Shown here piece by piece: positions 1 to 64,000 of a DNA stretch of 64,000 nt. Location of the stretch: assembly GCA_963739135.1 (NCBI GenBank), contig CAVTZG010000026.1:192105-256104 (forward strand), given 5' to 3'. Origin of the DNA: an uncultured Actinomycetes bacterium. Lineage in GTDB: Bacteria > Actinomycetota > Actinomycetes > Streptosporangiales > Streptosporangiaceae. How positions within the stretch are numbered: the first letter of the stretch is position 1; every line of letters begins with the position of its first letter. The position numbers and the translations under genes were made by a program. Under the pieces are notes generated by a model, which had not been told where the DNA came from, did no database searches, and saw only the letters and a program-made list of their open reading frames with translations.

Positions 1-326
1 CCCCGGGGCGCCCGCGGCCGTGCGGGGACCGCGGGAGCGTCCGGGGGCGCGGGAGCGACCGGGGGCGCGGCCACGGCTACGGCCGAGGCATCCGCCCGCC
101 CGCCGGAAGCGCCCGAAGGCGGCCCGCCGGAAGCGCCCGAAGGCGAGTCGGCCACGGCGGCAGGCGGCGCGCCTGACGCCCCGGCCATGCCGGTCACGAA
201 CGACAGGTAACCCGGCACCAGCGGCAGGCAGCAGGGCGACAGGAACGTCACCGCGCCGGCCGCCGCGGCGACCGGCAGGGCCACGATCAGCGGGCCGGAG
301 GTCACCAGCTGAGCTACGCCGCTCAT
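1..326 (-). CDS. ccdA: cytochrome c biogenesis protein CcdA/DsbD family, N-terminal part (gene runs off left edge)
   Basis: Absent from the ORF track because it has no stop in the window. Reverse complement from ATG at 326 (GGAGA just upstream) reads MSGVAQLVTSGPLIVALPVAAAAGAVTFLSPCCLPLVPGYLSFVTGMAG. The FLSPC-x-LPLVPGYLS motif is typical of CcdA. This call displaces the Arg/Pro-rich + strand ORF 20..328. Confidence 0.7.
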   Translation of the reverse strand, partial: MSGVAQLVTSGPLIVALPVAAAAGAVTFLSPCCLPLVPGYLSFVTGMAGASGAPPAAVADSPSGASGGPPSGASGGRADASAVAVAAPPVAPAPPDAPAVPARPRAPR

Positions 327-402
327 GACATCTCCGGTACCCAGCCAGCCATGTGATCACTATGCCATGCACGCGCGAGCCGGTCGACGCTGACCTACTA
401 CA

Positions 403-858
403 TCAGGTAGTGGTATCCCTGGCCGGCAGGACGAGCACCAGCACCACGTAGCAGGCCAGCGCCACCGCGAACAGCAGGGCCATGCCCAGCGAGGCGCCGG
501 CCGCGCCGCTGCCGGTGAACCCGAGCCCGGCGAAGCCTGCCCCGATGATCGCCACCAGCCCGACGGCCGACAGGGCGATGGCCAGGCGATGGCGGGTGCC
601 GACCGCCCTGACCAGCTGCATCACCGCGGCCAGGAACAGCAGGATGCCCAGGATCACGTGCAGCGCGAGATCCGGGCTGGAGAACAGCCCGATCGACTTG
701 TGCGCCGTCGGCGCTGTCCCGTACAGGCTGTAGACGGTGCCCAGGATGAACTCGAGGATCAGCATGGTCACCAGGCCGAAGCTCGACAACCGCAGCCGGG
801 CGAGCCTGCCTGACTCAGCCGGCGCCCCCGTGCGCGTAGCGGCATTGGTCTGCGACAT
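403..858 (-). CDS. small integral membrane protein (about 4 TM helices), function unknown
   Basis: ORF 403..978 trimmed to the internal Met (MSQTNAAT...). Hydrophobic helices such as FGLVTMLILEFILGTVYSLY and ALHVILGILLFLAAVMQLV. Confidence 0.5.
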   Translation of the reverse strand: MSQTNAATRTGAPAESGRLARLRLSSFGLVTMLILEFILGTVYSLYGTAPTAHKSIGLFSSPDLALHVILGILLFLAAVMQLVRAVGTRHRLAIALSAVGLVAIIGAGFAGLGFTGSGAAGASLGMALLFAVALACYVVLVLVLPARDTTT

Positions 859-919
859 CCCCACCTCCGAGACAGAAAGCACCGAGTCAGAAAGCACAGA
901 AAGCCTAGTCCGAGCGGCT

Positions 920-2389
920 ATGGTTGGCGAGGTGAGATCCGTGCTCACCCCATCCAGGTCGCCGGCCCGAGGCGGCAAAGCGCCAGGTAACCGGCTGCTT
1001 CTGGCTGGGCTGGCCGCGTTCGCCGTGGCTCTCGGGGGCTGGGTGATCTACGCCGTCATCCATCCCCAGAGCTTCACCATAGACCCGGTGGACCTGGCCG
1101 TGTACCGGTCCGGCGGCCTCATCGTCCGGCATGTCAGCCCGCTGTACAACCCGCACCTGGCCTCGCCGCTGTACGACTGGGTCGGGTACCGGGCCGGGCA
1201 CAGCAGCCTGTACCTTCCGTTCACTTACACGCCGTTCGCGGCCGTTGCGTTCGCGCTCATCTCGTATGTGCCGTGGTGGCTGTCCCAGCAGCTTTCTGTG
1301 GCCGTGGACATCATCGCGCTGCTGGCCGCGCTGTGGTTGACGCTCGGCGGCCTCGGCTACCGCCGGGACCAGGTCCGGGTCGGCGCCACGCTGCTGGGCA
1401 CCGCGGCGGTCTTGTGGACCGAGCCGGTCCTGCGCACCATGTACCTGGGCCAGGTCAACCTGGTCCTGATGGCGCTGATCCTGTGGGACCTGACCCAGCC
1501 GGACACGGACAAAACCCGCTGGTGGAAGGGCTTCGGCACCGGCGTCGCGGCCGGCATCAAGCTGACGCCGCTCATCTTCATCCCGTACCTGCTGATGGCC
1601 AGGAAGTTCCGCCAGGCGGGCATGGCCTGCGCGGGATTCGCCTTCACGATGCTGCTCGGCTTCGTCATCCTGCCCGCCGACTCCACCAAGTGGTGGTTCG
1701 ACGGGCTGTTCACACGCAGCGACCGGACCGGCTTCGTCGGCTGGGCAGGCAACCAGTCGCTCGAGGGCATCATCACCAGGCTGACCGGCAGCGTGCACGG
1801 CGCCCAACCCGCCTGGCTCGCGGCGGCAGTGGTGTTCGGCCTGGCCGGCGTGGTGGCCGCCGGGCTGCTCGACCGCAAGGGATACGGCATGCTGGCGCTG
1901 CTGACCGCCGCGCTGACCGCGCTGCTGGTCTCGCCGGTCAGCTGGGACCATCACTGGGTGTGGATCGCGCCCGGCGTGGTCGTGGCTGTTCACTATGCAG
2001 TCCAGTTCTGGCGCCGCGCCGCAAGGCGCGCCGCAGCCGCCTGCATGGCGCTGGCCCTGGCCGTCGTGGCCTGGTTCGGCGCCTGGCCGACCAGCTTGTT
2101 CGGCGTCAAGCCGAACCTCGGCGACGACTCGCTCGGCCTGATCTGGATCCCCAAGAACACCGACCCGATCTACTACGACAAGTACGGCGACAAGCCCTGG
2201 CTGGTCGAGTACCACTGGCATGGCCTGCAGTTCATCGCCGGCAATGCCTACATCCTGGCCGGGCTGGCCATGTTCGGGCTGCTGTTCGCGCTCGCGCTGC
2301 TGCTGCCCGCGGCCAGGAAGGAGCACGACGATGAGCCTGGGCGAGATCGAGCAGGTCGCCGAGGGTATCTACGCCTACCTGCAGCCTGA
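920..2389 (+). CDS. GT87/DUF2029-family polyprenol-phosphate-mannose-dependent alpha-(1,2)-mannosyltransferase-like membrane protein
   Basis: ORF 737..2389 trimmed to MVGEVRSV. Multi-TM protein with DPVDLAVYRSGG, LYLPFTYTPFAAV and GIKLTPLIFIPYLL, as in actinobacterial PimE-like GT87 enzymes. Confidence 0.7.
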   Translation: MVGEVRSVLTPSRSPARGGKAPGNRLLLAGLAAFAVALGGWVIYAVIHPQSFTIDPVDLAVYRSGGLIVRHVSPLYNPHLASPLYDWVGYRAGHSSLYLPFTYTPFAAVAFALISYVPWWLSQQLSVAVDIIALLAALWLTLGGLGYRRDQVRVGATLLGTAAVLWTEPVLRTMYLGQVNLVLMALILWDLTQPDTDKTRWWKGFGTGVAAGIKLTPLIFIPYLLMARKFRQAGMACAGFAFTMLLGFVILPADSTKWWFDGLFTRSDRTGFVGWAGNQSLEGIITRLTGSVHGAQPAWLAAAVVFGLAGVVAAGLLDRKGYGMLALLTAALTALLVSPVSWDHHWVWIAPGVVVAVHYAVQFWRRAARRAAAACMALALAVVAWFGAWPTSLFGVKPNLGDDSLGLIWIPKNTDPIYYDKYGDKPWLVEYHWHGLQFIAGNAYILAGLAMFGLLFALALLLPAARKEHDDEPGRDRAGRRGYLRLPAA

Positions 2390-3242
2390 CGGCAGCTGGT
2401 ACCTGAACAACACCGGCTTCCTGGTCGGCCCGGCCGGCGTCATCAGCGTCGATGCCACCTCCACTGAGCGCCGCACCCGGGCCTACCTGGACGCGATCAG
2501 GACCATCACCGGCCGGCCCGTCCGCACGCTGGTCAACACCCACCACCACGGCGATCACACGCACGGCAACTACCTGATGGCCGGGGCCACCATCGTCGGC
2601 CACGAGCGCTGCCGCGAAGCGATCCTGGCCACGCCCATGCCGCCGCCGCCCGGCATCTGGGCGGACGTCGACTGGGGGCACCTGGAACCCGCCCCGCCGT
2701 TCCTCACCTACACCGACAAGATCACGTTGTGGTCCGGTGACCTGCGCTGCGAGGTCCGCTACGTGGGCACGCCCGCGCACACCACCAATGACTCGATCGT
2801 CCACATCCCCGAACTGTCCGTGGTCTTCGCCGGCGACCTGCTCTTCAACGGCGGCACCCCGTTCGCGCTGATGGGTTCGGTCGGCGGCTGGATCGACGTG
2901 CTGGAGAACGTGCTGCGACCGCTCGGCGCCCGGACGCTCGTCCCCGGCCACGGCCCGGTCTGCGGCCCGGAGGTCATCGACGATGTGCTGGCCTACCTGC
3001 GCTTCGTGCTCCAGACGGCCCGGGAGGGCATGGCGGCGGGCCTGCCACCGCTGGAGGCCGCACGGACCGCTGACCTGGGGGAGTTCGAGGATCTTCTTGA
3101 TGCCGAACGGATCGTGGGTAACCTGCACCGGGCCTACCTCGAGCTGGGCGGGGCGGAGCGCGGCACCCCGGTGGACGTCGCCCGCGCCCTGGGCGACATG
3201 GTGGCCTACAACGAGGGCCGGCCCCTGACCTGCCACGCGTAA
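2331..3242 (+). CDS. MBL-fold metallo-hydrolase
   Basis: Start at MSLGEIEQVAEGIYAY within ORF 2220..3242. HHHGDH metal-binding motif and later PGHG. Confidence 0.8.
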   Translation: MSLGEIEQVAEGIYAYLQPDGSWYLNNTGFLVGPAGVISVDATSTERRTRAYLDAIRTITGRPVRTLVNTHHHGDHTHGNYLMAGATIVGHERCREAILATPMPPPPGIWADVDWGHLEPAPPFLTYTDKITLWSGDLRCEVRYVGTPAHTTNDSIVHIPELSVVFAGDLLFNGGTPFALMGSVGGWIDVLENVLRPLGARTLVPGHGPVCGPEVIDDVLAYLRFVLQTAREGMAAGLPPLEAARTADLGEFEDLLDAERIVGNLHRAYLELGGAERGTPVDVARALGDMVAYNEGRPLTCHA

Positions 3243-3273
3243 GGGCGGCTGGGAGGGGGCGGGTGGGGGGAAG

Positions 3274-3549
3274 ATGGCACTGCTGAACGAGGAGGTCGCC
3301 GGCCTGCTGCGGGAGTACGCCGAGCTGACCCAGATCACCGGTGGTGACGTGTTCCGGGCCAGGAACTATGAGAAGGCAGCCCGTTCGGTCCGCGGCTGGG
3401 CCGATGACGTCGGCCAGCTCGACGCCAAGGGCCTGCGGGCCATCCCCGGCGTCGGTGCCTCGATCGCGGCCAAGATCGCCGAGTACCTGGCCACCGGGCA
3501 CATCGCCGCGCTGGATGAGCTGCGGGCGCCTTCCTGGCCAAATAAGTAG
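3274..3549 (+). pseudogene. remnant of DNA polymerase X (PolX) N-terminal helix-hairpin-helix region
   Basis: The 91-aa ORF reads MALLNEEVAGLLREYAELTQITGGDVFRARNYEKAARSV...IPGVGASIAAKIAEYLATGHIAALDEL, like the first ~85 aa of bacterial PolX (normally >500 aa). It then ends, and no polymerase or PHP domain follows in any frame. Confidence 0.6.
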
Positions 3550-3771
3550 CGGCGGCTTGCCATGCCCGAGACCACCCTGACCGAGCCCGGTCCCCGGGAC
3601 CCTGCCGCCGCTCGTCCCCGGCGTTCAAGGGCCCGCGGTCGCTCTGCCTGATCCGCTACCGCGCGAAGCCGTCCGTTAATCACCGGTGAGAAACGGCGCC
3701 CCGGACGGTCTATATGCGTAGACAGCCGGATGGCTCCGGGAGGGCACCATGGCAGGGCGGGAGGTCGTGTG

Positions 3772-4470
3772 ATGGGCGAGCCGTCCCGCACGGGCGAGCC
3801 TCGCTGCGACGGCGCGCCCCCGGGCGCGACCGGGCTGCTGGCCGGCGCGATCGGCTACGCCCTGGCCGCCTGCGTACAGCTCACGCCGGGGGAACTGGCC
3901 CTGCCCACGCCGTGCGCGGAATGGGACCTGCGGATGCTCCTCGGCCACCTGGGCGAATCCATGGCCGACCTGGAGGCGGGCCTGTGCGGCGGCCGCCTGG
4001 ACCTGGACCCCTTGGACCCCTTGGACCCCTTTGACGTCCTGGATCCCTTGGATCCTCTAGAGCCCGTGGACTCGGCGGACTCCGCGGTGCCGTATGGTAC
4101 CGCCGACCCGCTGAGCTGCCGGGACGACCCGGTGGAGGTTGTCCGGGACCGCGCCGCGGACCTGCTGTTCGCCTGCTACGCCGCCCGCGGCCTGGACCGC
4201 TTCGTCCTGGTCGGCGGCCTGCCGCTGCCCGCCGGGATCGTGGCCTGCACCGGAGCCGTCGAGATCGCGGTGCACGGCTGGGACGTATGCGCGGCCCGCG
4301 GCCGTGGCGGCCCGATCCCGCCCCGGCTCGCCACCCGGATGCTCCGGCTGTGCCCGCTGCTTGCGGCCGGCCGTGAGGGCCTGTTCGCCGCGCCGGTCGC
4401 GACCCCGCCCCAGGCCAGCCCGGGCGATCAGCTCGTCGCCTATCTCGGGCGCGTCCCGCGCCGCCCGTAG
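3772..4470 (+). CDS. maleylpyruvate-isomerase-family (mycothiol-dependent, DinB-like/TIGR03086-type) protein
   Basis: N-terminal LTPGELALPTPCAEWDLRMLLGHL is characteristic of the family. An internal LDLDPLDPLDPFDVLDPLDPLEP repeat is present. Start chosen at MGEPSR. Confidence 0.6.
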   Translation: MGEPSRTGEPRCDGAPPGATGLLAGAIGYALAACVQLTPGELALPTPCAEWDLRMLLGHLGESMADLEAGLCGGRLDLDPLDPLDPFDVLDPLDPLEPVDSADSAVPYGTADPLSCRDDPVEVVRDRAADLLFACYAARGLDRFVLVGGLPLPAGIVACTGAVEIAVHGWDVCAARGRGGPIPPRLATRMLRLCPLLAAGREGLFAAPVATPPQASPGDQLVAYLGRVPRRP

Positions 4471-4624
4471 TCCAGCCCTCCAGTCCGCCGCCCGTGGCCA
4501 CCCCGCCGCCCGCAGGCACCCGCCGCCCGTGGCCACCCCGGACACCCCCCGGCGTACGGAACAACTCCCGCATGACCTACGGTTGTTACCGGCGAGTAGC
4601 ATTTTTCATCTTGGGAGGGTGACC

Positions 4625-5815
4625 GTGCCTCGTACCGCACGTGACGTCGTCTTCGTGGACGGTGTCCGCACTCCGTTCGGGAAGGCCGGGCCGAACGGCC
4701 TGTACGCCGAGACCAGGGCGGACGACATGGTGGTCAGCGTGATCCGCGAACTGCTGCGGCGCAACCCGTCCCTTCCGCCCGAGCGGATCGGCGAGGTCGC
4801 GATCGCCGCCACCACGCAGACCGGCGATCAGGGACTGACCATCGGGCGCAGCGCCGCGGTGCTGGCCGGGCTGCCCAAGTCGGTGCCCGGGTACGCCATT
4901 GACCGGATGTGCGCGGGGGCCATGACCGCGGTGACCACCGCCGCCGGATCTATCGCGCTGGGCGCGACCGACACGGCGGTCGCGGGCGGCGTGGAGCACA
5001 TGGGCCACCATCCGATGGGTTCCGGGGTCGACCCGAACCCGCGGTTCATCTCTGAGCACCTGGTCGACCCATCGGCGCTGGTCATGGGCTCGACAGCGGA
5101 GAACCTGCACGACCGGTACCCCGGCATCACCCGGGCCCGCGCCGACGCGTACGCGCTGGCCAGCCAGCGCAAGGTCGCCGCGGCCTACGCGGCGGGCAAG
5201 ATCCAGCCCGACCTGGTGCCCGTCGCGGTCTGCAGCGCCGAGCGAGGCTGGGGCCTGGCCACGGTCGACGAGCCGCCCCGCCCGGACACCACGATCGAGG
5301 CGCTGGCCGCGCTGAAGACCCCGTTCCGGCCGCACGGGCGGGTCACCGCCGGGAATTCCGCCGGGCTGAACGACGGCGCCACCGGTTGCGTCATCGCGGC
5401 CCGGGACGTGGCGGCCGAACTGGGCCTGCCGGCCGGGATGCGGCTGGTCGACTTCGGCTTCGTCGGGGTCGACCCGGAGGTGATGGGCATCGGCCCGGTC
5501 CCCGCCACCGAAGCCGTGCTGGCCCGCAATGACCTGACCATCGACGACATCGCGCTGATCGAGATCAACGAGGCGTTCGCGGTGCAGGTCCTGGCCTTCC
5601 TCGAGCACTTCAAGATCGCCGACGACGACCCGCGGGTAAACCGGTGGGGCGGCGCCATCGCGCTCGGCCACCCGCTGGCCAGCTCGGGCGTCCGGCTGAT
5701 GATCCAGCTCGCCCGGCAGTTCGCCGAGCAGCCGAGCGTCCGCTACGGCCTGACCACGATGTGCGTCGGGATGGGGATGGGCGGCACCGTCCTGTGGGAG
5801 AACCTCAATGCCTGA
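4625..5815 (+). CDS. fadA: acetyl-CoA C-acyltransferase (thiolase)
   Basis: DVVFVDGVRTPFGKAG, IDRMCAGAMTAV (active-site Cys), NEAFAVQVL and CVGMGMGGT. GGGAGG lies 6 nt before GTG 4625. The upstream part of ORF 4139..5815 is Arg/Pro-rich non-coding read-through. Confidence 0.9.
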   Translation: MPRTARDVVFVDGVRTPFGKAGPNGLYAETRADDMVVSVIRELLRRNPSLPPERIGEVAIAATTQTGDQGLTIGRSAAVLAGLPKSVPGYAIDRMCAGAMTAVTTAAGSIALGATDTAVAGGVEHMGHHPMGSGVDPNPRFISEHLVDPSALVMGSTAENLHDRYPGITRARADAYALASQRKVAAAYAAGKIQPDLVPVAVCSAERGWGLATVDEPPRPDTTIEALAALKTPFRPHGRVTAGNSAGLNDGATGCVIAARDVAAELGLPAGMRLVDFGFVGVDPEVMGIGPVPATEAVLARNDLTIDDIALIEINEAFAVQVLAFLEHFKIADDDPRVNRWGGAIALGHPLASSGVRLMIQLARQFAEQPSVRYGLTTMCVGMGMGGTVLWENLNA

Positions 5816-8120
5816 CATCTTCAGCCCGAACGGAACGGGGCTCGACAACTCGGTCATCACATCGCTGTTCCCCAACGAGGTCGTCACCAAGGCCCTGGTC
5901 AGGCACGTGGAGTTGCCCTACGGGGCGGGGACCATGGCCCTGATCACCCTGGACAACGGGCATGACCACACCCGGCCGAACACGTTCGGCCCGGCCGGCC
6001 TGATCGCGCTGCGCAGCGCGCTCGAAGAGATAGCCGGCCGGGCCACGCCGGAGGCCGGGGAGCAGAGAATCGCCGCGGTGGGCGTGACCGGCAAGCCGTT
6101 CATCTTCGCGACCGGCGCCGACCTGGCGGTCGCCGCGAAGATCCGCGCGCGGGACGAGGCCCTGGCCGTCGGCCGGCTGGGGCATGATGTGTTCCGCCGG
6201 CTCGGCGAGCTGGGCGTGCCGTCGTTCGCGTTCGTGAACGGCGCGGCGCTCGGCGGCGGCCTCGAGCTCGCACTGCACTGCACTTACCGGACGATCTCAT
6301 CCGGGGTGACCGCGGTCGCGTTCCCCGAGACCTTCCTCGGCCTGCTGCCCGGCTGGGGCGGCACCTACCTGCTGCCGCGCCTGATCGGCCCGGCCAAGGC
6401 GCTCAAGCTCATCATCGAGAACCCGCTCAGCCAGAACCGCTTGCTGGCCGGCCCTGAGGCGTTCTCGCTCGGGATCGCTGACGCCATGTTCGAGCCCGCC
6501 GACTTCCTGGCCGAGTCGCTGCGTTGGGCGGCCCGGGTGCTGGGCAGTATCACCTCGGGGGGAACGATCCCCCCCAGACCCCCCCTGCTGCTTTTCCCGG
6601 GGGGACCCATCCCCCCGGACCCCCCTTGGGAGGGAAGCCTTTCCCCCCAAACCCCCTCGGCCTCCCCGTACCCCCCCGGGGACTGGGACGCCGCAGCGGC
6701 CGGAGCGCGGTCCTTCGCCGACGGCAAGCTGCACGGGGCCGCTCCGGCCCCGTACCGGGCCATCAACCTGGTCACGGCGGCCCGCGACCGGACTCGCGAC
6801 CAGGGGTTCACCGCCGAGGATGAGGCGCTCGCGGACCTGCTGCTCAGCGACGAGCTGCACGCCGGGCTCTACGCCTTCGACCTGACCCAGAAGCGGGCCC
6901 GGCACGCGGCCGGCGCCCCCGACAGGTCGCTGGCCCGGCCGGTCACCAAGGTCGGCGTGGTCGGCGCGGGCCTGATGGCCGCGCAGATCGCACTGCTGTT
7001 CGCGCGGCGGCTCGAGGTGCCCGTGGTGCTGACCGACCTCGACCAGGCCCGGCTGGACGCCGGGGTCGGCCACGTGCACGCCGAGATCGCCAAGCTGGCC
7101 GAGCGGCACCGGATCAGCCCGGATACCGCCGCCAGGCTGACGGGCCTGGTGACCGGCTCGCTGACCAAGGACGCGTTCGCCGACGCGGACTTCGTGATCG
7201 AGGCGGTATTCGAGGAGATCCCGGTCAAGCAGCGGGTGTTCGCCGAGGTCGAGGCGGTGGTCCGGCCGGACTGCGTGCTCGCCACCAACACCTCGTCGCT
7301 TTCGGTGACCGAGATGGCGGCCGGGCTGGCCCACCCTTCCCGCCTGGTCGGCTTCCACTTCTTCAACCCGGTGGCCATGATGCCGCTGATCGAAATAATC
7401 CGGACCGATGCCACCGACGCGCTGTCGACTGACGAGGGGGCGCTTGCCACCGCGTTCGCGGTCGGCAAGGCGCTGAAGAAGAACTGCGTGCTGGTCAAGG
7501 ACTCGCCTGCGTTCGTGGTTAACCGCCTGCTGACCCGGTTCCTGGGTGAGGTCATCGCCTCCGTCGACGAGGGCACCCCGTTCGAGGTCGCCGAGCACGC
7601 ACCCGACCCGCTGGGCCTGCCCGTCTCCCCGTTCCTGCTGCTCCAGCTGGTCGGGCCCGCCGTCGCCCTGCACGTGGCGGAGACCCTGCACCGCGCCTTC
7701 CCCGACCGCTTCGGCGTGTCGCCCAAGCTGCGCGCCCTGGTCGAGGCGGGCAAGACCGGAGTCTACGGACCCGACTTCTCGGTCGACCCGGAGGCGGCGG
7801 CCATCCTGGCCCGGGGGGACGACCCGGCTGGCCCCCCGGGGGACTCCATCCCCCCGGACCCCCCTGGCAGACCCCCCCGCGGGGCCATGGCCGGCGGCGA
7901 CCGCCCGCTGACCGCGGACCAGGTGCGGGAACGGGCCCTGGAGGCGCTGGCCGAGGAGATCAGGCTGATGCTCGACGAGGGCGTGGTAGCCGGCCCCGAA
8001 GACATTGACCTGTGCCTGATCCTCGGCGCCGGCTGGCCGTTTCACCTGGGCGGGATCACACCGTACCTGGATCGCAGCGGGATCACGGAGAAGGTGACAG
8101 GCACCCGGTTCCGCATCTGA
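5808..8120 (+). CDS. fadB: fatty-acid oxidation multifunctional enzyme: enoyl-CoA hydratase / 3-hydroxyacyl-CoA dehydrogenase
   Basis: Crotonase part FVNGAALGGGLELALHC, NAD-binding VGVVGAGLMAAQIA and HFFNPV. Overlaps the fadA stop by 8 nt. Carries two Pro/Gly-rich in-frame insertions (see repeats). Confidence 0.9.
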   Translation: MPDIFSPNGTGLDNSVITSLFPNEVVTKALVRHVELPYGAGTMALITLDNGHDHTRPNTFGPAGLIALRSALEEIAGRATPEAGEQRIAAVGVTGKPFIFATGADLAVAAKIRARDEALAVGRLGHDVFRRLGELGVPSFAFVNGAALGGGLELALHCTYRTISSGVTAVAFPETFLGLLPGWGGTYLLPRLIGPAKALKLIIENPLSQNRLLAGPEAFSLGIADAMFEPADFLAESLRWAARVLGSITSGGTIPPRPPLLLFPGGPIPPDPPWEGSLSPQTPSASPYPPGDWDAAAAGARSFADGKLHGAAPAPYRAINLVTAARDRTRDQGFTAEDEALADLLLSDELHAGLYAFDLTQKRARHAAGAPDRSLARPVTKVGVVGAGLMAAQIALLFARRLEVPVVLTDLDQARLDAGVGHVHAEIAKLAERHRISPDTAARLTGLVTGSLTKDAFADADFVIEAVFEEIPVKQRVFAEVEAVVRPDCVLATNTSSLSVTEMAAGLAHPSRLVGFHFFNPVAMMPLIEIIRTDATDALSTDEGALATAFAVGKALKKNCVLVKDSPAFVVNRLLTRFLGEVIASVDEGTPFEVAEHAPDPLGLPVSPFLLLQLVGPAVALHVAETLHRAFPDRFGVSPKLRALVEAGKTGVYGPDFSVDPEAAAILARGDDPAGPPGDSIPPDPPGRPPRGAMAGGDRPLTADQVRERALEALAEEIRLMLDEGVVAGPEDIDLCLILGAGWPFHLGGITPYLDRSGITEKVTGTRFRI
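6553..6685 (+). repeat. G-run/C-run dispersed repeat, copy 1 (in frame inside fadB)
   Basis: ctcggggggaacgatcccccccagaccccccctgc...cccggggggacccatccccccggaccccccttgggagggaagcctttccccccaaaccccctcggcc. Matches the copies at 7806, 33134 (rc), 59440 (rc) and 63872. Confidence 0.8.
7806..7882 (+). repeat. G-run/C-run dispersed repeat, copy 2 (in frame inside fadB)
   Basis: ccggggggacgaccc...ccccccgggggactccatccccccggacccccctggcagaccccccc. Shares the ggggac-Y-ccatccccccggaccccc core with copy 1. Confidence 0.7.
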
Positions 8121-8183
8121 GGCCCGCCTGGGACATGGCCGGCTTCCAGGGGTTTCACCGCGTTTGCCGTTAAGGTGAGCGGC

Positions 8184-9803
8184 ATGACACCGGTGTTCGG
8201 GCTCTGCGATCAGTACGTGACGCGGTTGGCGGCGCTGGATCCGGTCTCGGCCGCGATGCTGGGCCTGGCCGGCGCCTTCGGCCCGGCCACCGACTACGGC
8301 CCGGACGGCGTGGCCGCCCGGGCCGAGCTCGTCACCGAGACGCTGGCCGCGCTCGAGCCGGTCACCGTCTCCTGCGAAGCCGACCGGATAGCCGCCGCGT
8401 TCCTGCGCGAGCGGCTCGAGGCGCAGCGGGCCTGGAACGAGAGCCGGGAGCCGTTCCGGCAGCTGCGCGCCCCGCTCGGCCTGATCAGCGCCATCCGGGA
8501 CAGCGTGGACCTGCTGCCGCGGGACGGCGACGACGCCTGGCGGAACATCGCCGCCCGGCTGGCCGCCATCCCGGGCATGTTCACCAGCTGGCGTGTGAGC
8601 CTGGAGACCGGGCTCAGCCTGGGCCTGCCCGCCGCGCGGCGGCAGGCGGTCGAAGCCGCCATCGCCGCCGAGCAGTGCGTGAGCTCGCACGACGCACTGG
8701 TCGCCTCATATGGCGACGGACCGCTGGCCGCCGAGCTGGCGGCCGCCGCCGCCCAGGCCTACCAGGGCTACGCCGATACCGCGCGCTACCTGCGCGAGGA
8801 TTACGCGCCCCGGGCCAGCGAGGTGGACGGCGTCGGCCGTGAACGGTACGCGGTGGGGGCCCGGCTCAGCCTGGGCGCGGACATCGACCTCGACGAAGCG
8901 TACGAGTGGGGCTGGGCCGAGCTGCGCCGGATCCAGGCCGAGATGAGAGCCGAGGCCGGCCAGATCAAGCCCGGCGCGAGCGTGCCGGAAGCGACCGCCA
9001 TCCTCAACGAATCCGGCTACGTGACCGGCGACGAGGCCTACCTGGCCTGGCTGCAGGATCGCCACGACTGGGCCATCGAGCAGCTGGACGGCGTGCACTT
9101 CGACATCCCTGCACCGCTGCGCACGATCGAGGTGGTGCTGGCCCGCGGCTCGACGTCGGGCGCGGCCTACTACACCGGGCCCAGCGAGGACCTGACCAGG
9201 CCCGGACGCACCTGGTGGCCGCTCGGCGGCCGCGACCCGAACGGCCGGTTCCAGACCTGGTCCGAGCTTTCCACCGTCTTCCACGAGGGCGTGCCCGGCC
9301 ACCACCTGCAGGTCGGCGCGGCCAAGACGGCCGGGGATTCGCTGTCCCGGTTCGCCAAGACCAACTTCGTCAGCGGCCACGGTGAGGGCTGGGCCCTGTA
9401 CGCCGAGCGGCTGGCCGACGAGCTCGGCTGGTTCACCGAGCCGGGTACCCGTCTGGGCATGCTCGGCGGATCGGCGCTGCGCGCCGCCCGGGTCGTCATC
9501 GACATCGGCGTCCACCTGGACCTGCCGCTGCCCGATGGCTCACGCTGGACCTTCGAGCGGGCCTGCGAAGTGCTCCGCACCCGTGGCCGCGGCGAGCCGC
9601 ACCAGATCCACGCCGAGGTGGTCCGCTACTTCGGCTGGCCGGGCCAGGCCATCTCCTACAAGCTCGGGGAGCGCGGCTGGCTGGCCGCCCGGGCCGAGGC
9701 GATGCGGCGGCCGGATTTCGACCTGAAGCGGTGGCACACCGCGGCACTGAGCCTGGGCCCGATCGGCCTGGCCGACCTGGCCGAAGAGCTCGGCCGGCGG
9801 TGA
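8184..9803 (+). CDS. DUF885-family protein (metallopeptidase-like)
   Basis: FHEGVPGHHLQ motif, GEGWALYAE, and a length and layout typical of DUF885. Confidence 0.8.
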   Translation: MTPVFGLCDQYVTRLAALDPVSAAMLGLAGAFGPATDYGPDGVAARAELVTETLAALEPVTVSCEADRIAAAFLRERLEAQRAWNESREPFRQLRAPLGLISAIRDSVDLLPRDGDDAWRNIAARLAAIPGMFTSWRVSLETGLSLGLPAARRQAVEAAIAAEQCVSSHDALVASYGDGPLAAELAAAAAQAYQGYADTARYLREDYAPRASEVDGVGRERYAVGARLSLGADIDLDEAYEWGWAELRRIQAEMRAEAGQIKPGASVPEATAILNESGYVTGDEAYLAWLQDRHDWAIEQLDGVHFDIPAPLRTIEVVLARGSTSGAAYYTGPSEDLTRPGRTWWPLGGRDPNGRFQTWSELSTVFHEGVPGHHLQVGAAKTAGDSLSRFAKTNFVSGHGEGWALYAERLADELGWFTEPGTRLGMLGGSALRAARVVIDIGVHLDLPLPDGSRWTFERACEVLRTRGRGEPHQIHAEVVRYFGWPGQAISYKLGERGWLAARAEAMRRPDFDLKRWHTAALSLGPIGLADLAEELGRR

Positions 9804-10080
9804 CCGGGGGTGGAACCACCCACACCAGGCTGTCGGCTCGCCCCGGGCTAGAGCAGGGCCGGCGTCCCTTTTCCTGGTAATGGGGCCTTAATTGACGCTT
9901 GCCCTGGCTGCGGGGCCAGTCTGAGCGGCTGCCCTGCCCGCGGAGCCGTCTCGCGGAGCCATCTCGCAACCGGGACTATCCGCAGGTACGTTCGGGGCCG
10001 GCGCGGCACTGCCGGGACGGGCCGGCGTCCGGCGCCGGTCCGCGTCCCTGGTGTCACACCAGTTCCATGTCTCCCAATAT

Positions 10081-11994
10081 CGCGGTGGATTCCGGTTCTG
10101 CGGTTGATTTCGGGTGCTGGGTAAGCGTTCCAAAATAAAGTAAGTTTCCGGTGTGTCGTGGGCTCTATTGTGCTATTTGCGGAGGCGTCCGCGCGGCGGG
10201 GGGCCGGGGATGGTGATCCCGGCGGTGGCGGCGTGGCGTCGCAGGTCTTGTGGGGTGCGGACGCGGACGGGGCCGGGTGCGAGGGCGGGATGGCTGGTGC
10301 CGAGCAGGCTGGTGATGGCCTGGCAGGCTTCGGCGATGGTGGTGTGGTGCGCGCCGAGCAGGGCGGCGATGTGGGTGCTGGGCATGCCGAGCCGGTGGTG
10401 GCAGATGGCGGCCAGCAGCTGGGTTTCCAGGGTGTACTTGAAGGGGGCGGCCGGGCCGGTGCGGGCGCGGCGGGAGTGGCCGCGGTCCAGGTGGAGCCGC
10501 TGCTCGCGGGCGGCGGCCCAGGGCAGTTCGAGGCTGGCGGCCAGCGCGGCGAGGTCTGCACGGAGCAGGCCGGTCAGCTGCGGGCTGGCCAGGGCGGCCA
10601 CGACGGGAGCCAGAGCGGCCAGAGCGGCGGTGGCCGCCGGGAGCATGGCGGGCTCTGGCCGGGGTTCCGGGGCGGGCCGCAGGACGGGCAGGAGGGTGCA
10701 GTTCCACTCGCCGTGGAAGCGGTGGCGGGTTAAGGCCCTGGCCTCCAGGTCGTGCATCTGCTCGTCGCTGACCTGGGTTCCGGTGGGGTAGCGGTTCTGG
10801 TCCAGGACGGCGGTGACGGTCAGCCCGGTGGCGGTCCTGGTCGCGGCGATGGTGTTGATGATGACGTCGTGGCTGGTCAGCGGGCGGCCGCGCCAGTTCA
10901 GGGTGATCTGGGAGAACAGCCGGTGCTCAATCTTGTTCCACTTGGAGGTGCCGGGCGGGAAATGGCAGACGGTGATCTCCAGCCCGCTGTCCTGCGCGAA
11001 CTGGGCCAGCCCGGCCTTCCAGGCCCGGTTGCGCCAGCCGTTGGCCCCGCCGGCGTCGCAGCACACCAGCAGCCGGCCCGCACCCGGGTAGACGTCCCGG
11101 CCGGCCAGGTCCCACCAGCGGCGGATGGACTCCACCGCCAGCGCAGCGGTGTTGTGGTCGGTGCCCACGTTGACGAACCCGGTGCTGGCGGCCACGTCGT
11201 AGACCCCGTACGGGATCGCGTGCCCGCCGTCCTGGTCCGCGAAGCTGTGGTCACGGACCTTCACCGGGTCCCCCGCCGGCCGCCATTCCCGCCCGGCCTG
11301 CGCATACTCCCCGGCTTCCTCTTTCTTCTTCGCGTCCACGCTGATCACCGGCTGCCCGGCGGCCAGGCGCTCCTTAGCCTGCGCGGCGATATACCGGAAC
11401 TGGGCGTCCCGGTCCGGGTGCCGCCGGCCCTCGGTCACCTTCGCGTTGGCCTGGGTGGAGAACCCCTGCTCGTGCAGCAGCCGCCAGGCCGTCTGCGGGC
11501 TGCACCGGTGCCCCTGACGCGTCAGCTCGGCCGGCAAGTTCTTCGCGCTCTTCGTCGTCCACAGCAGCGGCGACTCCGGGTCCCCCCGGGCCGAGTCCGC
11601 CACCAGGGCCAGCAGCGCGGGCACCAGCCCGGGATCGGTCCCGGCGAGCTTCTTGCGGCCCGCACCCGGCCGCCGGACCCGGCCTTCCGGCACGACCTGG
11701 CCAGAGCCCAGCTCTGCCGCGCCGTTCGCGACCGTCTGCCAGGACGCCCCGGTCATCTTGGCCACCGCCGTGACCCCGCCGTCCCCGGCCGCCCGCGCCA
11801 CCGCCCCCAGCGTCAGCCGCCGCGCCTTCTCATCCAGCTCCGGCAGCAGCAGCCCCAGCTCCGGCCCGATAAGCTTCAAAAACTCCGCGTTCGCGCCCAT
11901 ACGCCATCCTGGCACGCGACACGCCGGAAACTCAGGTTATTCCGGAATGTCTGCGGAATCCCGCCAATCAACCGCAAAGCATGAATCAACCGCG
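10081..11994 (-). mobile_element. ISAzo13-like insertion sequence (~1.9 kb) with ~80-bp imperfect terminal inverted repeats
   Basis: Left end 10081..10160 is cgcggtggattccggttctgcggttgatt...aagtttccggtgtgtcgtg. The reverse complement of 11913..11994 is cgcggttgattcatgctttgcggttgatt...gagtttccggcgtgtcgcgtg. A single transposase ORF fills the interior. Confidence 0.8.
10173..11915 (-). CDS. ISAzo13-family DDE transposase with C-terminal extension
   Basis: WTTKSAKNLPAELTRQGHRCSPQTAWRLLHEQGFSTQANAKV, ISVDAKKKE and HFPPGTSKWNKIEHRLFS are typical of the ISAzo13/DDE_Tnp_ISAZ013 family. The last ~150 aa (PFKYTLETQLLAAICHHRLGMPSTHIAALLG) resemble the HTH N-terminus of DDE_Tnp_4-type transposases. Confidence 0.85.
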   Translation of the reverse strand: MPGWRMGANAEFLKLIGPELGLLLPELDEKARRLTLGAVARAAGDGGVTAVAKMTGASWQTVANGAAELGSGQVVPEGRVRRPGAGRKKLAGTDPGLVPALLALVADSARGDPESPLLWTTKSAKNLPAELTRQGHRCSPQTAWRLLHEQGFSTQANAKVTEGRRHPDRDAQFRYIAAQAKERLAAGQPVISVDAKKKEEAGEYAQAGREWRPAGDPVKVRDHSFADQDGGHAIPYGVYDVAASTGFVNVGTDHNTAALAVESIRRWWDLAGRDVYPGAGRLLVCCDAGGANGWRNRAWKAGLAQFAQDSGLEITVCHFPPGTSKWNKIEHRLFSQITLNWRGRPLTSHDVIINTIAATRTATGLTVTAVLDQNRYPTGTQVSDEQMHDLEARALTRHRFHGEWNCTLLPVLRPAPEPRPEPAMLPAATAALAALAPVVAALASPQLTGLLRADLAALAASLELPWAAAREQRLHLDRGHSRRARTGPAAPFKYTLETQLLAAICHHRLGMPSTHIAALLGAHHTTIAEACQAITSLLGTSHPALAPGPVRVRTPQDLRRHAATAGITIPGPPPRGRLRK

Positions 11995-13079
11995 CAAATG
12001 TGACCGCTGAGGCCAGTGATCCGGCTCGCGCCGCGCAGCTCATGATCGCGAGCACTTGTACCCGGCGATCGGGCCGAGATCATCAGGATGGGGGGCTGGG
12101 CCGAGGGCGTAGTGGCTGGGCCGGGAGTAACGACTGAGGTCCCAGGACCTAGCCGGCCGGCAATCACTCCCAAGGAGCCGCACCCAGGACCCCTCGGTCC
12201 GGTTGTAACCGGCGCAGGTGTCCATCGTCCCGGCTGGCCAGCCCGGGCCCGGGTGGCGCCGCCCGCATAATCGACTGGCCAAGGCCAGGTGAGCAGGTCT
12301 GCGGGTGCTGATCGGGGCTGCTCGGCAGGCGGGAGCCTGACATGGACGGTGATGCAGTCCTGGGAATGCCCGACCGGCGTCACCGGCCAGTGGGCCGAGA
12401 TCATGGCCAGCACCTTCCGGTTGCCCGCTAGCACGTCCATGGCCAGCGTGGTCACGCCGCGGCCCTGGACGGCGGTGATCAGCGCGCGCATCAGGGCCGC
12501 GCCCACGCCCCGGCCCTGCCAGGCGTCGGCGACCACTATGCCGACGTCCGGCGCCGGCGTGGCCCCGCAACCGTGGGCCGTTTCTGGGCCGCACGGATCC
12601 GAGGGAGGGGCGGCGTCCGCCGCCATGGCGTGCCCGATGATGACGCCGTCCCGGACCGCCACCACGGCATCGACATCGCCGGGCTCGCCGCACAACAGCC
12701 GGAGCAGGGCGGAGTTCGGCGTGACCGGCGCGAAGAATCTGAGGTAACGGGTCCGCGCCGATAGCCTGGCAAAGAAGTCGCCAAGCGTGGGGAAGTCAGC
12801 CGCTTCAGCCCGCCGGACCGTGAATGCGGCGCTGGCATGCTCATCCGCGAAGCCGATGCTGGCTTGCTCGCTCGTGACGCCGGCGCTGGCTTGCTCGCTC
12901 GTGAAGCCCGCGCTGGCTTGCTCGCTCGTGAGGCCGGCGCTGGCTTGCTCGCTCGTGAAGCCCGCGCTGGCTTGCTCGCTCGTGAGGCCGGCGCTGGCTT
13001 GCTCGCTCGTGAAGCCCGCGCTGACCAGTTCCGTCACGGAGCGGGTACCACTGGCCGGCTCCATCTGGGTTCGATCCAT
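11937..13079 (-). CDS. GNAT-family N-acetyltransferase with N-terminal 9-aa tandem repeats; 3' end runs into the IS
   Basis: GNAT core VGIVVADAWQGRGVGAALMRALI. N-terminal (SAGFTSEQA)n. Start taken at MDRTQ (13079; alternatives 13127 and 13064). The part of ORF 11937..13547 above 13134 is antisense to hxlR. The low-complexity C-terminal tail ends 57 nt inside the IS right inverted repeat. Confidence 0.65.
   Translation of the reverse strand: MDRTQMEPASGTRSVTELVSAGFTSEQASAGLTSEQASAGFTSEQASAGLTSEQASAGFTSEQASAGVTSEQASIGFADEHASAAFTVRRAEAADFPTLGDFFARLSARTRYLRFFAPVTPNSALLRLLCGEPGDVDAVVAVRDGVIIGHAMAADAAPPSDPCGPETAHGCGATPAPDVGIVVADAWQGRGVGAALMRALITAVQGRGVTTLAMDVLAGNRKVLAMISAHWPVTPVGHSQDCITVHVRLPPAEQPRSAPADLLTWPWPVDYAGGATRARAGQPGRWTPAPVTTGPRGPGCGSLGVIAGRLGPGTSVVTPGPATTPSAQPPILMISARSPGTSARDHELRGASRITGLSGHICAVDSCFAVDWRDSADIPE
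12831..13023 (-). repeat. 27-bp tandem repeat, ~7 units, coding (SAG[FLV]TSEQA)n
   Basis: gctggcttgctcgctcgtgaRgccSgc is repeated head to tail. The units alternate between two variants. Confidence 0.9.
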
Positions 13080-13133
13080 GAACTCAGCATCCGCCGGATT
13101 GCTGAGTCTGTCAATCAGACTTAGCATGCGTTC

Positions 13134-13610
13134 ATGGAACGGCCCTGGATTCTGGACTTTGACTCGGCCAACTGCGCGATCGGCGCGGCAGTGGGGATCA
13201 TCGGCGAGCGGCAGACCTTCCTGGTGCTGCGCGAAGCCTTCAACGGCGTGCGCCGGTTCGATGACATGCAGCGCCGCACCGGAATGCCCCGGCAGGTGCT
13301 CAGCCAGCGCCTGGCCCGCCTGGTGGAGGAGGGTCTGCTCCGCAGGGTGCCCTACCAGGACAGCGGTCAGCGCAGCCGGGATGAGTACCGGCTCACCGGC
13401 AAGGGTCTCGACCTGTATCCGGTGCTGGTGGCGCTCATGGACTGGGGCGACAAGCATGCGGTAGGTCCGGCCGGCTCGCAGGTCGAGCTGCGGCACCGTG
13501 ACTGCGGAGAGCCGGTGCGGCTGCAGCTGTCCTGCCAGGCCGGCCACGTCCTGGAATCGGCGCGTGAGGTCACGCCGGTGCCGGGGCCCGGAGCCCGCAA
13601 GATCGCCTAG
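13134..13610 (+). CDS. HxlR-family winged-helix transcriptional regulator
   Basis: CAIGAAVGIIGERQTFLVLREAFNGVRRFDDMQRRTGMPRQVLSQRLARLVEEGLL. Divergent from the GNAT gene. Confidence 0.8.
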   Translation: MERPWILDFDSANCAIGAAVGIIGERQTFLVLREAFNGVRRFDDMQRRTGMPRQVLSQRLARLVEEGLLRRVPYQDSGQRSRDEYRLTGKGLDLYPVLVALMDWGDKHAVGPAGSQVELRHRDCGEPVRLQLSCQAGHVLESAREVTPVPGPGARKIA

Positions 13611-13618
13611 AGACGGAG

Positions 13619-14296
13619 TCAGTAGCGGATGGCGATCTCGCGGCCCTGCGGGTCGCGCTGCGGCCGGGCCGGGATGATGACCGCCCGGCCGGCGGTGATG
13701 CGGGTCGCGCTCCAGGCCACCGCGGCCGCGTCAAGCACGTCGCCCAGCAGGCCCGCCGCGATGGCCAGCGGGATCTCGATGCCCGCTTCGGCCAGCAGCC
13801 TGCGGCGCAGGTCGCGCCCGGCCGGGGTGTGCTTGCTGGCCGGCAGCGGCGCCCCGGCCAGCGCGCCGAACGCCAGCTCTGGATGCACCTCATACAGCGG
13901 ATGCCCGCACGTCTGCCAGTAGAGATTGGCCTCGAGCAGCTTGGCCCGCAATCCCCAGGCCTGCGCGCTGAAGCCCTGACCGGTGAGCTCACGGCAGCGC
14001 TGGTTCGCCAGAGCGTAGCTCGCCTCGGCCCAGACCGCCCGCGGCGGGATCGCGAAGACCGAACTGCGGCGCGGCCCGAGCAGGCTGCGGGCGGCCCGGT
14101 CGGCTTCGCGCCAGCCCGACTCGAGCAGCCCGAGCGGCATGTCGATTCCGACGGTCCCGGCACCATCGCCGCCTGGGCCGGGCCCGAGCAGCGCCGCCAG
14201 CTCCGCGTCCACCCGGACCGTCGCGGCCATGCTGCTCGTCTCCAGCGACACTGCCACCCAGCCGCGCCGGCAGGCATCCACTCCCGTCGCGCGCAT
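13619..14296 (-). CDS. DUF429-domain protein (RNase H-like fold)
   Basis: MRATGVDACRRGWVAVSLE...GIDMPLGL pattern as in DUF429. Start trimmed to MRATG. Confidence 0.55.
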   Translation of the reverse strand: MRATGVDACRRGWVAVSLETSSMAATVRVDAELAALLGPGPGGDGAGTVGIDMPLGLLESGWREADRAARSLLGPRRSSVFAIPPRAVWAEASYALANQRCRELTGQGFSAQAWGLRAKLLEANLYWQTCGHPLYEVHPELAFGALAGAPLPASKHTPAGRDLRRRLLAEAGIEIPLAIAAGLLGDVLDAAAVAWSATRITAGRAVIIPARPQRDPQGREIAIRY

Positions 14297-14396
14297 ACCG
14301 CTACGGTGGCACACCATTCCCGTGGGGTCCTGTTTTCTGCGGCCTTGTCCGGCGAGGCTACCCTTCCGCTGCCCGGCGAGCCGCTAGGGTTTTCTG

Positions 14397-15362
14397 GTGG
14401 CCGAGGGCACAGCCAGCGTCACTGATGAACGGGTAGGACATGCCGGCACCGACCCGGTCCTGGTGCGCTGCACGGCACCGGACGCGCTGTCCAACCTCGT
14501 CGCCGTCCTGGAGCTGGCCGCCGACGGCCAGCTGAGGTGCAGCGCGGTTACCCGCCGGCCGTCCGCCACGACCACCAAGCTCGTCGAGGATTCTCTGGTC
14601 GCGGGGGATTTCTACGATGCTGGCGAGCCCATCGCGGCCTTTGCCTGGCCGCTGCTGATCCAGATCGGGGGACTGGCGCAGTTCACGGGCGCCGAGCTCG
14701 AACTGACCGCGCGCGGCCGCGCGGTGCTCGCCGGACCGTCCTACCAGGCGCTCGGGGCGCTGTGGGCCCGCTGGCTGAAGAGCGTCTCATTCGACGAGCT
14801 GACCCGGATCGAAGCGATCAAGGGCCAGCGCAAGGCCGCGACGCTGACCCCGCCCGCCAAGCGGCGCCCCACGGTAGCCGCGGGGCTCGCCGCGCTGGAG
14901 CCGGGAGCCTGGACCGGAGTCGATGAGCTGCTCGCGATCCTGGCGGCCCAGCATCCGCCGCTCGTGGTGGCCAGGAGCCTGATGGCGCTCTGGCGGCTGT
15001 ACCTGATCGACTCCTACCACGGCACCCTCGGCCACGCCGGCCGCCAGGCCTGGGACATCGTGGAGGGCAGGTACGCGCTCTGCGTGCTGTTCGAGTACGC
15101 GGCCACCATGGGCCTCATCGACGTGGCGTACGCCGACCCGCGCGGCGCACGCGACGATTACCGCGGCGTATGGGGCGCCGACCGTTACGCCTGCCTGTCT
15201 CGCTATGACGGCTTGGTCGCGGTGCGGGTCAACGAGCTGGGCGCCGCGATCCTGCACGACCCGGCCGCGCTGCCCGGTCTCGGCCTGCCCGTGCCACGCC
15301 ATTCCGTGATCCCGACGCAAATGCCCCCAACCAAAGGCAGGGCCGGACTGTCATATAGATAG
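14397..15362 (+). CDS. hypothetical protein
   Basis: 321-aa ORF with balanced, protein-like composition (WARWLKSVSFDELTRIEAIKGQRK). No family was confidently recognised. Confidence 0.4.
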   Translation: MAEGTASVTDERVGHAGTDPVLVRCTAPDALSNLVAVLELAADGQLRCSAVTRRPSATTTKLVEDSLVAGDFYDAGEPIAAFAWPLLIQIGGLAQFTGAELELTARGRAVLAGPSYQALGALWARWLKSVSFDELTRIEAIKGQRKAATLTPPAKRRPTVAAGLAALEPGAWTGVDELLAILAAQHPPLVVARSLMALWRLYLIDSYHGTLGHAGRQAWDIVEGRYALCVLFEYAATMGLIDVAYADPRGARDDYRGVWGADRYACLSRYDGLVAVRVNELGAAILHDPAALPGLGLPVPRHSVIPTQMPPTKGRAGLSYR

Positions 15363-15395
15363 CGGTCTATAACGGACAGAAAATGTGGAGGCATC

Positions 15396-16358
15396 ATGAA
15401 ACGGTCAGGACTGACCGTAGCGGCCTGCCTGGCGCTCGTACTGGCGAGCGGTAGTGCCGCCGCGGCCACGGTAACTGCGGACACCGCCCACGCCGCCGTC
15501 ACCGCCCAGGCGCGGCCGGACGGCGACGGGCCGCCGGGGTTCTGGTGGGGCACCGACAGCTTGCCAGTCTCGGTGCCGGGCAGCGCGCCATACGTCATGC
15601 CGCACCTCGGGGGCGCCTACGGCGGTTACATCGGGATGATCGGGAACTGGGACTGGTGGCAGCGCTGCGGTGGCCAGGAACACTTCCTGGCTTATTCGGC
15701 CACCAACGCCGCGCAGGCGCGTACCAACTTCACCAAGTACGGCGCGGGCGTCGGGTTCGGCGTTTACTGGTTCATGGGCGGACCAGGCGTCGACCCGCAC
15801 TACAACGGCACCGCCGCGGAAGCTAGCTCGTGGGGGGCGCAGCAGGCAGCCAGGACGCTGGTCGACATCGCCAACGTCGGAGGCATCAACTACCGGGTCG
15901 TCTGGGCCGACATCGAGCTGCCAGGCATCTCGCCTGCGCCTGACAACGGCTGGAACAACGTCTACACCTCATCGTGCAGCGGCAGGGTGAAGCAGAGCTA
16001 CATCCCGGCGAGCGTGGACCGGGCCGAGTTCAACGGCTACGCGGCATACATCACGGCGCACTCGTCGTACAAGGTCGGCGTCTACTCCTCGGCTTCGGTC
16101 TGGTCGTCCATCTTCGGGACCGGCAGCGCCGCCGCCATCCCGAACACCTACGAGTGGACCTACGAACGGGAAACCGCGAGCCTCGGCAGCGCCCCGTACG
16201 GCTGGTGCCTCAACCACGGGTCGGGCAGCTGCGCGCAGTTCTTCGGCGGCCAGACCAATTCCAGCCGTTACGCCCTGATGTGGCAGTGGTCAGGCGGCGG
16301 CGGGGTCAGGAACGGAATCGGCGACTTCGACCAGATCAACGGCGTCCGGATGCGCTAG
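15396..16358 (+). CDS. secreted protein, possibly DUF1906/GH25-like glycoside-hydrolase fold
   Basis: Signal peptide MKRSGLTVAACLALVLASGSAAAATVTADTAHA. Trp/Tyr/Gly-rich mature domain (VVWADIELPG, MWQWSGGGG). The fold assignment is tentative. Confidence 0.5.
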   Translation: MKRSGLTVAACLALVLASGSAAAATVTADTAHAAVTAQARPDGDGPPGFWWGTDSLPVSVPGSAPYVMPHLGGAYGGYIGMIGNWDWWQRCGGQEHFLAYSATNAAQARTNFTKYGAGVGFGVYWFMGGPGVDPHYNGTAAEASSWGAQQAARTLVDIANVGGINYRVVWADIELPGISPAPDNGWNNVYTSSCSGRVKQSYIPASVDRAEFNGYAAYITAHSSYKVGVYSSASVWSSIFGTGSAAAIPNTYEWTYERETASLGSAPYGWCLNHGSGSCAQFFGGQTNSSRYALMWQWSGGGGVRNGIGDFDQINGVRMR

Positions 16359-18004
16359 CCGGCGATCAGCGGCTCGAGCAGGATGTCGGGGTGCTCCCGC
16401 TGCACCTGGCCAAGCCGCCACTTGTCGCTGAACAGCGCGAGCACGGCCCCGTCGTGACGGCGGGTCAGCACCTCGACGGCCCGCTGCCCGGCCAGGACGC
16501 GGGCGCCATCGGCATCGGTGCGCCTGGCCAGGGTGTAATCGAGGTGATCGAGTTCGGCGCGGGCGCCGAACTCGAACTCCAGCCGGTGCAGGACCACGTC
16601 GAACTGCAGCGGGCCGACCGCGGCCAGGACCGGGGCTTGATCACCACGCAGGTCAGAGGAGAGAACCTGCACCACGCCCTCGGTGTCCAGCTGCTCGATG
16701 CCGCGCCGGAACTGCTTCTGCCTGCCTGCGTCCTTGCCGCGCACCACCGCGAAGTGCTCAGGCGCGAAGCTGGGAATGGGCGGGAACTCGACCGGGACCT
16801 CGCCCGCGTACAGGGTGTCACCCGGACGCAGCGCGGTCGCATTGACCAGGCCGATCACGTCGCCGGGATAGGCCACCTCGACGGTCTCCCGGTCCTGGCC
16901 GAACATGGCCTGGGCGTACTTGGTGGCAAACGGGCGGCCGGTGGCCGCGTGGGTCAGGACCATGCCGCGCTCGAACCGGCCCGAGCAGACCCGCACGAAC
17001 GCCACCCGGTCCCGGTGCGCCGGGTCCATGTTGGCCTGCACCTTGAACACCAGCCCGGAGAACGGGGCGTCGACCGGCCGCGGCTCGCCCTTGATGTCGT
17101 CGCGCCTGGCCGGGGCCGGCGCGAGCTCGGTGACCGCGTCCAGCAGGTAGCGGACACCGAAGTTCGGCAGCGCGGCGCCGAACAGCACCGGGCTAGACAC
17201 CCCGGCCAGGAACGACGACATGTCGACACCAGGGCCGTAGATCTCGTCGAGCAGCGCCAGTTCTTCCCGCGCCGCCGCGTAGGCCTCGCCGTCGCGGGCG
17301 GCCGCGGCCTCAGCGTCCAGCCGCGTCTCCAGGGCGCGCCCGGCCCCGCCCGGGGTCCTGGTGAAGACCGTGTACTGGCCGGTGGACCGCTCGATCAGGC
17401 CGCGGAAGTCGCCCGCCACGCCGACCGGCCAGTTCACCGGGGCCGGGCGCAGCCCGATGCGCTGCTCGATCTCATCAAGCAGCTCTAGTGGCTCGCGCCC
17501 GGGCCGGTCCCACTTGTTCACGAACGTGATCACCGGCACCGCCCGGCTCCGGCAGACGTCGAACAGCTTCAGCGTCTGCGGTTCCAGGCCCTTGGCCGAA
17601 TCCAGCAGCATGACCGCGCCGTCCACTGCGGACAGCACCCGGTAGGTGTCCTCCGAGAAATCCGCGTGACCGGGCGTGTCCAGCAGGTTCAGCACCACGT
17701 CGCGGTAGTCGAAGCGGAGCGCCGCCGAGGTCACCGAGATGCCGCGGGTGCGTTCCAGCGCCATCCAGTCCGAGGTCACGCCCCGCCGGCCCGCCTTGCC
17801 GTGCACCGCGCCCGCCTGGGCGATCGCCGACGCGTGCAGGGCCAGGGCCTCGGTCAGGGTCGACTTGCCCGCGTCCGGGTGGCTGATCACCGCGAACGCC
17901 CGGCGCTTGGCCGCCTCGGCCAGCACCGGGGAGCCTGCTGTCTTCGAACCGGGCACCGCCGCATCGGCGGCATGCGGAAGCGCCCCCGTATCCGCCATAG
18001 TCAC
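16355..18004 (-). CDS. prfC: peptide chain release factor 3
   Basis: ISHPDAGKSTLTE (G1), LLDTPGHADF (G3), NKWD (G4), and RF3-specific stretches throughout. Confidence 0.92.
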   Translation of the reverse strand: MTMADTGALPHAADAAVPGSKTAGSPVLAEAAKRRAFAVISHPDAGKSTLTEALALHASAIAQAGAVHGKAGRRGVTSDWMALERTRGISVTSAALRFDYRDVVLNLLDTPGHADFSEDTYRVLSAVDGAVMLLDSAKGLEPQTLKLFDVCRSRAVPVITFVNKWDRPGREPLELLDEIEQRIGLRPAPVNWPVGVAGDFRGLIERSTGQYTVFTRTPGGAGRALETRLDAEAAAARDGEAYAAAREELALLDEIYGPGVDMSSFLAGVSSPVLFGAALPNFGVRYLLDAVTELAPAPARRDDIKGEPRPVDAPFSGLVFKVQANMDPAHRDRVAFVRVCSGRFERGMVLTHAATGRPFATKYAQAMFGQDRETVEVAYPGDVIGLVNATALRPGDTLYAGEVPVEFPPIPSFAPEHFAVVRGKDAGRQKQFRRGIEQLDTEGVVQVLSSDLRGDQAPVLAAVGPLQFDVVLHRLEFEFGARAELDHLDYTLARRTDADGARVLAGQRAVEVLTRRHDGAVLALFSDKWRLGQVQREHPDILLEPLIAG

Positions 18005-18025
18005 TTACGTGAGGATACTGGGTCC

Positions 18026-18601
18026 GTGGACCGCATCCTGACCATCCCCAACGGGATCAGCGCCGCCCGCCTGGCCGGGGTGCCGGTCTTCCTGTGGCTG
18101 GTGCTCGGGCCGCGGACCGAGGTCGCCGATTACTGGGCGGTCGGCCTGCTGATCGCCGCGGGCCTGTCCGACTGGCTGGACGGCAAGATCGCCCGCGCGC
18201 TGAACCAGTCCAGCCGGCTCGGCCAGATACTCGACCCGGCCGCCGACCGGCTGTACATCGCGGCGACCATCATCGCACTCGCGGTCCGGGGGATCATCCC
18301 GTGGTGGCTGGTCGCCGTCCTGGCGCTGCGCGAGCTGACGGTCGGCGGGGCGCTGGCCGTGCTGCGGCGCCGGGCGGGCTTCGGCACCCTGCAGGTGAGC
18401 CTGGTCGGCAAGGCGGCCACCCTGTGCCTGCTGTATGCCTTCCCGCTGCTGTTCCTCGGCGATCACCCCGGCTGGGGCGGGACGCTGGCCCGGGTCATCG
18501 GCTGGGCCTTCGCGATCTGGGGGACGGCCTTGTACTGGTGGGCCGCGTCGCTGTACCTCGTCCAGGTGAGAAGCTTGGTCAGTGATACGGCCAGTCCCTG
18601 A
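18026..18601 (+). CDS. CDP-alcohol phosphatidyltransferase (PgsA / eukaryote-type cardiolipin synthase-like)
   Basis: GTG start at VDRILTIPNG. DWLDGKIARALNQSSRLGQILDPAADRL matches the D-x2-DG-x2-AR...G-x3-D-x3-D motif. Confidence 0.85.
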   Translation: MDRILTIPNGISAARLAGVPVFLWLVLGPRTEVADYWAVGLLIAAGLSDWLDGKIARALNQSSRLGQILDPAADRLYIAATIIALAVRGIIPWWLVAVLALRELTVGGALAVLRRRAGFGTLQVSLVGKAATLCLLYAFPLLFLGDHPGWGGTLARVIGWAFAIWGTALYWWAASLYLVQVRSLVSDTASP

Positions 18602-18664
18602 AGGACCTGTGCTCCCTGAAGGACCTGTGCGAGCCCGTGAATCCGCCGGCGATGGGGTAAACCT

Positions 18665-21196
18665 ATGGGCGGAAACCGGGAAGGAGCGGCGAAGGCATTG
18701 AAGGCCGTCGTGATGGCGGGAGGAGAAGGCACCCGGCTGCGGCCGATGACCGCCAACCAGCCCAAGCCCATGCTTCCGGTAGCCAACCGGCCGATCATGG
18801 AGCACGTGCTGCGGCTGCTCAAACGGCACGGGTTCAACGAGACCGTCGTCACCGTCCAGTTCCTGGCCGCGCTGGTCAGGAACTACTTCAGCGACGGCGA
18901 GGAATTCGGGATGAACCTGCGGTACGCCACTGAGGAGATGCCGCTGGGCACCGCGGGCAGCGTCAAGAACGCCGAGGACGAGCTGCTCGACGAGCCCTTC
19001 CTGGTCATCTCGGGTGACGCGCTGACCGACATGGACCTGACCGCGCTGGTCGAATTCCACAAGGAGAAGGGCGCGCTGGTCACCGTCGGCCTGGCCCAGG
19101 TGCCCAACCCGCTCGAGTTCGGCATCGTGATCACACAGGAGGACGGCCGGATCCAGCGCTTCCTGGAGAAGCCGACCTGGGGCCAGGTGTTCTCGGACAC
19201 GGTCAACACCGGGCTGTACGTCATGGAGCCGGAGGTGCTCGCCGAGGTGCCGCCCCGCGAGCTTGTCGACTGGTCGGGCGACGTCTTCCCGAGGCTGCTC
19301 AAGCGCGGGGCGCCGCTGTTCGGCTATGTCTCGGATCGCTACTGGGAGGACGTAGGGACCCACGAGAGCTACCTGAAGGCGCAGGTGGACGTGCTGGCCC
19401 GCCGCGTGCAGAGCGACATCGCCGGGTTCGAGGTCTCGCCCGGGGTCTGGGTTGCCGAGGGGGCGGAGGTCGACGCTGACGCGGTGCTCACCGGGCCGCT
19501 GTGCATCGGGGACTACGCCAAGATCGAGGCGGGCGCGCACCTGCGCGAGTACACCGTGATCGGCAGCAACGTGGTGGTCAAGGAGGGCGCGTTCCTGCAC
19601 CGTGCCGTGGTGCACAACAACGTGTATATCGGCCAGGGCGTGACCCTGCGCGGCTGCGTGATCGGGAAGAACACCGACGTCATGCGGCTGGCCAGGATCG
19701 AGGAGGGCGCGATCGTCGGGGACGAGTGCGTCATCGAGCCCGAGGCCTACCTGTCCGCCGGGGTGAAGGTCTACCCGTTCAAGACCATCGAGGCCGGCGC
19801 GGTGGTGAACAACAGCGTGATCTGGGAGTCGCGCGGCCAGCGCACCCTGTTCGGCCCGCGGGGCGTGTCCGGGCTGATCAACGTGGAGGTCACCCCCGAG
19901 CTGGCGGTCCGGCTGGCCAGTGCCTACGCCACCATGCTGCGCAAGGGCTCGACGGTCACCACCTCGCGGGACGCGTCCCGGGCCGCGCGGACGCTGAAGC
20001 GGGCCGTGCAGAGCGCGCTCAACGCCAGCGCGATCAACGTGGTGGACCTGGAGGCCCAGCCCCTGCCCGTGGCCAGGTTCGAGACGGCCAGGGAGCACTA
20101 CAGCGGCGGCGTCGCCATCCGCACCACGCCCGGCGACTCGCAGTCCGTCGACATCATCTTCCTCAACGAGCGCGGGGCCGAGCTGTCGCAGGCGGACCAG
20201 CGCAAGCTGGAACGCGTCTTTTCCCGCCAGGAGTTCCGGCGGGCCTTCCCCGGCGAGATCGCCGAGCTCAGCTACCCGCCCAGGGTGGTCGAGTCGTACG
20301 CCCACGAGCTGCTGCGGTGCGTGGACATGAGCGGGGTCCGCGAAGCCAACCTGAAGGTGGTCGCAGACTGCGCGGGCGGCACGACGTCGCTGGTGCTGCC
20401 GAGCCTGCTCGGCACGATCGGGGTCGGCGTGCTCACCCTCAACAACCGGCTGGACGAGATATCGCCGGCCGAGACCGTCGCGCAGCAGCGGGCAGGCCTG
20501 CAGCGGCTGGCCGAGGTGGTGTCGTCGTCCCGGGCGGCGTTCGGCGTCAGGTTCAACCCGGTCGGGGAGCGGATCCAGCTCGTGGACGAGAAGGGCGAGC
20601 TGGTCAGCGAGGACCGGGCGCTGCTGGCCGTGCTTGACCTGGTGGCGGCCGATCGCAAGTCCGGCCGGGTCGCCCTGCCGGTGACCACCACCAGGGTGGC
20701 CGAGCAGGTCTGCCGATTCCACGGAGTCCAGGTCACCTGGACGCCGACGTCGATGGACGCTCTCACCCTGGCGGCGGCGGGCGACGACGTGATCTTCGCG
20801 GCCGACGGGCGCGGCGGGTTCGTGGTGCCGGAATGCACCAGGACCGTCGACGGCATCGCGGCCTTCGTGCGGCTGCTCGGCCTGGTCGCGCGGACCAGGC
20901 TGACACTCAGCCAGATTGACGCCAGGATCCCCGCCGCGCACATGCTCAAGCGGTCCATCCCGACGCCCTGGGCGGCGAAGGGCAGCGTGATGCGCACGGT
21001 CATGGAGGCTGCGGGCAGCCGTGAGATCGACACCACGGACGGAGTGCGCGTCACCGAGCATGACCGGGGCTGGGTACTCGTGCTGCCCGACCCGGCCGAT
21101 GCCGTCACCCACCTGTGGGCGGAGGGCAACGACGCCGATGCCGCGCAACTGCTGCTCGACGAGTGGGCCACGGTAGTAGAGCAGGCGGGCCGCTAG
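18665..21196 (+). CDS. bifunctional sugar-phosphate nucleotidyltransferase (mannose-1-P guanylyltransferase-like) / phosphomannomutase-family protein
   Basis: N-terminal KAVVMAGGEGTRLRPMT, a central left-handed beta-helix hexapeptide region, and a C-terminal PGM/PMM-like domain. Confidence 0.85.
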   Translation: MGGNREGAAKALKAVVMAGGEGTRLRPMTANQPKPMLPVANRPIMEHVLRLLKRHGFNETVVTVQFLAALVRNYFSDGEEFGMNLRYATEEMPLGTAGSVKNAEDELLDEPFLVISGDALTDMDLTALVEFHKEKGALVTVGLAQVPNPLEFGIVITQEDGRIQRFLEKPTWGQVFSDTVNTGLYVMEPEVLAEVPPRELVDWSGDVFPRLLKRGAPLFGYVSDRYWEDVGTHESYLKAQVDVLARRVQSDIAGFEVSPGVWVAEGAEVDADAVLTGPLCIGDYAKIEAGAHLREYTVIGSNVVVKEGAFLHRAVVHNNVYIGQGVTLRGCVIGKNTDVMRLARIEEGAIVGDECVIEPEAYLSAGVKVYPFKTIEAGAVVNNSVIWESRGQRTLFGPRGVSGLINVEVTPELAVRLASAYATMLRKGSTVTTSRDASRAARTLKRAVQSALNASAINVVDLEAQPLPVARFETAREHYSGGVAIRTTPGDSQSVDIIFLNERGAELSQADQRKLERVFSRQEFRRAFPGEIAELSYPPRVVESYAHELLRCVDMSGVREANLKVVADCAGGTTSLVLPSLLGTIGVGVLTLNNRLDEISPAETVAQQRAGLQRLAEVVSSSRAAFGVRFNPVGERIQLVDEKGELVSEDRALLAVLDLVAADRKSGRVALPVTTTRVAEQVCRFHGVQVTWTPTSMDALTLAAAGDDVIFAADGRGGFVVPECTRTVDGIAAFVRLLGLVARTRLTLSQIDARIPAAHMLKRSIPTPWAAKGSVMRTVMEAAGSREIDTTDGVRVTEHDRGWVLVLPDPADAVTHLWAEGNDADAAQLLLDEWATVVEQAGR

Positions 21197-21546
21197 ACGC
21201 CCCCTCTCCTGGTCCGGATGCTGGTGCTGCGTCCGGGTAAGCTGTGTCTTTTACGCGATGATGCGAAAGGCTCGAACCGCACTAAATTCGGCAAATATGA
21301 GACAATCGCGCCCACTACGGTGTGAGTAGTTTCGCCCGGCGGTCGTCGCCCGCACCGGGCGGCGGGTGCATGGCTGTGCATGGCGGAGGTGAGACGGCGG
21401 TGTGGCGGAAGCGTCGCGAGGAAAAGATCGGGCGTGGCCGGCGCGGGCTGTTCGCGTGGCTCATGGACCGCCGAGCCCCGGCCCGGGTACCTTGGGCTGG
21501 ATCGCCGGAGGCCGGCGAGCTCACCGAGGGGAGGCCGACCGGAGCC

Positions 21547-22131
21547 ATGCCACGTGCCTATTGCGCCCGCTGCGGCCGGCCTAATCCCGAGGACGCCCGG
21601 TTCTGCTCGAATTGCGGCACCCAGCTGACCGGGACCGGGACGATGGGCGCGGTTCCGGGTACCGGCGGCGCTCGTCCCGGCGAGACCACCTCGACGCTAT
21701 TGCCGCTCCGGCCGGATGACCCTGATTTCGGCGATGACCTCTTCCCTGACTCTGCCTCGTTCGGTGCCCTGCCTGAGGGCAGCGCGCTGCTGCTCGTCAT
21801 GCGCGGGCCCAACGCGGGCAGCAGGTTCCGGCTGGACGGCGGGCTGACCACCGCGGGCCGGCACCCGGACAGCGATATCTTCCTCGACGACGTGACGGTC
21901 TCCAGGCGGCACGCCGAGTTCCAGCGCGAGGGCGGCTTCTTCACCGTCCGGGACGTGGGCAGCCTCAACGGCACCTACGTCAACCGGGAGCGCATCGAGG
22001 AGGCGCGGCTGGCCGGCGGCGACGAAGTCCAGATCGGCAAGTTCAGGTTGCTGTTCCTGACCGGCCAGAACCTCGATCCGAGGACATCTTCCGCCGACCC
22101 TCGCGGCAGGGGCGCACAGGACTACGCATGA
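21547..22131 (+). CDS. FHA-domain protein with N-terminal zinc ribbon (GarA/OdhI-position gene)
   Basis: YCARCGRPNPEDARFCSNCG, then the FHA core TTAGRHPDSDIFLDDVTVSRRHAEF...SLNGTYVN. Start at MPRAY. Confidence 0.8.
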   Translation: MPRAYCARCGRPNPEDARFCSNCGTQLTGTGTMGAVPGTGGARPGETTSTLLPLRPDDPDFGDDLFPDSASFGALPEGSALLLVMRGPNAGSRFRLDGGLTTAGRHPDSDIFLDDVTVSRRHAEFQREGGFFTVRDVGSLNGTYVNRERIEEARLAGGDEVQIGKFRLLFLTGQNLDPRTSSADPRGRGAQDYA

Positions 22132-22997
22132 GCGAGCAGCCCGCGCGCGGTCAGTTCGGTATCGGCGAGGTGCTGGCGCAGTTGCGCCCGGAATTTCCGG
22201 ACATCAGCACATCCAAGATCCGCTTCCTGGAAGCCGAGGGGCTGATCGAGCCGGCCAGGTCGCGATCGGGCTATCGCCGGTTCTGCGCGGCCGACATAGA
22301 CCGGCTGCGTCACATCCTCACCATGCAGCGCGACTCGTACCTGCCGCTGCGGGTGATCAGGGAACGGCTGGCCGAGGGCACTCCGGCGGTCCTTGGGGGT
22401 GCCGGAGCCTTCGGCGCCCGCGGGAGTGAGAGCCCGCCCGCGAACGGCCACGGCGGCGCCGGGCGGGCGTCGGCCGACATGTCCCGGCGCCAGCTGCTCG
22501 AGGCGGCCGGAATCGACGACGCGGAGCTGGCCGAACTTGAAGAGTATGGCCTGATCCGCCGGGTAGGCCGGCAGTACGGCCCGGAGGCGCTGGCGGTGGC
22601 GAGGACGGTGGCGGCGCTGCGCCAGTACGGAGTGCAGGCCAGGAACCTGCGGGCGGTCAAGGCCGCAGCCGACCGGGAGGCGAACCTGGTCGAGCAGTTG
22701 GTGGCGCCGCAGCTGCGCCAGCGCGATCCTGGAGCCAGGGATGCCGCCACCAGGACCGCGTGGCAGATCGCGGACCTCACCTTGCGGCTGCATGCCACGC
22801 TGGTCGGATCCGCGCTGGCCGAGGCCGGGATGGCAGCTGTCCCCGGGTTCGCGGCCAGGTACCAGGCGGAGCCTGGCATATCGGAACAGGCGGCTGATTC
22901 TGGCTCCTCGGCGGGGGGCCTGCGGTCGGCTTCGGGACGATTACGGGTGTACCTTGGCAAAGGGAGAGGTGGCCAAACAGGCTCGCCAGGCACGTGA
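22128..22997 (+). CDS. MerR-family transcriptional regulator
   Basis: FGIGEVLAQLRPEFPDISTSKIRFLEAEGLIEPARSRSGYRRF. Overlaps the FHA gene stop (ATGA). Confidence 0.8.
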   Translation: MSEQPARGQFGIGEVLAQLRPEFPDISTSKIRFLEAEGLIEPARSRSGYRRFCAADIDRLRHILTMQRDSYLPLRVIRERLAEGTPAVLGGAGAFGARGSESPPANGHGGAGRASADMSRRQLLEAAGIDDAELAELEEYGLIRRVGRQYGPEALAVARTVAALRQYGVQARNLRAVKAAADREANLVEQLVAPQLRQRDPGARDAATRTAWQIADLTLRLHATLVGSALAEAGMAAVPGFAARYQAEPGISEQAADSGSSAGGLRSASGRLRVYLGKGRGGQTGSPGT

Positions 22998-23019
22998 GGA
23001 CGGAGCTGCAGTGCGGCAG

Positions 23020-23481
23020 ATGGAGGTCATCGGCGTCCGGGTCGAGATGCCGTCGAACAGCCCCATCGTCTTGCTGAAAGAGGCGCAGGGGGATAGGTAC
23101 CTGCCGATCTGGATCGGGGCGGTGGAGGCCACGGCGATCGCCTTCGCCCAGCAGGGGATGGTGTCCGTCCGGCCGCTGACGCACGATCTGTTCAAGGACG
23201 TGCTCGAGGTGCTGAATGTCCAGCTGCGCACGGTGAACATCACCGCGCTGCGGGACGGAATCTTCTACGCCGACCTCGTCTTCTCCAACGGAGCCGAGGT
23301 GAGCGCGCGGCCGTCGGACTCGATCGCACTGGCCCTGCGCACCGGCGCGCAGATCTTCGCCAGCGAGGAGATCCTTGACGAGGCGGGCGTACCCATCCCG
23401 GACGAGCAAGAGGACGAGGTGGAGAAGTTCCGCGAGTTCCTCGATAACATCTCCCCTGAGGATTTCGGCCGGGCCACGTGA
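23020..23481 (+). CDS. bifunctional nuclease family protein (DUF151)
   Basis: MEVIGVRVEMPSNSPIVLLKE...YLPIWIGAVEATAIA...RPLTHDL...FYADL. Confidence 0.85.
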   Translation: MEVIGVRVEMPSNSPIVLLKEAQGDRYLPIWIGAVEATAIAFAQQGMVSVRPLTHDLFKDVLEVLNVQLRTVNITALRDGIFYADLVFSNGAEVSARPSDSIALALRTGAQIFASEEILDEAGVPIPDEQEDEVEKFREFLDNISPEDFGRAT

Positions 23482-23626
23482 ACCCGCACATCCGGGCCAG
23501 CTCAGCCACCTCCCGTGTCCGGGTATGGTTCGCTGCAGCCGGGAATGTCGCGACGCGCCGTGCATGGTCGTTGACGCCGCTGCCCGGGCCGGCTTACGGT
23601 GCCAGTGCCGTGGGTAGTCAGCTCCC

Positions 23627-24286
23627 GTGGAGGTAGGCGTGGCGGTTACCAGGCATGACAGCGGCGGCGGGACGTCCGCCGCTGGCGGCCCACCAGGCTC
23701 GCTGGGCGCTCAGGGCGCCCTCTTCGAGGCTGACGAAGCTCTCGGGCTGTCTGATGAGCCCGGCCCGGGCTCGGCGGAGATCGGCTACCGCGGGCCGACC
23801 GCTTGCTCCGCGGCCGGCATTACCTACCGCCAGCTGGACTACTGGGCGCGGACCGCCCTGGTCGAGCCCAGCGTGCGGGCCGCGCACGGTTCCGGCTCCC
23901 AGCGTCTGTACAGCTTCCGGGATATCCTGGTCCTCAAGGTCGTCAAGCGGCTCCTCGACACCGGGATCTCGCTGCAGCAGATCCGGGCCGCCGTCCAGCA
24001 CCTGCGCGATCACGGCACCGAGGACCTGGCCCAGGTCACCTTGATGAGCGATGGGGTCAGCGTCTACGAATGCACCTCCGCCGATGAGGTGGTAGACCTG
24101 CTCCAGGGCGGCCAGGGAGTGTTCGGCATCGCGCTCGGCCGTGTCTGGCGCGAGGTTGAAGGAGATTTGGCCGTGCTGCCCGCCGTGCGTGCCGAGGACG
24201 GCTTCGTCGCCATGGTCCCCGGATCTGGGGACGGTGCCACGGTCCAGGACGACCTGGCCAGGCGCCGGCTGCGCCGCACCAGCTGA
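23627..24286 (+). CDS. MerR-family transcriptional regulator
   Basis: AAGITYRQLDYWARTALVEPS...GSQRLYSFRDILVLKVVKRLLDTGISLQQIR. The exact start is uncertain. Confidence 0.8.
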   Translation: MEVGVAVTRHDSGGGTSAAGGPPGSLGAQGALFEADEALGLSDEPGPGSAEIGYRGPTACSAAGITYRQLDYWARTALVEPSVRAAHGSGSQRLYSFRDILVLKVVKRLLDTGISLQQIRAAVQHLRDHGTEDLAQVTLMSDGVSVYECTSADEVVDLLQGGQGVFGIALGRVWREVEGDLAVLPAVRAEDGFVAMVPGSGDGATVQDDLARRRLRRTS

Positions 24287-24627
24287 AACGGTTACGAGCC
24301 GCAGGCAAGCGGCGGCCAGCTCCGGTTAACATGGCCGAAAGCGTTAATTCATTACCACGGCCCGCTAATACTCATTTTCGCGTTACGCCCCGGCATCGGG
24401 CCTTTCTGACGAGCAGTCCGGCCCAGGGTGACAATAGTGAGCGGGTCTGTTTAAATGCTCCCATCACCGATTCGGGCGCCGGTCCTGGGCTCGTCCGGCG
24501 GGCCGTGACTGCCGCATGCGCCGCCATCCAACCGGGGCTTGCGTCTGGGGAGGGGGATCAGGTGACCGATTGCTGGGATGCCCACGGCGAGGCGCAGGCG
24601 GCACCGTGCACTGTGGGTCGTTAGCCG

Positions 24628-26550
24628 GTGGACAATATCCATGATTCCCCCGGTTACTGGCTCGGCCTGACGGCCTCGCAGATGGGGGCCGCGCACAAGC
24701 TGTCCGGCCTGCCCAACCAGGATGCTGTGGCGGTACGCCAGGTCGGGCCGGACCTGCTCGTCGCGGCGGTCGCCGACGGCCACGGGCACCACCGTCATTT
24801 CCGCAGCGCCCGGGGTTCGCAGTTCGCGGTGACAGTCGCCTGCCAGGCCGCCGATGAGCTGGCCGTACGGCTGGAAGGTCTCGAGACGGCCGACCAGATC
24901 AGGTCGGAGGTCTTCGGTCAGCTCGTGCCCGCCATCACCGGGCGCTGGCGCGAGGCCGTGCACGACGATCACGCCGCCGAGCCGTTCACCCCTCAGGAAG
25001 AGGCGGCGCGGGCCGCCGACGACGATGTCCTGGTCGCCTACGGATCCACCCTGCTGCTGGCCATCGCCGGACGGGAATGGCTCGTGCTGACCCAGATCGG
25101 CGACGGCGACATCGTGGGCATCCGGCCCGACGGGCGCCCGCTGCTCCCGGTGCCCGGCGACCCGTCGCTGGACGGTCACCAGACCACGAGCCTGTGCACG
25201 ATCCGCGCGGAGGATGAATTCCGGGCCGGCGTGGTGCACATCGCGACCACGGCTCTGCTGGGAGTCCTGCTCGCGACCGACGGGTACGGCAACGCGCAGG
25301 CGGATGACCCGTGGGCCAACTCGGTCAGTGCCGACCTGGCCGAGCTGATCAGCGACCGGCCGCCGGAATGGCTGGCCGCACAGTTGCCGCTGTGGGCGAG
25401 CCGCTGCGCATCGACGGACGGCAGCGCCGACGATACGACCATCGCGTTGCTCATCGCACCCTCGGCGGCGGCCGAACGCCCGGAGGCCCCCACGGTGCCG
25501 GCCGGCCGTGAGCTGAGCCACGAGCCGCCGGCAGCGGCGGCCCGCAGGCTGGCCGACCCGATGGCGAAGCTGTCAGGCGAGGCGCCGACCAGGCGAGAGC
25601 AGCACCTGGAAAAAGCGGCTGTATCTGTGCATGCCGCAGCTCCGGTCATCCCGGCGGGCACCGAATCACCGACCCTGCGCGTCCGGCCCGGATCTCCGCC
25701 CGCCCCGGCCGGAACTCCGGCCGGGGCTGCGGCCGAGACCCCGACCATGACCGTCCGCACCAAGTCTCCAGCCGCACCGGCCCAGCCGCCACGGGCCGCT
25801 GCCCACGGCGCGCCGCCAGTGGCCGCTGCCCACGGCGCGCCGCCACGGGACGCTGCCCCGTCGGCGCCGTCTAGCGGTCATCATGCGACCGCACCGGCCC
25901 GCCGGTCCCGCCGGTCCCGGCGGCCGCTGGTGATCGCTGCGGTGCTCGTGGTGATCGCCGCCGCGGCCGCCATCGCCGTGACCCAGCTGGGTTCTTCGTC
26001 GGCCACGCCGCGGGCCGCTCCGTCCGTCACGGCGCATGCGTCACCGGCGGCCGGCGGGCACCCGTCTGCGACCGCCTCGGCCGGGACGTCGCCGTCCGCC
26101 GGCACGTCTCCGTCCGCCACCGGGCAGGTTTCGTGCAGTGCGCAGTCGTCAGGGACCGGAGTGCCGGTAAGCGGGCCCAGCGCCGAGATATGCGATCCGG
26201 TCACCGGAGTCGAGGTTCCAATCTCCATGACCGGCCTGCCCGGCGACGGAAAGCGCCGCGCGCTGCAGGTCGGCGATTCGATATTCGTGCTGGACGGCGA
26301 CAGGCTATGGTGGCGCGCGGTCGGCGGGCAGGACCCCAGCTGGCACGACCTGGGGTCGGCTCCCACTGGCCCGCAGCAGGACCTGTGCGCCACGCAGCCC
26401 GGTACGGTCATAGCCGCCGCGTCCGACGATGCAGCCGGGGGAGCGAGCACGCCGTGGACCCAGGTCACCGTCCCGGCGCAGTCTCCCGTGCACGTCGGAA
26501 AGGAAACGCGGGTGGCCAGCGATCCGTGCGGGACCGGACCAAATAAATGA
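24628..26550 (+). CDS. transmembrane PP2C-family (PP2C_2-type) protein phosphatase with extracytoplasmic Cys-containing C-terminal domain
   Basis: NQDAVAV...AVADGHGHH...GSTLLLA...IGDGDIV...ATDGYGN, then a Pro/Ala-rich linker, one TM helix (PLVIAAVLVVIAAAAAIAV) and a ~190-aa C-terminal domain. Confidence 0.7.
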   Translation: MDNIHDSPGYWLGLTASQMGAAHKLSGLPNQDAVAVRQVGPDLLVAAVADGHGHHRHFRSARGSQFAVTVACQAADELAVRLEGLETADQIRSEVFGQLVPAITGRWREAVHDDHAAEPFTPQEEAARAADDDVLVAYGSTLLLAIAGREWLVLTQIGDGDIVGIRPDGRPLLPVPGDPSLDGHQTTSLCTIRAEDEFRAGVVHIATTALLGVLLATDGYGNAQADDPWANSVSADLAELISDRPPEWLAAQLPLWASRCASTDGSADDTTIALLIAPSAAAERPEAPTVPAGRELSHEPPAAAARRLADPMAKLSGEAPTRREQHLEKAAVSVHAAAPVIPAGTESPTLRVRPGSPPAPAGTPAGAAAETPTMTVRTKSPAAPAQPPRAAAHGAPPVAAAHGAPPRDAAPSAPSSGHHATAPARRSRRSRRPLVIAAVLVVIAAAAAIAVTQLGSSSATPRAAPSVTAHASPAAGGHPSATASAGTSPSAGTSPSATGQVSCSAQSSGTGVPVSGPSAEICDPVTGVEVPISMTGLPGDGKRRALQVGDSIFVLDGDRLWWRAVGGQDPSWHDLGSAPTGPQQDLCATQPGTVIAAASDDAAGGASTPWTQVTVPAQSPVHVGKETRVASDPCGTGPNK

Positions 26551-26754
26551 CCGGTGCCGGCGAATGCGGTCCCACCAGCCCATTCAGGCATTCCCGATTT
26601 TGCCGCCTGAGTCCGCCCTATTTTACCGTCGCTATACCTTTCCGTACCGGGCTCATGGCACTACGATCTGGATTGTCACCGTGCCCTGCTGCTGGTGGCA
26701 GGCGAGTGCAGTGGTGACCATTCCGGGCTTGGGGAGAGCGTTGGGGGGCGAGTG

Positions 26755-28338
26755 ATGATGGCAGCAGATAGTGCTGCGGATCAGGCGGCCGCGACGATTG
26801 GCGGCCGGAAGCAGGCCCGGCCCGCGGCTGGCGGCACCGGTGACCTGACCGAGGAACTGATCGCCACCGACTCATGGACAGACGCCATGGTCGCGGCGGC
26901 CGGGATTCCCATCGTCGACGTGCCGCTGGTAACGCTGGGCGGCGGCATGGGCAGCTTCGTCACCGTGGATTACCTGCGGATCGCCGGGGTGGCCACCGAC
27001 CGGATCCGGGTGCTATCGGACATCGACTATCCGTGGCAGACCTACGAGTACCTGACCCGGGTTTCGCAGATTCCGCGCCCCGAACGGATCCGCTCCGACT
27101 CGGCCTCCAGGCCGGACAATATCTGGGGATTCCCCTCCTACGCGCTGGCCGAAGCGATCCACGACCGCACCCTGAAGCCGCTGCGCCAAGTGCTCGTCGA
27201 GCCGATCTGGGCTGATTACTACACTCCGCGAGCGGGCCAGGTCTTCACCGGCCTGGAACGTGAGGCCAAGCGCATCAGATTTTCGGACATGCTGGTCAAG
27301 GGGCAGGTCCGGATGGTGCGCCGCCGCAAGGGCGGCGGCTACTTCACGATCCTGACCCCGCCGGACGCCAAGCCGGCCCGTCGCGTGGCCTACCGGTCGC
27401 AGTTCGTGCACGTCGCGGTCGGGTATCCGGGCCTGAAGTTCCTGCCTGAGCTGCAGGCTTTCCGGACCGAGAACCAGGACTTCTACCACGTGGTCAGCGC
27501 GTACGAAGATCACGAGCATATCTACGACCGGCTCCGCGCGAAGCAGGGGGTAGTGCTGGTCCGAGGCGGCGGCATTGTCGCCTCGCGGGTCCTGCAGCGC
27601 CTGATGGACGACCGGGCCAAGTACAACTTGTCGACCGAGATCGTGCACTTGTTCCGCACCTACGTATCGGGTTCCCACGGCCCCGGCCCGTGGATGCGGC
27701 GCAAGGGCGGCAACGGGTGGGCCTACCAGGGGTTCAACTACCCGAAGTCGGTCTGGGGCGGACAGCTCAAGGCCAAGATGCGCCGCCTGGAGGGAGACCA
27801 GCGGGCCACCGAGTACAAGCTGATGGGCGGGACCAACACGCCGTACCGGCGGCGCTGGCAGCAGCAGATGAACGAGGGCCGGGCCGGCGGTTGGTACCGC
27901 GTGCTGGCCGGCACCGTCGAGCAGATGAAGGTCCGCGAGGACGGGATGGTCATCAGCCAGGTCAAGACCTCGCAGGGCGTAGTCGAGGTCGCGGCCGACT
28001 TCGTCATCGACTGCACCGGCCTGGAAGCCGACGTCTCCGAGCACCGAGTGCTGGCCGACCTGCTCGAGCATTCCGGCGCCGGGCGCAACCCGGTCGGCCG
28101 CCTGGATGTCGAGCGCACCTTCGAACTGCGCGGCACGAGCAGCGGGACGGGAGTCATCTACGCCTCGGGAGCCGCCACCCTGGGCGGCTACTTCCCCGGC
28201 GTGGACACGTTCCTGGGCCTGCAGATAGCCGCGCAGGAAATCACCGACGACCTGGCCCGGCGGGGATTCTGCCCGAAAATCGGCCCGGGCCGTTCCGTTT
28301 CTCAATGGCTGCGCTGGGCCAGGAACCAGCAGCCGTAA
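26755..28338 (+). CDS. uncharacterised FAD/NAD(P)-binding (two-Rossmann) oxidoreductase-like protein
   Basis: First dinucleotide motif VTLGGGMGSF and second LVRGGGIVASRV. VAVGYPG and DFVIDCTGLEAD sit where N-hydroxylating/FMO-type flavoproteins have their conserved segments. GGGGGCGAG RBS-like run before ATG 26755. Confidence 0.5.
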   Translation: MMAADSAADQAAATIGGRKQARPAAGGTGDLTEELIATDSWTDAMVAAAGIPIVDVPLVTLGGGMGSFVTVDYLRIAGVATDRIRVLSDIDYPWQTYEYLTRVSQIPRPERIRSDSASRPDNIWGFPSYALAEAIHDRTLKPLRQVLVEPIWADYYTPRAGQVFTGLEREAKRIRFSDMLVKGQVRMVRRRKGGGYFTILTPPDAKPARRVAYRSQFVHVAVGYPGLKFLPELQAFRTENQDFYHVVSAYEDHEHIYDRLRAKQGVVLVRGGGIVASRVLQRLMDDRAKYNLSTEIVHLFRTYVSGSHGPGPWMRRKGGNGWAYQGFNYPKSVWGGQLKAKMRRLEGDQRATEYKLMGGTNTPYRRRWQQQMNEGRAGGWYRVLAGTVEQMKVREDGMVISQVKTSQGVVEVAADFVIDCTGLEADVSEHRVLADLLEHSGAGRNPVGRLDVERTFELRGTSSGTGVIYASGAATLGGYFPGVDTFLGLQIAAQEITDDLARRGFCPKIGPGRSVSQWLRWARNQQP

Positions 28339-28384
28339 TTCGCTTACCCAAGATGCCCACGCTCCGATAGGGACAGGTGCTGGC

Positions 28385-28822
28385 ATGGTTCCCACCTTGA
28401 GCGGCCGGATACAGACCAGGATCTTCCTGATGGCTGTCGTCGGCGGCCTCATCACGCTCGTGATCGTCCCGGTCTTGCCGGGCAGCGCGCCGCTCGGCGA
28501 TAAGTACCGGGACGGCTTCCTGGTCCTCCTGAGCGTCGCCGTGCTGGGCGTGCTCTGGGAGGTTCTCTACCATTTCCTGATGCAATGGCGCTGGGAGAAG
28601 GACTGGCCGACGCTGTTCGGGCTGGCTACCGGGATACCGGAGGGTCTGCTGGTCTGGCTGCTGCTCAGCGTCGGCGCCGTGCCGGGGATCGTGGGGCACG
28701 TCGGCGGGGCCGCGTTCGGAATCCAGTTCATCCTGGTCTGGCTGGGGGTCTGGCTCGTGGCCAACGGGCCGATGCGGGTGCCCTTCATCCGGTGGCGGTT
28801 CGTGGGCGGGAGGGTCTGGTGA
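28385..28822 (+). CDS. small 4-TM membrane protein, function unknown
   Basis: 145 aa with hydrophobic helices (IFLMAVVGGLITLVIVPVL, FLVLLSVAVLGVLWEVLY and others). The stop overlaps the next gene's start (GTGA). Confidence 0.55.
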   Translation: MVPTLSGRIQTRIFLMAVVGGLITLVIVPVLPGSAPLGDKYRDGFLVLLSVAVLGVLWEVLYHFLMQWRWEKDWPTLFGLATGIPEGLLVWLLLSVGAVPGIVGHVGGAAFGIQFILVWLGVWLVANGPMRVPFIRWRFVGGRVW

Positions 28823-30258
28823 CTGAGCAAGGAATCGGTGTCCTGCCCGGCCTGTGGCCGATCCACGGGGACGGGGTGCTGGCCAGGCAGGGAGGCCTGG
28901 TCCTGCTGATCCATCCCGCGGGAGGCGCCTTCACCGACCGGCTGCTTGACCTGCTGACTGACGCGGCCCGGGCCTGCGAGACCGGCCTGCGCTTCGCCGG
29001 CCTGATCGCCGCGGAGTTCGACGCCGACGCCGCCGCGGAGTTCGACGCCGCCGCCGCGACCGGCCAGCCCGGCCCGGCCGCGGTGGCCTTCGGCCCCGTC
29101 GGCGACGGCACGGCCATCGCCATCTACGGCACCGCCTGGGCCGAGATCACGACGGCCCACGGCACGCAGCAGCTGACCGCGGGCCAGCCCTATGGCCGGC
29201 TGCAGTGCGTCCTGCCGTCCCGGGTAATGAAGGTCCGGGCCGGCGTGCAGGCCGCGGACGGCGACGCCAGCACCGATCCCTACCTGCGCCTGGCTGACGG
29301 GATGGTCCGGGCCGTGGCCCTGGTTTACGCTCCCGAAGAAACCCCGCGAAGGACCGCTGACCGGGGCAGGCGCGCGCTGCTGCCCGAGCGCACCGTCATG
29401 GACGCGGCCTGGGGCGGGCAGGCCGCTGCCCCCAGCCACCAGCTTGACCAGGCTAAGGAGGCGGCGCCGGTTCCCGCCGAGCCGTCCGTGCACCAGCAGG
29501 GGGCAGGCCAGGCCGAACAGCCGGCCTACCAGCCAGACGCCGGCCATGCCGCTTACCAGCCCGCCGCCGGCCAGGACGGTCAGCCCGCCTACCAGCCAGA
29601 GGCGGGCCGCGCCGAGCACGTGGTCGGGGACCCCTTCGAAGCCGACAGCCTGGCCGGCCGGTCGTTCATCTCCATACCGCTTATCGGCGACCAGGCCGCC
29701 AGCGAGATACCCCAGCGGGACCCGCTGCCGCTGGGCGCCGAACCTCCGGACGACCGCGAGCTCGGAACCGCGGACCAGCACCCCCAGGTCGTCGTGGGCG
29801 TCTACTGCAAGAACGGGCACTTCGACGACCCCGAGGCGCGCTACTGCGCCGTGTGCGGCATCGGCATGGCCCAGCTGACCAAGGTGCCCCAGGACGGGCC
29901 GCGGCCGCCGCTCGGCGTGCTGGTCCTGCAGGACGGTTCGGTATGCCAGCTCGACGCCGACTACGTGCTGGGCCGGGAGCCGACCCTGGAAAGCTCGGTG
30001 GCCGACGGCAGCGCCCGGCCGCTCCGGCTCGGCACCGCCTCGGGCCTGGTGTCCCGGATCCACGCCCGCGTCGAGCTCGACGGCTGGCAGGTGTTCATCT
30101 CCGACCTGAATTCCGCGAACGGCACCCAGGTCCTCCTGCCGGGAGACACCAGCGGCAGGACACTGGAGCCCGGCATCCGCACTCCTCTCGTGGCCGGGGC
30201 CCAGATCCGACTGGGCGGCGACTACGGACTCAGATATGACTCGCACCGTCACCGGTAA
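28819..30258 (+). CDS. FHA-domain protein with internal zinc ribbon and Gln/Pro/Ala repeat linker
   Basis: GTG 28819 in the frame of ORF 28585..30258. VYCKNGHFDDPEARYCAVCG, then the FHA core YVLGREP...VSRIHARVEL...DLNSANGTQV. PAYQP repeats lie upstream. Confidence 0.75.
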   Translation: MTEQGIGVLPGLWPIHGDGVLARQGGLVLLIHPAGGAFTDRLLDLLTDAARACETGLRFAGLIAAEFDADAAAEFDAAAATGQPGPAAVAFGPVGDGTAIAIYGTAWAEITTAHGTQQLTAGQPYGRLQCVLPSRVMKVRAGVQAADGDASTDPYLRLADGMVRAVALVYAPEETPRRTADRGRRALLPERTVMDAAWGGQAAAPSHQLDQAKEAAPVPAEPSVHQQGAGQAEQPAYQPDAGHAAYQPAAGQDGQPAYQPEAGRAEHVVGDPFEADSLAGRSFISIPLIGDQAASEIPQRDPLPLGAEPPDDRELGTADQHPQVVVGVYCKNGHFDDPEARYCAVCGIGMAQLTKVPQDGPRPPLGVLVLQDGSVCQLDADYVLGREPTLESSVADGSARPLRLGTASGLVSRIHARVELDGWQVFISDLNSANGTQVLLPGDTSGRTLEPGIRTPLVAGAQIRLGGDYGLRYDSHRHR

Positions 30259-30285
30259 GTGACGCGGCGGAGCTGGGGGCTAACC

Positions 30286-32295
30286 ATGAGCCTTAACGAT
30301 GTCCAGCTGCTCCTGGCGGACGTGGCCATCATCATCATCCTGGCCAGGCTGCTCGGCAGCATAGCGCGCCGCCTCGGGCAGCCGCCGGTGCTGGGCGAGA
30401 TCCTGGTCGGGATCCTGCTGGGGCCGACGTTCTTCCACGCCCGCATCACCAACGCGCTGTTCCCGCCGTCACTGATCCCCCCGCTGACCGCGCTGGCCGA
30501 CATCGGGCTCGTGCTGTTCATGTTCGTCGTCGGGTACGAGGTGGACCTGCGCCTGATCCGGGGCCGGGAGCGGGTCGCGGTGGCCGTCTCCACCGGGTCG
30601 GTCATCCTCCCGCTGGCCCTGGGCTCGCTGCTCGGGGTGTGGCTGGCCCACCGCAACCACGTGCCGCACGTGTCCACGTTCGCGCTGTTCATCGGCACCG
30701 CCATGGCGGCCACCGCGTTCCCCGTACTGGCCCGCATCCTGACCGACCGGGGCCTGCACCGCACCCGCATCGGCGGGATCGCGCTGGCCAGTGCCGCGAT
30801 AGCCGACGTGCTGGCCTGGATCTTGCTGGCGGTGGTGGTCGCGCTGGCCGGGAGTACCCAGCAATGGAAGGTGCTGCTCGCCATCCCCTATGCCGCCGCG
30901 ATGTTCGTAGTCGTCAGGCCGCTGCTGCGCAGGCTGGGCCAGAGCTACCTGAAGGCGGGCCGGCTCACCCCGAACGTCCTGGCCACCGTGCTGGCCGCGC
31001 TGCTGCTGTCCTGCTACGCCACCAACTGGATGGGCCTGCATTTCATCTTCGGCGCGTTCCTGTTCGGCATCATCATGCCCCGCGAGCCGGTCATGGCCAT
31101 GCGGGAGGAGATCCTCGAGCGCCTGGAACAGCTCAGCGTCGTGGTGCTGCTCCCGCTGTACTTCGTGGTGTCGGGCCTGAGCATCAACCTGTCCACCATC
31201 GGGCGGTCCGGTCTCGAGGAGCTCGGCGCCATCCTGGTCGTCGCCATCGGCGGGAAGCTGGTCGGCGCCTACCTGGGTGCCCAGCTCACCGGGGTCCGCG
31301 GCCGCAACGCCGGCGTGCTCGCCACGCTGATGAACACCCGGGGCCTGACCGAGCTGGTCATCCTGAGCGTCGGGCTCCAGCTGCACATCCTGACCAAGCC
31401 GCTGTACACCCTTATGGTGGTCATGGCGCTAGTCACGACCGCGATGAGCGGCCCGCTGCTGAGGTGGATCTACCCCGACAAGATCATGCAGCGCGACCGG
31501 GCCGCCGCGGACCGGGCGGCGATTGCGGGCGGATCGGCGCACCGGGTCGTGGTGCTCGTCGACCAGCCGGAGACGGCCGGGCCCCTGGTCGACGTGGGCG
31601 CCGACCTGGCTGCCACGCGGCCGGGCAGCGAGCTGGTGCTGGCCCACCTGGTCTCGATCCGGCCCGCCGGCCGCCTGGAGGTGGGCACCGGCCTGGGCGG
31701 TGAGCTGATGCAGATGACCGTGGTCATGCGCCAGCTGAACGACCTGGCCGAGCGGGCCGCGGCCCGCGGCGCCCGGGCCGTAGTGCTCTCGCGCATGAGC
31801 GACGACGTACCAGGTGAGCTGCCGTCCTTCATCGCGGCCGCCGAACCCGACACGCTCGTCCTGCGCGCCGGCGACGGGATACGCGAGGCCGCCGGGGCCA
31901 ACGACGCGATCCGCATGGTCACCGCCGGCGCCGCCCTGCCCGAGGCGCCGAGCGCCGTGGCCGTCTATTGCGGGCACGGCGGCGGCGCCACCGCCGCGCT
32001 GGATGTCGCCGCCCAGGTGGCCGCGGCCAGGCAGCTGGAGCTCATCCTGGCCGGGGACGAGGGCAGGCGGGTCCGCAACGCGGCCGCGGAACTGGCCCAG
32101 CAGGGCATCCCCGCCAGCAGCGGCCCGCCTCCGGAGGGCGCTTTGGTCATCGCGAGCGAGGACGGCGCCGCCACCGGTGCCGCCACTGGCGCCGCCGTGC
32201 ACCTGACCGTCCGGGCAGGCAGTGGCGAGGACATCGAGGAGCGTCACAGAATCGGTACCCCGGTCTCCGCTCTGGAGCCAGGAAGGCGGCAATGA
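30286..32295 (+). CDS. CPA2-family cation:proton antiporter with C-terminal cytoplasmic (Usp-like) region
   Basis: LGQPPVLGEILVGILLGP, about 12 TM helices, NTRGLTELVIL, and a ~260-aa soluble tail. Confidence 0.85.
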   Translation: MSLNDVQLLLADVAIIIILARLLGSIARRLGQPPVLGEILVGILLGPTFFHARITNALFPPSLIPPLTALADIGLVLFMFVVGYEVDLRLIRGRERVAVAVSTGSVILPLALGSLLGVWLAHRNHVPHVSTFALFIGTAMAATAFPVLARILTDRGLHRTRIGGIALASAAIADVLAWILLAVVVALAGSTQQWKVLLAIPYAAAMFVVVRPLLRRLGQSYLKAGRLTPNVLATVLAALLLSCYATNWMGLHFIFGAFLFGIIMPREPVMAMREEILERLEQLSVVVLLPLYFVVSGLSINLSTIGRSGLEELGAILVVAIGGKLVGAYLGAQLTGVRGRNAGVLATLMNTRGLTELVILSVGLQLHILTKPLYTLMVVMALVTTAMSGPLLRWIYPDKIMQRDRAAADRAAIAGGSAHRVVVLVDQPETAGPLVDVGADLAATRPGSELVLAHLVSIRPAGRLEVGTGLGGELMQMTVVMRQLNDLAERAAARGARAVVLSRMSDDVPGELPSFIAAAEPDTLVLRAGDGIREAAGANDAIRMVTAGAALPEAPSAVAVYCGHGGGATAALDVAAQVAAARQLELILAGDEGRRVRNAAAELAQQGIPASSGPPPEGALVIASEDGAATGAATGAAVHLTVRAGSGEDIEERHRIGTPVSALEPGRRQ

Positions 32296-33122
32296 TCATG
32301 ACTGGTGAACATGACGGCATCGCCGACTATCAGTTCATCCGGAAGCTCGGCGCCGGGGGCCACGGGGTGTTCTACCTCGCCCGCCGGCCGGAACGGCTGC
32401 CCATCACCGCCAACTACGTCGCGGTCAAGGTGCTCTCCGGCGGCAGCAGCCAGGATCTGTTCAGGTGGGCGCACCGCGAGCTCGCTGCGTTCGCCGCGGT
32501 CAGCTCGCCCTACCTGGTCAGCCTGTACGACGCGGGCCAGCAGGGCGAGGAGGTGTACTACTCGATGGAGTACCTGCCCGGCGGCTCGCTGGCCGAGCCG
32601 GCCGAGCCGCTCAGCCGGGCCGCCGCCTTGAAGGCCATGGCCGACGTCTCCCGCGCCGCGCACGCCCTGCACGAGGCCGGCATCGCCCACCGTGACATCA
32701 AGCCGGGCAACGTCCTGCTGCAGCCCGGCGGGGCCAAGCTGGCCGACCTCGGCCTCAGCCACGTGCTCTCACCCGGGATCACCGTCACCGGCATGGGCCC
32801 CGCGGGCGATATCGGCTACCTCGACCCGTGCCTGATGCGCGGCGATCGCCCGTCCCGGGCCAGCGACGTGTTCTCGCTGGGCGCTACCTTGCACTTCGCC
32901 CTGGTAGGCGAGGGCCTGTGGGGGCAGCTCCCGCAGGATGATCCGGTCATGGCCATGCGCACGGTCGTGTCCCATCCGCCCGCCATCTCTGCCCAGGTGG
33001 ACCCGGCGGCCCGGGATATCATCGCCTGGGCCATCGCCGCCGACCCGGCCGAACGGCCCGGCACCGCCCTGGAGCTCGCCGAGCGAATCGAGGAGCTCGC
33101 TATGGCCTCCGCCCCCGATTAG
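32292..33122 (+). CDS. stand-alone Ser/Thr protein kinase catalytic domain (276 aa)
   Basis: GAGGHGVFY, VAVKVL, HRDIKPGNVLL and ADLG. The ATG overlaps the antiporter stop (ATGA). Confidence 0.85.
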   Translation: MIMTGEHDGIADYQFIRKLGAGGHGVFYLARRPERLPITANYVAVKVLSGGSSQDLFRWAHRELAAFAAVSSPYLVSLYDAGQQGEEVYYSMEYLPGGSLAEPAEPLSRAAALKAMADVSRAAHALHEAGIAHRDIKPGNVLLQPGGAKLADLGLSHVLSPGITVTGMGPAGDIGYLDPCLMRGDRPSRASDVFSLGATLHFALVGEGLWGQLPQDDPVMAMRTVVSHPPAISAQVDPAARDIIAWAIAADPAERPGTALELAERIEELAMASAPD

Positions 33123-33133
33123 CGCATATAAAG

Positions 33134-33172
33134 TTGGGGGGTCCGGGGGGGACGACCCCCCGGGAAAAGAAT
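33134..33172 (-). repeat. G-run/C-run dispersed repeat, partial copy (intergenic)
   Basis: ggggggtccgggggggacgaccccccgggaaaaga. Its reverse complement matches cttttcccggggggac...ccccccggacccccc of copy 1. Confidence 0.65.
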
Positions 33173-33213
33173 GCCTGGCCGGTAGCGGCAGCCGGCCAGG
33201 GACGGAGACGTGG

Positions 33214-34521
33214 ATGACATCGGCGACGAGGAGCGAGCCTGACGGGCCGCGCTTTGGGCCTTACATCCTGACGGCCGTCATCGGCCGCGGCGGGATGGGC
33301 GTCGTCTACCGCGCCTACAACACCGTCAAGGCGCGCACCGTCGCCCTCAAGGTGCTGACCCCCGAACTGGCCGCGGATCCGGTGTACCGGGAACGCTTCC
33401 GCCGCGAGTCCCGGCGCGCGGCCCGGCTCAGCGAGCCGCACATCATCCCCATCCACGACTACGGGCAGATTGACGGCCGCCTGTTCATCGACATGCGCCT
33501 GGTGCAGGGCACCGACCTGTCCACCATGCTGGAGCGCGACGGGCCGCTGCCGCCGAACGGGGCGGCCTGGGTCATTGCCCAGGTCGCCTCGGCACTGGAC
33601 GCCGCGCATGCCGACGGGCTGGTGCACCGGGACGTCAAGCCGTCCAACGTGCTGATCACCGGGCATATCCAGAGCATGCCGTTCGCCTATCTGATCGACT
33701 TCGGCATCGCCCGCGCGGTCGGCAGCGTCACCGTCTCCACCGCCACCAGCGCCGTCGGCACCCTGGCCTACATGGCGCCGGAACGGATCAACGGGGCGCC
33801 CGGCGACCACCGGTCGGACGTGTACTCGCTGGCCTGCGTGCTGTACGAGTGCCTGACCGGGCACGAGCCGTTCACCGGGGAGATGGTGGCCGTCATGTGG
33901 GCCCAGATCAACTCCCCGCCGCCCGCGCCCACCGCGGTCAGGCCCGGCCTGCCCGCCACGGTCGACCAGGTCATCGCGCGCGGCATGGCCAAGGACCCGG
34001 CCAGCCGGTATAGCACCGCGGGCGAGCTGGCCGCCGCCATGCTGGCCGCGGTCGATCCCAGCGTACGGCAGGCCCGGGAGCCGGAACCCGGCCCGCCGAC
34101 CGCGGTCACCTACGTCCCGGCCAAGGGGGACCGGCCCGCACCGCACCAGACGGGCGCCGACGTCCCGCTGTGGGAAGGTGACCCGGCCGGCCGGACCCAG
34201 GCCGCGCTGCGCGCCATCGTGGCCAACCCCCAGCTGGGGGTGGCCGCCCTGTCCAGCTCGCAGGCCATGTCCGCCGCGCTGAAGGACCTGCTTCCCGGTC
34301 GGCCCCGGGAGACGAAGGTGCTGGTGGCCGCGGCCGAGGTGGGGCTGACCGCGGCCCTGAAGTATCACACGGCGCGCGGCATGGACGTGACTACCGCCCG
34401 CCGGCGGGCGGCGCGGTCCTTCGCCAAGCACACCGGGTTCGCGCCGGAAGCATGCAGCTGGGCGGTCGACCACCTGACCGCGGCGCTCGGCCTGGACGCC
34501 GGCTCCGAGGTAGCCCGGTAG
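33214..34521 (+). CDS. Ser/Thr protein kinase with ~150-aa C-terminal domain of unknown function
   Basis: [31 protein letters not shown] and GTLAYMAPE. No TM helix was seen. Confidence 0.9.
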
Positions 34522-34584
34522 AACCGGGGCGTCGGGTCCCACAATCTGGTCCCGCTCGGGTAAGATCTCAATTGCTGATGACAC

Positions 34585-34745
34585 CGGCCGGGAGAGATCC
34601 CGCATTGCTGCGGGCGCCGAAGGGGCAACATCCCCGGAACCTCTCAGGCACACGAACCAGCCGGAACAGGCATCTCTGGAGCGGGCCCAGCAGGCCAAAG
34701 GGGCCGCGACAGACGGGGAGCCAGCGACCGCGCTCGTCCGGGAGG
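34585..34745 (+). ncRNA. glycine riboswitch (one canonical aptamer plus a degenerate second element) in the gcvP leader
   Basis: ccGGGAGAGatcccgcattgctgcgggCGCCGAAGGGGCAAcatccccggaaccTCTCAGGCAcacgaac matches the glycine aptamer core. It is followed by CTCTGGAGCgggcccagcaggCCAAAGGGGCcgcgac, which lacks the CTCAGG element. It lies directly upstream of gcvP. Confidence 0.75.
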
Positions 34746-34751
34746 CTCTCT

Positions 34752-37592
34752 ATGACAGACTTCGCTGCTCGTCACATCGGGCCGTCCGAAGCCGCGCAGC
34801 GGCAGATGCTCGGCAGCCTCGGCTACGCATCACTCGACGAGCTCATCCGCGCCGCCCTGCCAGAAGCAATGGGGCCCGCAGGGACCGAGGCGGCGCAGCT
34901 GAGCCTGCCCGCCCCGCTGTCCGAGCCGCAGGCACTCGCCGAGCTGCGCCGGATGGCCGGCCGGAACCAGGTGCTGACCTCGATGATCGGCCTGGGCTAT
35001 TACGACACGGTCACCCCGGCCGTCATCCGCCGCAACGTGCTGGAGAACCCGGCCTGGTACACGGCGTACACCCCGTACCAGCCGGAGATCTCGCAGGGCC
35101 GGCTCGAGGCGCTGCTGAACTTCCAGACCATGGTCGCCGACCTGACCGCGCTGCCGTGGGCCGGCGCCTCACTCCTCGACGAGGCTACCGCCGCGGCCGA
35201 GGCCATGACGCTGGCCCGGCGCGCCGCCAGGAAGGGACACGTCTTCCTGGCCGACGCCGACTGCCTGCCGCAGACGCTCGCCGTGCTGCGCACCAGGGCC
35301 GAGCCGCTCGGCATCCACCTCGTCGTCGAACCGGTGACGGCCGAGGCCATCGCCGCTCAGCCCGACCTGTTCGGCGTGCTGCTGCAGTTCCCCGGCGCGT
35401 CGGGCGCGGTCACCGACCCGGCCCCGCTGATCGAGGCGGCGCACGCGCGGGGTGCGCTGGCCGCGGTGGCCGCCGACCTGCTGGCCCTGACCCTGCTGCG
35501 GCCGCCGGGCGAAATGGGCGCCGACATCGCGGTGGGCTCGACCCAGCGGTTCGGCGTGCCGCTGTGGTTCGGCGGCCCGCACGCGGGCTACATGGCGGTC
35601 AGCGACCCGCTCAAGCGCCAGCTGCCCGGCCGGCTCGTCGGGGTCTCGGTAGACGCCGACGGGCGGCCCGCCTACCGCCTGGCCCTGCAGGCCCGTGAGC
35701 AGCACATCCGCCGGGAAAAGGCGACGAGCAACATCTGCACCGCGCAGGTGCTGCTCGCGGTGACCGCCGCCATGTACGCGGCCTACCACGGGCCCGACGG
35801 GCTGGCTGCCATCGCACGGGCCACTCACCGTAGCGCCGCTGTCCTGGCCGCCACCCTGCACGATTTTGGGCACCGAACGGGCCGTGGTGACTTCTTCGAC
35901 ACGATCCGGATCGTGTTCGGTGGCGGACGGGACGAGGCGGCCAGGGCGCTGGACCGGGCCCGGGAGGCGGGGTACAACCTGTACCTGGCGCCGGACGGCG
36001 CGCTGCAGGTCAGCTGCGACGAGACCACCGCCGACGACCAGCTGCGGGAGGTCGTGGCCGCCATCTGCCAGGTGGAACGCCCGGCCGACGTGCAGCTGTC
36101 GGATGCTTCGCCCGACGTGCTGCCCGCTGCGCTGCGGCGCACGTCGGCATTCCTCACCCATCCGGTGTTCAGCGCCCACCGGAGCGAGACCGCGATGCTG
36201 CGCTACCTGCGGCGGCTGGCCGATTTCGACATCGCCCTCGACCGGTCGATGATCCCGCTCGGCTCGTGCACGATGAAGCTGAACGCGGCGGCCGAGATGG
36301 AGCCGATCAGCTGGCCGGGGTTCGCCGGCCTGCACCCGTTCGCCCCGCCGCCGCAGGCGGGCGGCTACGAGGAGCTGATCGAATCGCTCGAGGTCCGGCT
36401 GGCCCGGCTCACCGGGTACGACGCGGTATCCGTGCAGCCGAACGCCGGCTCGCAGGGCGAACTGGCGGGCCTGCTGGCCATCCGGGCCTACCACGCGTCC
36501 CGCGGCGAGGACGACCGCGACGTCTGCCTGATCCCGGAGTCGGCGCACGGCACCAACGCGGCCAGCGCGGTGCTGGCCGGGCTGCGCGTGGCGGTGGTCA
36601 AGTGCGGCTCTGACGGCGCCATCGACCTGGGCGACCTGGAGGCCAAGCTGGAGGCCCACCGGGGGCGGGTGGCCGCCATCATGCTGACCTATCCGTCCAC
36701 GGCCGGCGTCTACGAGCAGAACGTGAGCGCCGCCTGCGAGTCGGTGCACGCGGCGGGCGGCCAGGTGTACATCGACGGCGCGAACCTGAACGCGCTGGTC
36801 GGGGTGGCTACCCTGCCGTCGTTCGGCGCGGACGTGTCGCACCTGAACCTGCACAAGACGTTCTGCATCCCGCACGGCGGCGGCGGTCCCGGCGTGGGGC
36901 CGGTGGCCGTCCGCGCGCACCTGGCCGACTTCCTGCCCGGGCGCGGGGTGACCGGCCCGGTGGCGGCCGCACCCTACGGGTCCGCGGGCATCCTGCCCAT
37001 CTCGTGGGCCTACATCGCGATGATGGGCGCGGACGGGCTGCGCCGGGCCACGAGCGTCGCCGTGCTCTCGGCCAACTACGTGGCCAGGCGGCTGGCGCCG
37101 CACTACCCGGTGCTGTACACCGGGCGGAACGGGCTGGTCGCGCACGAGTGCGTCATCGACCTGCGCCCGCTCACCCAGGAGACCGGGATCACCGTGGACG
37201 ACGTGGCCAAGCGGCTGGTCGACTACGGGTTCCACGCGCCCACCATGTCGTTCCCCGTGGCCGGCACGCTGATGATCGAGCCGACCGAGAGCGAGAGCCT
37301 GGATGAGCTCGACCGGTTCTGCGACGCGATGATCTCGATCAGGTCGGAGATCGCCCGGGTGACCTCCGGCGAGTACGACGCCCACGACAACCCGCTGAAG
37401 AACGCCCCGCACACCGCCGAGATGCTCATCTTGGGGGAGTGGAAGCACCCTTACGACCAGCAGGCGGCGGCCTACCCGCCCGGCGTGGACCGCCGCGCCA
37501 AGTACTGGCCGCCCGTGCGCCGCATCGATCAGGCCTACGGCGACAGGAACCTCGTCTGCTCCTGCCCGCCCCCCGAAGCGTTCGAGAGCTGA
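34752..37592 (+). CDS. gcvP: glycine dehydrogenase (aminomethyl-transferring), P-protein
   Basis: [41 protein letters not shown] and [16 protein letters not shown] (PLP lysine region). 946 aa. Confidence 0.95.
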
Positions 37593-37600
37593 GACACAGT

Positions 37601-37694
37601 CGCGCCCGCCCCCCTGCGCGTGCCGCCTGCGCCCCGTGCGGAGCGCTGGGGAGGAGGTGCGGCACGCGCAGGCGCGGGAGGCGGGGCGGGCGCG
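37601..37694. terminator. long imperfect GC-rich hairpin between convergent gcvP and cupin genes
   Basis: Left arm is cgcgcccgcccccctgcgcgtgccgc. Right arm is gcggcacgcgcaggcgcgggaggcggggcgggcgcg. No U-tract, so terminator function is inferred only. Confidence 0.4.
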
Positions 37695-37760
37695 GTGCGG
37701 AAGCAGCAGCCGGGCTGGTGGGAAGCGGCAACAGACAGCCGCGGCGGCCGCGCGGACTGG

Positions 37761-38246
37761 TTACTGGCTGGCGACGGGGAAGGCGTTCAGCTCGGACAGG
37801 TGCGGGGGCAGGTCGAGGGTGACCACGCTCTCCTGCTCCTGGGGATCGGTGCGAGCCACGACGGCCACGGTCATGACGTCGCTGCGGTTCACGGGCAGGT
37901 GCGGCGTACCCGGCGGGACGTACATGAAGTCGCCGGCCTTGACCACGGTGCAGTGCCGCAGGCCCTCTCCGTGCCACACCTCGGTCTCACCGCTGACGGT
38001 GTAGATCGCCGATTCGTGCCCGTCGTGGACGTGGGGCACGCCGCGGGTGCCGGGCGGGATCGTCACCAGGTGCAGGCACAGGGCCCGTGCCCCCGCAGAA
38101 CGGCTGCTCACGCCGGTGGCGAGGTTCATGCCCTGCTTGCCGTCGTAGCTCCCGCCGGCGCGGATGATGACGACCTCGCCGGGAGCGTCGATGGCCATCG
38201 CCGGAGTGTGGAGCGCTCGCTCCCACACATCGCTTACTCTAAGCAT
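37761..38246 (-). CDS. cupin-domain protein
   Basis: IPPGTRGVPHVHDGHESAIYTVSGE...FMYVPPGTPHLPVN. Confidence 0.7.
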   Translation of the reverse strand: MLRVSDVWERALHTPAMAIDAPGEVVIIRAGGSYDGKQGMNLATGVSSRSAGARALCLHLVTIPPGTRGVPHVHDGHESAIYTVSGETEVWHGEGLRHCTVVKAGDFMYVPPGTPHLPVNRSDVMTVAVVARTDPQEQESVVTLDLPPHLSELNAFPVASQ

Positions 38247-38273
38247 TTGTTCATATCCTATCCGTGATGACTC

Positions 38274-38594
38274 CTATGACTGAGTATGGCTGCGTGTAGT
38301 CATATAAATACTCTCCGTAAAGACATTGTGTCCTAACTCCCTGGTTAGGCCTGCCTCACCTGAAGGTAAGTTTTGAGCCTCGCGCATGCGGCCTGCGTGC
38401 TTCTTGTGTACGGCCTGCCGGGACACGCCGAGGATCTCGGCGATCTCCTGCCAGGACCACCCTTTGTCCCGTGCGTTGTCGACCTGGAGCGCCTCGAGCT
38501 GCTCGAGCAGCCGGCGGAGAGCGGCCACGGCCCGGAGCCCGGTGCGCGGGTCCGAGCTGTCGGCGGCCGCCGCCAGGGCGGGTGCGTCGTCCAT
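38274..38594 (-). CDS. small helix-turn-helix protein (sigma-70 region-4-like HTH)
   Basis: ARDKGWSWQEIAEILGVSRQAVHKKH. Confidence 0.55.
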   Translation of the reverse strand: MDDAPALAAAADSSDPRTGLRAVAALRRLLEQLEALQVDNARDKGWSWQEIAEILGVSRQAVHKKHAGRMREAQNLPSGEAGLTRELGHNVFTESIYMTTRSHTQS

Positions 38595-38874
38595 GGTGTC
38601 AATCTACGTTGACGCCGACGGCATGTCAACTTCAGTTGACACCAGGGCGGGCCCGCGCCCCCCGGGGACGCTCCGCGCCGATTACGAAGCGCTTACCGGA
38701 GCCGAATGAACCGTGCGCGATCGCGTGACGTACCCGTAACTAAAGGGGAGAGGCCCGGCGTCCGCCGGTCCGGACAGTCCGTCAGGAACGGGAACGGGAT
38801 CCATTGCGCTCGCAGGAGCATACGATCCAGCTGGGCCTGGCAATTCAGCTGCGCGCTTTGCGAGGGGAGGTGCG

Positions 38875-40356
38875 GTGACCAGCCTGAGCAGGCGATCGGT
38901 CCCGGCCCGCCATTCCGGGGCGGACCCGTACCCCGGCCCGGCGCCCGCGGGCGCGGCTGGCGGCGGCTCGGGCCCCGGCGCCCGGCCTCGCCCGGGCTCG
39001 CCGCACCGTGTGCCGGCCGCTGGAGGGCGGCCCGTTCCGGATAGAAAAACATCCGGACGGGTCGGTCCGCGCGGTGTCCTGGCCGTCATAGGCCTGGGCG
39101 CGGTCGCCGTCATCGCCCTGTGGTGGCACAGCACTCCCGACGCCAGCGGCCTGGGCGGCTGGCTGACCGGAGCAGGCGAGATGCTCGGGCTGCTGGCCGG
39201 CTACGGCGTGGTAATCCTGGTCGCGCTGATGGCCAGGCTGCCGCCGCTGGAGCGGGGCATCGGCACCGACAGGCTGGCCAGGTGGCACGCCATGGGCGGC
39301 CGGTACATCGTCAGCCTGGTTGTCGCGCACGGCCTGCTGATCCTGTGGGGCTACGCCGTCGAGGCCCACAGCACCGTGTTCAGCGAGACTGCCACCCTGC
39401 TCACCCAGTACCCGGACGTGCTGATGGCCACCGTGGCGGGCTTCCTGCTGCTCGGCGTCGGCCTGGTCTCGATGCGCGCCGCCCGCCAGCGGATGCGCTA
39501 TGAGACGTGGTACTACCTGCACCTTTACACCTACCTGGCCATCGCCCTGGCGTTCAGCCACCAGTTCGCGGTCGGCGAGTCGTTCATCGACAACCTGGCC
39601 GCCCGGTTCTGGTGGTCGGCTATGTACCTGACCGTCGCGGTCCTGGTGCTGTGGTACCGGGTCGCGGTGCCGCTGCGCGCGTTCGCCCGGCACGGGTTCA
39701 AGGTCATCGGGGTGAAGGGCGAGGGGCCCGGCGTGATCTCGGTCTACATCGGCGGGTCGCACCTGGACGAGATGGCCGCCGAACCCGGGCAGTTCTTCCG
39801 CTGGCGGTTCCTGACCCGCTCAATGTGGTGGTCGTCGCACCCGTACTCGCTGTCCGCCGCGCCGGGGACCGACGTCCTGCGCATCACGGTGAAGGACCTG
39901 GGTGACCACAGCCAGGCGCTGTCGCGGCTGCGGCCCGGCACCCGGGTCATCGCCGAGGGGCCCTACGGCGCGTTCACGGCCGGGCAGACCGGCCGGGGCG
40001 TGCTGCTGCTGGCCGGCGGCGTCGGCATCACGCCGCTGCGGGCCATGTTCGCCACCCTGCCCGGTGCCGTCACCCTGATCTACCGGGCCAGCAGCGTGCA
40101 GGACATCGTGTTCCGCGACGAGCTGGACGCGATCGCCGCGGCTCGCGGGGCGACCGTGTATTACCTGGTCGGGACGCGGGCCGAGATCGGCGGCGATCCG
40201 CTGTCGCCCCGCATGCTGCGCTCGCTGGTGCCCGAGCTTGACCAGCAGGAGGTCTACGTGTGCGGTCCGTCCGGCATGACCTCGACCGCGGTCGAGGCCC
40301 TGCGCGCTGCCGGGGTGCCGCGGCGGCAGATCCACTTCGAGTCGTTCGAGTTCTGA
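38875..40356 (+). CDS. ferric-reductase-like transmembrane protein fused to FAD/NAD(P)-binding ferredoxin-reductase domain (NOX-like)
   Basis: 6-TM N-terminus with His residues (RWHAMGGRYI, YLHLYTYLA). HPYSLS FAD motif and LLLAGGVGITPLRAMF NAD motif. Confidence 0.8.
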   Translation: MTSLSRRSVPARHSGADPYPGPAPAGAAGGGSGPGARPRPGSPHRVPAAGGRPVPDRKTSGRVGPRGVLAVIGLGAVAVIALWWHSTPDASGLGGWLTGAGEMLGLLAGYGVVILVALMARLPPLERGIGTDRLARWHAMGGRYIVSLVVAHGLLILWGYAVEAHSTVFSETATLLTQYPDVLMATVAGFLLLGVGLVSMRAARQRMRYETWYYLHLYTYLAIALAFSHQFAVGESFIDNLAARFWWSAMYLTVAVLVLWYRVAVPLRAFARHGFKVIGVKGEGPGVISVYIGGSHLDEMAAEPGQFFRWRFLTRSMWWSSHPYSLSAAPGTDVLRITVKDLGDHSQALSRLRPGTRVIAEGPYGAFTAGQTGRGVLLLAGGVGITPLRAMFATLPGAVTLIYRASSVQDIVFRDELDAIAAARGATVYYLVGTRAEIGGDPLSPRMLRSLVPELDQQEVYVCGPSGMTSTAVEALRAAGVPRRQIHFESFEF

Positions 40357-40374
40357 GGGGAGCCGATCCGCGAC

Positions 40375-40842
40375 ATGCGCCGGGTGATCTTCGCCGTCAC
40401 CGGCACCATTGCCGGCCTGGTGGCGCTGCTGTCGTTCAAGTCACACGCCCCGACCCTGGCGGCGGCCACCGGAACGACCGGCGGCTCGTCGTCCTCGTCC
40501 TCGTCGTCCGCATCGTCGGTGCCGGGGGAGTTCCCGACCGGGAGCGTGGCCGGCAATCTCGCCGCGGGCGAGACCACGCTGACCGGACACGTGGCCAATA
40601 CGGTGTACGGCCCGGTCCAGATCCAGCTGGTCGTTCAGGACAAGAAGATCGTCAAGGTCGCGATCCTGGAACAGCCGACCAGCACCATCCACGACATCCA
40701 GATCGGCGAGTTCGCGTTCCCGCGCCTGATCAGCGAGACGCTGACGGCGCAGAACGCGAAGGTGGACGCCGTGTCCGGCGCCAGCTACACCAGCGCGGGC
40801 TACATCGCCTCGCTGCAAAGCGCGCTGGACCACGGCCTCTGA
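40375..40842 (+). CDS. FMN-binding domain protein (exported)
   Basis: N-terminal hydrophobic anchor VIFAVTGTIAGLVALL and C-terminal DAVSGASYTSAGY flavinylation-type motif. Confidence 0.7.
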   Translation: MRRVIFAVTGTIAGLVALLSFKSHAPTLAAATGTTGGSSSSSSSSASSVPGEFPTGSVAGNLAAGETTLTGHVANTVYGPVQIQLVVQDKKIVKVAILEQPTSTIHDIQIGEFAFPRLISETLTAQNAKVDAVSGASYTSAGYIASLQSALDHGL

Positions 40843-40848
40843 CCTGCG

Positions 40849-41622
40849 ATGACCGATGCCCGGCCCGGGCGGCTCCGGCACGCCGAGCACGTCATGGGCA
40901 CCGTCGTGTCCTTCGACGTGCCGGCCTGGGCCGCCCGCGAGCCTGCCGGCGAGCCGGTGCTGGGCCGGGCGGTGGCCTGGCTGCACTGGGTGGACGCCAC
41001 GTTCTCGCCGTACCGGGACGACAGCGAGGTCAGCCGCTTCGGCCGCGGGTCGCTCGCGCTGGCCGACTGCGCACCGGAACTGGCCGAGGTACTGGCCGCC
41101 TGCGCCGAGGTCAGCGCCCGCAGCGGCGGGTACTTCACCGCCCGGCCGGGCGGCCGGTTCGACCCGTCCGGCTACGTGAAGGGCTGGGCCATCGAGCGCG
41201 CGGCGGCCATGCTGACCGCCGCGGGTTCGGCTGAGCACAGCGTCAACGGCGGCGGTGACGTCCAGTGCGTCGGCGACCACGGTCCCGGCCAGCCCTGGCG
41301 GGTGGGGATCGCCCACCCGCTTCGGCCGGGCGCGCTGGCGCTGGTGGTGGCCGGCCGGGACTTCGCGGTCGCCACCTCGGGCGTCGCCGAGCGCGGCGCG
41401 CACATTCTCGATCCGCACACCGGCCAGCCCGCCGCCGGCCTGGCCAGCATCACCATGGTCGGCGCGGGGCTGGCCGTCACCGACGCCTACGCCACCGCGG
41501 CCTTCGCCATGGGCCCGGCCGCGCGCGACTGGGTCGAGAGCCTGGACGGCTACGACGCGTTCGCCATCACCCCCGACGGCGCCAGCTGGCAGACCGCCGG
41601 CTTCCGCGCCCACCTCGCCTGA
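40849..41622 (+). CDS. apbE: FAD:protein FMN transferase (ApbE family)
   Basis: HVMGTVVSFDV, DPSGYVKGWAIERAA, VNGGGDV and ATSGVAERGAHILDPHTG. Confidence 0.85.
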   Translation: MTDARPGRLRHAEHVMGTVVSFDVPAWAAREPAGEPVLGRAVAWLHWVDATFSPYRDDSEVSRFGRGSLALADCAPELAEVLAACAEVSARSGGYFTARPGGRFDPSGYVKGWAIERAAAMLTAAGSAEHSVNGGGDVQCVGDHGPGQPWRVGIAHPLRPGALALVVAGRDFAVATSGVAERGAHILDPHTGQPAAGLASITMVGAGLAVTDAYATAAFAMGPAARDWVESLDGYDAFAITPDGASWQTAGFRAHLA

Positions 41623-41705
41623 CGCCGTCGGCCGCAGGGTGGTGAAACCCCGGTTTCATTCCGGTCCGGCAGCACCGGGGACACGCGCAGCGGGGGATTG
41701 GAGAG

Positions 41706-42239
41706 CTACAAGAGCGGGGGCTGGCCGGCGTCGTAGACGAGCAGGCCGTCGTCGCGCAGCCGCAGGCCGGGGGACAGGCGGTGGTCCTCCAGCCGCCCGT
41801 CGTGCAGCAGGTGCCGGACCGGGACGCCGCGCACCGCGGACACGTAGTCGGCCAGCAGCCGCCGGTGGCAGCGCCACCACAGGCTTTCCGCGCACATCAC
41901 CGCCGTGGCTTCGATACCGGCCTGGGCGAGTACCTCATCCACCGCGGCGGAGAAACCAGCGGTGCGCATGTGCTCGGCGTAGCCGCGGAACATGTCCTCC
42001 CGCCAGGTCACGTCCGGCGAATCCGGACCCGGCCTGCGGAAGCCGCCGAGGCGCTTGTCCCAGCGGTAGGAGATGCCTGCCTCGGGCAGCCAGCGTTCCA
42101 GTTCGGCCCGGGCCACGTGCGGATGGCGGCGGCTGCCCGGCGCGGTCCTGACGTCGACGAGCGCCGACACGCCGGCCTGCCGCAGCAGCTCGGTCATCTG
42201 GCCGGCTGAGGCGGTGCCGTGCCCGAACGTCAGCAGCAT
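41706..42239 (-). CDS. DUF488-domain protein
   Basis: LLTFGHGT...LVDVRTAPGSRRHPHV...ISYRW...LGG...VMCAESLWWRCHRRLLAD. Confidence 0.8.
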   Translation of the reverse strand: MLLTFGHGTASAGQMTELLRQAGVSALVDVRTAPGSRRHPHVARAELERWLPEAGISYRWDKRLGGFRRPGPDSPDVTWREDMFRGYAEHMRTAGFSAAVDEVLAQAGIEATAVMCAESLWWRCHRRLLADYVSAVRGVPVRHLLHDGRLEDHRLSPGLRLRDDGLLVYDAGQPPLL

Positions 42240-42429
42240 CAGCTGCGGCCGGCCGCGAGGAGGTGAGCAGCCAGATCGCGGGCGGCCCGGTCGTCAAGCG
42301 GCGCGGCCGTCGCCGCCGCCAGGTCCTTGCCTGCGCTCGAGCTCATGGCGCCACTCTAGGCACGGTGCTGGAGTGCGCAGGTGGGGCGAACCTGACCGCG
42401 GGCGCCGTCGCCGGGTGATCCGGCTCCGG

Positions 42430-43014
42430 TCAGGAGGAACCCGAGGGCGGCTCGTCGCCGGATTCCTCTCCGGAATCGCGCCCGTGGACCAGCTTGGTGA
42501 CCTCGCGCGTGATGCCGATGGACGGGCCCCCGATCACCTCCCAAGACCGCCCGATGCCGATGAAGAAGCAGGTGACCACCAGGATCGCGATCGTGTCGAC
42601 ATCCCCGGCGTTACCCGGGTCGGCGATCACGCCGAGCCCCTCGACCAGCTGGATGACGAACACCACCGCCAGCCCGACCAGGAACACGGCGTCACGAACG
42701 GTGCCCGATCGTATTACCCGCAGCCGGAACAGTGACAGCAGCGCCGCCACCATGAATGTGAGCCCGAGCACAGAGACGGTCACCGAGGTCCACCCGATTT
42801 TCTCGCCTGGGATCAGCGAGAACAGCGAGACCGCGAGCGCATTGGTGAACGCGGTGAGGGCCGCCGCGGCCCGGATGCGGTGCACCTGATGTCCTGTCGA
42901 TTCCCGGGAAAGCCGCTCCGCGGAAACGGAGATAGCGACGAACAGCAGCCCGATCAGCGCCCCGGCGACACCGGCGCTGGCCGCGAAGAACTCACGGATG
43001 TCCGCAGGAACCAT
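42430..43014 (-). CDS. integral membrane protein, function unknown
   Basis: ORF trimmed to MVPADIREFF. 5-6 hydrophobic helices. Confidence 0.45.
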   Translation of the reverse strand: MVPADIREFFAASAGVAGALIGLLFVAISVSAERLSRESTGHQVHRIRAAAALTAFTNALAVSLFSLIPGEKIGWTSVTVSVLGLTFMVAALLSLFRLRVIRSGTVRDAVFLVGLAVVFVIQLVEGLGVIADPGNAGDVDTIAILVVTCFFIGIGRSWEVIGGPSIGITREVTKLVHGRDSGEESGDEPPSGSS

Positions 43015-43186
43015 CTGGCGATTCTCCCAGGCGCCACCGCTATGTCCATGCCCCCAAGTCCAGCACGCCGGAACATCGCCCGTGACTAGAAGATCAGGAA
43101 CTCCGGTCAATAGTCAGGATTGCCTCAGAACCTGCTCAGCCCACTTCCAGGTCGGCTCCCTAGGTTCCGATGCAGGACACTACGGA

Positions 43187-44608
43187 ATGCGCTTATCAGG
43201 AGCAGGAAAGGCTTGGACCGTGTTGGACAGGGTGCGGATCGGCTACCGCGGCGTGGAGTACGAGATCGGGCGCGGAAGCGACTACTACGGGATCTGGAAA
43301 GCGGGAGCGTCCCGGACGCAGCCGCTCGAGTGGTGGCCGGAAACCAGCGAAGGCTGGTCCGCCGCCTGGACCCGGTTCACGGGCCTGGAGGAGCCGGACG
43401 CGATCGCGCCGGTGGGCCGGAGCGCGGCCGGGCGGATCGGGAGCGACGGCGACGGCCAGTTCCTTGGCCCGGTGACCGGAGCCGGGCGCGTGGTCAGCGC
43501 CGGGCTGCTGGCCCTGGGCGTGATCCTGGGCGTGGTGGGGCTGTTCCCCGGCTACCTTAACGGGTCCAGCCTGGCCCAGCTGCCGCCCAACCTCATCCCG
43601 CATGTGATCTACCTGGCCGGCTGGACCGCGGGTGCCGTGCTGATCCTGCTCGGCGGGACCCGGTTGCGGATGGGCGCGCTGCTGGCCACCGGGATGAGCG
43701 TGGTCACGTTCGGCTTGTTCTTCGCCGATGCCGGGACGGTGATCGCCGGAGGCGCCAGTGTGGGCGGGATGGGCCTGGTGCTCGGGCTGCTGGGCTGGCT
43801 CGCCTGCGCGGCCGGGTCCGTGCTGGCCCTGCGGCTCCGGCCCGCAGGCGCAAGCGGGCGCTGGATCACTCTGGGCCGGCCCCGGGGTGCGGCGTTCGGC
43901 CCGGCTGTGCTGCTGATCCTGGCCGGGCTCGGCACGGCCGTCACGTTCGCCCCCTCCTGGGACAGCTTCACCCTGCGCTCCGCGGCGGGGCAGACGCAGT
44001 CCCTGACCGCGGGCAACGCCTTCGCGAACCCGGGCTGGGTGATCGCCGGGGATGTCGCGCTCATGGTGGCGCTGGCCGCGGTGGTCATCGCGGCCGCCCT
44101 GTGGCGTCCGGCCCGGTACGGAGCCGCGCTGCTGGCGGGCGCCATCATCCCGATGGCCGCGCAGGCGGTTTCAGCGCTCGTGCAGGTGAGCGAGCCAGCT
44201 AGCCCGGCCCAGTTCGGGATCTCCTCCGCGGAGGTCTCGCAGCTCGGGCTGACGATCAGCTCAGGTCTCACCCCGGTGTTCTGGATCTACTGCGCGTTCG
44301 TGGTGACCCTGATGATCTCCTGCGCGTGGATGCTGTTCACCCCGCACGAGGCAGCCGGCGTGGCCGCCAGCGGCTTCGCCGGGACGGCTCCTGGCGCCGG
44401 GGCAGCGGCCCATCCGGGTGCCGGAGCCGGCGCCGCGGAATGGCATGTGGCCCGGGCCGACGAATTCGACGTGACGGGCGTGCGCCCGGGATCCGATGAC
44501 ACCAGCCTGGATGGCGACGACGAACTCGGCACCGACGACGAATTCGACAGCTATGAGGAATTCGACAGCGACAACCCGTCTGAGAGCTCGGTGCAAGGCC
44601 ACGGTTGA
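43187..44608 (+). CDS. membrane protein with soluble N-terminal domain and acidic C-terminal tail, function unknown
   Basis: IGYRGVEYEIGRGSDYYGIWK N-terminal domain, about 8 TM helices, and a DDELGTDDEFDSYEEFDSD tail. Start uncertain (ATG 43187 or GTG 43220). Confidence 0.5.
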   Translation: MRLSGAGKAWTVLDRVRIGYRGVEYEIGRGSDYYGIWKAGASRTQPLEWWPETSEGWSAAWTRFTGLEEPDAIAPVGRSAAGRIGSDGDGQFLGPVTGAGRVVSAGLLALGVILGVVGLFPGYLNGSSLAQLPPNLIPHVIYLAGWTAGAVLILLGGTRLRMGALLATGMSVVTFGLFFADAGTVIAGGASVGGMGLVLGLLGWLACAAGSVLALRLRPAGASGRWITLGRPRGAAFGPAVLLILAGLGTAVTFAPSWDSFTLRSAAGQTQSLTAGNAFANPGWVIAGDVALMVALAAVVIAAALWRPARYGAALLAGAIIPMAAQAVSALVQVSEPASPAQFGISSAEVSQLGLTISSGLTPVFWIYCAFVVTLMISCAWMLFTPHEAAGVAASGFAGTAPGAGAAAHPGAGAGAAEWHVARADEFDVTGVRPGSDDTSLDGDDELGTDDEFDSYEEFDSDNPSESSVQGHG

Positions 44609-44623
44609 TACGCTGCGCTTGTC

Positions 44624-45487
44624 ATGCCGGCCAGTAGATCGTCGGCAGTCGCGGCGGCCGAGCAGGCGCCGACGCTTTCTCGTCGGCACGCGGCCGGTGC
44701 TCCGAGCGCACGCGGCCTGCTGCTCACCTTGCTCGGCGAGTTCGCGCTGACCGGAGGCGGGACGGCCTGGACGTCGGCGGTACTGGCCACCTTCACCCGG
44801 CTCGGCATCGAGGAGAAGGCGACCCGCCAGGCCCTGATGCGCACCGCCGCGGCCGGCTGGCTGGTCGCCGAGAAGGTCGGCCGGCGCACCAGGTGGCGGC
44901 TGACCAGCAGCGCGACCCGGATGCTGACCGACGGCGCGGAACGCATCTACTCATTCACCGGCCCGGAAGAAAACTGGGATGGCCGCTGGCTGCTGGTGTA
45001 CGCGCGCATCCCGGAAACCGACCGCCGCGCCCGGCACGTGGTCCGGACCCGGCTGAGCTGGGCCGGGTTCGGCACGCTGGGCGCGGGCGTGTGGATAAGC
45101 CCGCACCCGGAGCGGGAAGGCGAGGCGATCCGGGTGCTGCGCGAGGCCGGGGTGGCCGAGGAGGCGCACGTCTTCGTGGCGCTGCGATCCGGCCTGGCCG
45201 ACGTGCGGGTCATGGTGGCCGCGGCCTGGGACCTGTCCGCCATCGAGGAGCAGTACAAGCAGTTCATCGAGGAGTTCCGGGCCACCGCCACGGCCGATCC
45301 GCTGGCCCGGCAGGTCGAGCTGGTGCATGCCTGGCGGCGGTTTCCCGCCATCGATCCCGGGCTGCCGCGTGAGCTGCTGCCGGCCCCGTGGAGCGGCCTG
45401 AAGGCGGCCCGCCTGTTCGCTGACCGGCGGCTGCGCTGGTCCGGCGACGCCCTGCGCGAGTGGAAACGCCTGAACGACGCGGGCTGA
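44624..45487 (+). CDS. PaaX-family transcriptional regulator
   Basis: ARGLLLTLLGEF...GIEEKATRQALMRTAAAGWL...RRTRWRLT and a PaaX C-terminal region. Confidence 0.8.
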   Translation: MPASRSSAVAAAEQAPTLSRRHAAGAPSARGLLLTLLGEFALTGGGTAWTSAVLATFTRLGIEEKATRQALMRTAAAGWLVAEKVGRRTRWRLTSSATRMLTDGAERIYSFTGPEENWDGRWLLVYARIPETDRRARHVVRTRLSWAGFGTLGAGVWISPHPEREGEAIRVLREAGVAEEAHVFVALRSGLADVRVMVAAAWDLSAIEEQYKQFIEEFRATATADPLARQVELVHAWRRFPAIDPGLPRELLPAPWSGLKAARLFADRRLRWSGDALREWKRLNDAG

Positions 45488-46091
45488 CTGTCTCGCCCCG
45501 GCCTCCCGTTCAGCCTGCTCGAGGCCCAGCTCGTCGCGGAGCGCGGCTTCCACGTGCTGCTGCAGAGCTGTCGCGGCACCTTCGGCTCGGGCGGGGCGTT
45601 CGAGCCGATGCGCCACGAGGTTTCCGACGGGCAGGACACCGTGGCCTGGCTGCGCAACCAGAGCTGGTTCGACGGACGGCTGGCCACGTCCGGGCCCAGC
45701 TATCTCGGGTTCGTGCAGTGGGCCCTGGCCATGGACCCGCCACCCGAGCTGGTGGCCGCGGTCGTGTACGTGGGCCCGCACGACTTCAGCCGCACCGCCT
45801 ACCGCAACGGCGTCTTCGACCTGTACAACTTCATGTCCTGGAGCGACCTGATCGTGCACCAGGAGCGGGTCAATCCGCTGCAGGGCATGGTCCCTGATCG
45901 CCGCGGCGCACCGGTTCGGCCGCGGGCACCGCCTCAGGCTCCAGGTGGCAGGCGGTGCGCACCCCCGCTTCGCCCGCAACCCCGGCAACGGCCAGGTCGA
46001 CGCGCCGCCCGGTGATTTCGCGCCGACCAGGTACAGCATCGGGCTAGGCGCCGAGAACCCCTCAGCGCTCCTGCTTCCTGCCGCGCCGTGA
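45488..46091 (+). pseudogene. CocE/NonD-family (S15 X-Pro dipeptidyl-peptidase-like) hydrolase remnant
   Basis: An internal fragment (RGFHVLLQSCRGTFGSGGAFEPM...DTVAWLRNQSWFDGRLATSGPSYLGFVQW) has no N-terminus. A C-terminal fragment in a different frame reads HRFGRGHRLRLQVAGGAHPRFARNPG. The middle of the gene is missing. Confidence 0.7.
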
Positions 46092-46716
46092 CCGGCCCGT
46101 CCGGCAATTCCTCAAGACCTTTATGCCGAACGGGCCGTGGTTCCTGTTCTCGGCCCACCCGGCGCGATCCCGGCCAGCCGTCCGCCTGACCGGCATGCCA
46201 GGGCCCCGATGCTCGCGCGCGGGGAGCTGCGGCTGATCGGAGCCAGCACGCCAGGAGTGGAGAGGCCGCCAGGTACGAGCGGACCGGCGACCTGGCCCGT
46301 GCCGCCGCCATCGGGTACGGGCAGGTCGGTGAGCTGGACCGCAGCCTGGAGGGCGCGGTCAAGGCGCTGGCCGAGCTCCAGGCCGCCGGCGGGCTGGTGA
46401 AGTCCGAGGTGGACGGGACGGCCGGGACGGCCGGGACGGCCGGGACGGCCGGGCCAGGCTGCCGCCGGCCAGGCTACGCCCCGAGGATCATGAACCGGTC
46501 TGCGCGTCGGCTCCGGCTCACGGCCCGTGGCACCTCTGCGGCGCCGGCCTGCCGTACTAACCCGAAGTTCCCCCCAAGCCGATTGGTCAACGCGTTGTAC
46601 CAGGTGGTAGAGCCCTTGATCACGAAAATTACATGTCTACGTAGTCATGAGCTGAGGTCGTTTTACCTGGTCAAGGCCTATGTTGCCTCGCGACCGGGGG
46701 GAACTACGGACTAACG

Positions 46717-47880
46717 TTAGGGCTGGGTGAAGCCGACCGGGGACTCGTCTCCGGGCGCCGAGGTGGCGGTCCCGTATGAGGAGATCCGGATCGGAAAGCC
46801 CGTGGCATACGCCTCGATCATCTGTCCGTGGCCGATCACCAGGCCGACATGCCCCGGCGAGGTCGGGGTGCCGTCCGCTCCGGCGAAGAACACCAGGTCT
46901 CCCGGCCGCACCTGGGAGGCGGGGACGTGCTGTTCGGTCGCCCACTGTTCCTCCGATGTCCGGGCGATGTCGATCCCGGCGCCCCGGTAGGCCATCATGA
47001 CCAGGCCGGAACAGTCGAAGGCATCCGGCCCGGTGCCGCCCCACAGGTACGGCTTGCCGAGCTGCTGCTCCGCGTAGGCGATGGCGGTGGCCGCTGCGTG
47101 GGTCGGCGCCTGGACCGCAGAAACGTCCCCGGTGATGGTTGAACAGTCGGCCACCGAGCTGGCGGACGGCATGGTCGCTGCCACCATTGAGTAGTTGCCC
47201 CCCGCGTACTGGCCCGCGTAGAACAGTACGCTCTGCACATAGGACTGCAAGTGGTTGTAGGCGAAGATCGCCCCCGAGGGGTTGGTCTGCACCCCGGCGG
47301 CGACCAGATACTTGGCGGCGCCCGCGATCGCGTCGGCCGGATCGTAGATATCCGCGTTCGGGCCGCCGTCCTCGTCGGTGGCGACGCCGTTGACCACTTC
47401 ACTAGCCGGGTGGACCGGCGCGCCGCCCCACACGTTGGTGGCCGCGCCGCCGATGCCGATCTGCATCGGGCCGGCCGCGCCGAAGCCGTTCTGCCCGCTG
47501 TGCACGCCGGGCAGGGTGGACTGGCCGTTGTCGCTCTCGACCGTCCCGATCCCGGCCAGGATCGTCCACGGCACGCCGTACTGCTGGCCGACCCTCCGGT
47601 ACCAGTCAAGGTAGTTGGCCGGGATCGACTTGGCCGTTGGACCTGCAGCCGGCTGCCCGGCTGCGCCGGTCTGCTGGCCTGAGCACCCCAAGCGGGCCGA
47701 GAAGAATGCGTCCGCGCCGATCAGGAGTGGCACGGCCAGCAGGCCGAGTCCGACCACGCCGATGAGGCCGACGACGCCGACGACAAGGATCCTCGGCGCC
47801 CGTTGCTCCCTGGTAGTGACCACCTGCTGGTACTGCCTGACCGTGGCCTGCCGCGACCGGTCGAGGAGGCTGTCCGTCAT
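46717..47880 (-). CDS. bifunctional lytic transglycosylase / NlpC-P60 (C40) peptidase, VirB1-like cell-wall hydrolase
   Basis: N-terminal TM helix. SLT-like WTILAGIGTVESDNG...GPMQI. C40 domain GKPYLWGGTGPDAFDCSGLV...GDLVFF...HVGLV. Confidence 0.85.
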   Translation of the reverse strand: MTDSLLDRSRQATVRQYQQVVTTREQRAPRILVVGVVGLIGVVGLGLLAVPLLIGADAFFSARLGCSGQQTGAAGQPAAGPTAKSIPANYLDWYRRVGQQYGVPWTILAGIGTVESDNGQSTLPGVHSGQNGFGAAGPMQIGIGGAATNVWGGAPVHPASEVVNGVATDEDGGPNADIYDPADAIAGAAKYLVAAGVQTNPSGAIFAYNHLQSYVQSVLFYAGQYAGGNYSMVAATMPSASSVADCSTITGDVSAVQAPTHAAATAIAYAEQQLGKPYLWGGTGPDAFDCSGLVMMAYRGAGIDIARTSEEQWATEQHVPASQVRPGDLVFFAGADGTPTSPGHVGLVIGHGQMIEAYATGFPIRISSYGTATSAPGDESPVGFTQP

Positions 47881-48509
47881 GAGTTACCCGCAGACGCCAG
47901 CTCGATGTCGCTGACCTGCCAGCTGCTGCCCGACCCGGTCAGGGTGACCGCGTACTGAGCGCTGCCGTTGCTGGCGCCGTGGGAGCTGACCAGGTGCTGC
48001 GTGGTGTTGACCACGAACGTCAGACTGGACGGGCCGAAGGCCCGCAGCGAATTGATCGCCGCGGTCCCAGTGGAGACCTGCTGCTGGCTGGTCCGCGTGC
48101 TGACCACTCCCGGCGTGGAGTAGCTGGCCTGCAGGGTCGTGCCCAGCTCCCCGGTGATCAGCCCGGTCATCTTTGCCACGTAGGCGGCCGCGCTCTCGGT
48201 GTAGCTGTAGGTGTTGTAGTCGACGCCGAACCGCACCGCCACCGAGGCGGCGGTGGCTAGGTCCTGCTGGGTGAAGGGCAGCCAGGCGTAGATGTTCACG
48301 CCGCCCGTCGCGGCCGCCGATGCCGTCTCGGTCGGGCCTGGAGCGGGGGTGGTCGCGGCCGCCGGGCCGGCCGGCGTGGGCGAGATGCCCGCCTGGGCAT
48401 GCCCGCCGGAGTGGGTCAGGGCGGGGACTACGAGGTAGTAGCCGAGCGCGGCGAGCGCGATGACGATGACGGCGAAAACTGCGCTGCGCTGGCGGGGGCT
48501 GAGCTCCAC
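47877..48509 (-). CDS. membrane-anchored protein, possible VirB8-like component
   Basis: Single N-terminal TM helix (SAVFAVIVIALAALGYYLVV), a Pro/Ala/Thr linker and a ~140-aa globular domain. Translationally coupled to the downstream hydrolase gene (ATGA). The VirB8 analogy rests only on architecture and position. Confidence 0.5.
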   Translation of the reverse strand: MELSPRQRSAVFAVIVIALAALGYYLVVPALTHSGGHAQAGISPTPAGPAAATTPAPGPTETASAAATGGVNIYAWLPFTQQDLATAASVAVRFGVDYNTYSYTESAAAYVAKMTGLITGELGTTLQASYSTPGVVSTRTSQQQVSTGTAAINSLRAFGPSSLTFVVNTTQHLVSSHGASNGSAQYAVTLTGSGSSWQVSDIELASAGNS

Positions 48510-48521
48510 GGTGCCTGCCGG

Positions 48522-51092
48522 TTACTTGCGCCGTACCGAGCGCAGCCAGAACGGCGTGGCCCGCGGTTCTTCGGTGCCGTTGCCGGTTCTGTCGCCGGTT
48601 CCGTTGCCGGGGCTGCGCGGCGGATCAGCGGGCGGCTCAGCCGGCCTGCGCGCTGCCACCGGCCGCTGCCGCGGGCCCGCGGCCATGTTGGCGCCCGCCC
48701 AGCTGGCCAGCGGCCAGGCGGGGGCGGCCTGACGCGGGCCCGACCCGCCGGTCCCGCCGGATCCGCCCGACCCGCCGGTCCCGCCGGATCCGCCCGACCC
48801 GCCCGACCCGCCGGATCCGCCCGACCCGCCCGACCCGCCGGATCCGCCGGTCCCGTTGGCGGGCGGCGCGGACCGGATGGATCCGGAGCCCGCGGAGCCC
48901 CCGGACGTCGCGCGGGACCGTGATGGCGCTGGCCCGGAGGCCGTCGAGCGCCCGGCTCGCCGGTACCGGGTGGCGGCGGCGCCGGCCGGGCCGTCGGCGC
49001 CGTTCCTCAGCGGCAGGTCCAGCGGTGGGGGGGTGCGCCCGGTGCCGCTATCGGTCTCGGGCAGGTTCCTGGTCCGGGCCACGTCGGCCGCGGCGCCGCG
49101 GCTGGAGCCCGGGCTCGTCTTGGCATTGCCGTCCGCCGGGGAAGACGCGTCGGGCCGGAACCGCGAGGTGCTGGCGGCGACCTGCCCGGTGCCGGTCGCG
49201 GTGCCGGTCGCGGTGCCGGCGGGCGCGGCGGCGGTGCCGGCGGCCGTGCCGGTGTCCGCGGTGCCGGTGCCGGTGCCGGCCGGGGCGGCTGAGCCGGGGT
49301 TGCGGCGGGCCCAGCGGGCGGCCCGGTAGGTCGCGATCCCGGGGATGGCCACGGTGGCGGCGTCCCGGGTGGAGCGGCGGAAGGTGGAACCGGCCTCGCG
49401 CAGGCTGTACTCGGCCCGCTCGTGCGAGCCGATGGAGCCGTAGCCGACGGCGGAGAACAGGTGGGTGAACGGCTTGCGGTAGATGAATACGGCCACCGTG
49501 ACCAGGGCGATCATCAGGATCTTCAGCGCCCACGGCAAGACCGTGTCGGCCGTGCCCATGATGAGGGAGTAGCAGTAGAGCAGCACGCTGAGGGTGATGG
49601 CGATGGCCACCTGCTTCATCAGCACGCCGGCCAGCATCTCGAACCAGCGGATGGCGATGATCCGGCCGAACCCGGGATGGGTCCCGATGATCAGGAACAA
49701 CGGCCCGGCCACCAGCAGCAGCAAGAAACCGAGCTTGAGCACGATCAAGGTCAGCGCGATGAGCAAGATGAGCAGCCCGGCCACGACCGCGGCGAACATC
49801 GCGGCGAAGGCGATCTCCAGCCGGGTGGTCCACTGGTTGCCCTGGAACAGGGGGTAGATGGCCGGGTCGCCGGTCTGGAGGGCGCTGGCGATGCCGGTGT
49901 AGGTGGCCTGCTTGGCCTGGATCAGCGCCGTGGTCGGGCTCTCGTTGGCCGCGATGGCCTGGGACCACAGCAGCTGCCGCCCGTAGGTGTTCACCACGGT
50001 CGGCGCGCCGCTGCCGGTGGCCGCGAACCCGGTGGTGCCGAGCTCACCCCACACCCACGGCTTGCACACCAGCACCGACCACAGCTCGTTGGCGTTCTGG
50101 TCGACCAGCCCGTTACCGGAGGTGAAAGCATAGCTCGCGGTGACGCTCTGCGGGTCGCCGGCGGCCACCGGCAGGCAGTTGCTGCCGGCCGGGGCGGGCA
50201 GCTTGGAGAACGCGGTGTTCAGCACCCCGGTGACGCCGTTGGAGACGGTGGTGCCGATGCCGGTGAAGTCGGCCAGGCCGATCAGCGCGATGGCCGCGAC
50301 CGCGGCCACCACCATCCACAGCGTGCCCTCGATGGTGCGGGTGGCGCGCTTGCGGATCAGGCCCTGCCAGGCCAGCCACATCGCGCCCAAGATGACCACC
50401 GGGGCCAGGTACGGGAAGTAGATCGCGTTGCCCAGCGCGCTGATCAGCTTGTCCACCGCGTTCTGCAGCCAGGTCAGAATGCTGCTGCCCGCCGCGGACT
50501 GGTAGACGGTGATCGTCACCCGGTCCAGGGACTTAGCCCCGTCAAAGACCATCCCGGCCACGTTGTTGCCGACCAGCGAGGTCATATCGGAGCACTGCAG
50601 CCCGTGAGCGGCCCAGAACTGCCCGGCGATGCCGTAATTGTCATACAGCGTCTTGCCGCCAGAGGACCCGGCCGGCGGCTCGATCATGGCGTCGATGCCG
50701 CCGGTGGCCTGCTCCGGCTGGGGCAGCGACGGCTCGCAGATATTGTTCAGGTCACCGACGATGCCCGCCGACCCCGACGAGCACAGCCCCACCAGCCCGC
50801 CGATATCACCGATCCCCGGCACCTGGCACACCCCGCCCGGCGCCGCAGGCGTGACTTCCGCGGTGAGCTGCACCGGGATCCGGGCCGCGGCGGCGGCCGC
50901 GGACCCTGTGGTCCGGGACACCGGGGGCCCGCTGGCCGCGTGCGCGGCGGCCAGCGCCGGGCTGGCCACCGCGAGCAGCGCCCCGGCAGTGAGCAGTACC
51001 CCGCCCGCCCAGCGCGCCAGGCGGCGGCCGCGAGTCCGGGACGCGGCGCGGTCAGGCGCGCAGCGCCGGGAGGGCGCGAACGGGACAAGCAT
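48522..51092 (-). CDS. large polytopic membrane protein, VirB6/TrbL-like, with long low-complexity C-terminal tail
   Basis: Signal or anchor, a ~200-aa exported region, at least 6 TM helices (LLILLIALTLIVLKLGFLLLLVAGPLFLI...), then GT- and GGS-repeat tails. Confidence 0.6.
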   Translation of the reverse strand: MLVPFAPSRRCAPDRAASRTRGRRLARWAGGVLLTAGALLAVASPALAAAHAASGPPVSRTTGSAAAAAARIPVQLTAEVTPAAPGGVCQVPGIGDIGGLVGLCSSGSAGIVGDLNNICEPSLPQPEQATGGIDAMIEPPAGSSGGKTLYDNYGIAGQFWAAHGLQCSDMTSLVGNNVAGMVFDGAKSLDRVTITVYQSAAGSSILTWLQNAVDKLISALGNAIYFPYLAPVVILGAMWLAWQGLIRKRATRTIEGTLWMVVAAVAAIALIGLADFTGIGTTVSNGVTGVLNTAFSKLPAPAGSNCLPVAAGDPQSVTASYAFTSGNGLVDQNANELWSVLVCKPWVWGELGTTGFAATGSGAPTVVNTYGRQLLWSQAIAANESPTTALIQAKQATYTGIASALQTGDPAIYPLFQGNQWTTRLEIAFAAMFAAVVAGLLILLIALTLIVLKLGFLLLLVAGPLFLIIGTHPGFGRIIAIRWFEMLAGVLMKQVAIAITLSVLLYCYSLIMGTADTVLPWALKILMIALVTVAVFIYRKPFTHLFSAVGYGSIGSHERAEYSLREAGSTFRRSTRDAATVAIPGIATYRAARWARRNPGSAAPAGTGTGTADTGTAAGTAAAPAGTATGTATGTGQVAASTSRFRPDASSPADGNAKTSPGSSRGAAADVARTRNLPETDSGTGRTPPPLDLPLRNGADGPAGAAATRYRRAGRSTASGPAPSRSRATSGGSAGSGSIRSAPPANGTGGSGGSGGSGGSGGSGGSGGSGGTGGSGGSGGTGGSGPRQAAPAWPLASWAGANMAAGPRQRPVAARRPAEPPADPPRSPGNGTGDRTGNGTEEPRATPFWLRSVRRK
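48730..48855 (-). repeat. 9-bp tandem repeat coding (GGS/GGT)n
   Basis: ccgccggatccgcccgacccgccggtc units, reading GGSGGSGGSGGSGGSGGSGGTGGSGGSGGTGGSG. Confidence 0.85.
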
Positions 51093-51116
51093 CGGGCAAA
51101 CTCCTGGCTGGTGCGG

Positions 51117-53609
51117 TTACGACGAGGCCTCGGCCGACACGAGAGTGCTATCGCGCCGGGGGCCGGGCTGCTGGCCCCGGGCCCGGGTGGGGTTGGTGTC
51201 GATCCAGTCCCTGAGTTCCTCGGAGACCAGGTCGATCCCGATGCGGCCGGCCCGGTCGTCCAGGTCGCGGAAGATGCACTCGCCGTTGCCGAGTGCGCGG
51301 AGCACGGCCTGGTGCTCATCGGAGGGCGCGACGCCGAGCAGCGACATGACGTTCGCCACCTCGGCGCGCTCGGTGGAGCGGAACGCGAAGACGCTGGACA
51401 GGCAGTTGGTGACCTGCTCGGCCAGCAGGTCACCGGCGTTCTGCGAGACCAGGATCAGCGCGGTGTTCCGGGACCGGCCCATCCGGGATACCTCGGGCAC
51501 CAGCTTGGCGCCCTCGGGGGTGGAGGTGATGGCCCAGGCCTCGTCCAGGAAGATGGCCTTGGGCTTGGTCCGGTCGATGCCGTTCAGCAGCTTGCGGGCG
51601 AACTGGGACACCAGGTACAGCAGCGCCACCGACAGCCGCTGCTCATAGGAGTAGTCGTCGCGGCTGGTGGTGGTGTCGGGCAGGGTGAGCCCGCCCAAGG
51701 TGAAGACCGTGGTCCAGCCCTCGGCGTCGATCTGCTGGCCCACCGACGGGGCGAAGCACAGCCGGGCCAGCCGCATCTCCGAGATCGACCGCATCACGGC
51801 GCCGGTGTTCTTCCAGGCCGGATCGCCGGCCGCCTCCAGGTAGCCGATGACCTTGCCCAGGCTGGGCCGCCCGGTCCCGGCGATCGCGCCGACCGCCTGG
51901 ATCATGGCGCTCTCCCGCTCCTCGCTCATCCGCGGCAGCAGCAGCCGCAGCGTCTCGGTGGCCATGGTCCGCTTCTCGGCCAGGTCGGCACCGAAGGAGA
52001 ACGGGTCGAGCAGGCCGGGCGCCGCGGCGCCCAGCGGCAGCACCCGCGCCTTGCGGCCCTGCGCCTTCAGGTACTCCACCAGCGACTCGGCGTCGCCCTT
52101 CGGGTCGATCACCGCCACCGTCGCACCCCGCAGGGCCAGCTGGTAGATCAGCAGCATGGCCAGCGTGGTCTTCCCGCCGCCCGGCTCCCCGGTGATCGCG
52201 ACCGCGGTCGGCCGGTTCCGCGCCGCGGCCAGCAGCGGATCGAAGTGCACCACCGACCGGGCCCGGCCCAGCGTCTCCCCGATATACGGGCCGATCCACC
52301 CCGCCCCGGAGCCGGCCCGGTCACCGAGCTCCACCGTCGCGGTCGGCATCCCGCCGGCAATGGTATACAGCGGCTGGCGCTGCACATAGGAGGACAGCCG
52401 GATCCGCTCGCCGGGCAGCGACTCACACAGCAGCGAGAACTGATCACCGGTGGAATTGACCACATCGATGCCGATATCACGGTAATGCTCCACCACCGCC
52501 TCCACCCGCCGCACACACAGATCCCGGGACGGCGCGGCCACCATCAGCCGGTGCCAGCCATACACAAACGGCAGCCGCTCCTTGGTAATGCCATGCTCCA
52601 GCATCCGCGCCGCCGCGATCTGCTCCGCCAGCGCAATCGGCGCCTCCGCCCCCGCCTCCCGGATATGCGCATCCATGTCCCGGGCATGCGCCAGACGGCG
52701 GCTGACATCCTTGCTCGCCTTCGCCGGCGGAATCAGCTTCATCCGGGAACTGACCTCCACCGGGAACGGCAGCGAATCAGCAAAATGCAGCCACGGCTCC
52801 CCGTCCGGGAACGCCATCACATCCGGGAACCGGGCAAACGACACAAACGCCGCATAGGACTGCCCGCCCATATGCTCCAGCCCCAGCATCGTCCGCCCGT
52901 TATGGACCTGACCCTCGAACAGCGCATCAATCTCCCCCAGACCCCACCGGCGGCGCCGGGCCGCCGACGGCACCGGCACCCCCGCCGTCGCCATCAGCGA
53001 GTGCCGGACCAGCCAGGCGATCTCACCAGAGGTCGCATGCCGGGCCGCCAGCGCGCTGGCGTTCAGCGCCCGGCCGAGCCGTTCGGCCGATTCGGTCCAC
53101 TTGACGATCTCCGACGGGCCGACCACCTCCTCGCCCGGCCCCGGCCCGCTCTCGCCGCGCACGCGCGTGCCGCGGAACTGCGACAGCACCCCACCCGTCA
53201 GCTGCGCTCGCACGCCGCGCTGGCCCAGCCGGACGCCGAGGTAGATCTCCTTGCCCCAGAAGTCCTTGGCCCAGACGTGCTCATAGGCCTGCTCCAGGTA
53301 ATCCCGCCAGCCCGGGCCGCCGTCCGAGGTCGCATCCAGCCCGGTGGCCCACGCCTGCGCCGGGTAGGACCGGTGGGCGATGCGCAGGTGGACCTCGGCG
53401 TCGGCCATCCTGATCGCGGCCAGCGCGACGGTGATGTTCGTCGCCAGCGCCTCCCGCTCCTCCGGGGTGGTGAACTCATAGGACACCGAAGGAATCCGGT
53501 AATACGCCCAGGCATGGGTGTCGGTAAGCAGGATCCGGTCATCGAAATACCGGATGGCAAACCGAGTGCGTCCCCGCGAACCCCTAGATCCCTTAGTCCG
53601 AGTGCTCAC
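51117..53609 (-). CDS. VirB4-like type IV secretion ATPase
   Basis: 830 aa with Walker A ITGEPGGGKTTLA and Walker B AIFLDEAWAI. Size and position next to the VirB6-like and TcpE-like genes fit VirB4. Confidence 0.8.
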   Translation of the reverse strand: MSTRTKGSRGSRGRTRFAIRYFDDRILLTDTHAWAYYRIPSVSYEFTTPEEREALATNITVALAAIRMADAEVHLRIAHRSYPAQAWATGLDATSDGGPGWRDYLEQAYEHVWAKDFWGKEIYLGVRLGQRGVRAQLTGGVLSQFRGTRVRGESGPGPGEEVVGPSEIVKWTESAERLGRALNASALAARHATSGEIAWLVRHSLMATAGVPVPSAARRRRWGLGEIDALFEGQVHNGRTMLGLEHMGGQSYAAFVSFARFPDVMAFPDGEPWLHFADSLPFPVEVSSRMKLIPPAKASKDVSRRLAHARDMDAHIREAGAEAPIALAEQIAAARMLEHGITKERLPFVYGWHRLMVAAPSRDLCVRRVEAVVEHYRDIGIDVVNSTGDQFSLLCESLPGERIRLSSYVQRQPLYTIAGGMPTATVELGDRAGSGAGWIGPYIGETLGRARSVVHFDPLLAAARNRPTAVAITGEPGGGKTTLAMLLIYQLALRGATVAVIDPKGDAESLVEYLKAQGRKARVLPLGAAAPGLLDPFSFGADLAEKRTMATETLRLLLPRMSEERESAMIQAVGAIAGTGRPSLGKVIGYLEAAGDPAWKNTGAVMRSISEMRLARLCFAPSVGQQIDAEGWTTVFTLGGLTLPDTTTSRDDYSYEQRLSVALLYLVSQFARKLLNGIDRTKPKAIFLDEAWAITSTPEGAKLVPEVSRMGRSRNTALILVSQNAGDLLAEQVTNCLSSVFAFRSTERAEVANVMSLLGVAPSDEHQAVLRALGNGECIFRDLDDRAGRIGIDLVSEELRDWIDTNPTRARGQQPGPRRDSTLVSAEASS

Positions 53610-55659
53610 CAGGATTCCTTCCGTTTGCCGTGTTTGCCGAGTCCGCGGCCAGGGCCGTCACAAGCACACCTGCCAGCGCCGTGTAGGCGATCCTGGTCTG
53701 GGGATTCAGCGCCCTCTGCGGATGTGAGACCGGCGGCGGCCCGGGACGCGCAAACAGAAGATCATCCCACGGGACCCGGACGATGGCCCGGCACCGGCCC
53801 CTGGCCACGGACTCGGCCCGCAGCACGTCCTCCATCGTGCGCCGGCTCACGCCATTGACCACCGTCACCGCCCGGCCAACCAGCTCACCATAGCCGTGCG
53901 CACCGAGCCACTGCTGGGTGCTGGCCAGCGAGGTAGCCGCGTCCGGGCTGGCCGGGACGACCAGCACCAGCTGATCGGCCGTCGGCACCACCCGGTTCAG
54001 GCTGCCGGGCGCCGGGTCGATCACGGTCAGCAGGTACCGTGCGGCGAGCAGGTCGGCCAGCCGCTGATAGTCATCGGGATCCAGTCCGCTCCCGCCGGTG
54101 CCCGGCAGGTCAGCGACCACCTCGAGCCTCGCGCCCGAGCCGCTCGCCCGCTCGTCGGGCTGCCGGCCGGCCAGGAGCGCCCGGACCGAGACGGCCGGAG
54201 CACGGCGGGCGGCCAGCGAGGTGGCGCCGGGATTGAGGTCTACGGCCGCGACCGCCGCTCCGCGCAGCGAGGCCAGGACGTGGCCGGTCATCTGGACCGT
54301 GAGCGTCTGCCCCGCACCCCTGGTACAACCCAGGACGGCGATCCGGCGCGGACCCGCTAGCGGCAGCCGGGCCCGGTCGCGGTGCAGCGCCTCCTGATCC
54401 TGCTCACCCGGCCTCTGGCCGACGGGCACTACCTTCACCTGGTGCCGCCAGCTCGCTTCGCCACGACCGGCCGGTCCGGCCAGCGCCTGCTCGTCGATCT
54501 CGGTGCGGCAGGTGCCGCACACCACGCTGCTGGGCTCGGGGTGGCCTGGGTCACCGATGCCGACGTCGACCGGGGTCGGGGTGCTGCAGGTGATACACGG
54601 GATCTTGACGCCGAACCGGGCCGCGCCGATCGCGTAGGCGATGGCGGCGACCTGGTCAGCCTGGCCGGTCACGCCCAGCTCGCGCAACGCAGCCGCGGCT
54701 GGGGCGAGCTTGCGCCACCAGCCGCGGATGCCCCGCAGCTGGCTGAGCGTGACAATGATTGCTTCGGGGAACGAAGCATGCTCAGGGGAGAGCGTGAGCT
54801 CGGGAAACGAGGCAGCCACCGGCTCCGGCCGGAACATGGGAGCGGAGGATGCCGTGGGCGGACCGCCCGGATCGCTAAGGGGTTCGGAGTCGTGGGAAAC
54901 CTCGGGCGTCCCGGGATCCGGAGTCCCCGCCGCATGAGACGGCGCGATCATCCACGCCGGCCGGAGATTGGGCACAGGAGCGCGATCGCAGGCCGACTCC
55001 GGCGCCCCAGTCCCCGGTGCGGATCCGCGGGGCCAAGGAGACCACGTGAGCTTGGCTCGCGGTGCTGCCTTCACCGGTATCGCTTCGGGCCGAGCCGATG
55101 CCCGCGCGGATACCCGCACATGCGCGGAGGGCGGTACGACCGGATCGGGGGCCGGTGCCGCGACAGCGGGCGAGGCCGCTCTCCCGGCCACGAACGGAGG
55201 CCGGGCCTCGGCCACATTCGTGCTGGCGGCTTGCAGCGCGGGTGCGCCCGGCCGGGCTCGGGCCGGCGCCTTCTTGGGGCGGACCTTCGGCGGATGTGCA
55301 TGCCACACGCGCGCGGACACCAAGATCTCGTCCTTCTCCGCGAAGGGCGCCATCCGGCACCAAGCCCGCGGTTCGCTCATGTACCGGACCTGAGAGGTGA
55401 CCAGCTCGGGCAATCGCTTACCCTCGATGACCGGTCTGGTCGTCAGCCAAGTGAGGACTCCGGGCGGCAGTACGTAAAGCCACACGAGGGTGTGGTTGAA
55501 CGGCAGGCCGACAGCAATAAGGAGGACCACATAGGGAACCGTTATCCCGACGAACACGCCAATCCAGGTGATCGGCAGAGGAGCTGGCAGCCGAAAATCG
55601 TATAGCTTGTACAGCCGCTTTTCGATTCGCCAGATGTTCGTGTAAGTGGGAAGATCCAC
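53593..55659 (-). CDS. fusion protein: TcpE/VirB3-like membrane N-terminus + Pro-rich linker + Cys4 zinc-ribbon + ParA/MinD-like domain
   Basis: N-terminus NIWRIEKRLYKLYDFRLPAPLPITWIGVFVGITVPYVVLLIAV (TcpE-like). Zinc ribbon CITCSTP...CGTCRTE. C-terminus RRIAVLGCTRGAGQTLTV...VVDLNPG...LTVIDPAP...LVLVVPAS (deviant P-loop ParA/MinD-type layout). One uninterrupted frame. Confidence 0.6.
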   Translation of the reverse strand: MDLPTYTNIWRIEKRLYKLYDFRLPAPLPITWIGVFVGITVPYVVLLIAVGLPFNHTLVWLYVLPPGVLTWLTTRPVIEGKRLPELVTSQVRYMSEPRAWCRMAPFAEKDEILVSARVWHAHPPKVRPKKAPARARPGAPALQAASTNVAEARPPFVAGRAASPAVAAPAPDPVVPPSAHVRVSARASARPEAIPVKAAPRAKLTWSPWPRGSAPGTGAPESACDRAPVPNLRPAWMIAPSHAAGTPDPGTPEVSHDSEPLSDPGGPPTASSAPMFRPEPVAASFPELTLSPEHASFPEAIIVTLSQLRGIRGWWRKLAPAAAALRELGVTGQADQVAAIAYAIGAARFGVKIPCITCSTPTPVDVGIGDPGHPEPSSVVCGTCRTEIDEQALAGPAGRGEASWRHQVKVVPVGQRPGEQDQEALHRDRARLPLAGPRRIAVLGCTRGAGQTLTVQMTGHVLASLRGAAVAAVDLNPGATSLAARRAPAVSVRALLAGRQPDERASGSGARLEVVADLPGTGGSGLDPDDYQRLADLLAARYLLTVIDPAPGSLNRVVPTADQLVLVVPASPDAATSLASTQQWLGAHGYGELVGRAVTVVNGVSRRTMEDVLRAESVARGRCRAIVRVPWDDLLFARPGPPPVSHPQRALNPQTRIAYTALAGVLVTALAADSANTANGRNPGEHSD

Positions 55660-55694
55660 TCCCGTCCCGCCTCTTCTTCCTGAGTCAGTCGGGA

Positions 55695-55952
55695 TCAGTG
55701 GACTCCGAGCGCGTTCGCTATGCCGGTGGCAAGTGTCTGGACGATGCTGGGCGTGTAGAAAACTACCGCAATGGCCACGGCAAGCACCATGAACTGCACG
55801 AACCGGGTGATCTCACGAGTGAAGAGGAAGAAGATCGCGACGATCCCCACGATACCGAGGAACAACGGCCCGAAGAGCCCCTGCAGGTAGGTGACAAGAC
55901 CCTGCGTGCTCAAGGCCACTGGAGCGGTCGCAGCGGTAATCTGAGTGAACAT
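55695..55952 (-). CDS. small 2-3 TM membrane protein (pilin-sized, VirB2/TrbC-position gene)
   Basis: 85 aa, MFTQITAATAPVALSTQGLVTYLQGLFGPLFLGIVGIVAIFFLF.... First gene of the T4SS-like operon. Confidence 0.5.
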   Translation of the reverse strand: MFTQITAATAPVALSTQGLVTYLQGLFGPLFLGIVGIVAIFFLFTREITRFVQFMVLAVAIAVVFYTPSIVQTLATGIANALGVH

Positions 55953-56061
55953 ACGATGGCCCTTCCGGGATCACACGAGCGGGTAGATAGCGAGGCGGGC
56001 GCCACTGAGCGAATGCTGGCGCGTTTTCTGTCATCACCTCCGATTTCCTGCGGCCGATCCA

Positions 56062-56090
56062 AATTGTTCACGAATCTCCCGAACAATTTC
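56062..56090. promoter_or_regulatory. perfect 9-bp inverted repeat (AAATTGTTC-N11-GAACAATTT) in the leader of the T4SS-like operon
   Basis: Read directly. Lies in a visibly less GC-rich ~520-bp intergenic region, ~110 bp upstream of the first operon gene. Confidence 0.3.
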
Positions 56091-56470
56091 ACCGCAATGT
56101 GACGGATCGCGCCGCCGGGCACGTGCGGGTCCCGCGGAGCCGAGCGATACCGGTCTAGAGCTCTGACACCGGACCACGGCACGGTGAGCAGCAGCGAAGC
56201 CGCACCGTGCATGGAAGAGCACTTTCCGTCACCAGCGCCGAGCGCACGAACCATCCCACCTCCGCACATGTCCGCAGTCGGCCGAACCGAGCGCGGCTAT
56301 TCCTTTGCGCGACCCGTCGTACGCCGTGTCATCGCGACCGTGAACCGGCTACAGCGCATCACCCTAACAGTTACGCGGACAAAACGACCAAGGTTTGCTA
56401 AACGTCGCAGACACAAATGACTCGACCCGGTTTGAAACGTGTGTTCGGCTCGGGCTCAGGGCCGATCACG

Positions 56471-57712
56471 TCACGGGCTCGGCGAGGCGAACTCGACCCG
56501 GAGGATGGCCTGGCCCTGAACGGGCCCGGAGATCGCTCTCTCCGGGCGGATCCGGGCATCGGCCCCGTTCAGGACGGCCCAGACCGCGCGCGCGTATGCG
56601 GCTGTATCCATGTGGGCGGCCGGGATGCTCTCGGCCAGATCGGCAAAGCCGAGCGGAACGCGCGGACTGGCGCCTGGGCCCAGGTTCCCGAATCGCACGA
56701 TGAAAATCGGCTCATGTCCGGCCACCGATGCGAGCGCCAGCAGCAGCCGCAAGTCGACCTGGCCGGCCAGCAACTGGCTCCTCGCGGCGGCCGACAACGC
56801 AACCTGGGAATCATGCAGCAGCACGGCGCCGTAGGTCTTACCGTTGGCCAGGTCCGCGCTGAGCGCGGCCTGGTACGCGGCCGCGCCATGCGGCGCGACC
56901 ACCCGGACGGTAATCGCGCCGGTCCCGGAGCCGAAGGACGCCAGGACGGCTGGCGCCCAGGCGATGGCGAGGCTGCTGCCGAACAGCGCACGTACCGTAG
57001 CCGTCTCGACGACCAAGACCGAAGGCACCGGATCTGGCGACGTTGGCCCGAGCACGACCAGCTTGCTCACGGGGAAGCCATACGCCTGGAGCGCGGCGCA
57101 CATCACCGCGTCACATGACACGGTGACATCCGGGCTGACCTGCTCGGCGACCCAGGCGGCAGCCTGCGCGCGGACGGTCGCCGGCGAGGCGGAGTAGTGG
57201 TCTACCGCGACGGCGCCCAGCGACCCGATGACGATAACGGCCAGGCCCAGCGCGATCAGGCGAGCCCCAACCCGGCGTCGTGGCTTTTCCGGCCCGACCC
57301 CGACCGCGGGCTGGGGCTTGACCGCGAAGCCGAGCCATTTGGTGACATGAGCCTTGAGGACGGGCCCGGTGATGCGCTCGCGTGTGGCGGCCGATTCGAC
57401 CGCGGCGGCGCCATTACGCTTCCGCTTGATGCCGTTCGCCGGGAAGCTGGACTCTCCCAGGCCCGCTACCTCGCTGACTACGGATTCCGGCGGCCGCTCG
57501 CGCCCGGGCGGATCGGTCGTTCGGTCCTGGGATGCGCGCTCCTGCTCGTCGGCGTCCGCCTCCGCGAGCTCGGCTAGCACCGCCGCCTGGATGCGCTGCC
57601 GCAATTCCTCCGGCAGCGCCAGCGCAATAGGCGAAACCGGCCCGGCCCGGCCCGCGCCTGGAACGCGCTGGGGCAGTTCCGTGCCCCGGTCTTTGTCTGC
57701 CATACAGGTCAA
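56471..57712 (-). CDS. membrane-anchored hypothetical protein
   Basis: 413 aa with a charged N-terminal region, one TM helix (LIALGLAVIVIGSLGAVAV) and a ~230-aa C-terminal domain. No family was recognised. Confidence 0.5.
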   Translation of the reverse strand: MTCMADKDRGTELPQRVPGAGRAGPVSPIALALPEELRQRIQAAVLAELAEADADEQERASQDRTTDPPGRERPPESVVSEVAGLGESSFPANGIKRKRNGAAAVESAATRERITGPVLKAHVTKWLGFAVKPQPAVGVGPEKPRRRVGARLIALGLAVIVIGSLGAVAVDHYSASPATVRAQAAAWVAEQVSPDVTVSCDAVMCAALQAYGFPVSKLVVLGPTSPDPVPSVLVVETATVRALFGSSLAIAWAPAVLASFGSGTGAITVRVVAPHGAAAYQAALSADLANGKTYGAVLLHDSQVALSAAARSQLLAGQVDLRLLLALASVAGHEPIFIVRFGNLGPGASPRVPLGFADLAESIPAAHMDTAAYARAVWAVLNGADARIRPERAISGPVQGQAILRVEFASPSP

Positions 57713-58168
57713 ACCCCCTGACCAATGCGCGGGCCGCCGCGACCGGGGGTGAGGCAGCCGTGCCTTGAGTCGGCGCCGTGACCGGCGCCAAGGGCTCTGC
57801 CACGTACTCGATCGCTGGCCCGTGGTCCATCGACGGCACCTGCCCGATATCGGGGCCTGCCAAGGTGCCTCGCCAGCCCAGGTTTCGGGCGCCGCGTGGC
57901 TGACCTAGTGTGCTGGAGGCATTCACTTAACGCATCACTGCCGTCGGCATCTGGACACCGTAGTCAGACGGTAACCTCCCGGTTCCTCCCCAGGGGCGTG
58001 TTTCGGGAATTTTGCGGAGAAAGTCCCCTGCCGAGTATCACCTCGCCCCATGACCTACGCCAACAACAGCTCGCCAAACGCAAGGACCCACGCGGGAGCG
58101 AGCCCGTCTTCCGCCCCGACTGTCACCCGTTAGCGTTGCCGGGTCGTCGTAGACCCACTTACCGGGCC

Positions 58169-59359
58169 TTAGGGAGCCAGCCGGACCGGCAGGGACTCCA
58201 GGCCGTGAATCAGCGTGCTGGGCCGCCAGCGCAGCGATCCGGCGGGCACCGCCAGCGTGATCGAGCCGAACCGGTCAAGCAGCGCGCCGAACGCGATCTC
58301 GGCCTCCAGCCGGGCCAGCGGCGCGCCCAGGCAGTAGTGGATGCCGTGCCCGAACGCCAGGTGCCCCGCGCTGTCCCGGTCCAGGTCCAGCCGGTCCGGG
58401 TCGGCGTAGCGGGCCGGATCACGGTTCGCCCCGCTCAGCGCCACGATCACCGCCTCGCCCGCCGCGATCTGCGCGCCGCCGATCTCGATCGGCTCGGCGG
58501 CGCACCGGTAGGTCGCGTGGTTGACCGGGTTCACGTAGCGGAGGAACTCCTCCACCGCGCCGCCGATCAGCCCCGGGTCCGCCCGTAGCCTGGCCATCTG
58601 ACCGGGGTTGAGCAGCAGCGCGAGCGTGCCGCTGGCGATCAGGTTGACCGTGGTCTCATGCCCGGCCACCAGCAGCAGGAACACCATGGCGACCAGCTCG
58701 TTCTCCCGCAGCCGGTCGCCCTGGTCCCGGGCCAGGACCAGCGCCGACAGCAGGTCATCGGCGGGCTGGCGGCGCTTGGCCGCCAGCATGGCCCGGAAGT
58801 AGCGGATCATCGCCGTGGTGTCCGCCACGAACACCTCAGGCCTGGCCGTGTTCGACACGATGGTGGCCGACCAGGCCCGGAAGTCGTCCCGGTCCGCCAC
58901 CGGTATGCCCAGCAGCTCGCAGATCACTGTGATCGGCAGCGGGAACGCGAACGAGGCCAGCAGGTCCACCTCGCGCCGGGTCGACATGTCGTCAAGCAGC
59001 TCCGCGGTGATGGCCGTGATCCGCGGCCGCAACCGCTGCACGCGGCGCACGGTGAAGGCCTTGTTCACCAGCCTGCGCAGCCGCTCGTGATCCGGCGGGT
59101 CGCTGTTGAGCATGTGCATGTCCAGCGCGGCGAGCATGGAGTCCGGCTCGGGATGCCAGCCCGGCATGGTCTTGCGCAGCCGCGGGTCGGCCAGCGCGGC
59201 CCGCGCCTCGGCGTACCCGGTGACCAGCCAGGCGGGTATGCCGCCCGGCATGACCACGGCCGAGACCGGCCGCTGCGCCCGCAGCCGGGCGTGCACGGAG
59301 TAGGGATCGGAGAAATACTCGGCGCCGAGTTCCTCGGCGACCGTGTTCGCCTGCGTCAC
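58169..59359 (-). CDS. cytochrome P450
   Basis: Heme-binding loop FGHGIHYCLGAPLA, EEFLRY (ExxR) and AGHETT I-helix. Confidence 0.92.
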   Translation of the reverse strand: MTQANTVAEELGAEYFSDPYSVHARLRAQRPVSAVVMPGGIPAWLVTGYAEARAALADPRLRKTMPGWHPEPDSMLAALDMHMLNSDPPDHERLRRLVNKAFTVRRVQRLRPRITAITAELLDDMSTRREVDLLASFAFPLPITVICELLGIPVADRDDFRAWSATIVSNTARPEVFVADTTAMIRYFRAMLAAKRRQPADDLLSALVLARDQGDRLRENELVAMVFLLLVAGHETTVNLIASGTLALLLNPGQMARLRADPGLIGGAVEEFLRYVNPVNHATYRCAAEPIEIGGAQIAAGEAVIVALSGANRDPARYADPDRLDLDRDSAGHLAFGHGIHYCLGAPLARLEAEIAFGALLDRFGSITLAVPAGSLRWRPSTLIHGLESLPVRLAP

Positions 59360-59372
59360 GCCTTGCCCCTCG

Positions 59373-61830
59373 TCAGATTCGGCCGTCAGAACCGGCGACC
59401 CCCGCCCCCGTCATCTTAAGTAATAACTTGATCGGAGTAAAGGAATTGTCCCCCTCGTCGAGGGGCCCGGGGGGTACAGGGGGTACGGGGGGGCGGGCAG
59501 CCCCCTCGTGCGCAGGGGGGCTCTGGGGGGGATCGCTCCCCCCGAGGAAATAGAGCCGGGACGGCCACCAGTTCCACCGGCCGATCAGCACCACGGCCGA
59601 CGGCACCAGCAGCGTCCTGACCAGGAAGGTGTCCATCAGCACGCCGAGCGCGAGGCCGACGCCGACATCCACGATCGTCCGGACGTTCTGCGCCCCCGCG
59701 CTTCCGGACCCCACGATGGCCAGCACGCCGAACGTCCCGGCCAGCACCAGGCCCGCCGAGGTGACCGTGGTGCCGGTGACGCGCAGCGCCCGGCTGACCG
59801 CCTCGGGCAGCGGTAGCCGGTGCGCCTCTTCCCTGATCCTGGTCATGACCAGGATGTTGTAGTCCTCGCCCAGCGCCAGCAGGAACATGAACAGCAGGAA
59901 CGGCAGGATGAAGGTCAGTCCCGGCTGGCCGGCGGCCTTGACGAACACCAGCACGGTCAGGCCCAGGGCCGAGAAGTACGACAGCACCACGGAGACGATC
60001 AGGTACAGCGGCGCGATCAGGCTGCGCATCACCAGCGCGAGCAGGACCGCGATCACGGCGATGGCGATCGGGATGACCGTGCGCAGGTCGCTGTCGGACA
60101 GCTGGGCGACGTCGTAGGTGAACGGCGCCTGGCCGGTCACGCCGAAGGCCGACGCCCCGGCCGCCCGCGCCGCCCGGGCCGCGTCGGCCCGGATCGCGGG
60201 CACCGCCTCCTCGGCGAGGGTGCCGGCCGGGTTGCCCGCGGCCAGCGCGGTCGCGAACGAGAACCGTGTCCCCGTCGGCGCTCACGTACGACCCGCTGGC
60301 CCGGTAGGACTGGTAGGCGGCCAGCGTGACCCGCGGGACCTGCCCGCCCGGTGCGGCGGTCAGCGCGCGCGGCGGCCCGTAGGCGGCGTGCAGCGCGGTG
60401 TACTGCGCCGCGGTCAACGCGGTCCCGTTGGCGTTGAAGGGCCCGGACACCGCGGCGAACTGCGGGTCGGCGGCCAGCTGCCGCTCGGCCGCGGCCACCG
60501 CGGCCGCGGCCGCCCAGACCGGCTGGCGCAGCCGGAACACGATGATGGTGGGGTTGGCCGCCGACTGCGGGAAGTGCTCGGCCAGCAGCGCGTTGCCCAG
60601 CGCAGAGTCGCTGCCGGGCGGCGCGGTGGCCGCCCCGCCGAACCCGGCGGCCAGGTAGCCGGCTGAGGCCACCGCCAGCGCGGCGAACACGACCAGGCCC
60701 GCCACCAGCGTGGCGGCCGGCCGGTGCACGATCCGGGCACAGGCCGGTCCCCACCAGCCGGCCCGGCCGCCCCCCGGCTTGACCGAGGACGGCCAGAACG
60801 CGACCGGCCCGAAGATGGCCAGCAGCGCGGGCAGCAGGGTCAGCCCGGCGATTAGCATCAGCCCGATCGCGATGGCCAGCGGGGCGGCCAGGCCGGAATA
60901 CAGGCTGAAGGAGGCGGTGGCCAGCGACAGCAGCGCGGCGATGAGGATGCCGGCCGAGAACGTGATCGTCTCGCCGACCCGCGCGACCCCCAGCACGATC
61001 GCCTCATGGCAGCTCAGCCCGGCGCGCATCTCCTCCCGCACCCGGAACATCAGGAACAGCGCGTAGTCGGTACCCGCGCCGAGCACCAGGACGATCAGCA
61101 GCAGCGAGGCGATCTGCGACACCGACAGGCCGCCGACGGCGGCCTCGGCGGTCAGCCGCTCGGCCACCAGCACGACCACGATGGCGGGCAGCACCGCGAT
61201 CAGCGGCGCCAGCGCCGACCGGAACACCGCGACCAGCAGCGCGATCACGAACAGGATCGAGAACCACTGGACCTGCCCGCCGGTCTTGCCCGAGGTCGCG
61301 TTGTTGTCCACCCGGGTCGCCACCGGCCCGGCGGTATGGGCCGCCAGCCCGGCCGGCAACACGGTGGCCTGGATGACGTCGCGCAGCCCGGCCACCAGGC
61401 TGGCCTGCTGCGAGGTGGCCAGCCCGCCGGACCGGGCCAGCGCGGCCAGCACGGTGAGCTGCTCGGCCCGGCCGTCGGCAGACTCCCCGGCGTCCCGCGC
61501 CGCGGTCACCCGCGCCACCCGGCCGAGCGCGGCGGCCAGCCGGGCGATGGCCGCCAGGTCGGTGCCGGTCAGCGGCCCGCCGGGCCGGGCGACGACCACG
61601 CCGACCGCGGTCAGCGAGGCGCTCTGCAGCGGCGAGGCCAGCTGGGCGGCCTGCTCGCTAGGCGCGCTGGCCGGCAGGAACGAGGTGTTGTCGCTCTGCG
61701 TCACGCTGGACAGCGACGGGAGCAGCACCATGGCCGCGATCGTGCCCGCCACCCAGGCCAGCAGGATGGCCCAGCGGAAGCGGACGGCCAGCCGGCCGGC
61801 CGCCGCAAAGGAGGTACCCACAGAAGCCAT
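59373..61830 (-). pseudogene. MMPL-family RND transporter, interrupted by a 1-nt frameshift (or sequencing error)
   Basis: N-terminal two-thirds is in the frame of ORF 59416..63996 (MASVGTSFAAAGRLAVRFRWAILLAW...GAGTDYALFL...). C-terminal third is in ORF 59373..60203 (LGEDYNILVMTRIREE...). The frames switch within 60264..60281. Confidence 0.8.
59440..59548 (-). repeat. G-run/C-run dispersed repeat, reverse-orientation copy (3' end of MMPL gene)
   Basis: The reverse complement ctcgggggggagcgatcccccccagagcccccctgc...ccccccgtaccccctgtaccccccggg matches the start and end of copy 1. Confidence 0.75.
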
Positions 61831-61926
61831 CGTCGCCGGCCAGAGGGCGAAGCGGTTAGGACTGACAGCCATCGTGGCCGGCGCGGGATGGAATATGTAG
61901 GACGACCAGGAGCGTAAAGTTGCTTC

Positions 61927-63981
61927 GTGGCAGATCCGCACGGCTACCGGCCGGCGCCGGGCGAGATTCCGGAGTCCCCGGGGGTCTACCGGTTCCGTGA
62001 CCAGCGGGGCCGGGTGATCTACGTCGGCAAGGCGAAATCCCTCCGCCAGCGCCTGAACTCCTACTTCGCCGACTTCGCCAGCCTGCACCCGCGCACCCAG
62101 ATGATGCTGCAGACGGCGGCGGGCGTGGAGTGGACCGTGGTCAGCACCGAGGTGGAGGCGCTCCAGCTCGAGTACTCCTGGATCAAGGAGTTCGACCCCC
62201 GGTTCAACGTCAAGTACCGGGATGATAAGAGCTATCCCTACCTGGCCGTCACCATGGGCGAGGAATACCCGCGGGTCATGGTGATGCGCGGCGCCAAGCG
62301 GAAGGGCACCAAGTACTTCGGCCCCTACAGCCACGCCTGGGCCATCCGCGACACGGTGGACACCCTGCTGCGGGTGTTCCCGGTACGCACCTGCTCGGCG
62401 GGCGTGTTCAAGCGGTCGGGCCAGATCGGCCGGCCTTGCCTGCTCGGCTACATCGGCAAGTGCTCCGCGCCCTGCGTCAAGCGGATCAGCGCGGCGGGGC
62501 ACCGCGCCCTGGCCGAGGACTTCTGCGACTTCATGGCCGGGCAGACCAGCCGGTTCGCCAGCCGGCTGGAGGCCGATATGAAGGAAGCGGCGCGGCTGGA
62601 GGAATTCGAGCGGGCGGCGAGGCTCCGCGACGACCTGCGGGCCCTGGAGCGGGCCATCGAGAAGCAGGCCGTGGTGCTCGGCGACGGCACGGACTGCGAC
62701 GTCATCGCGCTGGCCGAAGACCAGCTCGAGGCAGCGGTGCAGGTCTTCTACGTGCGCGGCGGCCGGGTCCGCGGGCAGCGCGGCTGGGTGCTGGACAAGG
62801 TCGAGGACGTGACCCCCGCCGGGCTGGTGGAGCACTTCCTGGGCCAGGTCTACGGCGACACGCCGGACGACGCCGAGGCGGTCAACGCCGGCATCCCCCG
62901 TGAGGTCCTGGTGCCCGAGCTGCCGCCCGACCCGGCCAGCATGGCGCAGTGGCTGGCCGAACGCCGCGGCGGCCCGGTCAGCCTGCGGGTGCCGCAGCGC
63001 GGCGACAAGAAGGCGCTGCTCGAGACTGTGGCCCGCAATGCGGGCGCGGCGCTCGCCCTGCACAAGACCCGCCGGGCCAGCGACCTGACCACCCGGAGCA
63101 AGGCGCTGAGCGAGATCCAGGAGGGGCTCGGCCTGGACGACGCGCCGCTGCGGATCGAGTGCTACGACGTGTCGAACCTGCAGGGCACGCACGTGGTGGC
63201 GTCGATGGTCGTGTTCGAGGACGGACTGGCCCGCAAGAGCGAGTACCGCCGGTTCGCGATCAAGGGCACCGATGGCACCGACGATATCTCGGCCATCCAC
63301 GAGGTCATCAGCCGCCGGTTCCGCCGCTACCTGGCCGAGCGGGAGAAAACCGGGGAACTGGACACCCTCGGCGACCCAGAAGGCGCCGAAGATCAAGATC
63401 AAGAACCTGACTCCGAACGGGCCGTGGTGACAGCCCAGAGGAAATTCGCCTACCCGCCCAACCTGGTGGTCGTGGACGGCGGACCCGGCCAGGCCGCCGC
63501 GGCGGCCCGGGCCCTGGCTGAGCTGGGCATCGACGACGTGGCCGTCTGCGGCCTGGCCAAGCGCCTGGAGGAGGTATGGCTGCCGGGCGAGGAGTACCCG
63601 GTCATCCTGCCCCGCAGCAGCGAGGGACTGTACCTGCTGCAGCGGGTCAGGGACGAGGCCCACCGGTTCGCGATCACCTATCACCGGCAGAAGCGCAGCA
63701 AGGCCGCCACCGCCAGCGTGCTCGACGATGTGCCGGGACTCGGCCCGGCCCGGCGCGCGGCCCTGCTCAAGCACTTCGGCTCGGTGCGTAAGCTCTGCGC
63801 AGCGAGCGCAGAAGAGATCGCCGCCGTACCGGGCATCGGCCCCCGGCTGGCCGTCACGATCGCCACAGTATTGGCCGGGGGGACGACCCCCCAAGACCCC
63901 CCCGCTCCTGGGGGGAAACCTTTCCCCCCAGACCCCCTCGGCCCCAGACCCCCCTTGGGAGAACGTCATGAGGACGGCTGA
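61927..63981 (+). CDS. uvrC: excinuclease ABC subunit C
   Basis: [31 protein letters not shown], the UvrB-interacting region and C-terminal (HhH)2 [18 protein letters not shown]...VPGIGPRLA. The last ~30 codons come from a repeat copy. Confidence 0.95.
63872..63962 (+). repeat. G-run/C-run dispersed repeat, copy at uvrC 3' end
   Basis: ccggggggacgaccccccaagacccccccgctcctggggggaaacctttccccccagaccccctcggccccagaccccccttgggag. Collinear with parts of copy 1. Confidence 0.8.
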
Positions 63982-64000
63982 CGACCCGGCGGACATCGTC

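What the first reader, a model, noticed from the sequence alone, without database searches (positions are those of the whole stretch)
6553..7882. Dispersed G-run/C-run repeat element inserted twice, in frame, inside fadB
Two segments (6553..6685 and 7806..7882) consist of alternating G5-7 and C5-7 runs. They are mutually similar and match copies at 33134, 59440 and 63872. Both keep the fadB reading frame. They translate to Pro/Gly-rich peptides ([42 protein letters not shown] and DDPAGPPGDSIPPDPPGRPPRGA). The first falls at about residues 249-293, between the hydratase and dehydrogenase halves. The second falls at about residues 667-692. A repeat family that colonises essential genes while preserving the frame is unusual. 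It raises the question of selection for multiples of three or for tolerance in surface loops.
Basis: partly seen in the sequence, partly recalled or inferred. Interest (0 to 1): 0.65.

Follow-up and report, generated by a model that had tools for sequence, protein, structure and literature searches.

The report
Hairpin repeat colonising genes in frame
A short G-run/C-run hairpin repeat is scattered through this soil actinomycete's DNA, and many copies, including two in fadB, sit inside genes in frame and are read as proline/glycine-rich loops, much as in Rickettsia but apparently not yet described in this group.

Summary
The window holds five clusters of alternating G5-7 and C5-7 runs, 15 motif hits against 0.36 expected. 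Two lie inside fadB (6543-6677 and 7812-7892), and most fadB orthologues lack both.

The clusters belong to a modular dispersed repeat. Its head is a 12-nt arm followed by G6-ACGA-C6-(A/G)GA-C6-G. Optional downstream modules B, C and D can follow.

- The same DNA motif is translated in all three frames in different FadB orthologues. It also occurs on both strands of other genes, at gene 3' ends and between genes.
- 69% of copies have no stop codon in any of the six frames, against 27% of length-matched controls.
- Module spacing shows no bias towards multiples of three, so frame preservation reflects which insertions survive.
- Copies inside genes sit mostly in inter-domain linkers or loops of NuoG, MetH, MurD, FadB and others.
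- The second fadB insert is 81 nt and is flanked by a 5-nt direct repeat, TGGCC. Soil-metagenome contigs show the exact empty allele.
- Filled and empty states are scattered across the FadB tree, which needs at least 14-16 changes per site.

How the repeat moves is not shown. No transposase was linked to it, and no Rfam family or paper in the searched library matches it. The core G6-loop-C6-NNA-C6 also recurs in other phyla and in viral contigs.

The parts
5808..8120 (+). Host gene fadB (enoyl-CoA hydratase / 3-hydroxyacyl-CoA dehydrogenase), 770 aa. fadA thiolase lies just upstream.
   Evidence: ORF. Pfam finds ECH_1, 3HCDH_N and 3HCDH. PDB relatives are TFP alpha and FadB.
6543..6677 (+). 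Site-1 composite element, 135 nt (45 codons), sense orientation. Left arm 6543-6556; module A 6557-6585 (loop AACGAT); arm-like spacer 6586-6598; module B 6599-6625 (loop ACCCAT); module C 6628-6656 (loop AAGCCTTT); truncated module D 6657-6677. It replaces about 12 native codons in the hydratase-dehydrogenase linker.
   Evidence: (I1). The 88%-identical relative L201 lacks the 42-nt module B. Metagenome contigs skip 42 and 71 nt here.
7812..7892 (+). Site-2 insert, 81 nt (27 codons), sense orientation. It is the 42-nt short form (CGGGGGGACGACCCCCCCAGACCCCCCCGCGAGGCCATGGCC) plus a 39-nt nested module. It is flanked by the direct repeat TGGCC at 7807-7811 and 7888-7892.
   Evidence: Empty and filled alleles compared at DNA level. 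Soil-metagenome contigs join 7806 to 7888, skipping 81 nt, with 5 nt fitting both sides. Another contig skips 42 nt, 7825 to 7868.
33136..33175 (-). Single head module with its arm (ggcattcttttccc-GGGGGG-TCGT-CCCCCCC-GGA-CCCCCC), between two Ser/Thr kinase genes. It lies 13 nt after the stop codon of the first.
59450..59557 (-). Element of module A plus module D that forms the translated 3' tail of an MMPL-family transporter gene (59373-60203, minus strand). The tail reads ...RLYFLGGSDPPQSPPAHEGAARPPVPPVPPGPLDEGD...
   Evidence: (I1, 87% match to 6543-6588). The Pfam MMPL match ends at residue 216 of 276.
63865..63961 (+). Element of module A, module C and the tail of module B that forms the last ~34 codons of uvrC (61927-63981). 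It starts just after the helix-hairpin-helix domain and reads ...[37 protein letters not shown].
   Evidence: The Pfam HHH domains end at residue ~647 of 684.

Best explanation
The two fadB segments are copies of a dispersed, modular, hairpin-forming DNA repeat. It is a small non-coding selfish element of the REP, RPE or MIRU type, and it is abundant in a clade of soil Streptosporangiales-like actinomycetes.

Shown:
- The unit has a polar build. A 12-nt arm (about CTsTGCTkGCCC) is followed by a head hairpin, G6-ACGA-C6, then (A/G)GA-C6-G. Optional modules B, C and D of the same G6-loop-C6-NNA-C6 design follow, often as 30-45-nt steps or 42-nt tandem units.
- Copies lie between genes, at gene 3' ends where they supply the tail and the stop codon, and inside genes on either strand.
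- Copies inside genes are translated as Pro/Gly-rich coil.

Inferred:
- New copies arise repeatedly at or next to short matching sequences such as TGGCC and beside existing copies. They are also lost again by deletion between the short direct repeats or between the G and C runs.
- The element has almost no stop codons in any frame. Any copy whose net length is a multiple of three, and which lands in a linker or surface loop, therefore leaves the protein working. Selection removes the rest, and that is why the fadB copies are in frame.

Not shown: the enzyme or process that copies the element. My preference is copying by template switching or ectopic gene conversion at stalled forks among the many hairpin copies. 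Second choice is a hairpin-recognising HUH-type (RAYT or IS200-like) transposase acting from elsewhere in the genome.
For: - The repeat is real and occurs in many copies. Read depth over it in four soil metagenomes is 10-100 times that of the flanking fadB sequence, and reads branch into many different flanks.
- The fadB segments are lineage-specific: 93 and 95 of 120 orthologues lack them.
- One DNA motif is read in all three frames in different FadB orthologues: GGPIPPDPP, GGTHPPGPP and GDPSPQTP. In other genes it lies on either strand: 5 sense and 8 antisense among 13 in-frame internal copies in 53 pattern-selected clusters.
- The arm is conserved from position -12 to +1 in unrelated loci. 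59 of 73 clusters start with an A-type head.
- The module order A-B-C-D is shared by long copies in different genomes.
- Hairpins keep their closing base pairs through compensatory changes: 50 of 61 distinct loops, against 28 +/- 3.7 in shuffles.
- 55 of 80 copies are free of stops in all six frames, against 27% of controls. Module spacing is not biased to multiples of three.
- The exact empty allele and the 5-nt direct repeat are seen at site 2. A 42-nt short form, a tandem double (P0014) and an 18-nt remnant (L148) also occur there.
- A nested 42-nt module separates the window from its 88% relative.
- Filled and empty states are patchy on the FadB tree, needing at least 16, 5 and 14 changes.
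- Hosts of internal copies are NuoG, MetH, MurD, an ArgD-like aminotransferase, a GT4 glycosyltransferase, a histidine kinase, an AsnC-type regulator, a double GNAT protein, LysX and LysZ. Six of the eight scanned carry the copy in an inter-domain linker.
- The inserts have GC3 of 0.83 against 0.94 for the rest of fadB, and they carry rare codons such as AGA, CTT and CAA.
Against: - No transposase, terminal inverted repeat or clear target-site duplication was tied to the element. The one transposase in the window (ISAzo13 family, 10176-11915) has unrelated ends.
- The 5-nt repeat at site 2 fits a target duplication, a cleavage site or microhomology equally well.
- Site 1 replaces native codons rather than simply inserting.
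- The patchy distribution on the tree could come from one old insertion followed by many precise losses, or from recombination between relatives. The NJ tree of very similar proteins is weak.
- Predicted folding is only modestly better than dinucleotide-preserving shuffles (z from -0.1 to -1.7), because the shuffles keep the G and C runs.
- The census rests on the 64-kb window plus about 1 Mb of fetched loci. Of these, the loci from the genome pattern scan were selected because they contain the motif.
- No transcript or protein data exist for this organism.
Confidence: 0.72

Rival explanations
1. A hairpin-specific single-strand DNA transposase of the HUH/Y1 type (RAYT or IS200/IS605-like), encoded elsewhere in the genome, moves the element. 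It would cut 3' of a pentanucleotide such as TGGCC and excise precisely, as REPs are thought to move.
For: - The stem is conserved while the loop varies.
- The same pentanucleotide lies at the left flank and the right end of the site-2 insert, and an exact empty allele exists.
- The same site is occupied recurrently in scattered lineages.
- There are no terminal inverted repeats.
Against: - REP families defined so far carry a GTAG or CGTC tag at the hairpin foot (PMC3733652). The 12-nt arm here has neither.
- No Y1 transposase appeared among about 35 window ORFs scanned with Pfam, though the scan was not exhaustive.
- The window's copies are in mixed orientation: three on the plus strand and two on the minus.
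- Site 1 shows replacement of native sequence, which peel-and-paste transposition does not predict.
Confidence: 0.2
2. No element-specific enzyme is involved. The hairpin or triplex-prone modules stall replication. Microhomology-mediated template switching, or ectopic gene conversion among the many copies, then pastes modules into new sites and next to old ones. Slippage deletes them again.
For: - Junctions fall in short homologies (TGGCC, and the G and C runs).
- Module content varies between orthologous sites, with nested 42-nt gains or losses.
- Native sequence is replaced at site 1.
- Tandem 42-nt arrays include the flanking arm (L007, L033, L111 and P0014).
- The empty site 2 already resembles the arm: gccatcctggcc against the consensus CTsTGCTGGCC.
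- No transposase was found.
Against: - Seeding of entirely new loci with a conserved 12-nt arm is hard to get from microhomology alone.
- The polarity, with a fixed head and a variable 3' end, points to a defined starting point.
- There is no direct evidence of fork stalling.
Confidence: 0.3
3. The copies are reverse-transcribed from a small structured RNA and integrated by target-primed synthesis. Reverse transcription often stops early, which would give a fixed end and a variable end.
For: On the G-rich strand, all copies share the 3' part (head plus arm) and differ in how far they extend 5'. That is the pattern of truncated retrocopies.
Against: - No reverse transcriptase was seen in the window ORFs scanned.
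- Internal modules are missing in some copies (A-D without B and C), which needs internal deletions.
- There is no poly-A-like or other 3' tag.
- No RNA data exist.
Confidence: 0.07
4. The segments are ordinary low-complexity Pro/Gly linkers that grew in place by codon slippage, selected for linker length. They are not copies of a dispersed element.
For: Both sites are variable-length loops in the wider family. The inserts are 49% Pro plus Gly.
Against: - The similarity is at DNA level and does not depend on reading frame or strand.
- It extends to non-coding copies and to a 12-nt arm outside the runs.
- The same 42-nt unit sits in unrelated genes (L007, L094, L111, L141).
Confidence: 0.03
5. 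The hairpins are functional RNA signals, namely guanidine-II-like riboswitch hairpins, terminators or mRNA stabilisers. On this view the copies inside genes are incidental.
For: - The head hairpin has an ACGR loop on a G/C stem. One locus reaches 28.5 bits on the Guanidine-II model.
- Many copies lie just after genes.
Against: - That score is below the model's gathering threshold of 32.
- Only the head has the ACGR loop.
- Copies occur inside ORFs and on both strands.
- No Rfam family matches in the window.
- No run of T follows the hairpins.
Confidence: 0.05

Closest known systems
Rickettsia palindromic elements (RPE; Ogata et al. 2000, cited from my own knowledge; RPE-1 is mentioned in PMC3733652)
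   Same: Both are small non-coding repeats found between genes and inside genes. Both are inserted in frame, translated as extra peptide segments in tolerated regions of otherwise conserved proteins, and have no transposase of their own.
   Different: - RPEs are 100-150-bp AT-rich palindromes in obligate intracellular alpha-proteobacteria.
- This family is made of G-run and C-run hairpin modules of about 27-42 nt with a polar head-plus-extensions build.
- It lives in 71% G+C free-living soil actinomycetes and forms tandem arrays.
- It also supplies gene 3' tails.
- No sequence relationship is expected, and none was tested.
REP/BIME elements and their RAYT transposases (PMC3733652)
   Same: Both are short G+C-rich hairpins present in high copy number and often just downstream of genes. 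Both cluster, and some REPs lie inside genes, including DNA repair genes.
   Different: - There is no GTAG or CGTC tag.
- No RAYT was found.
- A quarter of the pattern-selected copies lie inside ORFs.
- An extra NNA-C6 tract follows every hairpin.
Mycobacterial interspersed repetitive units (MIRU; Supply et al., cited from my own knowledge)
   Same: Both are actinobacterial dispersed repeats of 40-100 nt. Both occur as variable-number tandem units and are read in frame with neighbouring genes.
   Different: MIRUs sit between genes of operons, not inside enzyme domains or linkers. They are not built of G and C runs.
Mitochondrial GC clusters of yeast and double-hairpin elements of Allomyces (cited from my own knowledge)
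   Same: Both are short G+C-rich hairpin elements with short flanking repeats and an unknown mechanism of movement. Both are occasionally found in frame inside genes.
   Different: They occur in organelle genomes with an AT-rich background. Their sequences are unrelated.
MITEs, for example those of Coxiella burnetii that alter protein ends (PMC5896051, abstract only)
   Same: Both are non-autonomous and affect protein sequences.
   Different: The actinomycete copies have no terminal inverted repeats. Only the giant-virus-bin copies (L212, L249) pair up in inverted orientation.

Membership tests
REP elements mobilised by RAYT | Imperfect palindrome of 20-40 nt that forms a hairpin | tested here: met
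   The G6-loop-C6 stem is extended by compensatory pairs in 50 of 61 distinct loops, against 28 +/- 3.7 in shuffles. Hairpins are predicted in the folds.
REP elements mobilised by RAYT | Conserved GTAG or CGTC tetranucleotide at the foot of the hairpin (PMC3733652) | tested here: not met
   The consensus upstream of the hairpin is CTsTGCTkGCCC, with no GTAG or CGTC.
REP elements mobilised by RAYT | A RAYT (Y1 transposase) gene flanked by the repeats | tested here: inconclusive
   None was found among about 35 window ORFs scanned. The rest of the genome is not available.
MITE | Terminal inverted repeats | tested here: not met
   The long copies show one polarity, with a head at one end only. 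The inverted-repeat search returns only cross-matches between copies.
MITE | Target-site duplication of fixed length | tested here: inconclusive
   A 5-nt direct repeat, TGGCC, is seen at site 2 only. Site 1 shows replacement of native sequence.
Rickettsia palindromic elements | In-frame presence inside conserved protein genes at positions absent from orthologues | tested here: met
Rickettsia palindromic elements | Sequence membership in the RPE-1 to RPE-8 families of Rickettsia | not tested
   No RPE reference sequence was at hand. Base composition and host make membership implausible.
MIRU-type tandem repeats | Dispersed loci with a variable number of tandem units | tested here: met
   42-nt tandem units occur in L007, L033, L094 and L111 and in FadB P0014.
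MIRU-type tandem repeats | Location between genes of operons | tested here: not met
   13 of 53 pattern-selected clusters lie inside ORFs.
Guanidine-II riboswitch (mini-ykkC, RF01068) | Two hairpins with ACGR loops that score above the Rfam gathering threshold, located in a 5' leader | tested here: not met
   The best score is 28.5 bits against a threshold of 32, in L011. There is no match in the window. Copies lie inside ORFs.

The most novel reading that the evidence does not exclude
The unit G6-loop-C6-NNA-C6 has purine, pyrimidine and pyrimidine tracts in the order needed for a single strand to fold into a hairpin with a third strand laid on it. On this reading it is a cross-domain class of self-propagating DNA module, not a quirk of actinomycetes.

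Families with their own flanks but the same core occur in several groups:
- Rhodobacterales, as a conserved unit of about 60 nt;
- Desulfovibrionaceae, Chloroflexota and a cyanobacterium;
- a Methanofollis MAG;
- phage contigs;
- low-GC giant-virus bins, where pairs of copies form MITE-like inverted ends.

If one structure-driven mechanism explains all of them, for example polymerase stalling with template switching or one widespread hairpin-binding enzyme, this would be a general route by which small elements spread and seed new linkers in proteins.
Probability: 0.15. Interest if true: 0.85.

Novelty: new variant of a known kind. Interest (0 to 1): 0.66.

Why it matters
In-frame colonisation of conserved genes by selfish repeats is best known from Rickettsia, and how such hairpin elements move is still unresolved.

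This family offers a free-living, high-G+C system with useful properties for testing that question.
- It is abundant in soil metagenomes.
- It has many filled and empty allele pairs.
- The same sites are hit repeatedly.
- Copies sit in well-studied enzymes: FadB, MurD, NuoG, MetH and UvrC.

That makes two questions directly testable: how the element is copied, and how proteins tolerate or use Pro/Gly-rich inserts and new C-terminal tails.

There are practical consequences too.
- The repeats will mislead gene callers. Spurious ORFs that begin in repeats are already in protein databases.
- They inflate apparent protein-length variation.
- They break short-read assemblies.
- They add polyproline stretches that should depend on elongation factor P.

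Tried and rejected
- Rfam, on the window at gathering thresholds and on eight loci at E <= 0.1. No family covers the motif.
- Literature searches by topic and by the literal motif strings. Nothing relevant turned up.
- The ISAzo13-family transposase at 10176-11915 as a possible parent. Its terminal repeats (CGACACRCCGGAAACT) are unrelated.
- A pair of oppositely oriented copies in L043 as a possible transposase cassette. They flank ordinary lysW-lysX-lysY-lysZ genes, and two of those genes themselves carry in-frame copies.
- An AlphaFold model of FadB from 52 close orthologues. Mean pLDDT was 44, too poor for a fold search. It shows the two inserts only as coil.
- A word-indexed protein search with the 47-aa site-1 peptide, which found no candidate.
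- An exhaustive HMMER search with the same peptide. It gave only 5 hits, mostly spurious ORFs that start in repeats. Short low-complexity peptides are a poor way to take a census.
- A search for sequencing runs of the organism. Only soil metagenomes share up to 19% of the words, so there is no RNA or isolate data.
- Laying reads on the MMPL copy, which gave no clean empty allele.
- The exact FadB protein, which is not on record in the assembly index.
- RNA folding z-scores. They are uninformative because the shuffles keep the G and C runs.
Full report
**What is there**

The window is 71% G+C. Its FadB is closest to proteins from forest, peat and tropical soil metagenomes. The NCBI MAGs among the hits are labelled Streptosporangiaceae.

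fadB is a continuous 770-aa ORF (5808-8120) that follows a thiolase gene.

- The pattern of one G-run and two C-runs occurs 15 times in five places, against 0.36 expected from shuffles.
- A search for clusters of at least three runs of five or more G or C finds the same five places and nothing else comparable in 64 kb.

**The segments are insertions**

I aligned 120 orthologues at 76-99% identity.

- 93 have a 25-residue stretch between LRWA and ARFFAD where the window has 58.
- 95 have AAIL|AGGDRP where the window has 27 extra residues.
- The other orthologues carry inserts of other lengths at the same two loops.
- These inserts spell the same DNA in different frames: GGPIPPDPP (window), GGTHPPGPP and GDPSPQTP.
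- A separate insertion lies four codons downstream of site 2 in another clade.

At DNA level the empty site 2 reads gcc atc ctg gcc | ggc ggc gac.

- The window has 81 extra nt (7812-7892) between two copies of TGGCC.
- A 42-nt short form, a tandem double of it, and an 18-nt remnant exist in other lineages.
- Contigs from four soil metagenomes include the exact empty junction, 7806 to 7888, with 5 nt fitting both sides.
- They also include 42-nt shorter versions of both sites.

Site 1 is more complex. About 12 native codons are replaced by 45. The 88%-identical syntenic relative L201 has the same element minus one 42-nt module.

**Anatomy of the repeat**

I oriented 73 clusters from the window and from actinomycete loci. 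Conservation starts 12 nt before the first G-run (about CTsTGCTkGCCC) and ends one base after the second C-run.

- The first loop is ACGA or a close variant in 59 of 73 clusters.
- The spacer is AGA or GGA in 45.
- Long copies in different genomes share further modules in the same order. These are B (loop ACCCAT, then TTGGGAG), C (loop AAGCCTTT, then TCGG) and D (loop CTGCCCG, then GTA-C6).
- B, C and D almost never stand alone. The element therefore has a fixed head and a variable far end.
- Window site 1 is A-B-C plus a truncated D. The uvrC copy is A-C plus a B tail. The MMPL copy is A-D. The intergenic copy is A alone.
- Where loops are long, their outer bases pair. This holds in 50 of 61 distinct loops, against 28 +/- 3.7 in shuffles, so the hairpin itself is conserved.

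**Where copies sit**

In the window, two copies are internal to fadB. Two form the last 34 and about 57 codons of uvrC and of an MMPL-family gene, starting right where the Pfam domains end. One lies between two kinase genes.

I then classified the 53 clusters in 44 actinomycete loci that the DNA pattern had picked from the genome collection.

| Position of cluster | Number |
|---|---|
| Inside an ORF, in frame | 13 (5 sense, 8 antisense) |
| Non-coding on both sides | 23 |
| At a gene end | 11 |
| Between co-directional reading frames | 5 |
| Between convergent genes | 1 |

Hosts of internal copies include NuoG, MetH, MurD, an ArgD-like aminotransferase, a GT4 glycosyltransferase, a histidine kinase, an AsnC-type regulator and a double GNAT protein. 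In six of these eight the copy lies between Pfam domains. LysX and LysZ carry copies too.

In FadB, site 1 lies between the hydratase and dehydrogenase halves. Site 2 lies in a loop whose length also varies in the human enzyme.

**Why the frame is kept**

- Spacing between successive modules is a multiple of three in 12 of 22 cases inside genes and 11 of 24 outside. Length is therefore not built into the element.
- 55 of 80 copies have no stop codon in any of six frames, against 27% of length-matched random segments from the same loci.
- An insertion of suitable net length in a tolerant loop thus leaves a working protein, and selection removes the others.
- The inserts still look foreign. Their GC3 is 0.83 against 0.94 for the rest of fadB, they carry codons such as AGA, CTT and CAA, and they are 49% Pro plus Gly.

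**Dynamics**

On a neighbour-joining tree of FadB with the insert columns removed, filled states are scattered.

| Site | Filled | Minimum changes |
|---|---|---|
| 2a | 19 of 121 | 16 |
| 2b | 7 of 121 | 5 |
| 1 | 25 of 121 | 14 |

They mean repeated gain at the same spots, repeated precise loss, or exchange between relatives. The tree is too shallow to separate these.

Read depth over the repeat in soil metagenomes is 10-100 times that of the flanking fadB sequence, and reads diverge into many different flanks.

Copy density is uneven between lineages. The window has 5 clusters in 64 kb. The 78% relative L202 has none in 22 kb.

**Mechanism**

No mobilising gene was found. The window's only transposase (ISAzo13 family) has unrelated ends.

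Two facts fit a hairpin-specific HUH enzyme, template switching at microhomology, and a target duplication equally well. They are the shared TGGCC at both ends of the site-2 insert, and the resemblance of the empty target to the element's arm.

Replacement of native codons at site 1, variable module content and tandem units that include the arm lean towards copy-choice or gene conversion among copies. The conserved arm and the fixed head lean towards a defined start point. I rank the models in the explanation sections and regard the step as open.

**Comparison with known systems**

The behaviour matches Rickettsia palindromic elements and REPs found inside genes (PMC3733652). The tandem aspect recalls MIRUs.

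Membership in the REP/RAYT class fails on the GTAG or CGTC tag. Membership among MITEs fails on terminal inverted repeats.

The head hairpin resembles a guanidine-II hairpin, but it scores below threshold and sits in the wrong places.

No Rfam family matches. No open-access paper prints the motif or describes such a repeat in this order.

**Beyond the actinomycetes**

About 49 of the 120 loci are Rhodobacterales. They share a unit of about 60 nt with the same core plus GRGGATATTT-n6-AGAAGAAG, and their flanks are unrelated.

Other hits come from Desulfovibrionaceae, Chloroflexota, a cyanobacterium and a Methanofollis MAG.

In viral contigs the core occurs 53 times. Some hits are in contigs of 32-45% G+C and in giant-virus bins, where chance is negligible and where pairs of copies lie in inverted orientation.

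With the spacer relaxed to any three non-C bases, 101 of 123 distinct hits end the spacer in A.

The order purine tract, pyrimidine tract, pyrimidine tract is the layout that lets one strand form a hairpin plus a third strand. That is an inference from textbook nucleic-acid chemistry and was not tested here.

**Verdict**

The fadB inserts are two of many copies of a modular hairpin repeat that I could not find described in the literature searched. The repeat survives inside genes because it is free of stops and lands in linkers. The copying mechanism and the meaning of the cross-domain core remain open.

Noticed in passing
L005, L006, L009, L012, L016-L018, L050, L058 and about 40 other loci: Rhodobacterales genomes carry a dispersed unit of about 60 nt: GGCC-GGGGGG-loop-CCCCCC-GGA-CCCCCC-GRGGATATTT-n6-AGAAGAAG. 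Its flanks are not conserved and its stem shows compensatory changes. No Rfam match was found in the loci tested.
   Followed up: partly
L212 5799-5972; L249 11673-11909; L237 367-513 (viral contigs): Low-GC giant-virus-bin and phage contigs carry the same G6-loop-C6-TGA-C6 core. It occurs as two copies in inverted orientation 125-210 nt apart, which looks like the ends of a miniature transposable element.
   Followed up: partly
window 10176-11915 (-), ends near 10140-10158 and 11919-11937: An ISAzo13-family DDE transposase gene (Pfam E = 5e-132) with terminal inverted repeats CGACACRCCGGAAACT. The closely related syntenic locus L201 has no such gene in the corresponding interval.
   Followed up: partly
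window 46717-55659 (-): A block of conjugation-type genes: an NlpC/P60 plus SLT hydrolase, a TrbL/VirB6-like membrane protein, an AAA_10 ATPase and a TcpE-family protein. It is probably an integrated conjugative element.
   Followed up: no
window 12792-13050 and 48729-48872: Two coding tandem repeats unrelated to the G/C-run family. One has a 27-nt period with about 9 copies, inside the ORF 11937-13547 (-), which has a GNAT domain. The other has a 9-nt period with about 15 copies, inside the TrbL-like ORF.
   Followed up: no
window 34579-34669 (+): A glycine riboswitch aptamer (61.5 bits) lies upstream of the glycine cleavage P-protein gene. The ORF listing ORF 34452-37592 begins upstream of the riboswitch, so the true start codon probably lies downstream of it.
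   Followed up: no
L011 2299-2350 (-): The head hairpin G6-ACGA-C6 plus the next module scores 28.5 bits on the Guanidine-II riboswitch model, whose threshold is 32. Elements of this family could cause false riboswitch calls.
   Followed up: yes
L015, L023, L114 (Streptomyces sp. NPDC048415); L021, L045, L067 (Amycolatopsis): These are separate genus-specific families with the same core but their own conserved flanks. The Streptomyces flank is ...GTATCGCGCTTCGCGCTCGTCCTCAAACGCCGGACGGGCTG and the Amycolatopsis flank is ...ACGGTGCG.
   Followed up: no
P0121-P0124: Public protein sets contain short hypothetical proteins whose N-termini are translations of this repeat. These look like gene-calling artefacts seeded by the stop-free element.
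   Followed up: partly
window 21322-34521: A cluster of signalling genes: an FHA plus zinc-ribbon protein, a MerR-family regulator, a PP2C phosphatase, a second FHA protein, a Na+/H+ exchanger and two adjacent Ser/Thr kinases.
   Followed up: no

Follow-up and report, generated by a model that had tools for sequence, protein, structure and literature searches.

Between a MerR-family regulator gene and gcvP, the window (the whole 64,000-nucleotide stretch analysed here) carries seven genes that raise two questions: do they form a functional unit, and what might such a unit do? The original prediction described them as a phospho-threonine signalling island at positions 24290-34540, with a flavoprotein and a CPA2 antiporter as cargo. 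This description was borne out by gene calling guided by GC3 and by Pfam, which placed all seven genes on the + strand with the named domains present (Table 1).

A segment inserted into a conserved host block

A metagenome scan anchored on the 156-aa protein of the host block turned up the uninterrupted state in close relatives, at 14 loci in which this protein is 91-96% identical. In each of them MerR2 is joined to gcvP across a gap of ~190-500 bp. When five uninterrupted loci (L095, L096, L099, L106 and L149) were compared with the window by blastn, homology broke off at 24284-24290 and resumed at 34525-34537, in good agreement with the predicted borders and with an insertion. The left edge is the MerR2 stop codon. 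No shared k-mer of at least 11, integrase or tRNA-like signal was found at the junctions. The host block is otherwise contiguous, as had been proposed: FHA1, its first gene, keeps its position in the uninterrupted relatives and is followed by MerR1, the 156-aa protein (86-99% identical across related loci), MerR2, the glycine riboswitch and gcvP. Within the insertion, the common direction of the seven genes and the overlaps of TM4 with FHA2 (GTGA) and of the CPA2 stop with the KIN1 start (ATGA) were taken as signs of an operon; a promoter/terminator search gave no consensus in support of one.

Table 1. Features of the inserted segment and its flanks (window positions)
Feature	Position	Strand	Evidence
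FHA1 (flank), Zn-ribbon + FHA protein	21547..22131	+	Pfam FHA E 2e-20, Zn_Ribbon_1 E 9e-9
MerR1 (flank), MerR-family regulator	22128..22997	+	Pfam MerR_1 E 2e-11
156-aa protein (flank); DUF151 is a label of the original prediction only	23011..23481	+	NCBIfam: no match
MerR2 (flank), MerR-family regulator	23627..24286	+	Pfam MerR_1 E 1.5e-13
Inserted segment as a whole, ~10.2 kb	24291..34524	+	blastn vs uninterrupted loci
PP2C_2 membrane phosphatase (accessory)	24628..26550	+	Pfam PF13672 E 2e-28
FLAV (core), two-dinucleotide-binding-domain flavoprotein, 527 aa	26755..28338	+	AF2 model, Foldseek, motifs
TM4 (core), four-helix membrane protein, 145 aa	28385..28822	+	Adjoins FLAV; own HMM
FHA2 (core), FHA protein	28819..30258	+	PF00498 E 5e-7
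CPA2 (core), CPA2-type cation/proton antiporter + Usp-like domain	30259..32295	+	Na_H_Exchanger E 6e-52, Usp E 5e-5
KIN1 (core), soluble kinase-domain-only Ser/Thr kinase, 276 aa	32292..33122	+	Pkinase E 1.5e-32
KIN2 (accessory), soluble Ser/Thr kinase, 435 aa	33214..34521	+	Pkinase E 3e-44
Glycine riboswitch (flank), single aptamer, before gcvP	34579..34669	+	RF00504, 61.5 bits, E 8e-11
gcvP (flank), glycine dehydrogenase	34752..37592	+	TIGR00461, 1311 bits vs cut-off 859

A five-gene core with lineage-specific additions

That the seven genes might not be co-conserved elsewhere had been named beforehand as the finding that would count against a unit. Five of the seven clearly are. Fifty-eight actinobacterial genome loci extended 6 kb or more to each side of FLAV. 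Its neighbours included TM4 and FHA2 in all 58, and CPA2 and KIN1 in 57 each. Loci came from Streptosporangiaceae, Thermomonospora, Actinocorallia, four genera of Micromonosporaceae, Nocardioides, Cryptosporangium, Jatrophihabitans, Pseudonocardiales and Frankiales. Across them KIN1 was 49-95% identical, and the CPA2 gene may lie on either strand. The core occurred in at least four gene orders: with KIN1 before CPA2, with CPA2 on the opposite strand, with KIN1 divergent upstream, and with CPA2 and KIN1 shifted 4-6 kb upstream. An association kept through such rearrangements is more than inherited gene order.

The other two genes behaved differently, and the proposed seven-gene unit is reduced accordingly. 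A PP2C_2-type gene lay within 10 kb of FLAV in only 15 of 80 genome loci (the best-scoring 80 of 479 hits, a choice that leans towards close relatives). A KIN2-like kinase was present in 13/58 loci; in Jatrophihabitans and Pseudonocardiales, kinases 57-63% identical to KIN2 are encoded divergently upstream of FLAV. The core is FLAV-TM4-FHA2-CPA2-KIN1, which several orders of actinobacteria share and which recurs in part in other phyla; PP2C and KIN2 are lineage-specific additions, and the MerR/gcvP site is likewise lineage-specific, one among many locations of the module.

The FLAV-TM4 pair

No model in Pfam or NCBIfam reached its threshold with FLAV, whose more than 2194 homologues are all without a name. 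Its AF2 model (pLDDT 91.5, pTM 0.90) was searched with Foldseek, and the top 50 matches were all N-hydroxylases, including PvdA, SidA, KtzI, DesB and NbtG (best E 5e-19; TM 0.60 query-normalised and 0.75 target-normalised), a likeness that is structural only, with 11-16% identity and an RMSD of ~5 Å. In a 50-sequence alignment, the glycines of GxGxxG and GxGxxA and the D-x-T-G motif were (near-)invariant; mean column identity of the family was 27%, and the nucleotide-binding glycines were nonetheless invariant. A marginal profile match to KtzI (E 0.05) covered the NADPH motif and the ATG-like motif. Both glycine motifs, for FAD and for NAD(P)H, are retained in FLAV, and its predicted structure has a class-B N-hydroxylating flavin monooxygenase fold. 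Given its large family-specific insertions, the chemistry could differ, or FLAV could be a binding-only protein. Between Streptosporangiaceae and Jatrophihabitans FLAV is 74-88% identical, and no homologue was found in 2.9 million viral contigs or on true plasmids; this high conservation and absence were taken as a housekeeping character. GDLTxxL in the FLAV tail was rejected as a candidate phosphosite, as Asn replaces its Thr in 12 of 72 orthologues.

TM4 has no relative in Pfam or PDB and no NCBIfam model above threshold. It carries the invariant motifs GRxQTR, RW[DE]xDWP and WR..GG. It adjoins FLAV in 79 of the best-scoring 80 loci, and a TM4 HMM found it beside FLAV in all eight distant contexts tested (E 1e-26 to 1e-62); the adjacency held wherever the downstream gene was readable, distant non-actinobacterial contigs included. 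FLAV and TM4 are an obligate gene pair in Actinomycetota and other phyla. The pair also stands alone, with FHA, kinase and antiporter genes absent nearby, in L089, L090, L091 and Nonomuraea L172, which indicates that phospho-control and ion coupling are not universal. This pair is the most informative component of the segment, one beyond the resolution of the original prediction.

Signalling proteins and antiporter

FHA2 shows the residues of a pThr-binding FHA domain (GR, SxxH and NG), and no relative was found for its N-terminal domain. It had been called a zinc-ribbon FHA protein; the FHA part stands, while the zinc ribbon is not recognized by Pfam and corresponds to a conserved C-x3-H-x8-C-x2-C motif, plausibly a putative zinc ribbon. 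KIN1 conserves the VAVK Lys, HRD, Asn and D-L-G, and the C-terminal region of KIN2 is without assignment. The phosphatase has a cytoplasmic catalytic domain with metal-binding Asp positions that are invariant in the alignment, one strong TM helix (residues 434-452) and a C-terminal Cys-containing outer domain. Judged by these conserved functional residues, the kinases, FHA and PP2C are predicted to be active signalling parts. The antiporter reading frame probably begins in fact with the ATG at 30286. The protein has its Usp-like domain at the C-terminus, scored 153 bits against TIGR00932 (under the cut-off), and showed no RCK/KTN domain in Pfam or NCBIfam searches.

Gene fusions and recurrence in other phyla

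Additional evidence came from domain fusions. In distant members FLAV is joined to other domains: of 42 representatives with an N-terminal extension, 31 bear FHA domains and one a kinase domain. In a single case, in Actinoallomurus (L088), TM4 was fused to a Zn-ribbon + FHA-like tail. In Rubricoccus marinus the order was PP2C_2, FHA, 2xFHA::FLAV, TM4 (39% identity, E 6e-30), Na_H_Exchanger and then a kinase. Locus L174 contained PP2C, kinase, FHA, 2xFHA::FLAV, TM4, PP2C and kinase, and L082 contained kinase::FLAV, TM4, a TauE transporter, a small kinase and FHA. In such loci the association takes the form of fused genes, namely FHA::FLAV, kinase::FLAV or TM4::Zn-ribbon/FHA-like.

Comparison with known systems

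No characterised counterpart of the module was found in the literature, NCBIfam or PADLOC, consistent with the original prediction, which had also drawn a parallel with the mycobacterial PstP/FhaA/FhaB/PknA/PknB locus. This parallel holds as an analogy of parts (a membrane PP2C that has an outer domain, FHA proteins whose linker is long and disordered, and a pair of Hanks-type kinases, all in one co-directional cluster) and of control logic, a membrane machine under Thr phosphorylation and FHA docking. It does not extend to orthology: none of the module proteins is an orthologue, with NCBIfam scores of 17.5 bits for FhaB (cut-off 125) and of 122 and 296 bits for the two kinases against PknB_PASTA (cut-off 450). 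PASTA domains are missing from the module kinases, which are soluble, the phosphatase is of the PP2C_2 type, and the cargo is FLAV-TM4 and an antiporter, whereas that of the division-wall locus is RodA/PbpA.

With the class-B N-hydroxylating monooxygenases (PvdA, SidA, KtzI, DesB, NbtG and DfoA; PF13434) FLAV shares the two-Rossmann fold and, at equivalent positions, FAD GxGxxG, NADPH GxGxxA and an ATG-like D-C-T-G-L. It differs in large conserved insertions, such as RIRSDSASRPDNIWGFPSYA and YQGFNYPKSVWGGQLK, in the absence of siderophore genes among the neighbours surveyed, and in its obligate 4-TM partner and FHA/kinase fusions, which to our knowledge do not occur in siderophore N-hydroxylases.

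KefF sets a precedent for a flavoprotein that partners a CPA2 exchanger. The KefC/KefF and KefB/KefG systems resemble the module in that the genes of a CPA2-family exchanger and of an NAD(P)H-dependent flavoprotein are neighbours, as well as in the concept of redox/nucleotide gating of cation/proton exchange. However, the flavoproteins KefF and KefG are small quinone reductases with a flavodoxin fold whereas FLAV is a monooxygenase-fold protein, the module antiporter has a Usp-like tail instead of a visible RCK/KTN domain and scored 60 bits against the NCBIfam KefB equivalog (cut-off 804), and we know of no kinase or FHA layer in Kef systems. Another relevant example is Rv1747, a PknF-regulated FHA-domain ABC transporter that is bound by the Usp protein Rv2623 (PMC5549992). 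As would hold for the module, membrane transport there is tied to FHA-phosphothreonine recognition and a Usp-fold partner (PMC5549992), but the transporter is of the ABC type, carries the FHA domains itself, and has neither a flavoenzyme nor a 4-TM partner.

Alternative explanations

We consider the segment, with a probability of roughly 0.6, to be a conserved chromosomally encoded signalling-plus-effector module, in which a Thr-phosphorylation circuit would act on an NAD(P)H/FAD enzyme at the membrane, with cation/proton exchange coupled to it. A different and rather unlikely arrangement would make the antiporter the real output, with FLAV-TM4 as its NAD(P)H/redox-sensing ancillary subunit, like KefF/KefG or RCK/KTN domains, and with kinase and FHA providing a second gate via the Usp tail. 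The KefF precedent, the Usp-like domain in place of RCK/KTN, the documented binding of Rv2623 to an FHA domain of the transporter Rv1747 (PMC5549992) and the presence of CPA2 in all but one of the 58 loci from actinobacteria, and in Rubricoccus too, all fit it. It has difficulty with L081, L089-L091 and L172-L174, in which no Na_H_Exchanger gene lies near FLAV-TM4, and with L082, whose in-line transporter is of the TauE family; moreover, the fold of FLAV is that of a monooxygenase, and its conservation is far above that of CPA2 (74-88% against 44-79% identity). Improbable, in our view, is a conflict system in which a kinase/FHA/PP2C sensor arm fires a membrane- or NADPH-depleting FLAV-TM4 effector upon phage or competitor attack. 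Such triads are frequent in predicted conflict systems (PMC7159879), as is illustrated by the Esr pathway (PMC13622651), a vWA-FHA protein adjoins the module in L174, and the location of the module differs within one family. Both kinases also matched PADLOC kinase models, but these matches reflect the kinase domain in general, and none of the other five proteins matched anything there. FLAV evolves very slowly with no sign of diversification, its homologues are absent from viral contigs and true plasmids, and the insertion borders have no integrase genes or repeats.

The structural matches, all ornithine, lysine or diamine N-hydroxylases, and the marginal KtzI match would also suit an ordinary siderophore-type amine N-hydroxylase (PvdA/IucD/DesB-like) whose neighbours are unrelated or serve export only. 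This we regard as quite improbable: FLAV itself missed the Pfam Lys_Orn_oxgnase threshold (best E in the family 0.054, in 3 of 50 members), the partner and fusions noted above are unfamiliar in such enzymes, and no NRPS, NIS synthetase, acyltransferase or siderophore-uptake gene was seen in neighbour clusters common to at least 10 of the best-scoring 80 loci, clusters mostly without their own Pfam scan, or among annotated neighbours in 11 distant contexts. A chance or purely historical juxtaposition of functionally unlinked genes is very improbable. It accords with the restriction of PP2C, KIN2 and the MerR/gcvP site to one clade and with the lack of an operon consensus, but for the five-gene core it is contradicted by co-conservation in several orders despite rearrangements, by fusions tying FLAV to FHA/kinase domains and TM4 to an FHA-like tail, and by the recurrence of the parts list in Rubricoccus marinus, outside Actinomycetota; it remains only for PP2C and KIN2.

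Proposed function

In the signalling-plus-effector module that we favour, KIN1 would phosphorylate Thr on a module component, possibly assisted by KIN2 in the host lineage. The target could lie in the FHA2 linker, in the Usp tail of CPA2 or in TM4, where the N-terminal GRxQTR has an invariant Thr. The membrane PP2C would reset the phosphorylation, and its outer domain could take an extracytoplasmic cue. The FHA domain of FHA2 would bind the phospho-threonine, and this binding may assemble or switch a membrane-docked FLAV-TM4 enzyme and the antiporter. At the membrane, FLAV-TM4 would then spend NAD(P)H and O2 in oxidising, probably N-hydroxylating, a small molecule or lipid head group that bears an amine, while the exchanger would adjust K+/Na+ and H+ in parallel. 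In the host lineage this module, together with the added PP2C and KIN2 genes, was placed between MerR2 and the gcvP glycine riboswitch.

Seven genes inserted between MerR2 and gcvP

Genes were called by third-position GC content and ORF structure (the window has ~71% G+C). The original prediction had placed seven genes of one strand at 24290-34540, and seven co-directional genes were indeed called there (see table), with a GTGA overlap joining TM4 to FHA2 and an ATGA overlap joining CPA2 to KIN1. The flanks were likewise as described: genes for a zinc-ribbon FHA protein, MerR1, a 156-aa protein and MerR2 precede the segment, and a glycine riboswitch and gcvP (identified by TIGR00461) follow it. 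A single aptamer was detected in the riboswitch, even with a relaxed E-value.

Features of the window in and around the inserted segment
Feature	Position	Strand	Observations
First host-block gene	21547-22131		Zinc ribbon (Zn_Ribbon_1, E 9e-9) precedes FHA domain
156-aa protein	23011-23481		Conserved; named DUF151 in the original prediction; NCBIfam scan empty
Left junction	24287-24627		341 bp, non-coding, locally A+T-richer (e.g. GGTTAACATGGCCGAAAGCGTTAATTCATTACC)
Inserted segment	~24291-34524		From blastn break points
97-aa ORF	24331-24624		Overlaps left junction; no clear third-position GC signal
PP2C	24628-26550	+	PF13672, E 2e-28; one strong TM helix (residues 434-452), followed by a Cys-containing C-terminal domain
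FLAV	26755-28338	+	No Pfam family; Trp_halogenase match sub-threshold only
TM4	28385-28822	+	Four hydrophobic helices; no family
FHA2	28819-30258	+	C-terminal FHA (PF00498), E 5e-7; conserved C-x3-H-x8-C-x2-C motif before FHA
CPA2	30259-32295	+	Na_H_Exchanger, E 6e-52; Usp, E 5e-5
KIN1	32292-33122	+	276 aa; kinase domain only (Pkinase, E 1.5e-32)
KIN2	33214-34521	+	435 aa; Pkinase, E 3e-44
TCCCACAATCTGGTCC...GGGTAAGAT	~34535-34565		Just 5' of riboswitch; common to window and uninterrupted relatives
Glycine riboswitch	34579-34669		RF00504; precedes gcvP

We scanned metagenome contigs with the 156-aa protein and then ran the window proteins against them by tblastn. In 14 loci of close relatives, in which the 156-aa protein was 91-96% and gcvP 70-89% identical to those of the window, MerR2 and gcvP are separated by a gap of roughly 190-500 bp. 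When five uninterrupted loci were compared with the window by blastn, homology was lost at 24284-24290 and regained at 34525-34537, and these break points, which define the inserted segment, lie only 4-48 bp apart in the five reference loci. On the left the segment starts just past the stop codon of MerR2, and on the right it reaches to just short of the conserved stretch that precedes the riboswitch. Presence or absence of the segment among close relatives is therefore real, and the predicted insertion into a conserved block is borne out. A PP2C gene follows MerR2 in five metagenome loci, and FLAV comes next in three of these, wherever the contig was long enough.

The features expected of a mobile genomic island (an integrase or transposase, repeats or a tRNA site, atypical composition) were not found. 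No k-mer of 11 or more nucleotides was shared between the insertion ends and there was no target-site duplication or att repeat; no integrase was present at the borders, no mobility domain was detected in the seven proteins, and GC content was 0.67-0.75 inside versus ~0.69-0.73 outside, with no compositional shift. In three loci with closely related FLAV proteins (L004, L006 and L016, 81-87% identity), neither the MerR genes nor gcvP occurred within 10 kb of the module, suggesting relocation within the lineage or local gain. The event thus looks like one of these rather than a classic mobile island, and offers a clean, dated example of a module moved into a regulated metabolic locus, directly upstream of a glycine riboswitch.

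Several features of the borders were also observed. The stretch shared with uninterrupted relatives just 5' of the riboswitch may be the gcvP promoter. The left junction is probably the PP2C promoter region and not a gene; an Rfam scan of it gave no match, and scans for sigma-70 promoters and intrinsic terminators, which are uninformative for high-GC DNA, found none. The layout of FHA2, with a putative metal motif followed by an FHA domain, resembles that of the first host-block gene. To our knowledge, M. tuberculosis GarA (Rv1827), with which the latter had been compared, has no zinc ribbon.

Conservation of a five-gene core in Actinomycetota

A one-genome-per-species scan identified FLAV relatives in 479 stretches, and we took the 80 best-scoring loci with 10 kb flanks, a selection biased towards close relatives. 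Occurrence of the other genes was counted by tblastn with the window proteins in the 58 loci that had at least 6 kb on either side of FLAV. TM4 and FHA2 were matched in all 58, and CPA2 and KIN1 in 57 each; PP2C was matched in 14, KIN2 in 13, and gcvP and MerR2 in 13 each. An HMM search detected a PP2C_2-like gene near FLAV in 15/80 loci. The predicted co-conservation of seven genes thus applies to FLAV, TM4, FHA2, CPA2 and KIN1, which form the core, and fails for PP2C and KIN2, which, together with the genomic site, are clade-specific additions.

Gene order within these loci was variable. KIN1 precedes CPA2 in the Micromonosporaceae genera Actinoplanes, Dactylosporangium and Longispora; CPA2 is on the opposite strand in Streptosporangium, one Cryptosporangium locus and a Frankiales MAG; KIN1 is divergent and upstream of FLAV in Nocardioides; and both CPA2 and KIN1 are located 4-6 kb upstream in two Cryptosporangium loci. 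An association kept through rearrangement across several orders is a standard signature of a functional link.

Additional genes were observed in some loci. In sister loci of the window's clade (L005:8247-9728, also L009, L010, L013 and L015), a gene absent from the window lies between PP2C and FLAV and encodes an FHA domain (E 4e-10) fused to a PrsW-family intramembrane protease (E 2e-13), which puts a further membrane protein of this island under FHA control. In 24/80 loci (e.g. L018:8410-9699), the gene directly upstream of FLAV encodes a DUF3048 protein, with E 2e-27 for the N-terminal and 4e-17 for the C-terminal domain.

FLAV-TM4 pairs and domain fusions outside the core loci

More than 2194 FLAV homologues were detected, none of them named, and 561 clusters were recovered when 1.84 billion representatives were searched exhaustively with HMMER. 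N-terminal extensions were frequent in members of ~40% identity: of 42 extended representatives, 31 had an FHA domain in one or two copies and one had a kinase domain, examples being proteins from Microseira wollei (Cyanobacteria) and Rubricoccus marinus. A cluster with an unfused representative (63% identity) included a member from an Acidimicrobiia MAG. NCBI labels these proteins 'FHA domain-containing protein', 'FAD/NAD(P)-binding protein' or hypothetical.

We examined a sample of 11 distinct distant contexts. One example involved Rubricoccus marinus (L087), in which genes for PP2C_2, an FHA protein, FLAV fused to two FHA domains, a TM4 homologue (39% identity, E 6e-30) and a Na_H_Exchanger protein are accompanied by a kinase gene on the opposite strand. 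In L174, a similar double-FHA fusion and TM4 are preceded by vWA-FHA, PP2C, kinase and FHA genes and followed by PP2C and kinase genes, and two further contigs (L173 and L081) have a small FHA protein, an FHA-FLAV fusion and TM4. Another example is a kinase-FLAV fusion of 841 aa (L082:8001-14230), which is followed by TM4, a TauE/SafE-family transporter at the usual place of CPA2, a small kinase (266 aa), an FHA protein and a further kinase; the transporter slot thus seems exchangeable. The TM4 HMM matched all eight downstream small proteins tested (E 1e-26 to 1e-62), one of them from a contig with 31% G+C.

FLAV and TM4 also occurred alone, in L089-L091 and in Nonomuraea gerenzanensis (L172, NZ_LT559118.1), in which the two proteins were 60% and 57% identical to those of the window and FHA, kinase and CPA2 genes were absent within 9 kb. 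The single match in a search of plasmids (PLSDB) was an 11.85 Mb record of the latter species, designated 'plasmid I' and evidently a chromosome; this record has only 10 annotated features, none under the FLAV match. No FLAV relatives were found in the viral contigs searched. A hierarchy emerges from these contexts: FLAV is followed by TM4 wherever the downstream gene is readable, linkage to FHA and kinase genes is frequent and extends across phyla, and a transporter, usually CPA2, is common in Actinomycetota.

Two individual cases were recorded in addition. Actinoallomurus rhizosphaericola (L088:9542-10783) has a paralogous pair, with FLAV 43% identical, in which TM4 is fused to a zinc-ribbon and FHA-like tail (a C-x-H-x-H...C-x-x-C motif and FHA2-like sequence). 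On one distant contig (L173:14468-16909), an 813-aa Spermine_synth-domain protein is encoded ~4 kb from the FHA-FLAV fusion and TM4; this neighbor, a single case, is of interest since structural relatives of FLAV act on diamines.

Predicted properties of the encoded proteins

FLAV was modeled with AF2 from a 50-sequence alignment that included representatives of 27-60% identity (pLDDT 91.5, pTM 0.90); an earlier model from 15 sequences of 74-87% identity (pLDDT 56) was discarded. In a Foldseek search of the PDB, the 50 best matches were all N-hydroxylating class-B flavin monooxygenases, including PvdA, SidA, KtzI, DesB, NbtG, lysine 6-monooxygenase, putrescine N-hydroxylase and DfoA (E 5e-19 to 7e-15; TM 0.47-0.61 query-normalized and 0.59-0.75 target-normalized; best match, E 5e-19, TM 0.60 and 0.75), and the protein is predicted to have the three-domain FAD/NADPH fold of PvdA and SidA. 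Identity to the N-hydroxylases was 11-16%. In the 50-sequence alignment, whose mean column identity is 27%, neither the FAD motif (GGGxGS) nor the NAD(P)H motif (GGGIVA) varied in its glycines, and a D-C-T-G-L motif was invariant or nearly so. KtzI aligned with FLAV at the NAD(P)H and D-C-T-G-L sites (profile-versus-PDB E 0.05); the latter reads D-F-V-I-D-C-T-G-L in full, a partial match to D(x)3[LF]ATGY.

FLAV is similar to the N-hydroxylases in its predicted fold but falls outside them by sequence. The window protein had no match to Pfam Lys_Orn_oxgnase (PF13434), for which 3 of 50 family members gave weak matches (best E 0.054); and sequence searches against PDB, Pfam, NCBIfam and PADLOC found nothing above threshold. 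It also has long, nearly invariant segments of its own. From its model and motifs, we take FLAV to be a genuine enzyme that uses NAD(P)H and FAD and is a distant relative of the N-hydroxylases. Its tail motif GDLTxxL was considered as an FHA-binding phosphosite and rejected: the Thr is replaced by Asn in 12/72 orthologs, and the motif lies at a helix N-cap.

TM4 has invariant GRxQTR (N-terminus), RW[DE]xDWP (after helix 2) and WR..GG (C-terminus) motifs and no relatives in Pfam or PDB. A conserved heme-ligand His was sought in TM4, but the candidate was dropped, as the residue varies (Asn in L087 and L090, Ile in L174). FHA2 retains the phosphothreonine-binding residues (LGRE, SRIHA, NSANGT) in conserved columns (GR, SxxH, NG), and by these residues its pocket is canonical. 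Pfam and PDB profile searches with its N-terminal domain (~170 aa) were empty. EsrG carries a 'pseudophosphatase' (PMC13622651), and on this model a degenerate PP2C was considered for that domain and rejected (hhalign probability 0.4%).

KIN1 and its orthologs have conserved catalytic residues (VAVK, HRDIKPGN, D-L-G), and the PP2C metal ligands D32, D50, D159, D218 and D268 were invariant (alignment A4). The kinase, FHA residues and phosphatase aspartates of a generic Hanks-type module are thus all present, with PP2C as an accessory. The PF00999 match of CPA2 spans profile positions 5-372 of 375, with at least 10 hydrophobic segments. Its scores lay below the cut-offs of TIGR00932 (153 vs 238 bits) and KefB (60 vs 804), none of the RCK/KTN models matched and Usp was the match at the C-terminal domain. 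It is a CPA2 antiporter outside the Kef type.

Relation to known systems and possible function

The original prediction had drawn a parallel to the PstP/FhaA/FhaB/PknA/PknB locus. The control logic of Ser/Thr kinase, FHA and PP2C is common to both, but NCBIfam equivalog scores identified no ortholog (FhaB, 17.5 vs cut-off 125; PknB_PASTA, 122 and 296 vs 450), the window kinases have no TM helix or PASTA domain and the segment has no RodA/PbpA gene. No description of a system of this composition was found in the open-access literature, as had been anticipated, and the Aravind paper on conflict systems mentions no monooxygenase, FAD or antiporter. We class the system as a putative case of phosphothreonine control over a membrane machine, with two uncharacterized protein families at its center.

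At the level of genes and fusions, a predicted flavoenzyme and its membrane partner show a conserved association with a writer, a reader and sometimes an eraser of threonine phosphorylation, to which a CPA2-Usp exchanger is attached in Actinomycetota. FLAV-TM4 may be an unrecognized multi-phylum membrane-anchored flavin monooxygenase, phospho-switched via FHA and coupled in Actinomycetota to the CPA2-Usp exchanger, a tentative reading to which we give a probability of about 0.4. In the most likely mechanism, KIN1 would phosphorylate a module component, and the FHA domain, a separate protein here and fused to FLAV or TM4 elsewhere, would dock on that phosphothreonine, thereby assembling or switching FLAV-TM4 at the membrane together with the neighboring exchanger; PP2C would remove the mark. 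In the window's clade, an extracytoplasmic input may enter through the outer domain of PP2C, with KIN2 perhaps providing another. The chemistry, which we presume to be the oxidation of a membrane-sited amine with NAD(P)H and O2, is the weakest step of this mechanism. A precedent for control of a transporter by FHA and Usp domains is Rv1747 with Rv2623 (PMC5549992).

In the main rival explanation, FLAV-TM4 would serve the exchanger as a redox-sensing subunit in the manner of KefF. FLAV-TM4 pairs that have no exchanger weaken this view, as does the TauE transporter that replaces CPA2 in L082. A siderophore function, which the structural matches to PvdA and SidA might recall, is disfavored: no siderophore synthetase or uptake genes occurred among the recurring neighbor clusters or in the annotated distant contexts. 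Searches of PADLOC-DB v2 found no family for PP2C, FLAV, TM4, FHA2 or CPA2 and only generic kinase-domain matches for KIN1 and KIN2, and FLAV was absent from the viral contigs and true plasmids searched; a defense system is disfavored as well. So is chance juxtaposition, given the retention of the five core genes.

Hanks-type kinases are numerous in Actinomycetota, and for few of them has an output been defined. In the present case the wiring can be read from the genome itself: a specific effector pair has beside it a kinase of its own, a reader and in some cases an eraser, a link independently confirmed by the domain fusions in other phyla. Neither family of this pair has a Pfam or NCBIfam model above threshold. 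FLAV is among the most conserved unnamed proteins of these genomes, with 74-88% identity between Streptosporangiaceae and Jatrophihabitans, a constraint that points to redox chemistry of importance at the membrane. Since there are cultured carriers (including Actinoplanes, Longispora, Thermomonospora, Nocardioides, Streptosporangium and Rubricoccus marinus), these predictions are open to direct testing. If the tentative reading of FLAV-TM4 as a phospho-switched monooxygenase is true, the pair would give Hanks-kinase signaling in bacteria a new kind of output. The product of the enzyme could be an N-oxidized amine of the membrane or envelope that serves the homeostasis of ions, pH or the envelope.

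Follow-up and report, generated by a model that had tools for sequence, protein, structure and literature searches.

A widespread bacterial gene set encoding a putative N-hydroxylase-like flavoprotein, a four-TM protein and an FHA adaptor, linked to Ser/Thr phosphorylation genes

Introduction

In Escherichia coli, the flavoproteins KefF and KefG activate the CPA2 antiporters KefC and KefB, and in Bacillus subtilis the class B flavoprotein CzcO (COG2072) enhances the antiporter CzcD; CzcD is a CDF transporter, and KefF and KefG have a flavodoxin-like fold. Among the N-hydroxylating monooxygenases (NMOs), which carry a D-x3-(L/F)-A-T-G-Y motif, SidA has a first dinucleotide-binding motif of the form GxGxxS. 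Class B monooxygenases possess two Rossmann motifs (GxGxxG/A), the second preceded by the FMO motif FxGxxxHxxxY/F; in NMOs, the first Rossmann motif often ends in N, the second ends in A, and the His alone of the FMO motif is retained (PMC7570161).

GarA/OdhI is a stand-alone FHA protein that is switched by Ser/Thr kinases and binds enzymes directly. Rv1747 is an FHA-fused effector protein. The ArnA–ArnB system of Sulfolobus acidocaldarius comprises a zinc-finger and FHA protein, a vWA protein, kinases and a phosphatase (PMC6509490), and EsrG1 consists of a pseudophosphatase, a disordered linker and an FHA domain (PMC13622651).

Here we analyze a locus in a 64,000-nucleotide stretch of DNA (the window) from an uncultured member of the Streptosporangiaceae, in which an earlier note, made from the letters alone, had singled out a tightly coupled trio of genes, here named P1, P2, and P3. 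No published account of this gene set was found in the literature and libraries searched. We give about even odds that the trio forms the center of a conserved module in which a membrane flavoenzyme is controlled by phosphorylation. The comparison with other actinomycetes covers 80 species-level loci, and residue conservation in P1 was counted over 67 diverse relatives (26–62% identity).

Results and Discussion

Gene Order, Coupling, and Extent of the Module

The trio consists of three real, coupled genes, as the earlier note had described, but the coupling continues past 30258 into the antiporter and STK1 genes (Table 1). A G-rich ribosome-binding site lies immediately 5′ of the P1 ATG, and a 97%-identical homolog that was called independently is also 527 aa long. 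The 46 nt between the P1 stop and the P2 ATG, and the GTGA at 28819–28822 in which the P3 start overlaps the P2 stop, are as previously reported; this 4-nt overlap is retained in 51/69 loci, and the P3 start residue is the same in orthologs as set by the gene callers of other genomes. The GTG of the antiporter gene is the first codon after the P3 stop, beginning at the very next nucleotide, and the STK1 start overlaps the antiporter stop (ATGA at 32292–32295); P3, the antiporter and STK1 are translationally coupled in the window. STK2 lies 91 nt downstream of STK1.

The P1–P2–P3 order is preserved in most of the actinomycete loci, with a P2 homolog directly after the P1 homolog in 79/80 and a P3 ortholog in 72/80. 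Co-occurrence in other genomes, on which the proposal of a trio had been made to depend, is therefore widespread, and P1–P2–P3 is the core of a widespread conserved bacterial gene set. The unit is bigger than the trio: a PP2C phosphatase, the antiporter, and a kinase of its own also belong to it. The window contains no vWA, MoxR, or beta-propeller genes.

Table 1. Positions in the window of the genes and of the domains and motifs discussed.
Feature	Position	Strand	Basis
PP2C_2-family phosphatase, 640 aa	24628..26550	+	Pfam PF13672, E 2e-28
P1, putative flavoprotein, 527 aa	26755..28338	+	ATG start; AF2 model, Foldseek, motif conservation
P1 first dinucleotide motif G62-G-G64-M-G66-S67 (predicted FAD site)	26938..26955	+	Conservation
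P1 degenerate FMO-type motif A249-Y250-E-D-H253-E-H-I-Y257	27499..27525	+	Conservation
P1 second dinucleotide motif G271-G-G273-I-V-A276 (predicted NADPH site)	27565..27582	+	Conservation
P2, four-TM protein, 145 aa	28385..28822	+	ATG start; hydropathy; adjoins P1
P3, N-domain/linker/putative zinc knuckle/FHA adaptor, 479 aa	28819..30258	+	GTG start; Pfam FHA, AF2
P3 N-terminal domain, residues 10–142	28846..29244	+	AF2, pLDDT 75–95
P3 putative zinc knuckle/ribbon C330-x3-H334 ... C343-x2-C346	29797..29868	+	Conservation
P3 FHA domain	29890..30243	+	Pfam PF00498, Foldseek, conservation
CPA2 (NapA-like) antiporter with C-terminal Usp	30259..32295	+	Pfam Na_H_Exchanger, Usp
STK1, Hanks-type Ser/Thr kinase, 276 aa	32292..33122	+	Pfam Pkinase, E 5e-33
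STK2, second Ser/Thr kinase, 435 aa	33214..34521	+	Pfam Pkinase, E 2e-44

P1: A Two-Rossmann Protein Resembling N-Hydroxylating Monooxygenases

P1 has more than 2,194 homologs. Searches with its sequence in Pfam, NCBIfam, PADLOC, and PDB sequences gave nothing above threshold, the lone Pfam match being a sub-threshold Trp_halogenase fragment (E 9e-4), and none of the profiles PF13434 (Lys_Orn_oxgnase), PF00743 (FMO-like), and PF13738 is matched significantly. Two distant relatives give weak, sub-threshold matches to PF13434 (E 0.056 and 0.25), and the P1 family profile finds nothing under E 0.16 among PDB sequences. The AF2 model, by contrast with these profile searches, is confident (pLDDT 92.3, pTM 0.92) and contains two Rossmann folds, the outcome that had been set beforehand as the structural test of a layout like that of N-hydroxylating or FMO-type enzymes. 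The best Foldseek match is PvdA (3s5w; E 1.8e-18, TM 0.60/0.74), followed by SidA, KtzI, DesB, and putrescine N-hydroxylase, and all of the best 44 matches are N-hydroxylating monooxygenases (E 1.8e-18 to ~5e-14; TM 0.50–0.63 on the query and 0.63–0.77 on the target). Dihydrolipoamide dehydrogenase also matches, with a lower TM (0.43–0.46).

The two dinucleotide-binding motifs previously picked out, LGGGMGSF (residues 61–68) and RGGGIVASRV (residues 270–279), are both present, and their key residues are conserved among the relatives: G62 in 66/67, G64 in 67/67, G66 in 59/67, and S67 in 63/67 for the first; G271 in 67/67, G273 in 66/67, and A276 in 61/67 for the second. Eighteen residues before G271 stands V-x-A249-Y-E-x-H253-x-x-x-Y257 (A249 57/67, Y250 65/67, H253 65/67, Y257 62/67), an FMO-type motif in which the F and G consensus positions are substituted. 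R301, at the end of the strand after the second motif (59/67), is a candidate 2′-phosphate ligand. In D415-F-V-I-D419-(A/C)-T421-G422-L (T421 63/67, G422 67/67), Asp replaces the L/F of the NMO motif and Leu replaces its Tyr. Altogether, GxGxxS, GxGxxA, R301, H253-x3-Y257, and D419-A/C-T-G-L are retained in 59–67 of the 67 relatives. No acidic residue is conserved where the second strand of the FAD Rossmann unit ends, the usual place for one (Gly occupies position 88 in 50/67), and P1 may therefore bind flavin weakly or atypically. Two Rossmann motifs, an FMO-type His/Tyr motif, and the NMO fold of the model point to class B; in its modeled fold and its cofactor motifs P1 matches an N-hydroxylase-like FAD/NADPH monooxygenase, and it would belong to a family without earlier description that has an NMO-like two-Rossmann fold.

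With the NMOs (PvdA, SidA, KtzI, NbtG, DesB; PF13434), P1 has in common the two-Rossmann fold, a GxGxxS/N FAD motif, a GxGxxA NADPH motif, the His before the second motif, and, in part, a D-x3-x-A-T-G-x motif. It differs from them in its identity of only 11–16%, in being ~80–110 residues longer, and in its own invariant motifs; R111-L-R-S-D-S, D-N-I-W-G-F-P, and Q-P-F-N-W-P-K are highly conserved and lie outside the cofactor sites, and the C-terminus is a conserved Trp-rich helix. The nearest structures being ornithine, lysine, and putrescine N-hydroxylases, P1 might be an ordinary siderophore or secondary-metabolite N-hydroxylase of the PvdA/IucD type with incidental neighbors. We regard this as very improbable: the Lys_Orn_oxgnase profile is not significantly matched, NRPS, NIS-synthetase, and acyltransferase genes are absent from all contexts inspected, P1 is paired with a four-TM partner in a conserved manner, and in relatives it carries N-terminal FHA or kinase fusions.

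P2: A Four-TM Partner of P1

P2 has four hydrophobic segments, as the earlier note had counted, and more than 3,888 homologs, none with a Pfam domain. The conserved motifs PTLxGRIQTR, QxRWEKDWP, and NGPMRVPFIRWRFxGGR are each on the predicted cytoplasmic face (hydropathy and charge); the invariant residues fall in the N-terminus, loop 2, and the C-terminus, and the outer loops differ in length. Conserved polar residues also occur within the TM helices (W58, E/D59, Y62, H63, E86-G87).

P1 and P2 form a nearly obligate pair. The two are adjacent in 10/11 distant contexts (L081–84, L087–89, L091–93), where P1 identity falls to 27–30% and GC to 30% and where the stop codon of P1 frequently overlaps the start codon of P2; around the cyanobacterial FHA–P1 genes, no P2 lies within 7 kb. 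In L087, L089, and L091, neither an FHA gene nor a kinase gene is seen near the pair. Since P1–P2 occurs without FHA or kinase genes, and since the P2 motifs are all predicted to be cytoplasmic, membrane docking looks like the constitutive job of P2. The phosphorylation-gated recruitment of an enzyme to the membrane, which the earlier note had suggested, is thus probably not the role of the FHA domain; a likelier role is to link the complex with its kinase.

The polar residues in the P2 helices and the Trp-rich helix at the end of P1 would also suit a membrane NAD(P)H:quinone-type or other electron-transfer oxidoreductase (NDH-2/SQR-like), without oxygen insertion, in which P2 supplies an anchor and acceptor site. 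Enzymes of this kind belong to the two-Rossmann superfamily as P1 does, dihydrolipoamide dehydrogenase is among the structural matches, and in L093 the pair adjoins FMN_bind-like, ApbE, and RnfD-like/NAD_binding_1 genes. L093 is a single observation, however; the monooxygenases are the top structural matches, with TM values clearly above those of the disulfide reductases, and both H253-x3-Y257 and R301, the latter of the NADPH type, are features of class B monooxygenases. We therefore consider electron transfer of this kind improbable.

P3: An FHA Adaptor with a Putative Zinc Knuckle

As previously noted, P3 combines Gln/Pro repeats with a C-terminal FHA domain. The N-terminal domain, earlier put at ~170 aa, has a folded part of ~135 aa in the AF2 model (three strands, two helices, six strands). 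It has no Pfam match, and the Foldseek list for P3 contains FHA matches only. The domain is missing in Micromonosporales orthologs, and short P3 proteins of 189–225 aa occur in L037, L045, L060, L064, and L079. A PP2C-like pseudophosphatase in the style of EsrG1 was considered for this domain and rejected (hhalign against the neighboring PP2C_2, probability 0.2%); P3 and EsrG1 share a domain–linker–FHA layout, but the P3 N-domain is without detectable PP2C similarity. Residues 145–319 form a linker with AYQP repeats and Gln/Pro that is predicted to be disordered. The zinc motif had been read as CxxH, whereas the spacing is C330-x3-H334; among 63 orthologs, each of C330, H334, C343, and C346 is either invariant or kept in 90% or more. 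The putative knuckle consists of two short strands in the AF2 model and has no Pfam zinc-ribbon match, and the P3-like partners outside actinomycetes carry CxxC...CxxC with weak DZR matches.

The FHA domain scores 30.8 bits against PF00498 (cut-off 20.7; E 4e-7; residues 408–466). G385-R386, S412-R413-x-H415, and N434-G435-T436 are invariant in the 63 orthologs, and judged by these residues the domain retains an intact phosphothreonine-binding set. Its structural matches are MDC1, ArnA (5a8i), Rv0020c, and GarA (7rj3, 6i2p) (Foldseek E 1e-6 to 1e-5), with ArnA among the top ones. P3 resembles GarA/OdhI in being a stand-alone FHA protein; the targets of GarA are soluble TCA-cycle/glutamate enzymes that are not co-encoded, whereas the presumed target of P3 is encoded in translational coupling with it, and P3 contains a long linker predicted to be disordered. 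ArnA, like P3 as proposed here, is a small zinc-finger and FHA adaptor that reads phosphothreonine marks placed by dedicated Hanks-type kinases. The zinc knuckle of P3 is of another type (C-x3-H ... C-x2-C), P3 has an additional N-domain, and ArnA/B controls archaellum gene expression, with no flavoenzyme and no membrane partner. A GarA-like zinc-ribbon and FHA gene is also found in the window, 5 kb upstream.

Kinases, Phosphatase, and a Phosphorylation-Controlled Mechanism

The functional tie between enzyme and FHA domain that the earlier note proposed is borne out by fusions to P1 in 29/67 divergent relatives, which are N-terminal FHA domains, in one or two copies, in 28 and a protein kinase domain (Pkinase) in one. 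Such FHA–P1 fusions are comparable to DgcB (FHA–GGDEF) and EmbR, in which FHA is joined to an output domain. To our knowledge, none of DgcB, EmbR, Rv1747, and EsrG1 has FHA joined to a flavin monooxygenase-like domain. A small FHA and zinc-ribbon gene adjoins P1–P2 in L081, L084, and L088, and in Rubricoccus marinus, of another phylum, all six components of the module recur: PP2C_2, FHA, 2xFHA–P1, P2, Na_H_Exchanger, Pkinase. Gene order and domain fusion together tie P1 strongly to FHA/kinase/PP2C signaling.

STK1 is a catalytic domain alone, in which HRDIKPGN is present and DLG stands in place of DFG. Its orthologs, at 49–95% identity (generic kinases, ~30%), adjoin the trio in ~70/80 loci in four different arrangements, and STK1 is the dedicated kinase of the module. 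Close orthologs of STK2 (67–94%) are confined to window-like loci; this second kinase is specific to the lineage of the window. The phosphatase begins with a PP2C_2 domain, which a Pro/Ala-rich linker and a single hydrophobic segment separate from its C-terminal domain. PP2C_2 orthologs lie upstream of P1 in window-like and Nocardioides loci, and L047 has VWA and PP2C_2; the gene is found only in some lineages, recurring in the window, Nocardioides, and Rubricoccus, and its product is likely the module's eraser. The Nocardioides loci resemble the Arn system in having a vWA gene, in an operon with PP2C_2.

In the phosphorylation-controlled module proposed here, P1 would dock on the conserved cytoplasmic face of P2, probably via the Trp-rich C-terminal helix. 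The membrane-bound P1–P2 enzyme would then consume NADPH and O2 in oxygenating a substrate with an amine-type or different heteroatom group, which may be membrane-associated or supplied through P2. STK1 would write phosphothreonine marks that the PP2C_2 phosphatase removes, and the FHA domain of P3 (or, in other phyla, the one fused to P1) would read them, presumably through contact between P3 and P1, and thereby turn the activity of the enzyme complex on or off, or direct its assembly.

The Antiporter and the Output of the Module

The antiporter matches Na_H_Exchanger (PF00999, E 6e-52) and, in the PDB, NapA (4bwz/5bz2; E 1e-21 over residues 20–404); it has the features of a CPA2 transporter (NapA/Kef type), with a Usp domain in place of the usual KTN/RCK nucleotide-sensing domain. 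Because this NapA-like protein is co-translated with the trio, the output of the module may lie in ion/pH homeostasis or export, the least certain step of the proposal. CzcO–CzcD and KefF/G–KefC/B likewise pair an NAD(P)H flavoprotein with a cation/proton antiporter encoded alongside it, and KefC and KefB are CPA2 transporters like the one in the window. These systems have no P2-like partner and no FHA, kinase, or PP2C genes, unlike the module, whose association with an antiporter is moreover not universal.

P1 could instead be chiefly a regulatory redox/NADPH-sensing subunit that signals NADPH or flavin state to the antiporter or the kinase, an unlikely reading in our estimate, though less so than the electron-transfer alternative. 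It would fit the translational coupling of the antiporter to the trio, their adjacency in 69/80 actinomycete loci (in either orientation) and in Rubricoccus, and the absence of KTN/RCK from the antiporter, which has Usp instead; the name "CzcO" for COG2072 also denotes a conserved domain of class B FMO/BVMO proteins (PMC7570161). On the other hand, the constant partner of P1 is P2 and not the antiporter, and the non-cofactor motifs of P1 are so conserved that they resemble a substrate site more than a sensor. Most of the distant P1–P2 contexts, moreover, have no antiporter: it is absent from most non-actinomycete contexts, with none in L081, L087–L089, or L091, and the Rubricoccus protein is only 26% identical to that of the window, so in the proposed phosphorylation-controlled module, too, the link to ion homeostasis may be lineage-specific. 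In L082, TauE is found in place of the antiporter.

Gene Organization

The earlier note had placed three open reading frames here, encoding a flavoprotein-like enzyme (P1), a four-transmembrane protein (P2), and an FHA adaptor (P3); all three were borne out at those positions, and the length of P1 and the start residue of P3 were matched by independent gene calls in other genomes. However, the coupled unit does not end at 30258 as had been supposed, but is extended by a NapA-like antiporter with a Usp domain and by a Ser/Thr kinase (STK1), the start of which overlaps the antiporter stop codon. The 4-nt overlap between the P3 start and the P2 stop is preserved in 51/69 loci. A scan of 24300–35000 for promoters and terminators returned no sites.

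The window has a G+C content of 70–73% and is most closely related to sequences of uncultured Streptosporangiaceae-like actinomycetes, among them one locus (L001) that is 96% identical over P1. The order of the genes upstream (21322–24286) is one that we take to match mycobacterial Rv1827–Rv1830, with gcvP (glycine dehydrogenase) presumably corresponding to Rv1832; therefore, the module lies within a conserved block in this lineage. In Streptosporangium, Nocardioides, and others, the module is located elsewhere than in the Rv1827-type block. The sole Rfam match within the window is a glycine riboswitch aptamer upstream of gcvP, at which the module operon ends.

Coordinates of the module and flanking features in the window
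Feature	Position	Strand	Details
GarA/OdhI-like protein	21322–22131	+	zinc ribbon and FHA
MerR (first)	22128–22997	+	
Bifunctional-nuclease-domain protein	23065–23481	+	
MerR (second)	23627–24286	+	
P1	26755–28338	+	527 aa
P1 motif G-D-L-T-x-E-L-L	26836–26859		residues 28–35
P2	28385–28822	+	145 aa; 46 nt downstream of P1
P3	28819–30258	+	479 aa; GTG overlaps P2 TGA
P3 linker motif P-F-E-(A)-x-(L)-L	29659–29690		residues 281–291
Antiporter	GTG at 30259	+	start immediately after P3 stop
STK1	32292–33122	+	ATGA overlap with antiporter stop
Glycine riboswitch aptamer	34579–34669	+	Rfam RF00504, 61.5 bits
gcvP	~34752–37592		

P1: A Divergent Class B-Like Flavoprotein

P1 has no significant matches in Pfam, NCBIfam, PADLOC, or PDB sequences, also when searched as a 67-sequence profile. 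There are >2,194 homologues at 90% clustering, none of them named, and approximately 561 representatives at 50% clustering. The P1 and P2 families are represented in Actinomycetota, Cyanobacteria, and Rhodothermota (Rubricoccus), as well as in unassigned low-GC organisms.

An AlphaFold2 model of P1 built on 67 diverse relatives was confident (pLDDT 92.3, pTM 0.92), and its top 44 Foldseek matches were all N-hydroxylating flavin monooxygenases (NMOs), in agreement with the earlier reading of P1 as having two dinucleotide-binding sites in an NMO/FMO-type layout. The highest-ranking matches were PvdA (E-value 1.8e-18, 15–16% identity), SidA, KtzI, NbtG, and DesB; putrescine N-hydroxylase ranked slightly lower. 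TM-scores over the NMO matches were 0.50–0.63 (query-normalised) and 0.63–0.77 (target-normalised); disulfide reductases ranked after the NMOs (0.43–0.46).

Among relatives sharing merely 26–62% identity, the hallmark motifs of class B monooxygenases (PMC7570161) are conserved in P1 as G62-x-G64-x-x-S67 and G271-x-G273-x-x-A276, together with a degenerate FMO motif (A-Y-E-x-H253-x-x-x-Y257) 18 residues ahead of the second Rossmann motif, and R301, a putative NADPH-type arginine. A further conserved stretch, D419-A/C-T-G-L, corresponds in part to the D-x3-(L/F)-A-T-G-Y motif of NMOs: its Thr and Gly are conserved, but Asp stands in place of L/F and Leu in place of Tyr. P1 is atypical in that no acidic residue is conserved where the second strand of the FAD Rossmann unit ends. 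The family also has invariant motifs of its own, namely R111-L-R113-S-D-S ... D-N-I-W124-G-F-P127, Q325-P-F-N-W-P-K, and a Trp-rich C-terminal helix (S514, W518, and W521), which we take to line a specific active site. P1 is predicted to fold like, and probably to work like, an NMO, but it falls outside the NMO family in profile searches and differs from NMOs in partner, regulation, and genomic context; we class it among the class B/NMO-like flavoproteins as a new branch that has diverged deeply, and not as an NMO. A role in siderophore synthesis is unlikely: synthetase genes are absent from every context inspected.

The N-terminal tail of actinomycete P1 proteins is variable and of low complexity, and ends in a conserved G-D-L-T-x-E-L-L motif, at which the folded part begins. 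The Thr of this motif, which has Leu at position +3, is a candidate ligand of FHA and is not kept in FHA-fused relatives.

P2: The Membrane Partner of P1

P2 is an obligate partner of P1. A P2 homologue follows P1 in 79/80 species-level actinomycete loci, and in 10/11 more distant contexts (L081–L084, L087–L089, and L091–L093), which were fetched via divergent P1 relatives and extend down to 27–30% P1 identity and 30% G+C. In these distant contexts the P2 profile E-values were 1e-28 to 1e-65 (3e-5 for a truncated copy in L083), and the stop and start codons of P1 and P2 frequently overlap. The sole exception is the cyanobacterial loci encoding FHA-P1 fusions, in which P2 was not found within 7 kb. 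Scans of Pfam, NCBIfam, and PADLOC returned no match to P2, and the >3,888 members of the family, all approximately 145 aa, carry neither a Pfam domain nor a name. P1 and P2 are two new protein families, neither of which has a current profile.

P2 has four hydrophobic segments, and both ends are predicted to be intracellular because positive charge is clustered at the N- and C-termini. Its invariant motifs (P-T-L-x-G-R-I-Q-T-R, Q-x-R-W-E/D-x-D-W-P, and M-R-x-x-F-x-x-W-R-F/Y-x-G-G) all lie on the predicted cytoplasmic face, and the two outer loops differ in length among homologues; this is the pattern expected of a putative docking platform for a cytoplasmic protein. P2 may be more than a mere anchor, because polar residues are conserved within its helices (W58, E/D59, Y62, and E86-G87). 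Lys72, in a P2 loop, was ruled out as a hydroxylation substrate, because distant homologues have S, H, R, or K at this position. The earlier note had proposed that phosphorylation drives recruitment of the enzyme to the membrane; of the two, constitutive docking by P2 appears the likelier, given that some P1-P2 pairs are without visible FHA or kinase genes.

P3 and the Link to FHA Signalling

P3 orthologues were identified in 72/80 loci, and the trio recurs in other genomes. Library scans (Pfam, NCBIfam, and PADLOC) matched only the FHA domain, the phosphate-binding residues of which are invariant among orthologues. The P3 structure model, built from database hits of lower diversity, matched the FHA domains of MDC1, ArnA, Rv0020c, and GarA; Foldseek with the whole model gave FHA matches only, and none for the N-domain. 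That the N-domain exists was confirmed, although its folded part is approximately 135 aa, and not approximately 170 aa as in the earlier note; likewise, the putative zinc knuckle has the spacing C-x3-H ... C-x2-C, and not CxxH. The N-domain is dispensable, given that the P3 proteins of Micromonosporales are only 189–225 aa. EsrG1 is a precedent for a PP2C-pseudophosphatase domain with FHA (PMC13622651); a similar identity, suspected by eye for the P3 N-domain, found no support with hhalign. Within the disordered, variable linker of P3 is a P-F-E-(A)-x-(L)-L motif, in which F283 is ≥90% conserved; it may serve in docking, because it is retained even in 190-aa Micromonosporales P3.

The domain order in actinomycete P3 is putative zinc knuckle followed by FHA. 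ArnA also combines a zinc finger with FHA (PMC6509490), and P3 is alike in regulatory logic to it and to GarA-type regulators. One or two N-terminal FHA domains are fused to P1 itself in 28 of 67 divergent full-length relatives, and a protein kinase domain in one. Such FHA-P1 fusions, in Microseira wollei (Cyanobacteria) and Rubricoccus marinus, are annotated merely as "FHA domain-containing protein." A small protein with FHA and a CxxC...CxxC zinc ribbon is encoded directly upstream of the FHA-P1 gene in three contexts (L081, L084, and L088). FraH of Anabaena likewise has a zinc ribbon, a Pro-rich linker, and FHA.

Kinase, Phosphatase, and Antiporter Genes

STK1 consists of a kinase domain only, and is an orthologue-level companion of the trio: it shares 49–95% identity among loci, vs. 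approximately 30% for unrelated kinases, and occurs in four arrangements (downstream of the antiporter, divergent from the antiporter, directly after P3, or divergent upstream of P1). PADLOC matches of the module kinases were to generic PD-T4-6 kinase models. A PP2C_2 phosphatase gene is located upstream in window-like and Nocardioides loci, the latter with an additional vWA gene. In Nocardioides loci (L047, 3654–5275), the vWA stop overlaps the PP2C_2 start, which recalls vWA/FHA/kinase/phosphatase cassettes such as ArnA-ArnB (PMC6509490). In Rubricoccus marinus, of another phylum, a single cluster encodes PP2C_2, FHA, P1 with two FHA domains, P2 (39% identity), Na_H_Exchanger, and Pkinase, and the L082 series comprises Pkinase-P1, P2, TauE, Pkinase, an FHA protein, and another Pkinase.

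The NapA-like CPA2 antiporter with a Usp domain adjoins the trio in 69/80 loci. In a rival reading, P1 would be a redox- or NADPH-sensing regulator of the antiporter, and flavoprotein regulation of antiporters has precedents in KefF-KefC and CzcO-CzcD; however, the antiporter is not present in all contexts, and that of Rubricoccus is merely 26% identical to the antiporter in the window. In L082 (8948–10288), a TauE/SafE-family membrane protein takes its place after P2.

Alternatively, P1-P2 may be a quinone-type membrane oxidoreductase. A lone context from a 30%-GC organism (L093, 1985–4845) hints at such membrane redox chemistry: P1-P2 is followed by genes for an FMN_bind-like protein (E-value 9e-4), an ApbE flavin transferase, and an RnfD/NqrB-like plus NAD_binding_1 protein, which belong to flavinylated membrane electron transfer.

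Proposed Function and Significance

The module is real, conserved across phyla, and uncharacterised; literature searches retrieved no paper describing the P1 family or the module. In the most likely model, that of a monooxygenase, P1 would dock onto the cytoplasmic face of P2 and act as an NADPH-, FAD-, and O2-dependent oxygenase, the substrate of which would be located in the membrane or at its surface. A phosphothreonine mark, set by STK1 and PP2C_2, would be read by the FHA domain, which is part of P3 or, in other phyla, of P1 itself, and the complex would thereby be switched or assembled; judging by the antiporter, the physiological setting would be ion/pH homeostasis or export. We advance only tentatively, and as a possibility short of an even chance, that P1-P2 is a two-component membrane flavin monooxygenase of several phyla that has so far gone unrecognised, that it is wired directly into Hanks-kinase/FHA/PP2C signalling, and that its product or redox turnover controls cation/proton antiport or another envelope property.

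The ingredients, flavin monooxygenase and FHA signalling, are known, and their combination is a new variant of these. Hanks-type kinases and FHA proteins are plentiful in bacteria, but only a small number of physiological outputs have been established for them. Here, the genome itself points to an output of Ser/Thr signalling: members of one enzyme family are joined to FHA or kinase domains in many lineages and are consistently paired with a single membrane protein. To our knowledge, no other bacterial family of flavin monooxygenases serves as a dedicated output of Ser/Thr phosphorylation, and literature searches turned up none. The two families provide a specific, testable model of a phosphorylation-gated membrane flavoenzyme; should the NapA-like antiporter prove to be truly linked to it, redox/NADPH chemistry would be tied to phosphosignalling and to ion homeostasis in soil actinomycetes. 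Enzymologists, too, have reason to take note of a deeply diverged branch with a partner in the membrane, given the interest in class B monooxygenases as biocatalysts.

Additional Gene Contexts

A stand-alone P1 relative of 622 aa (P0249, in L089) has a β-rich N-terminal extension of approximately 125 aa (7001–7375), which has no Pfam matches and may be a degenerate FHA-like domain. In Longispora (L045, 6611–7906), the gene directly upstream of P1 encodes another flavoprotein (Pfam NAD_binding_9, FAD-NAD(P)-binding; E-value 2e-31), which was not seen in the other annotated loci. P1 and P2 are also borne, without product names, on an unannotated Nonomuraea gerenzanensis record from a plasmid collection, and a large spermine-synthase-like protein is encoded near P1-P2 in L088 (13468–15909).
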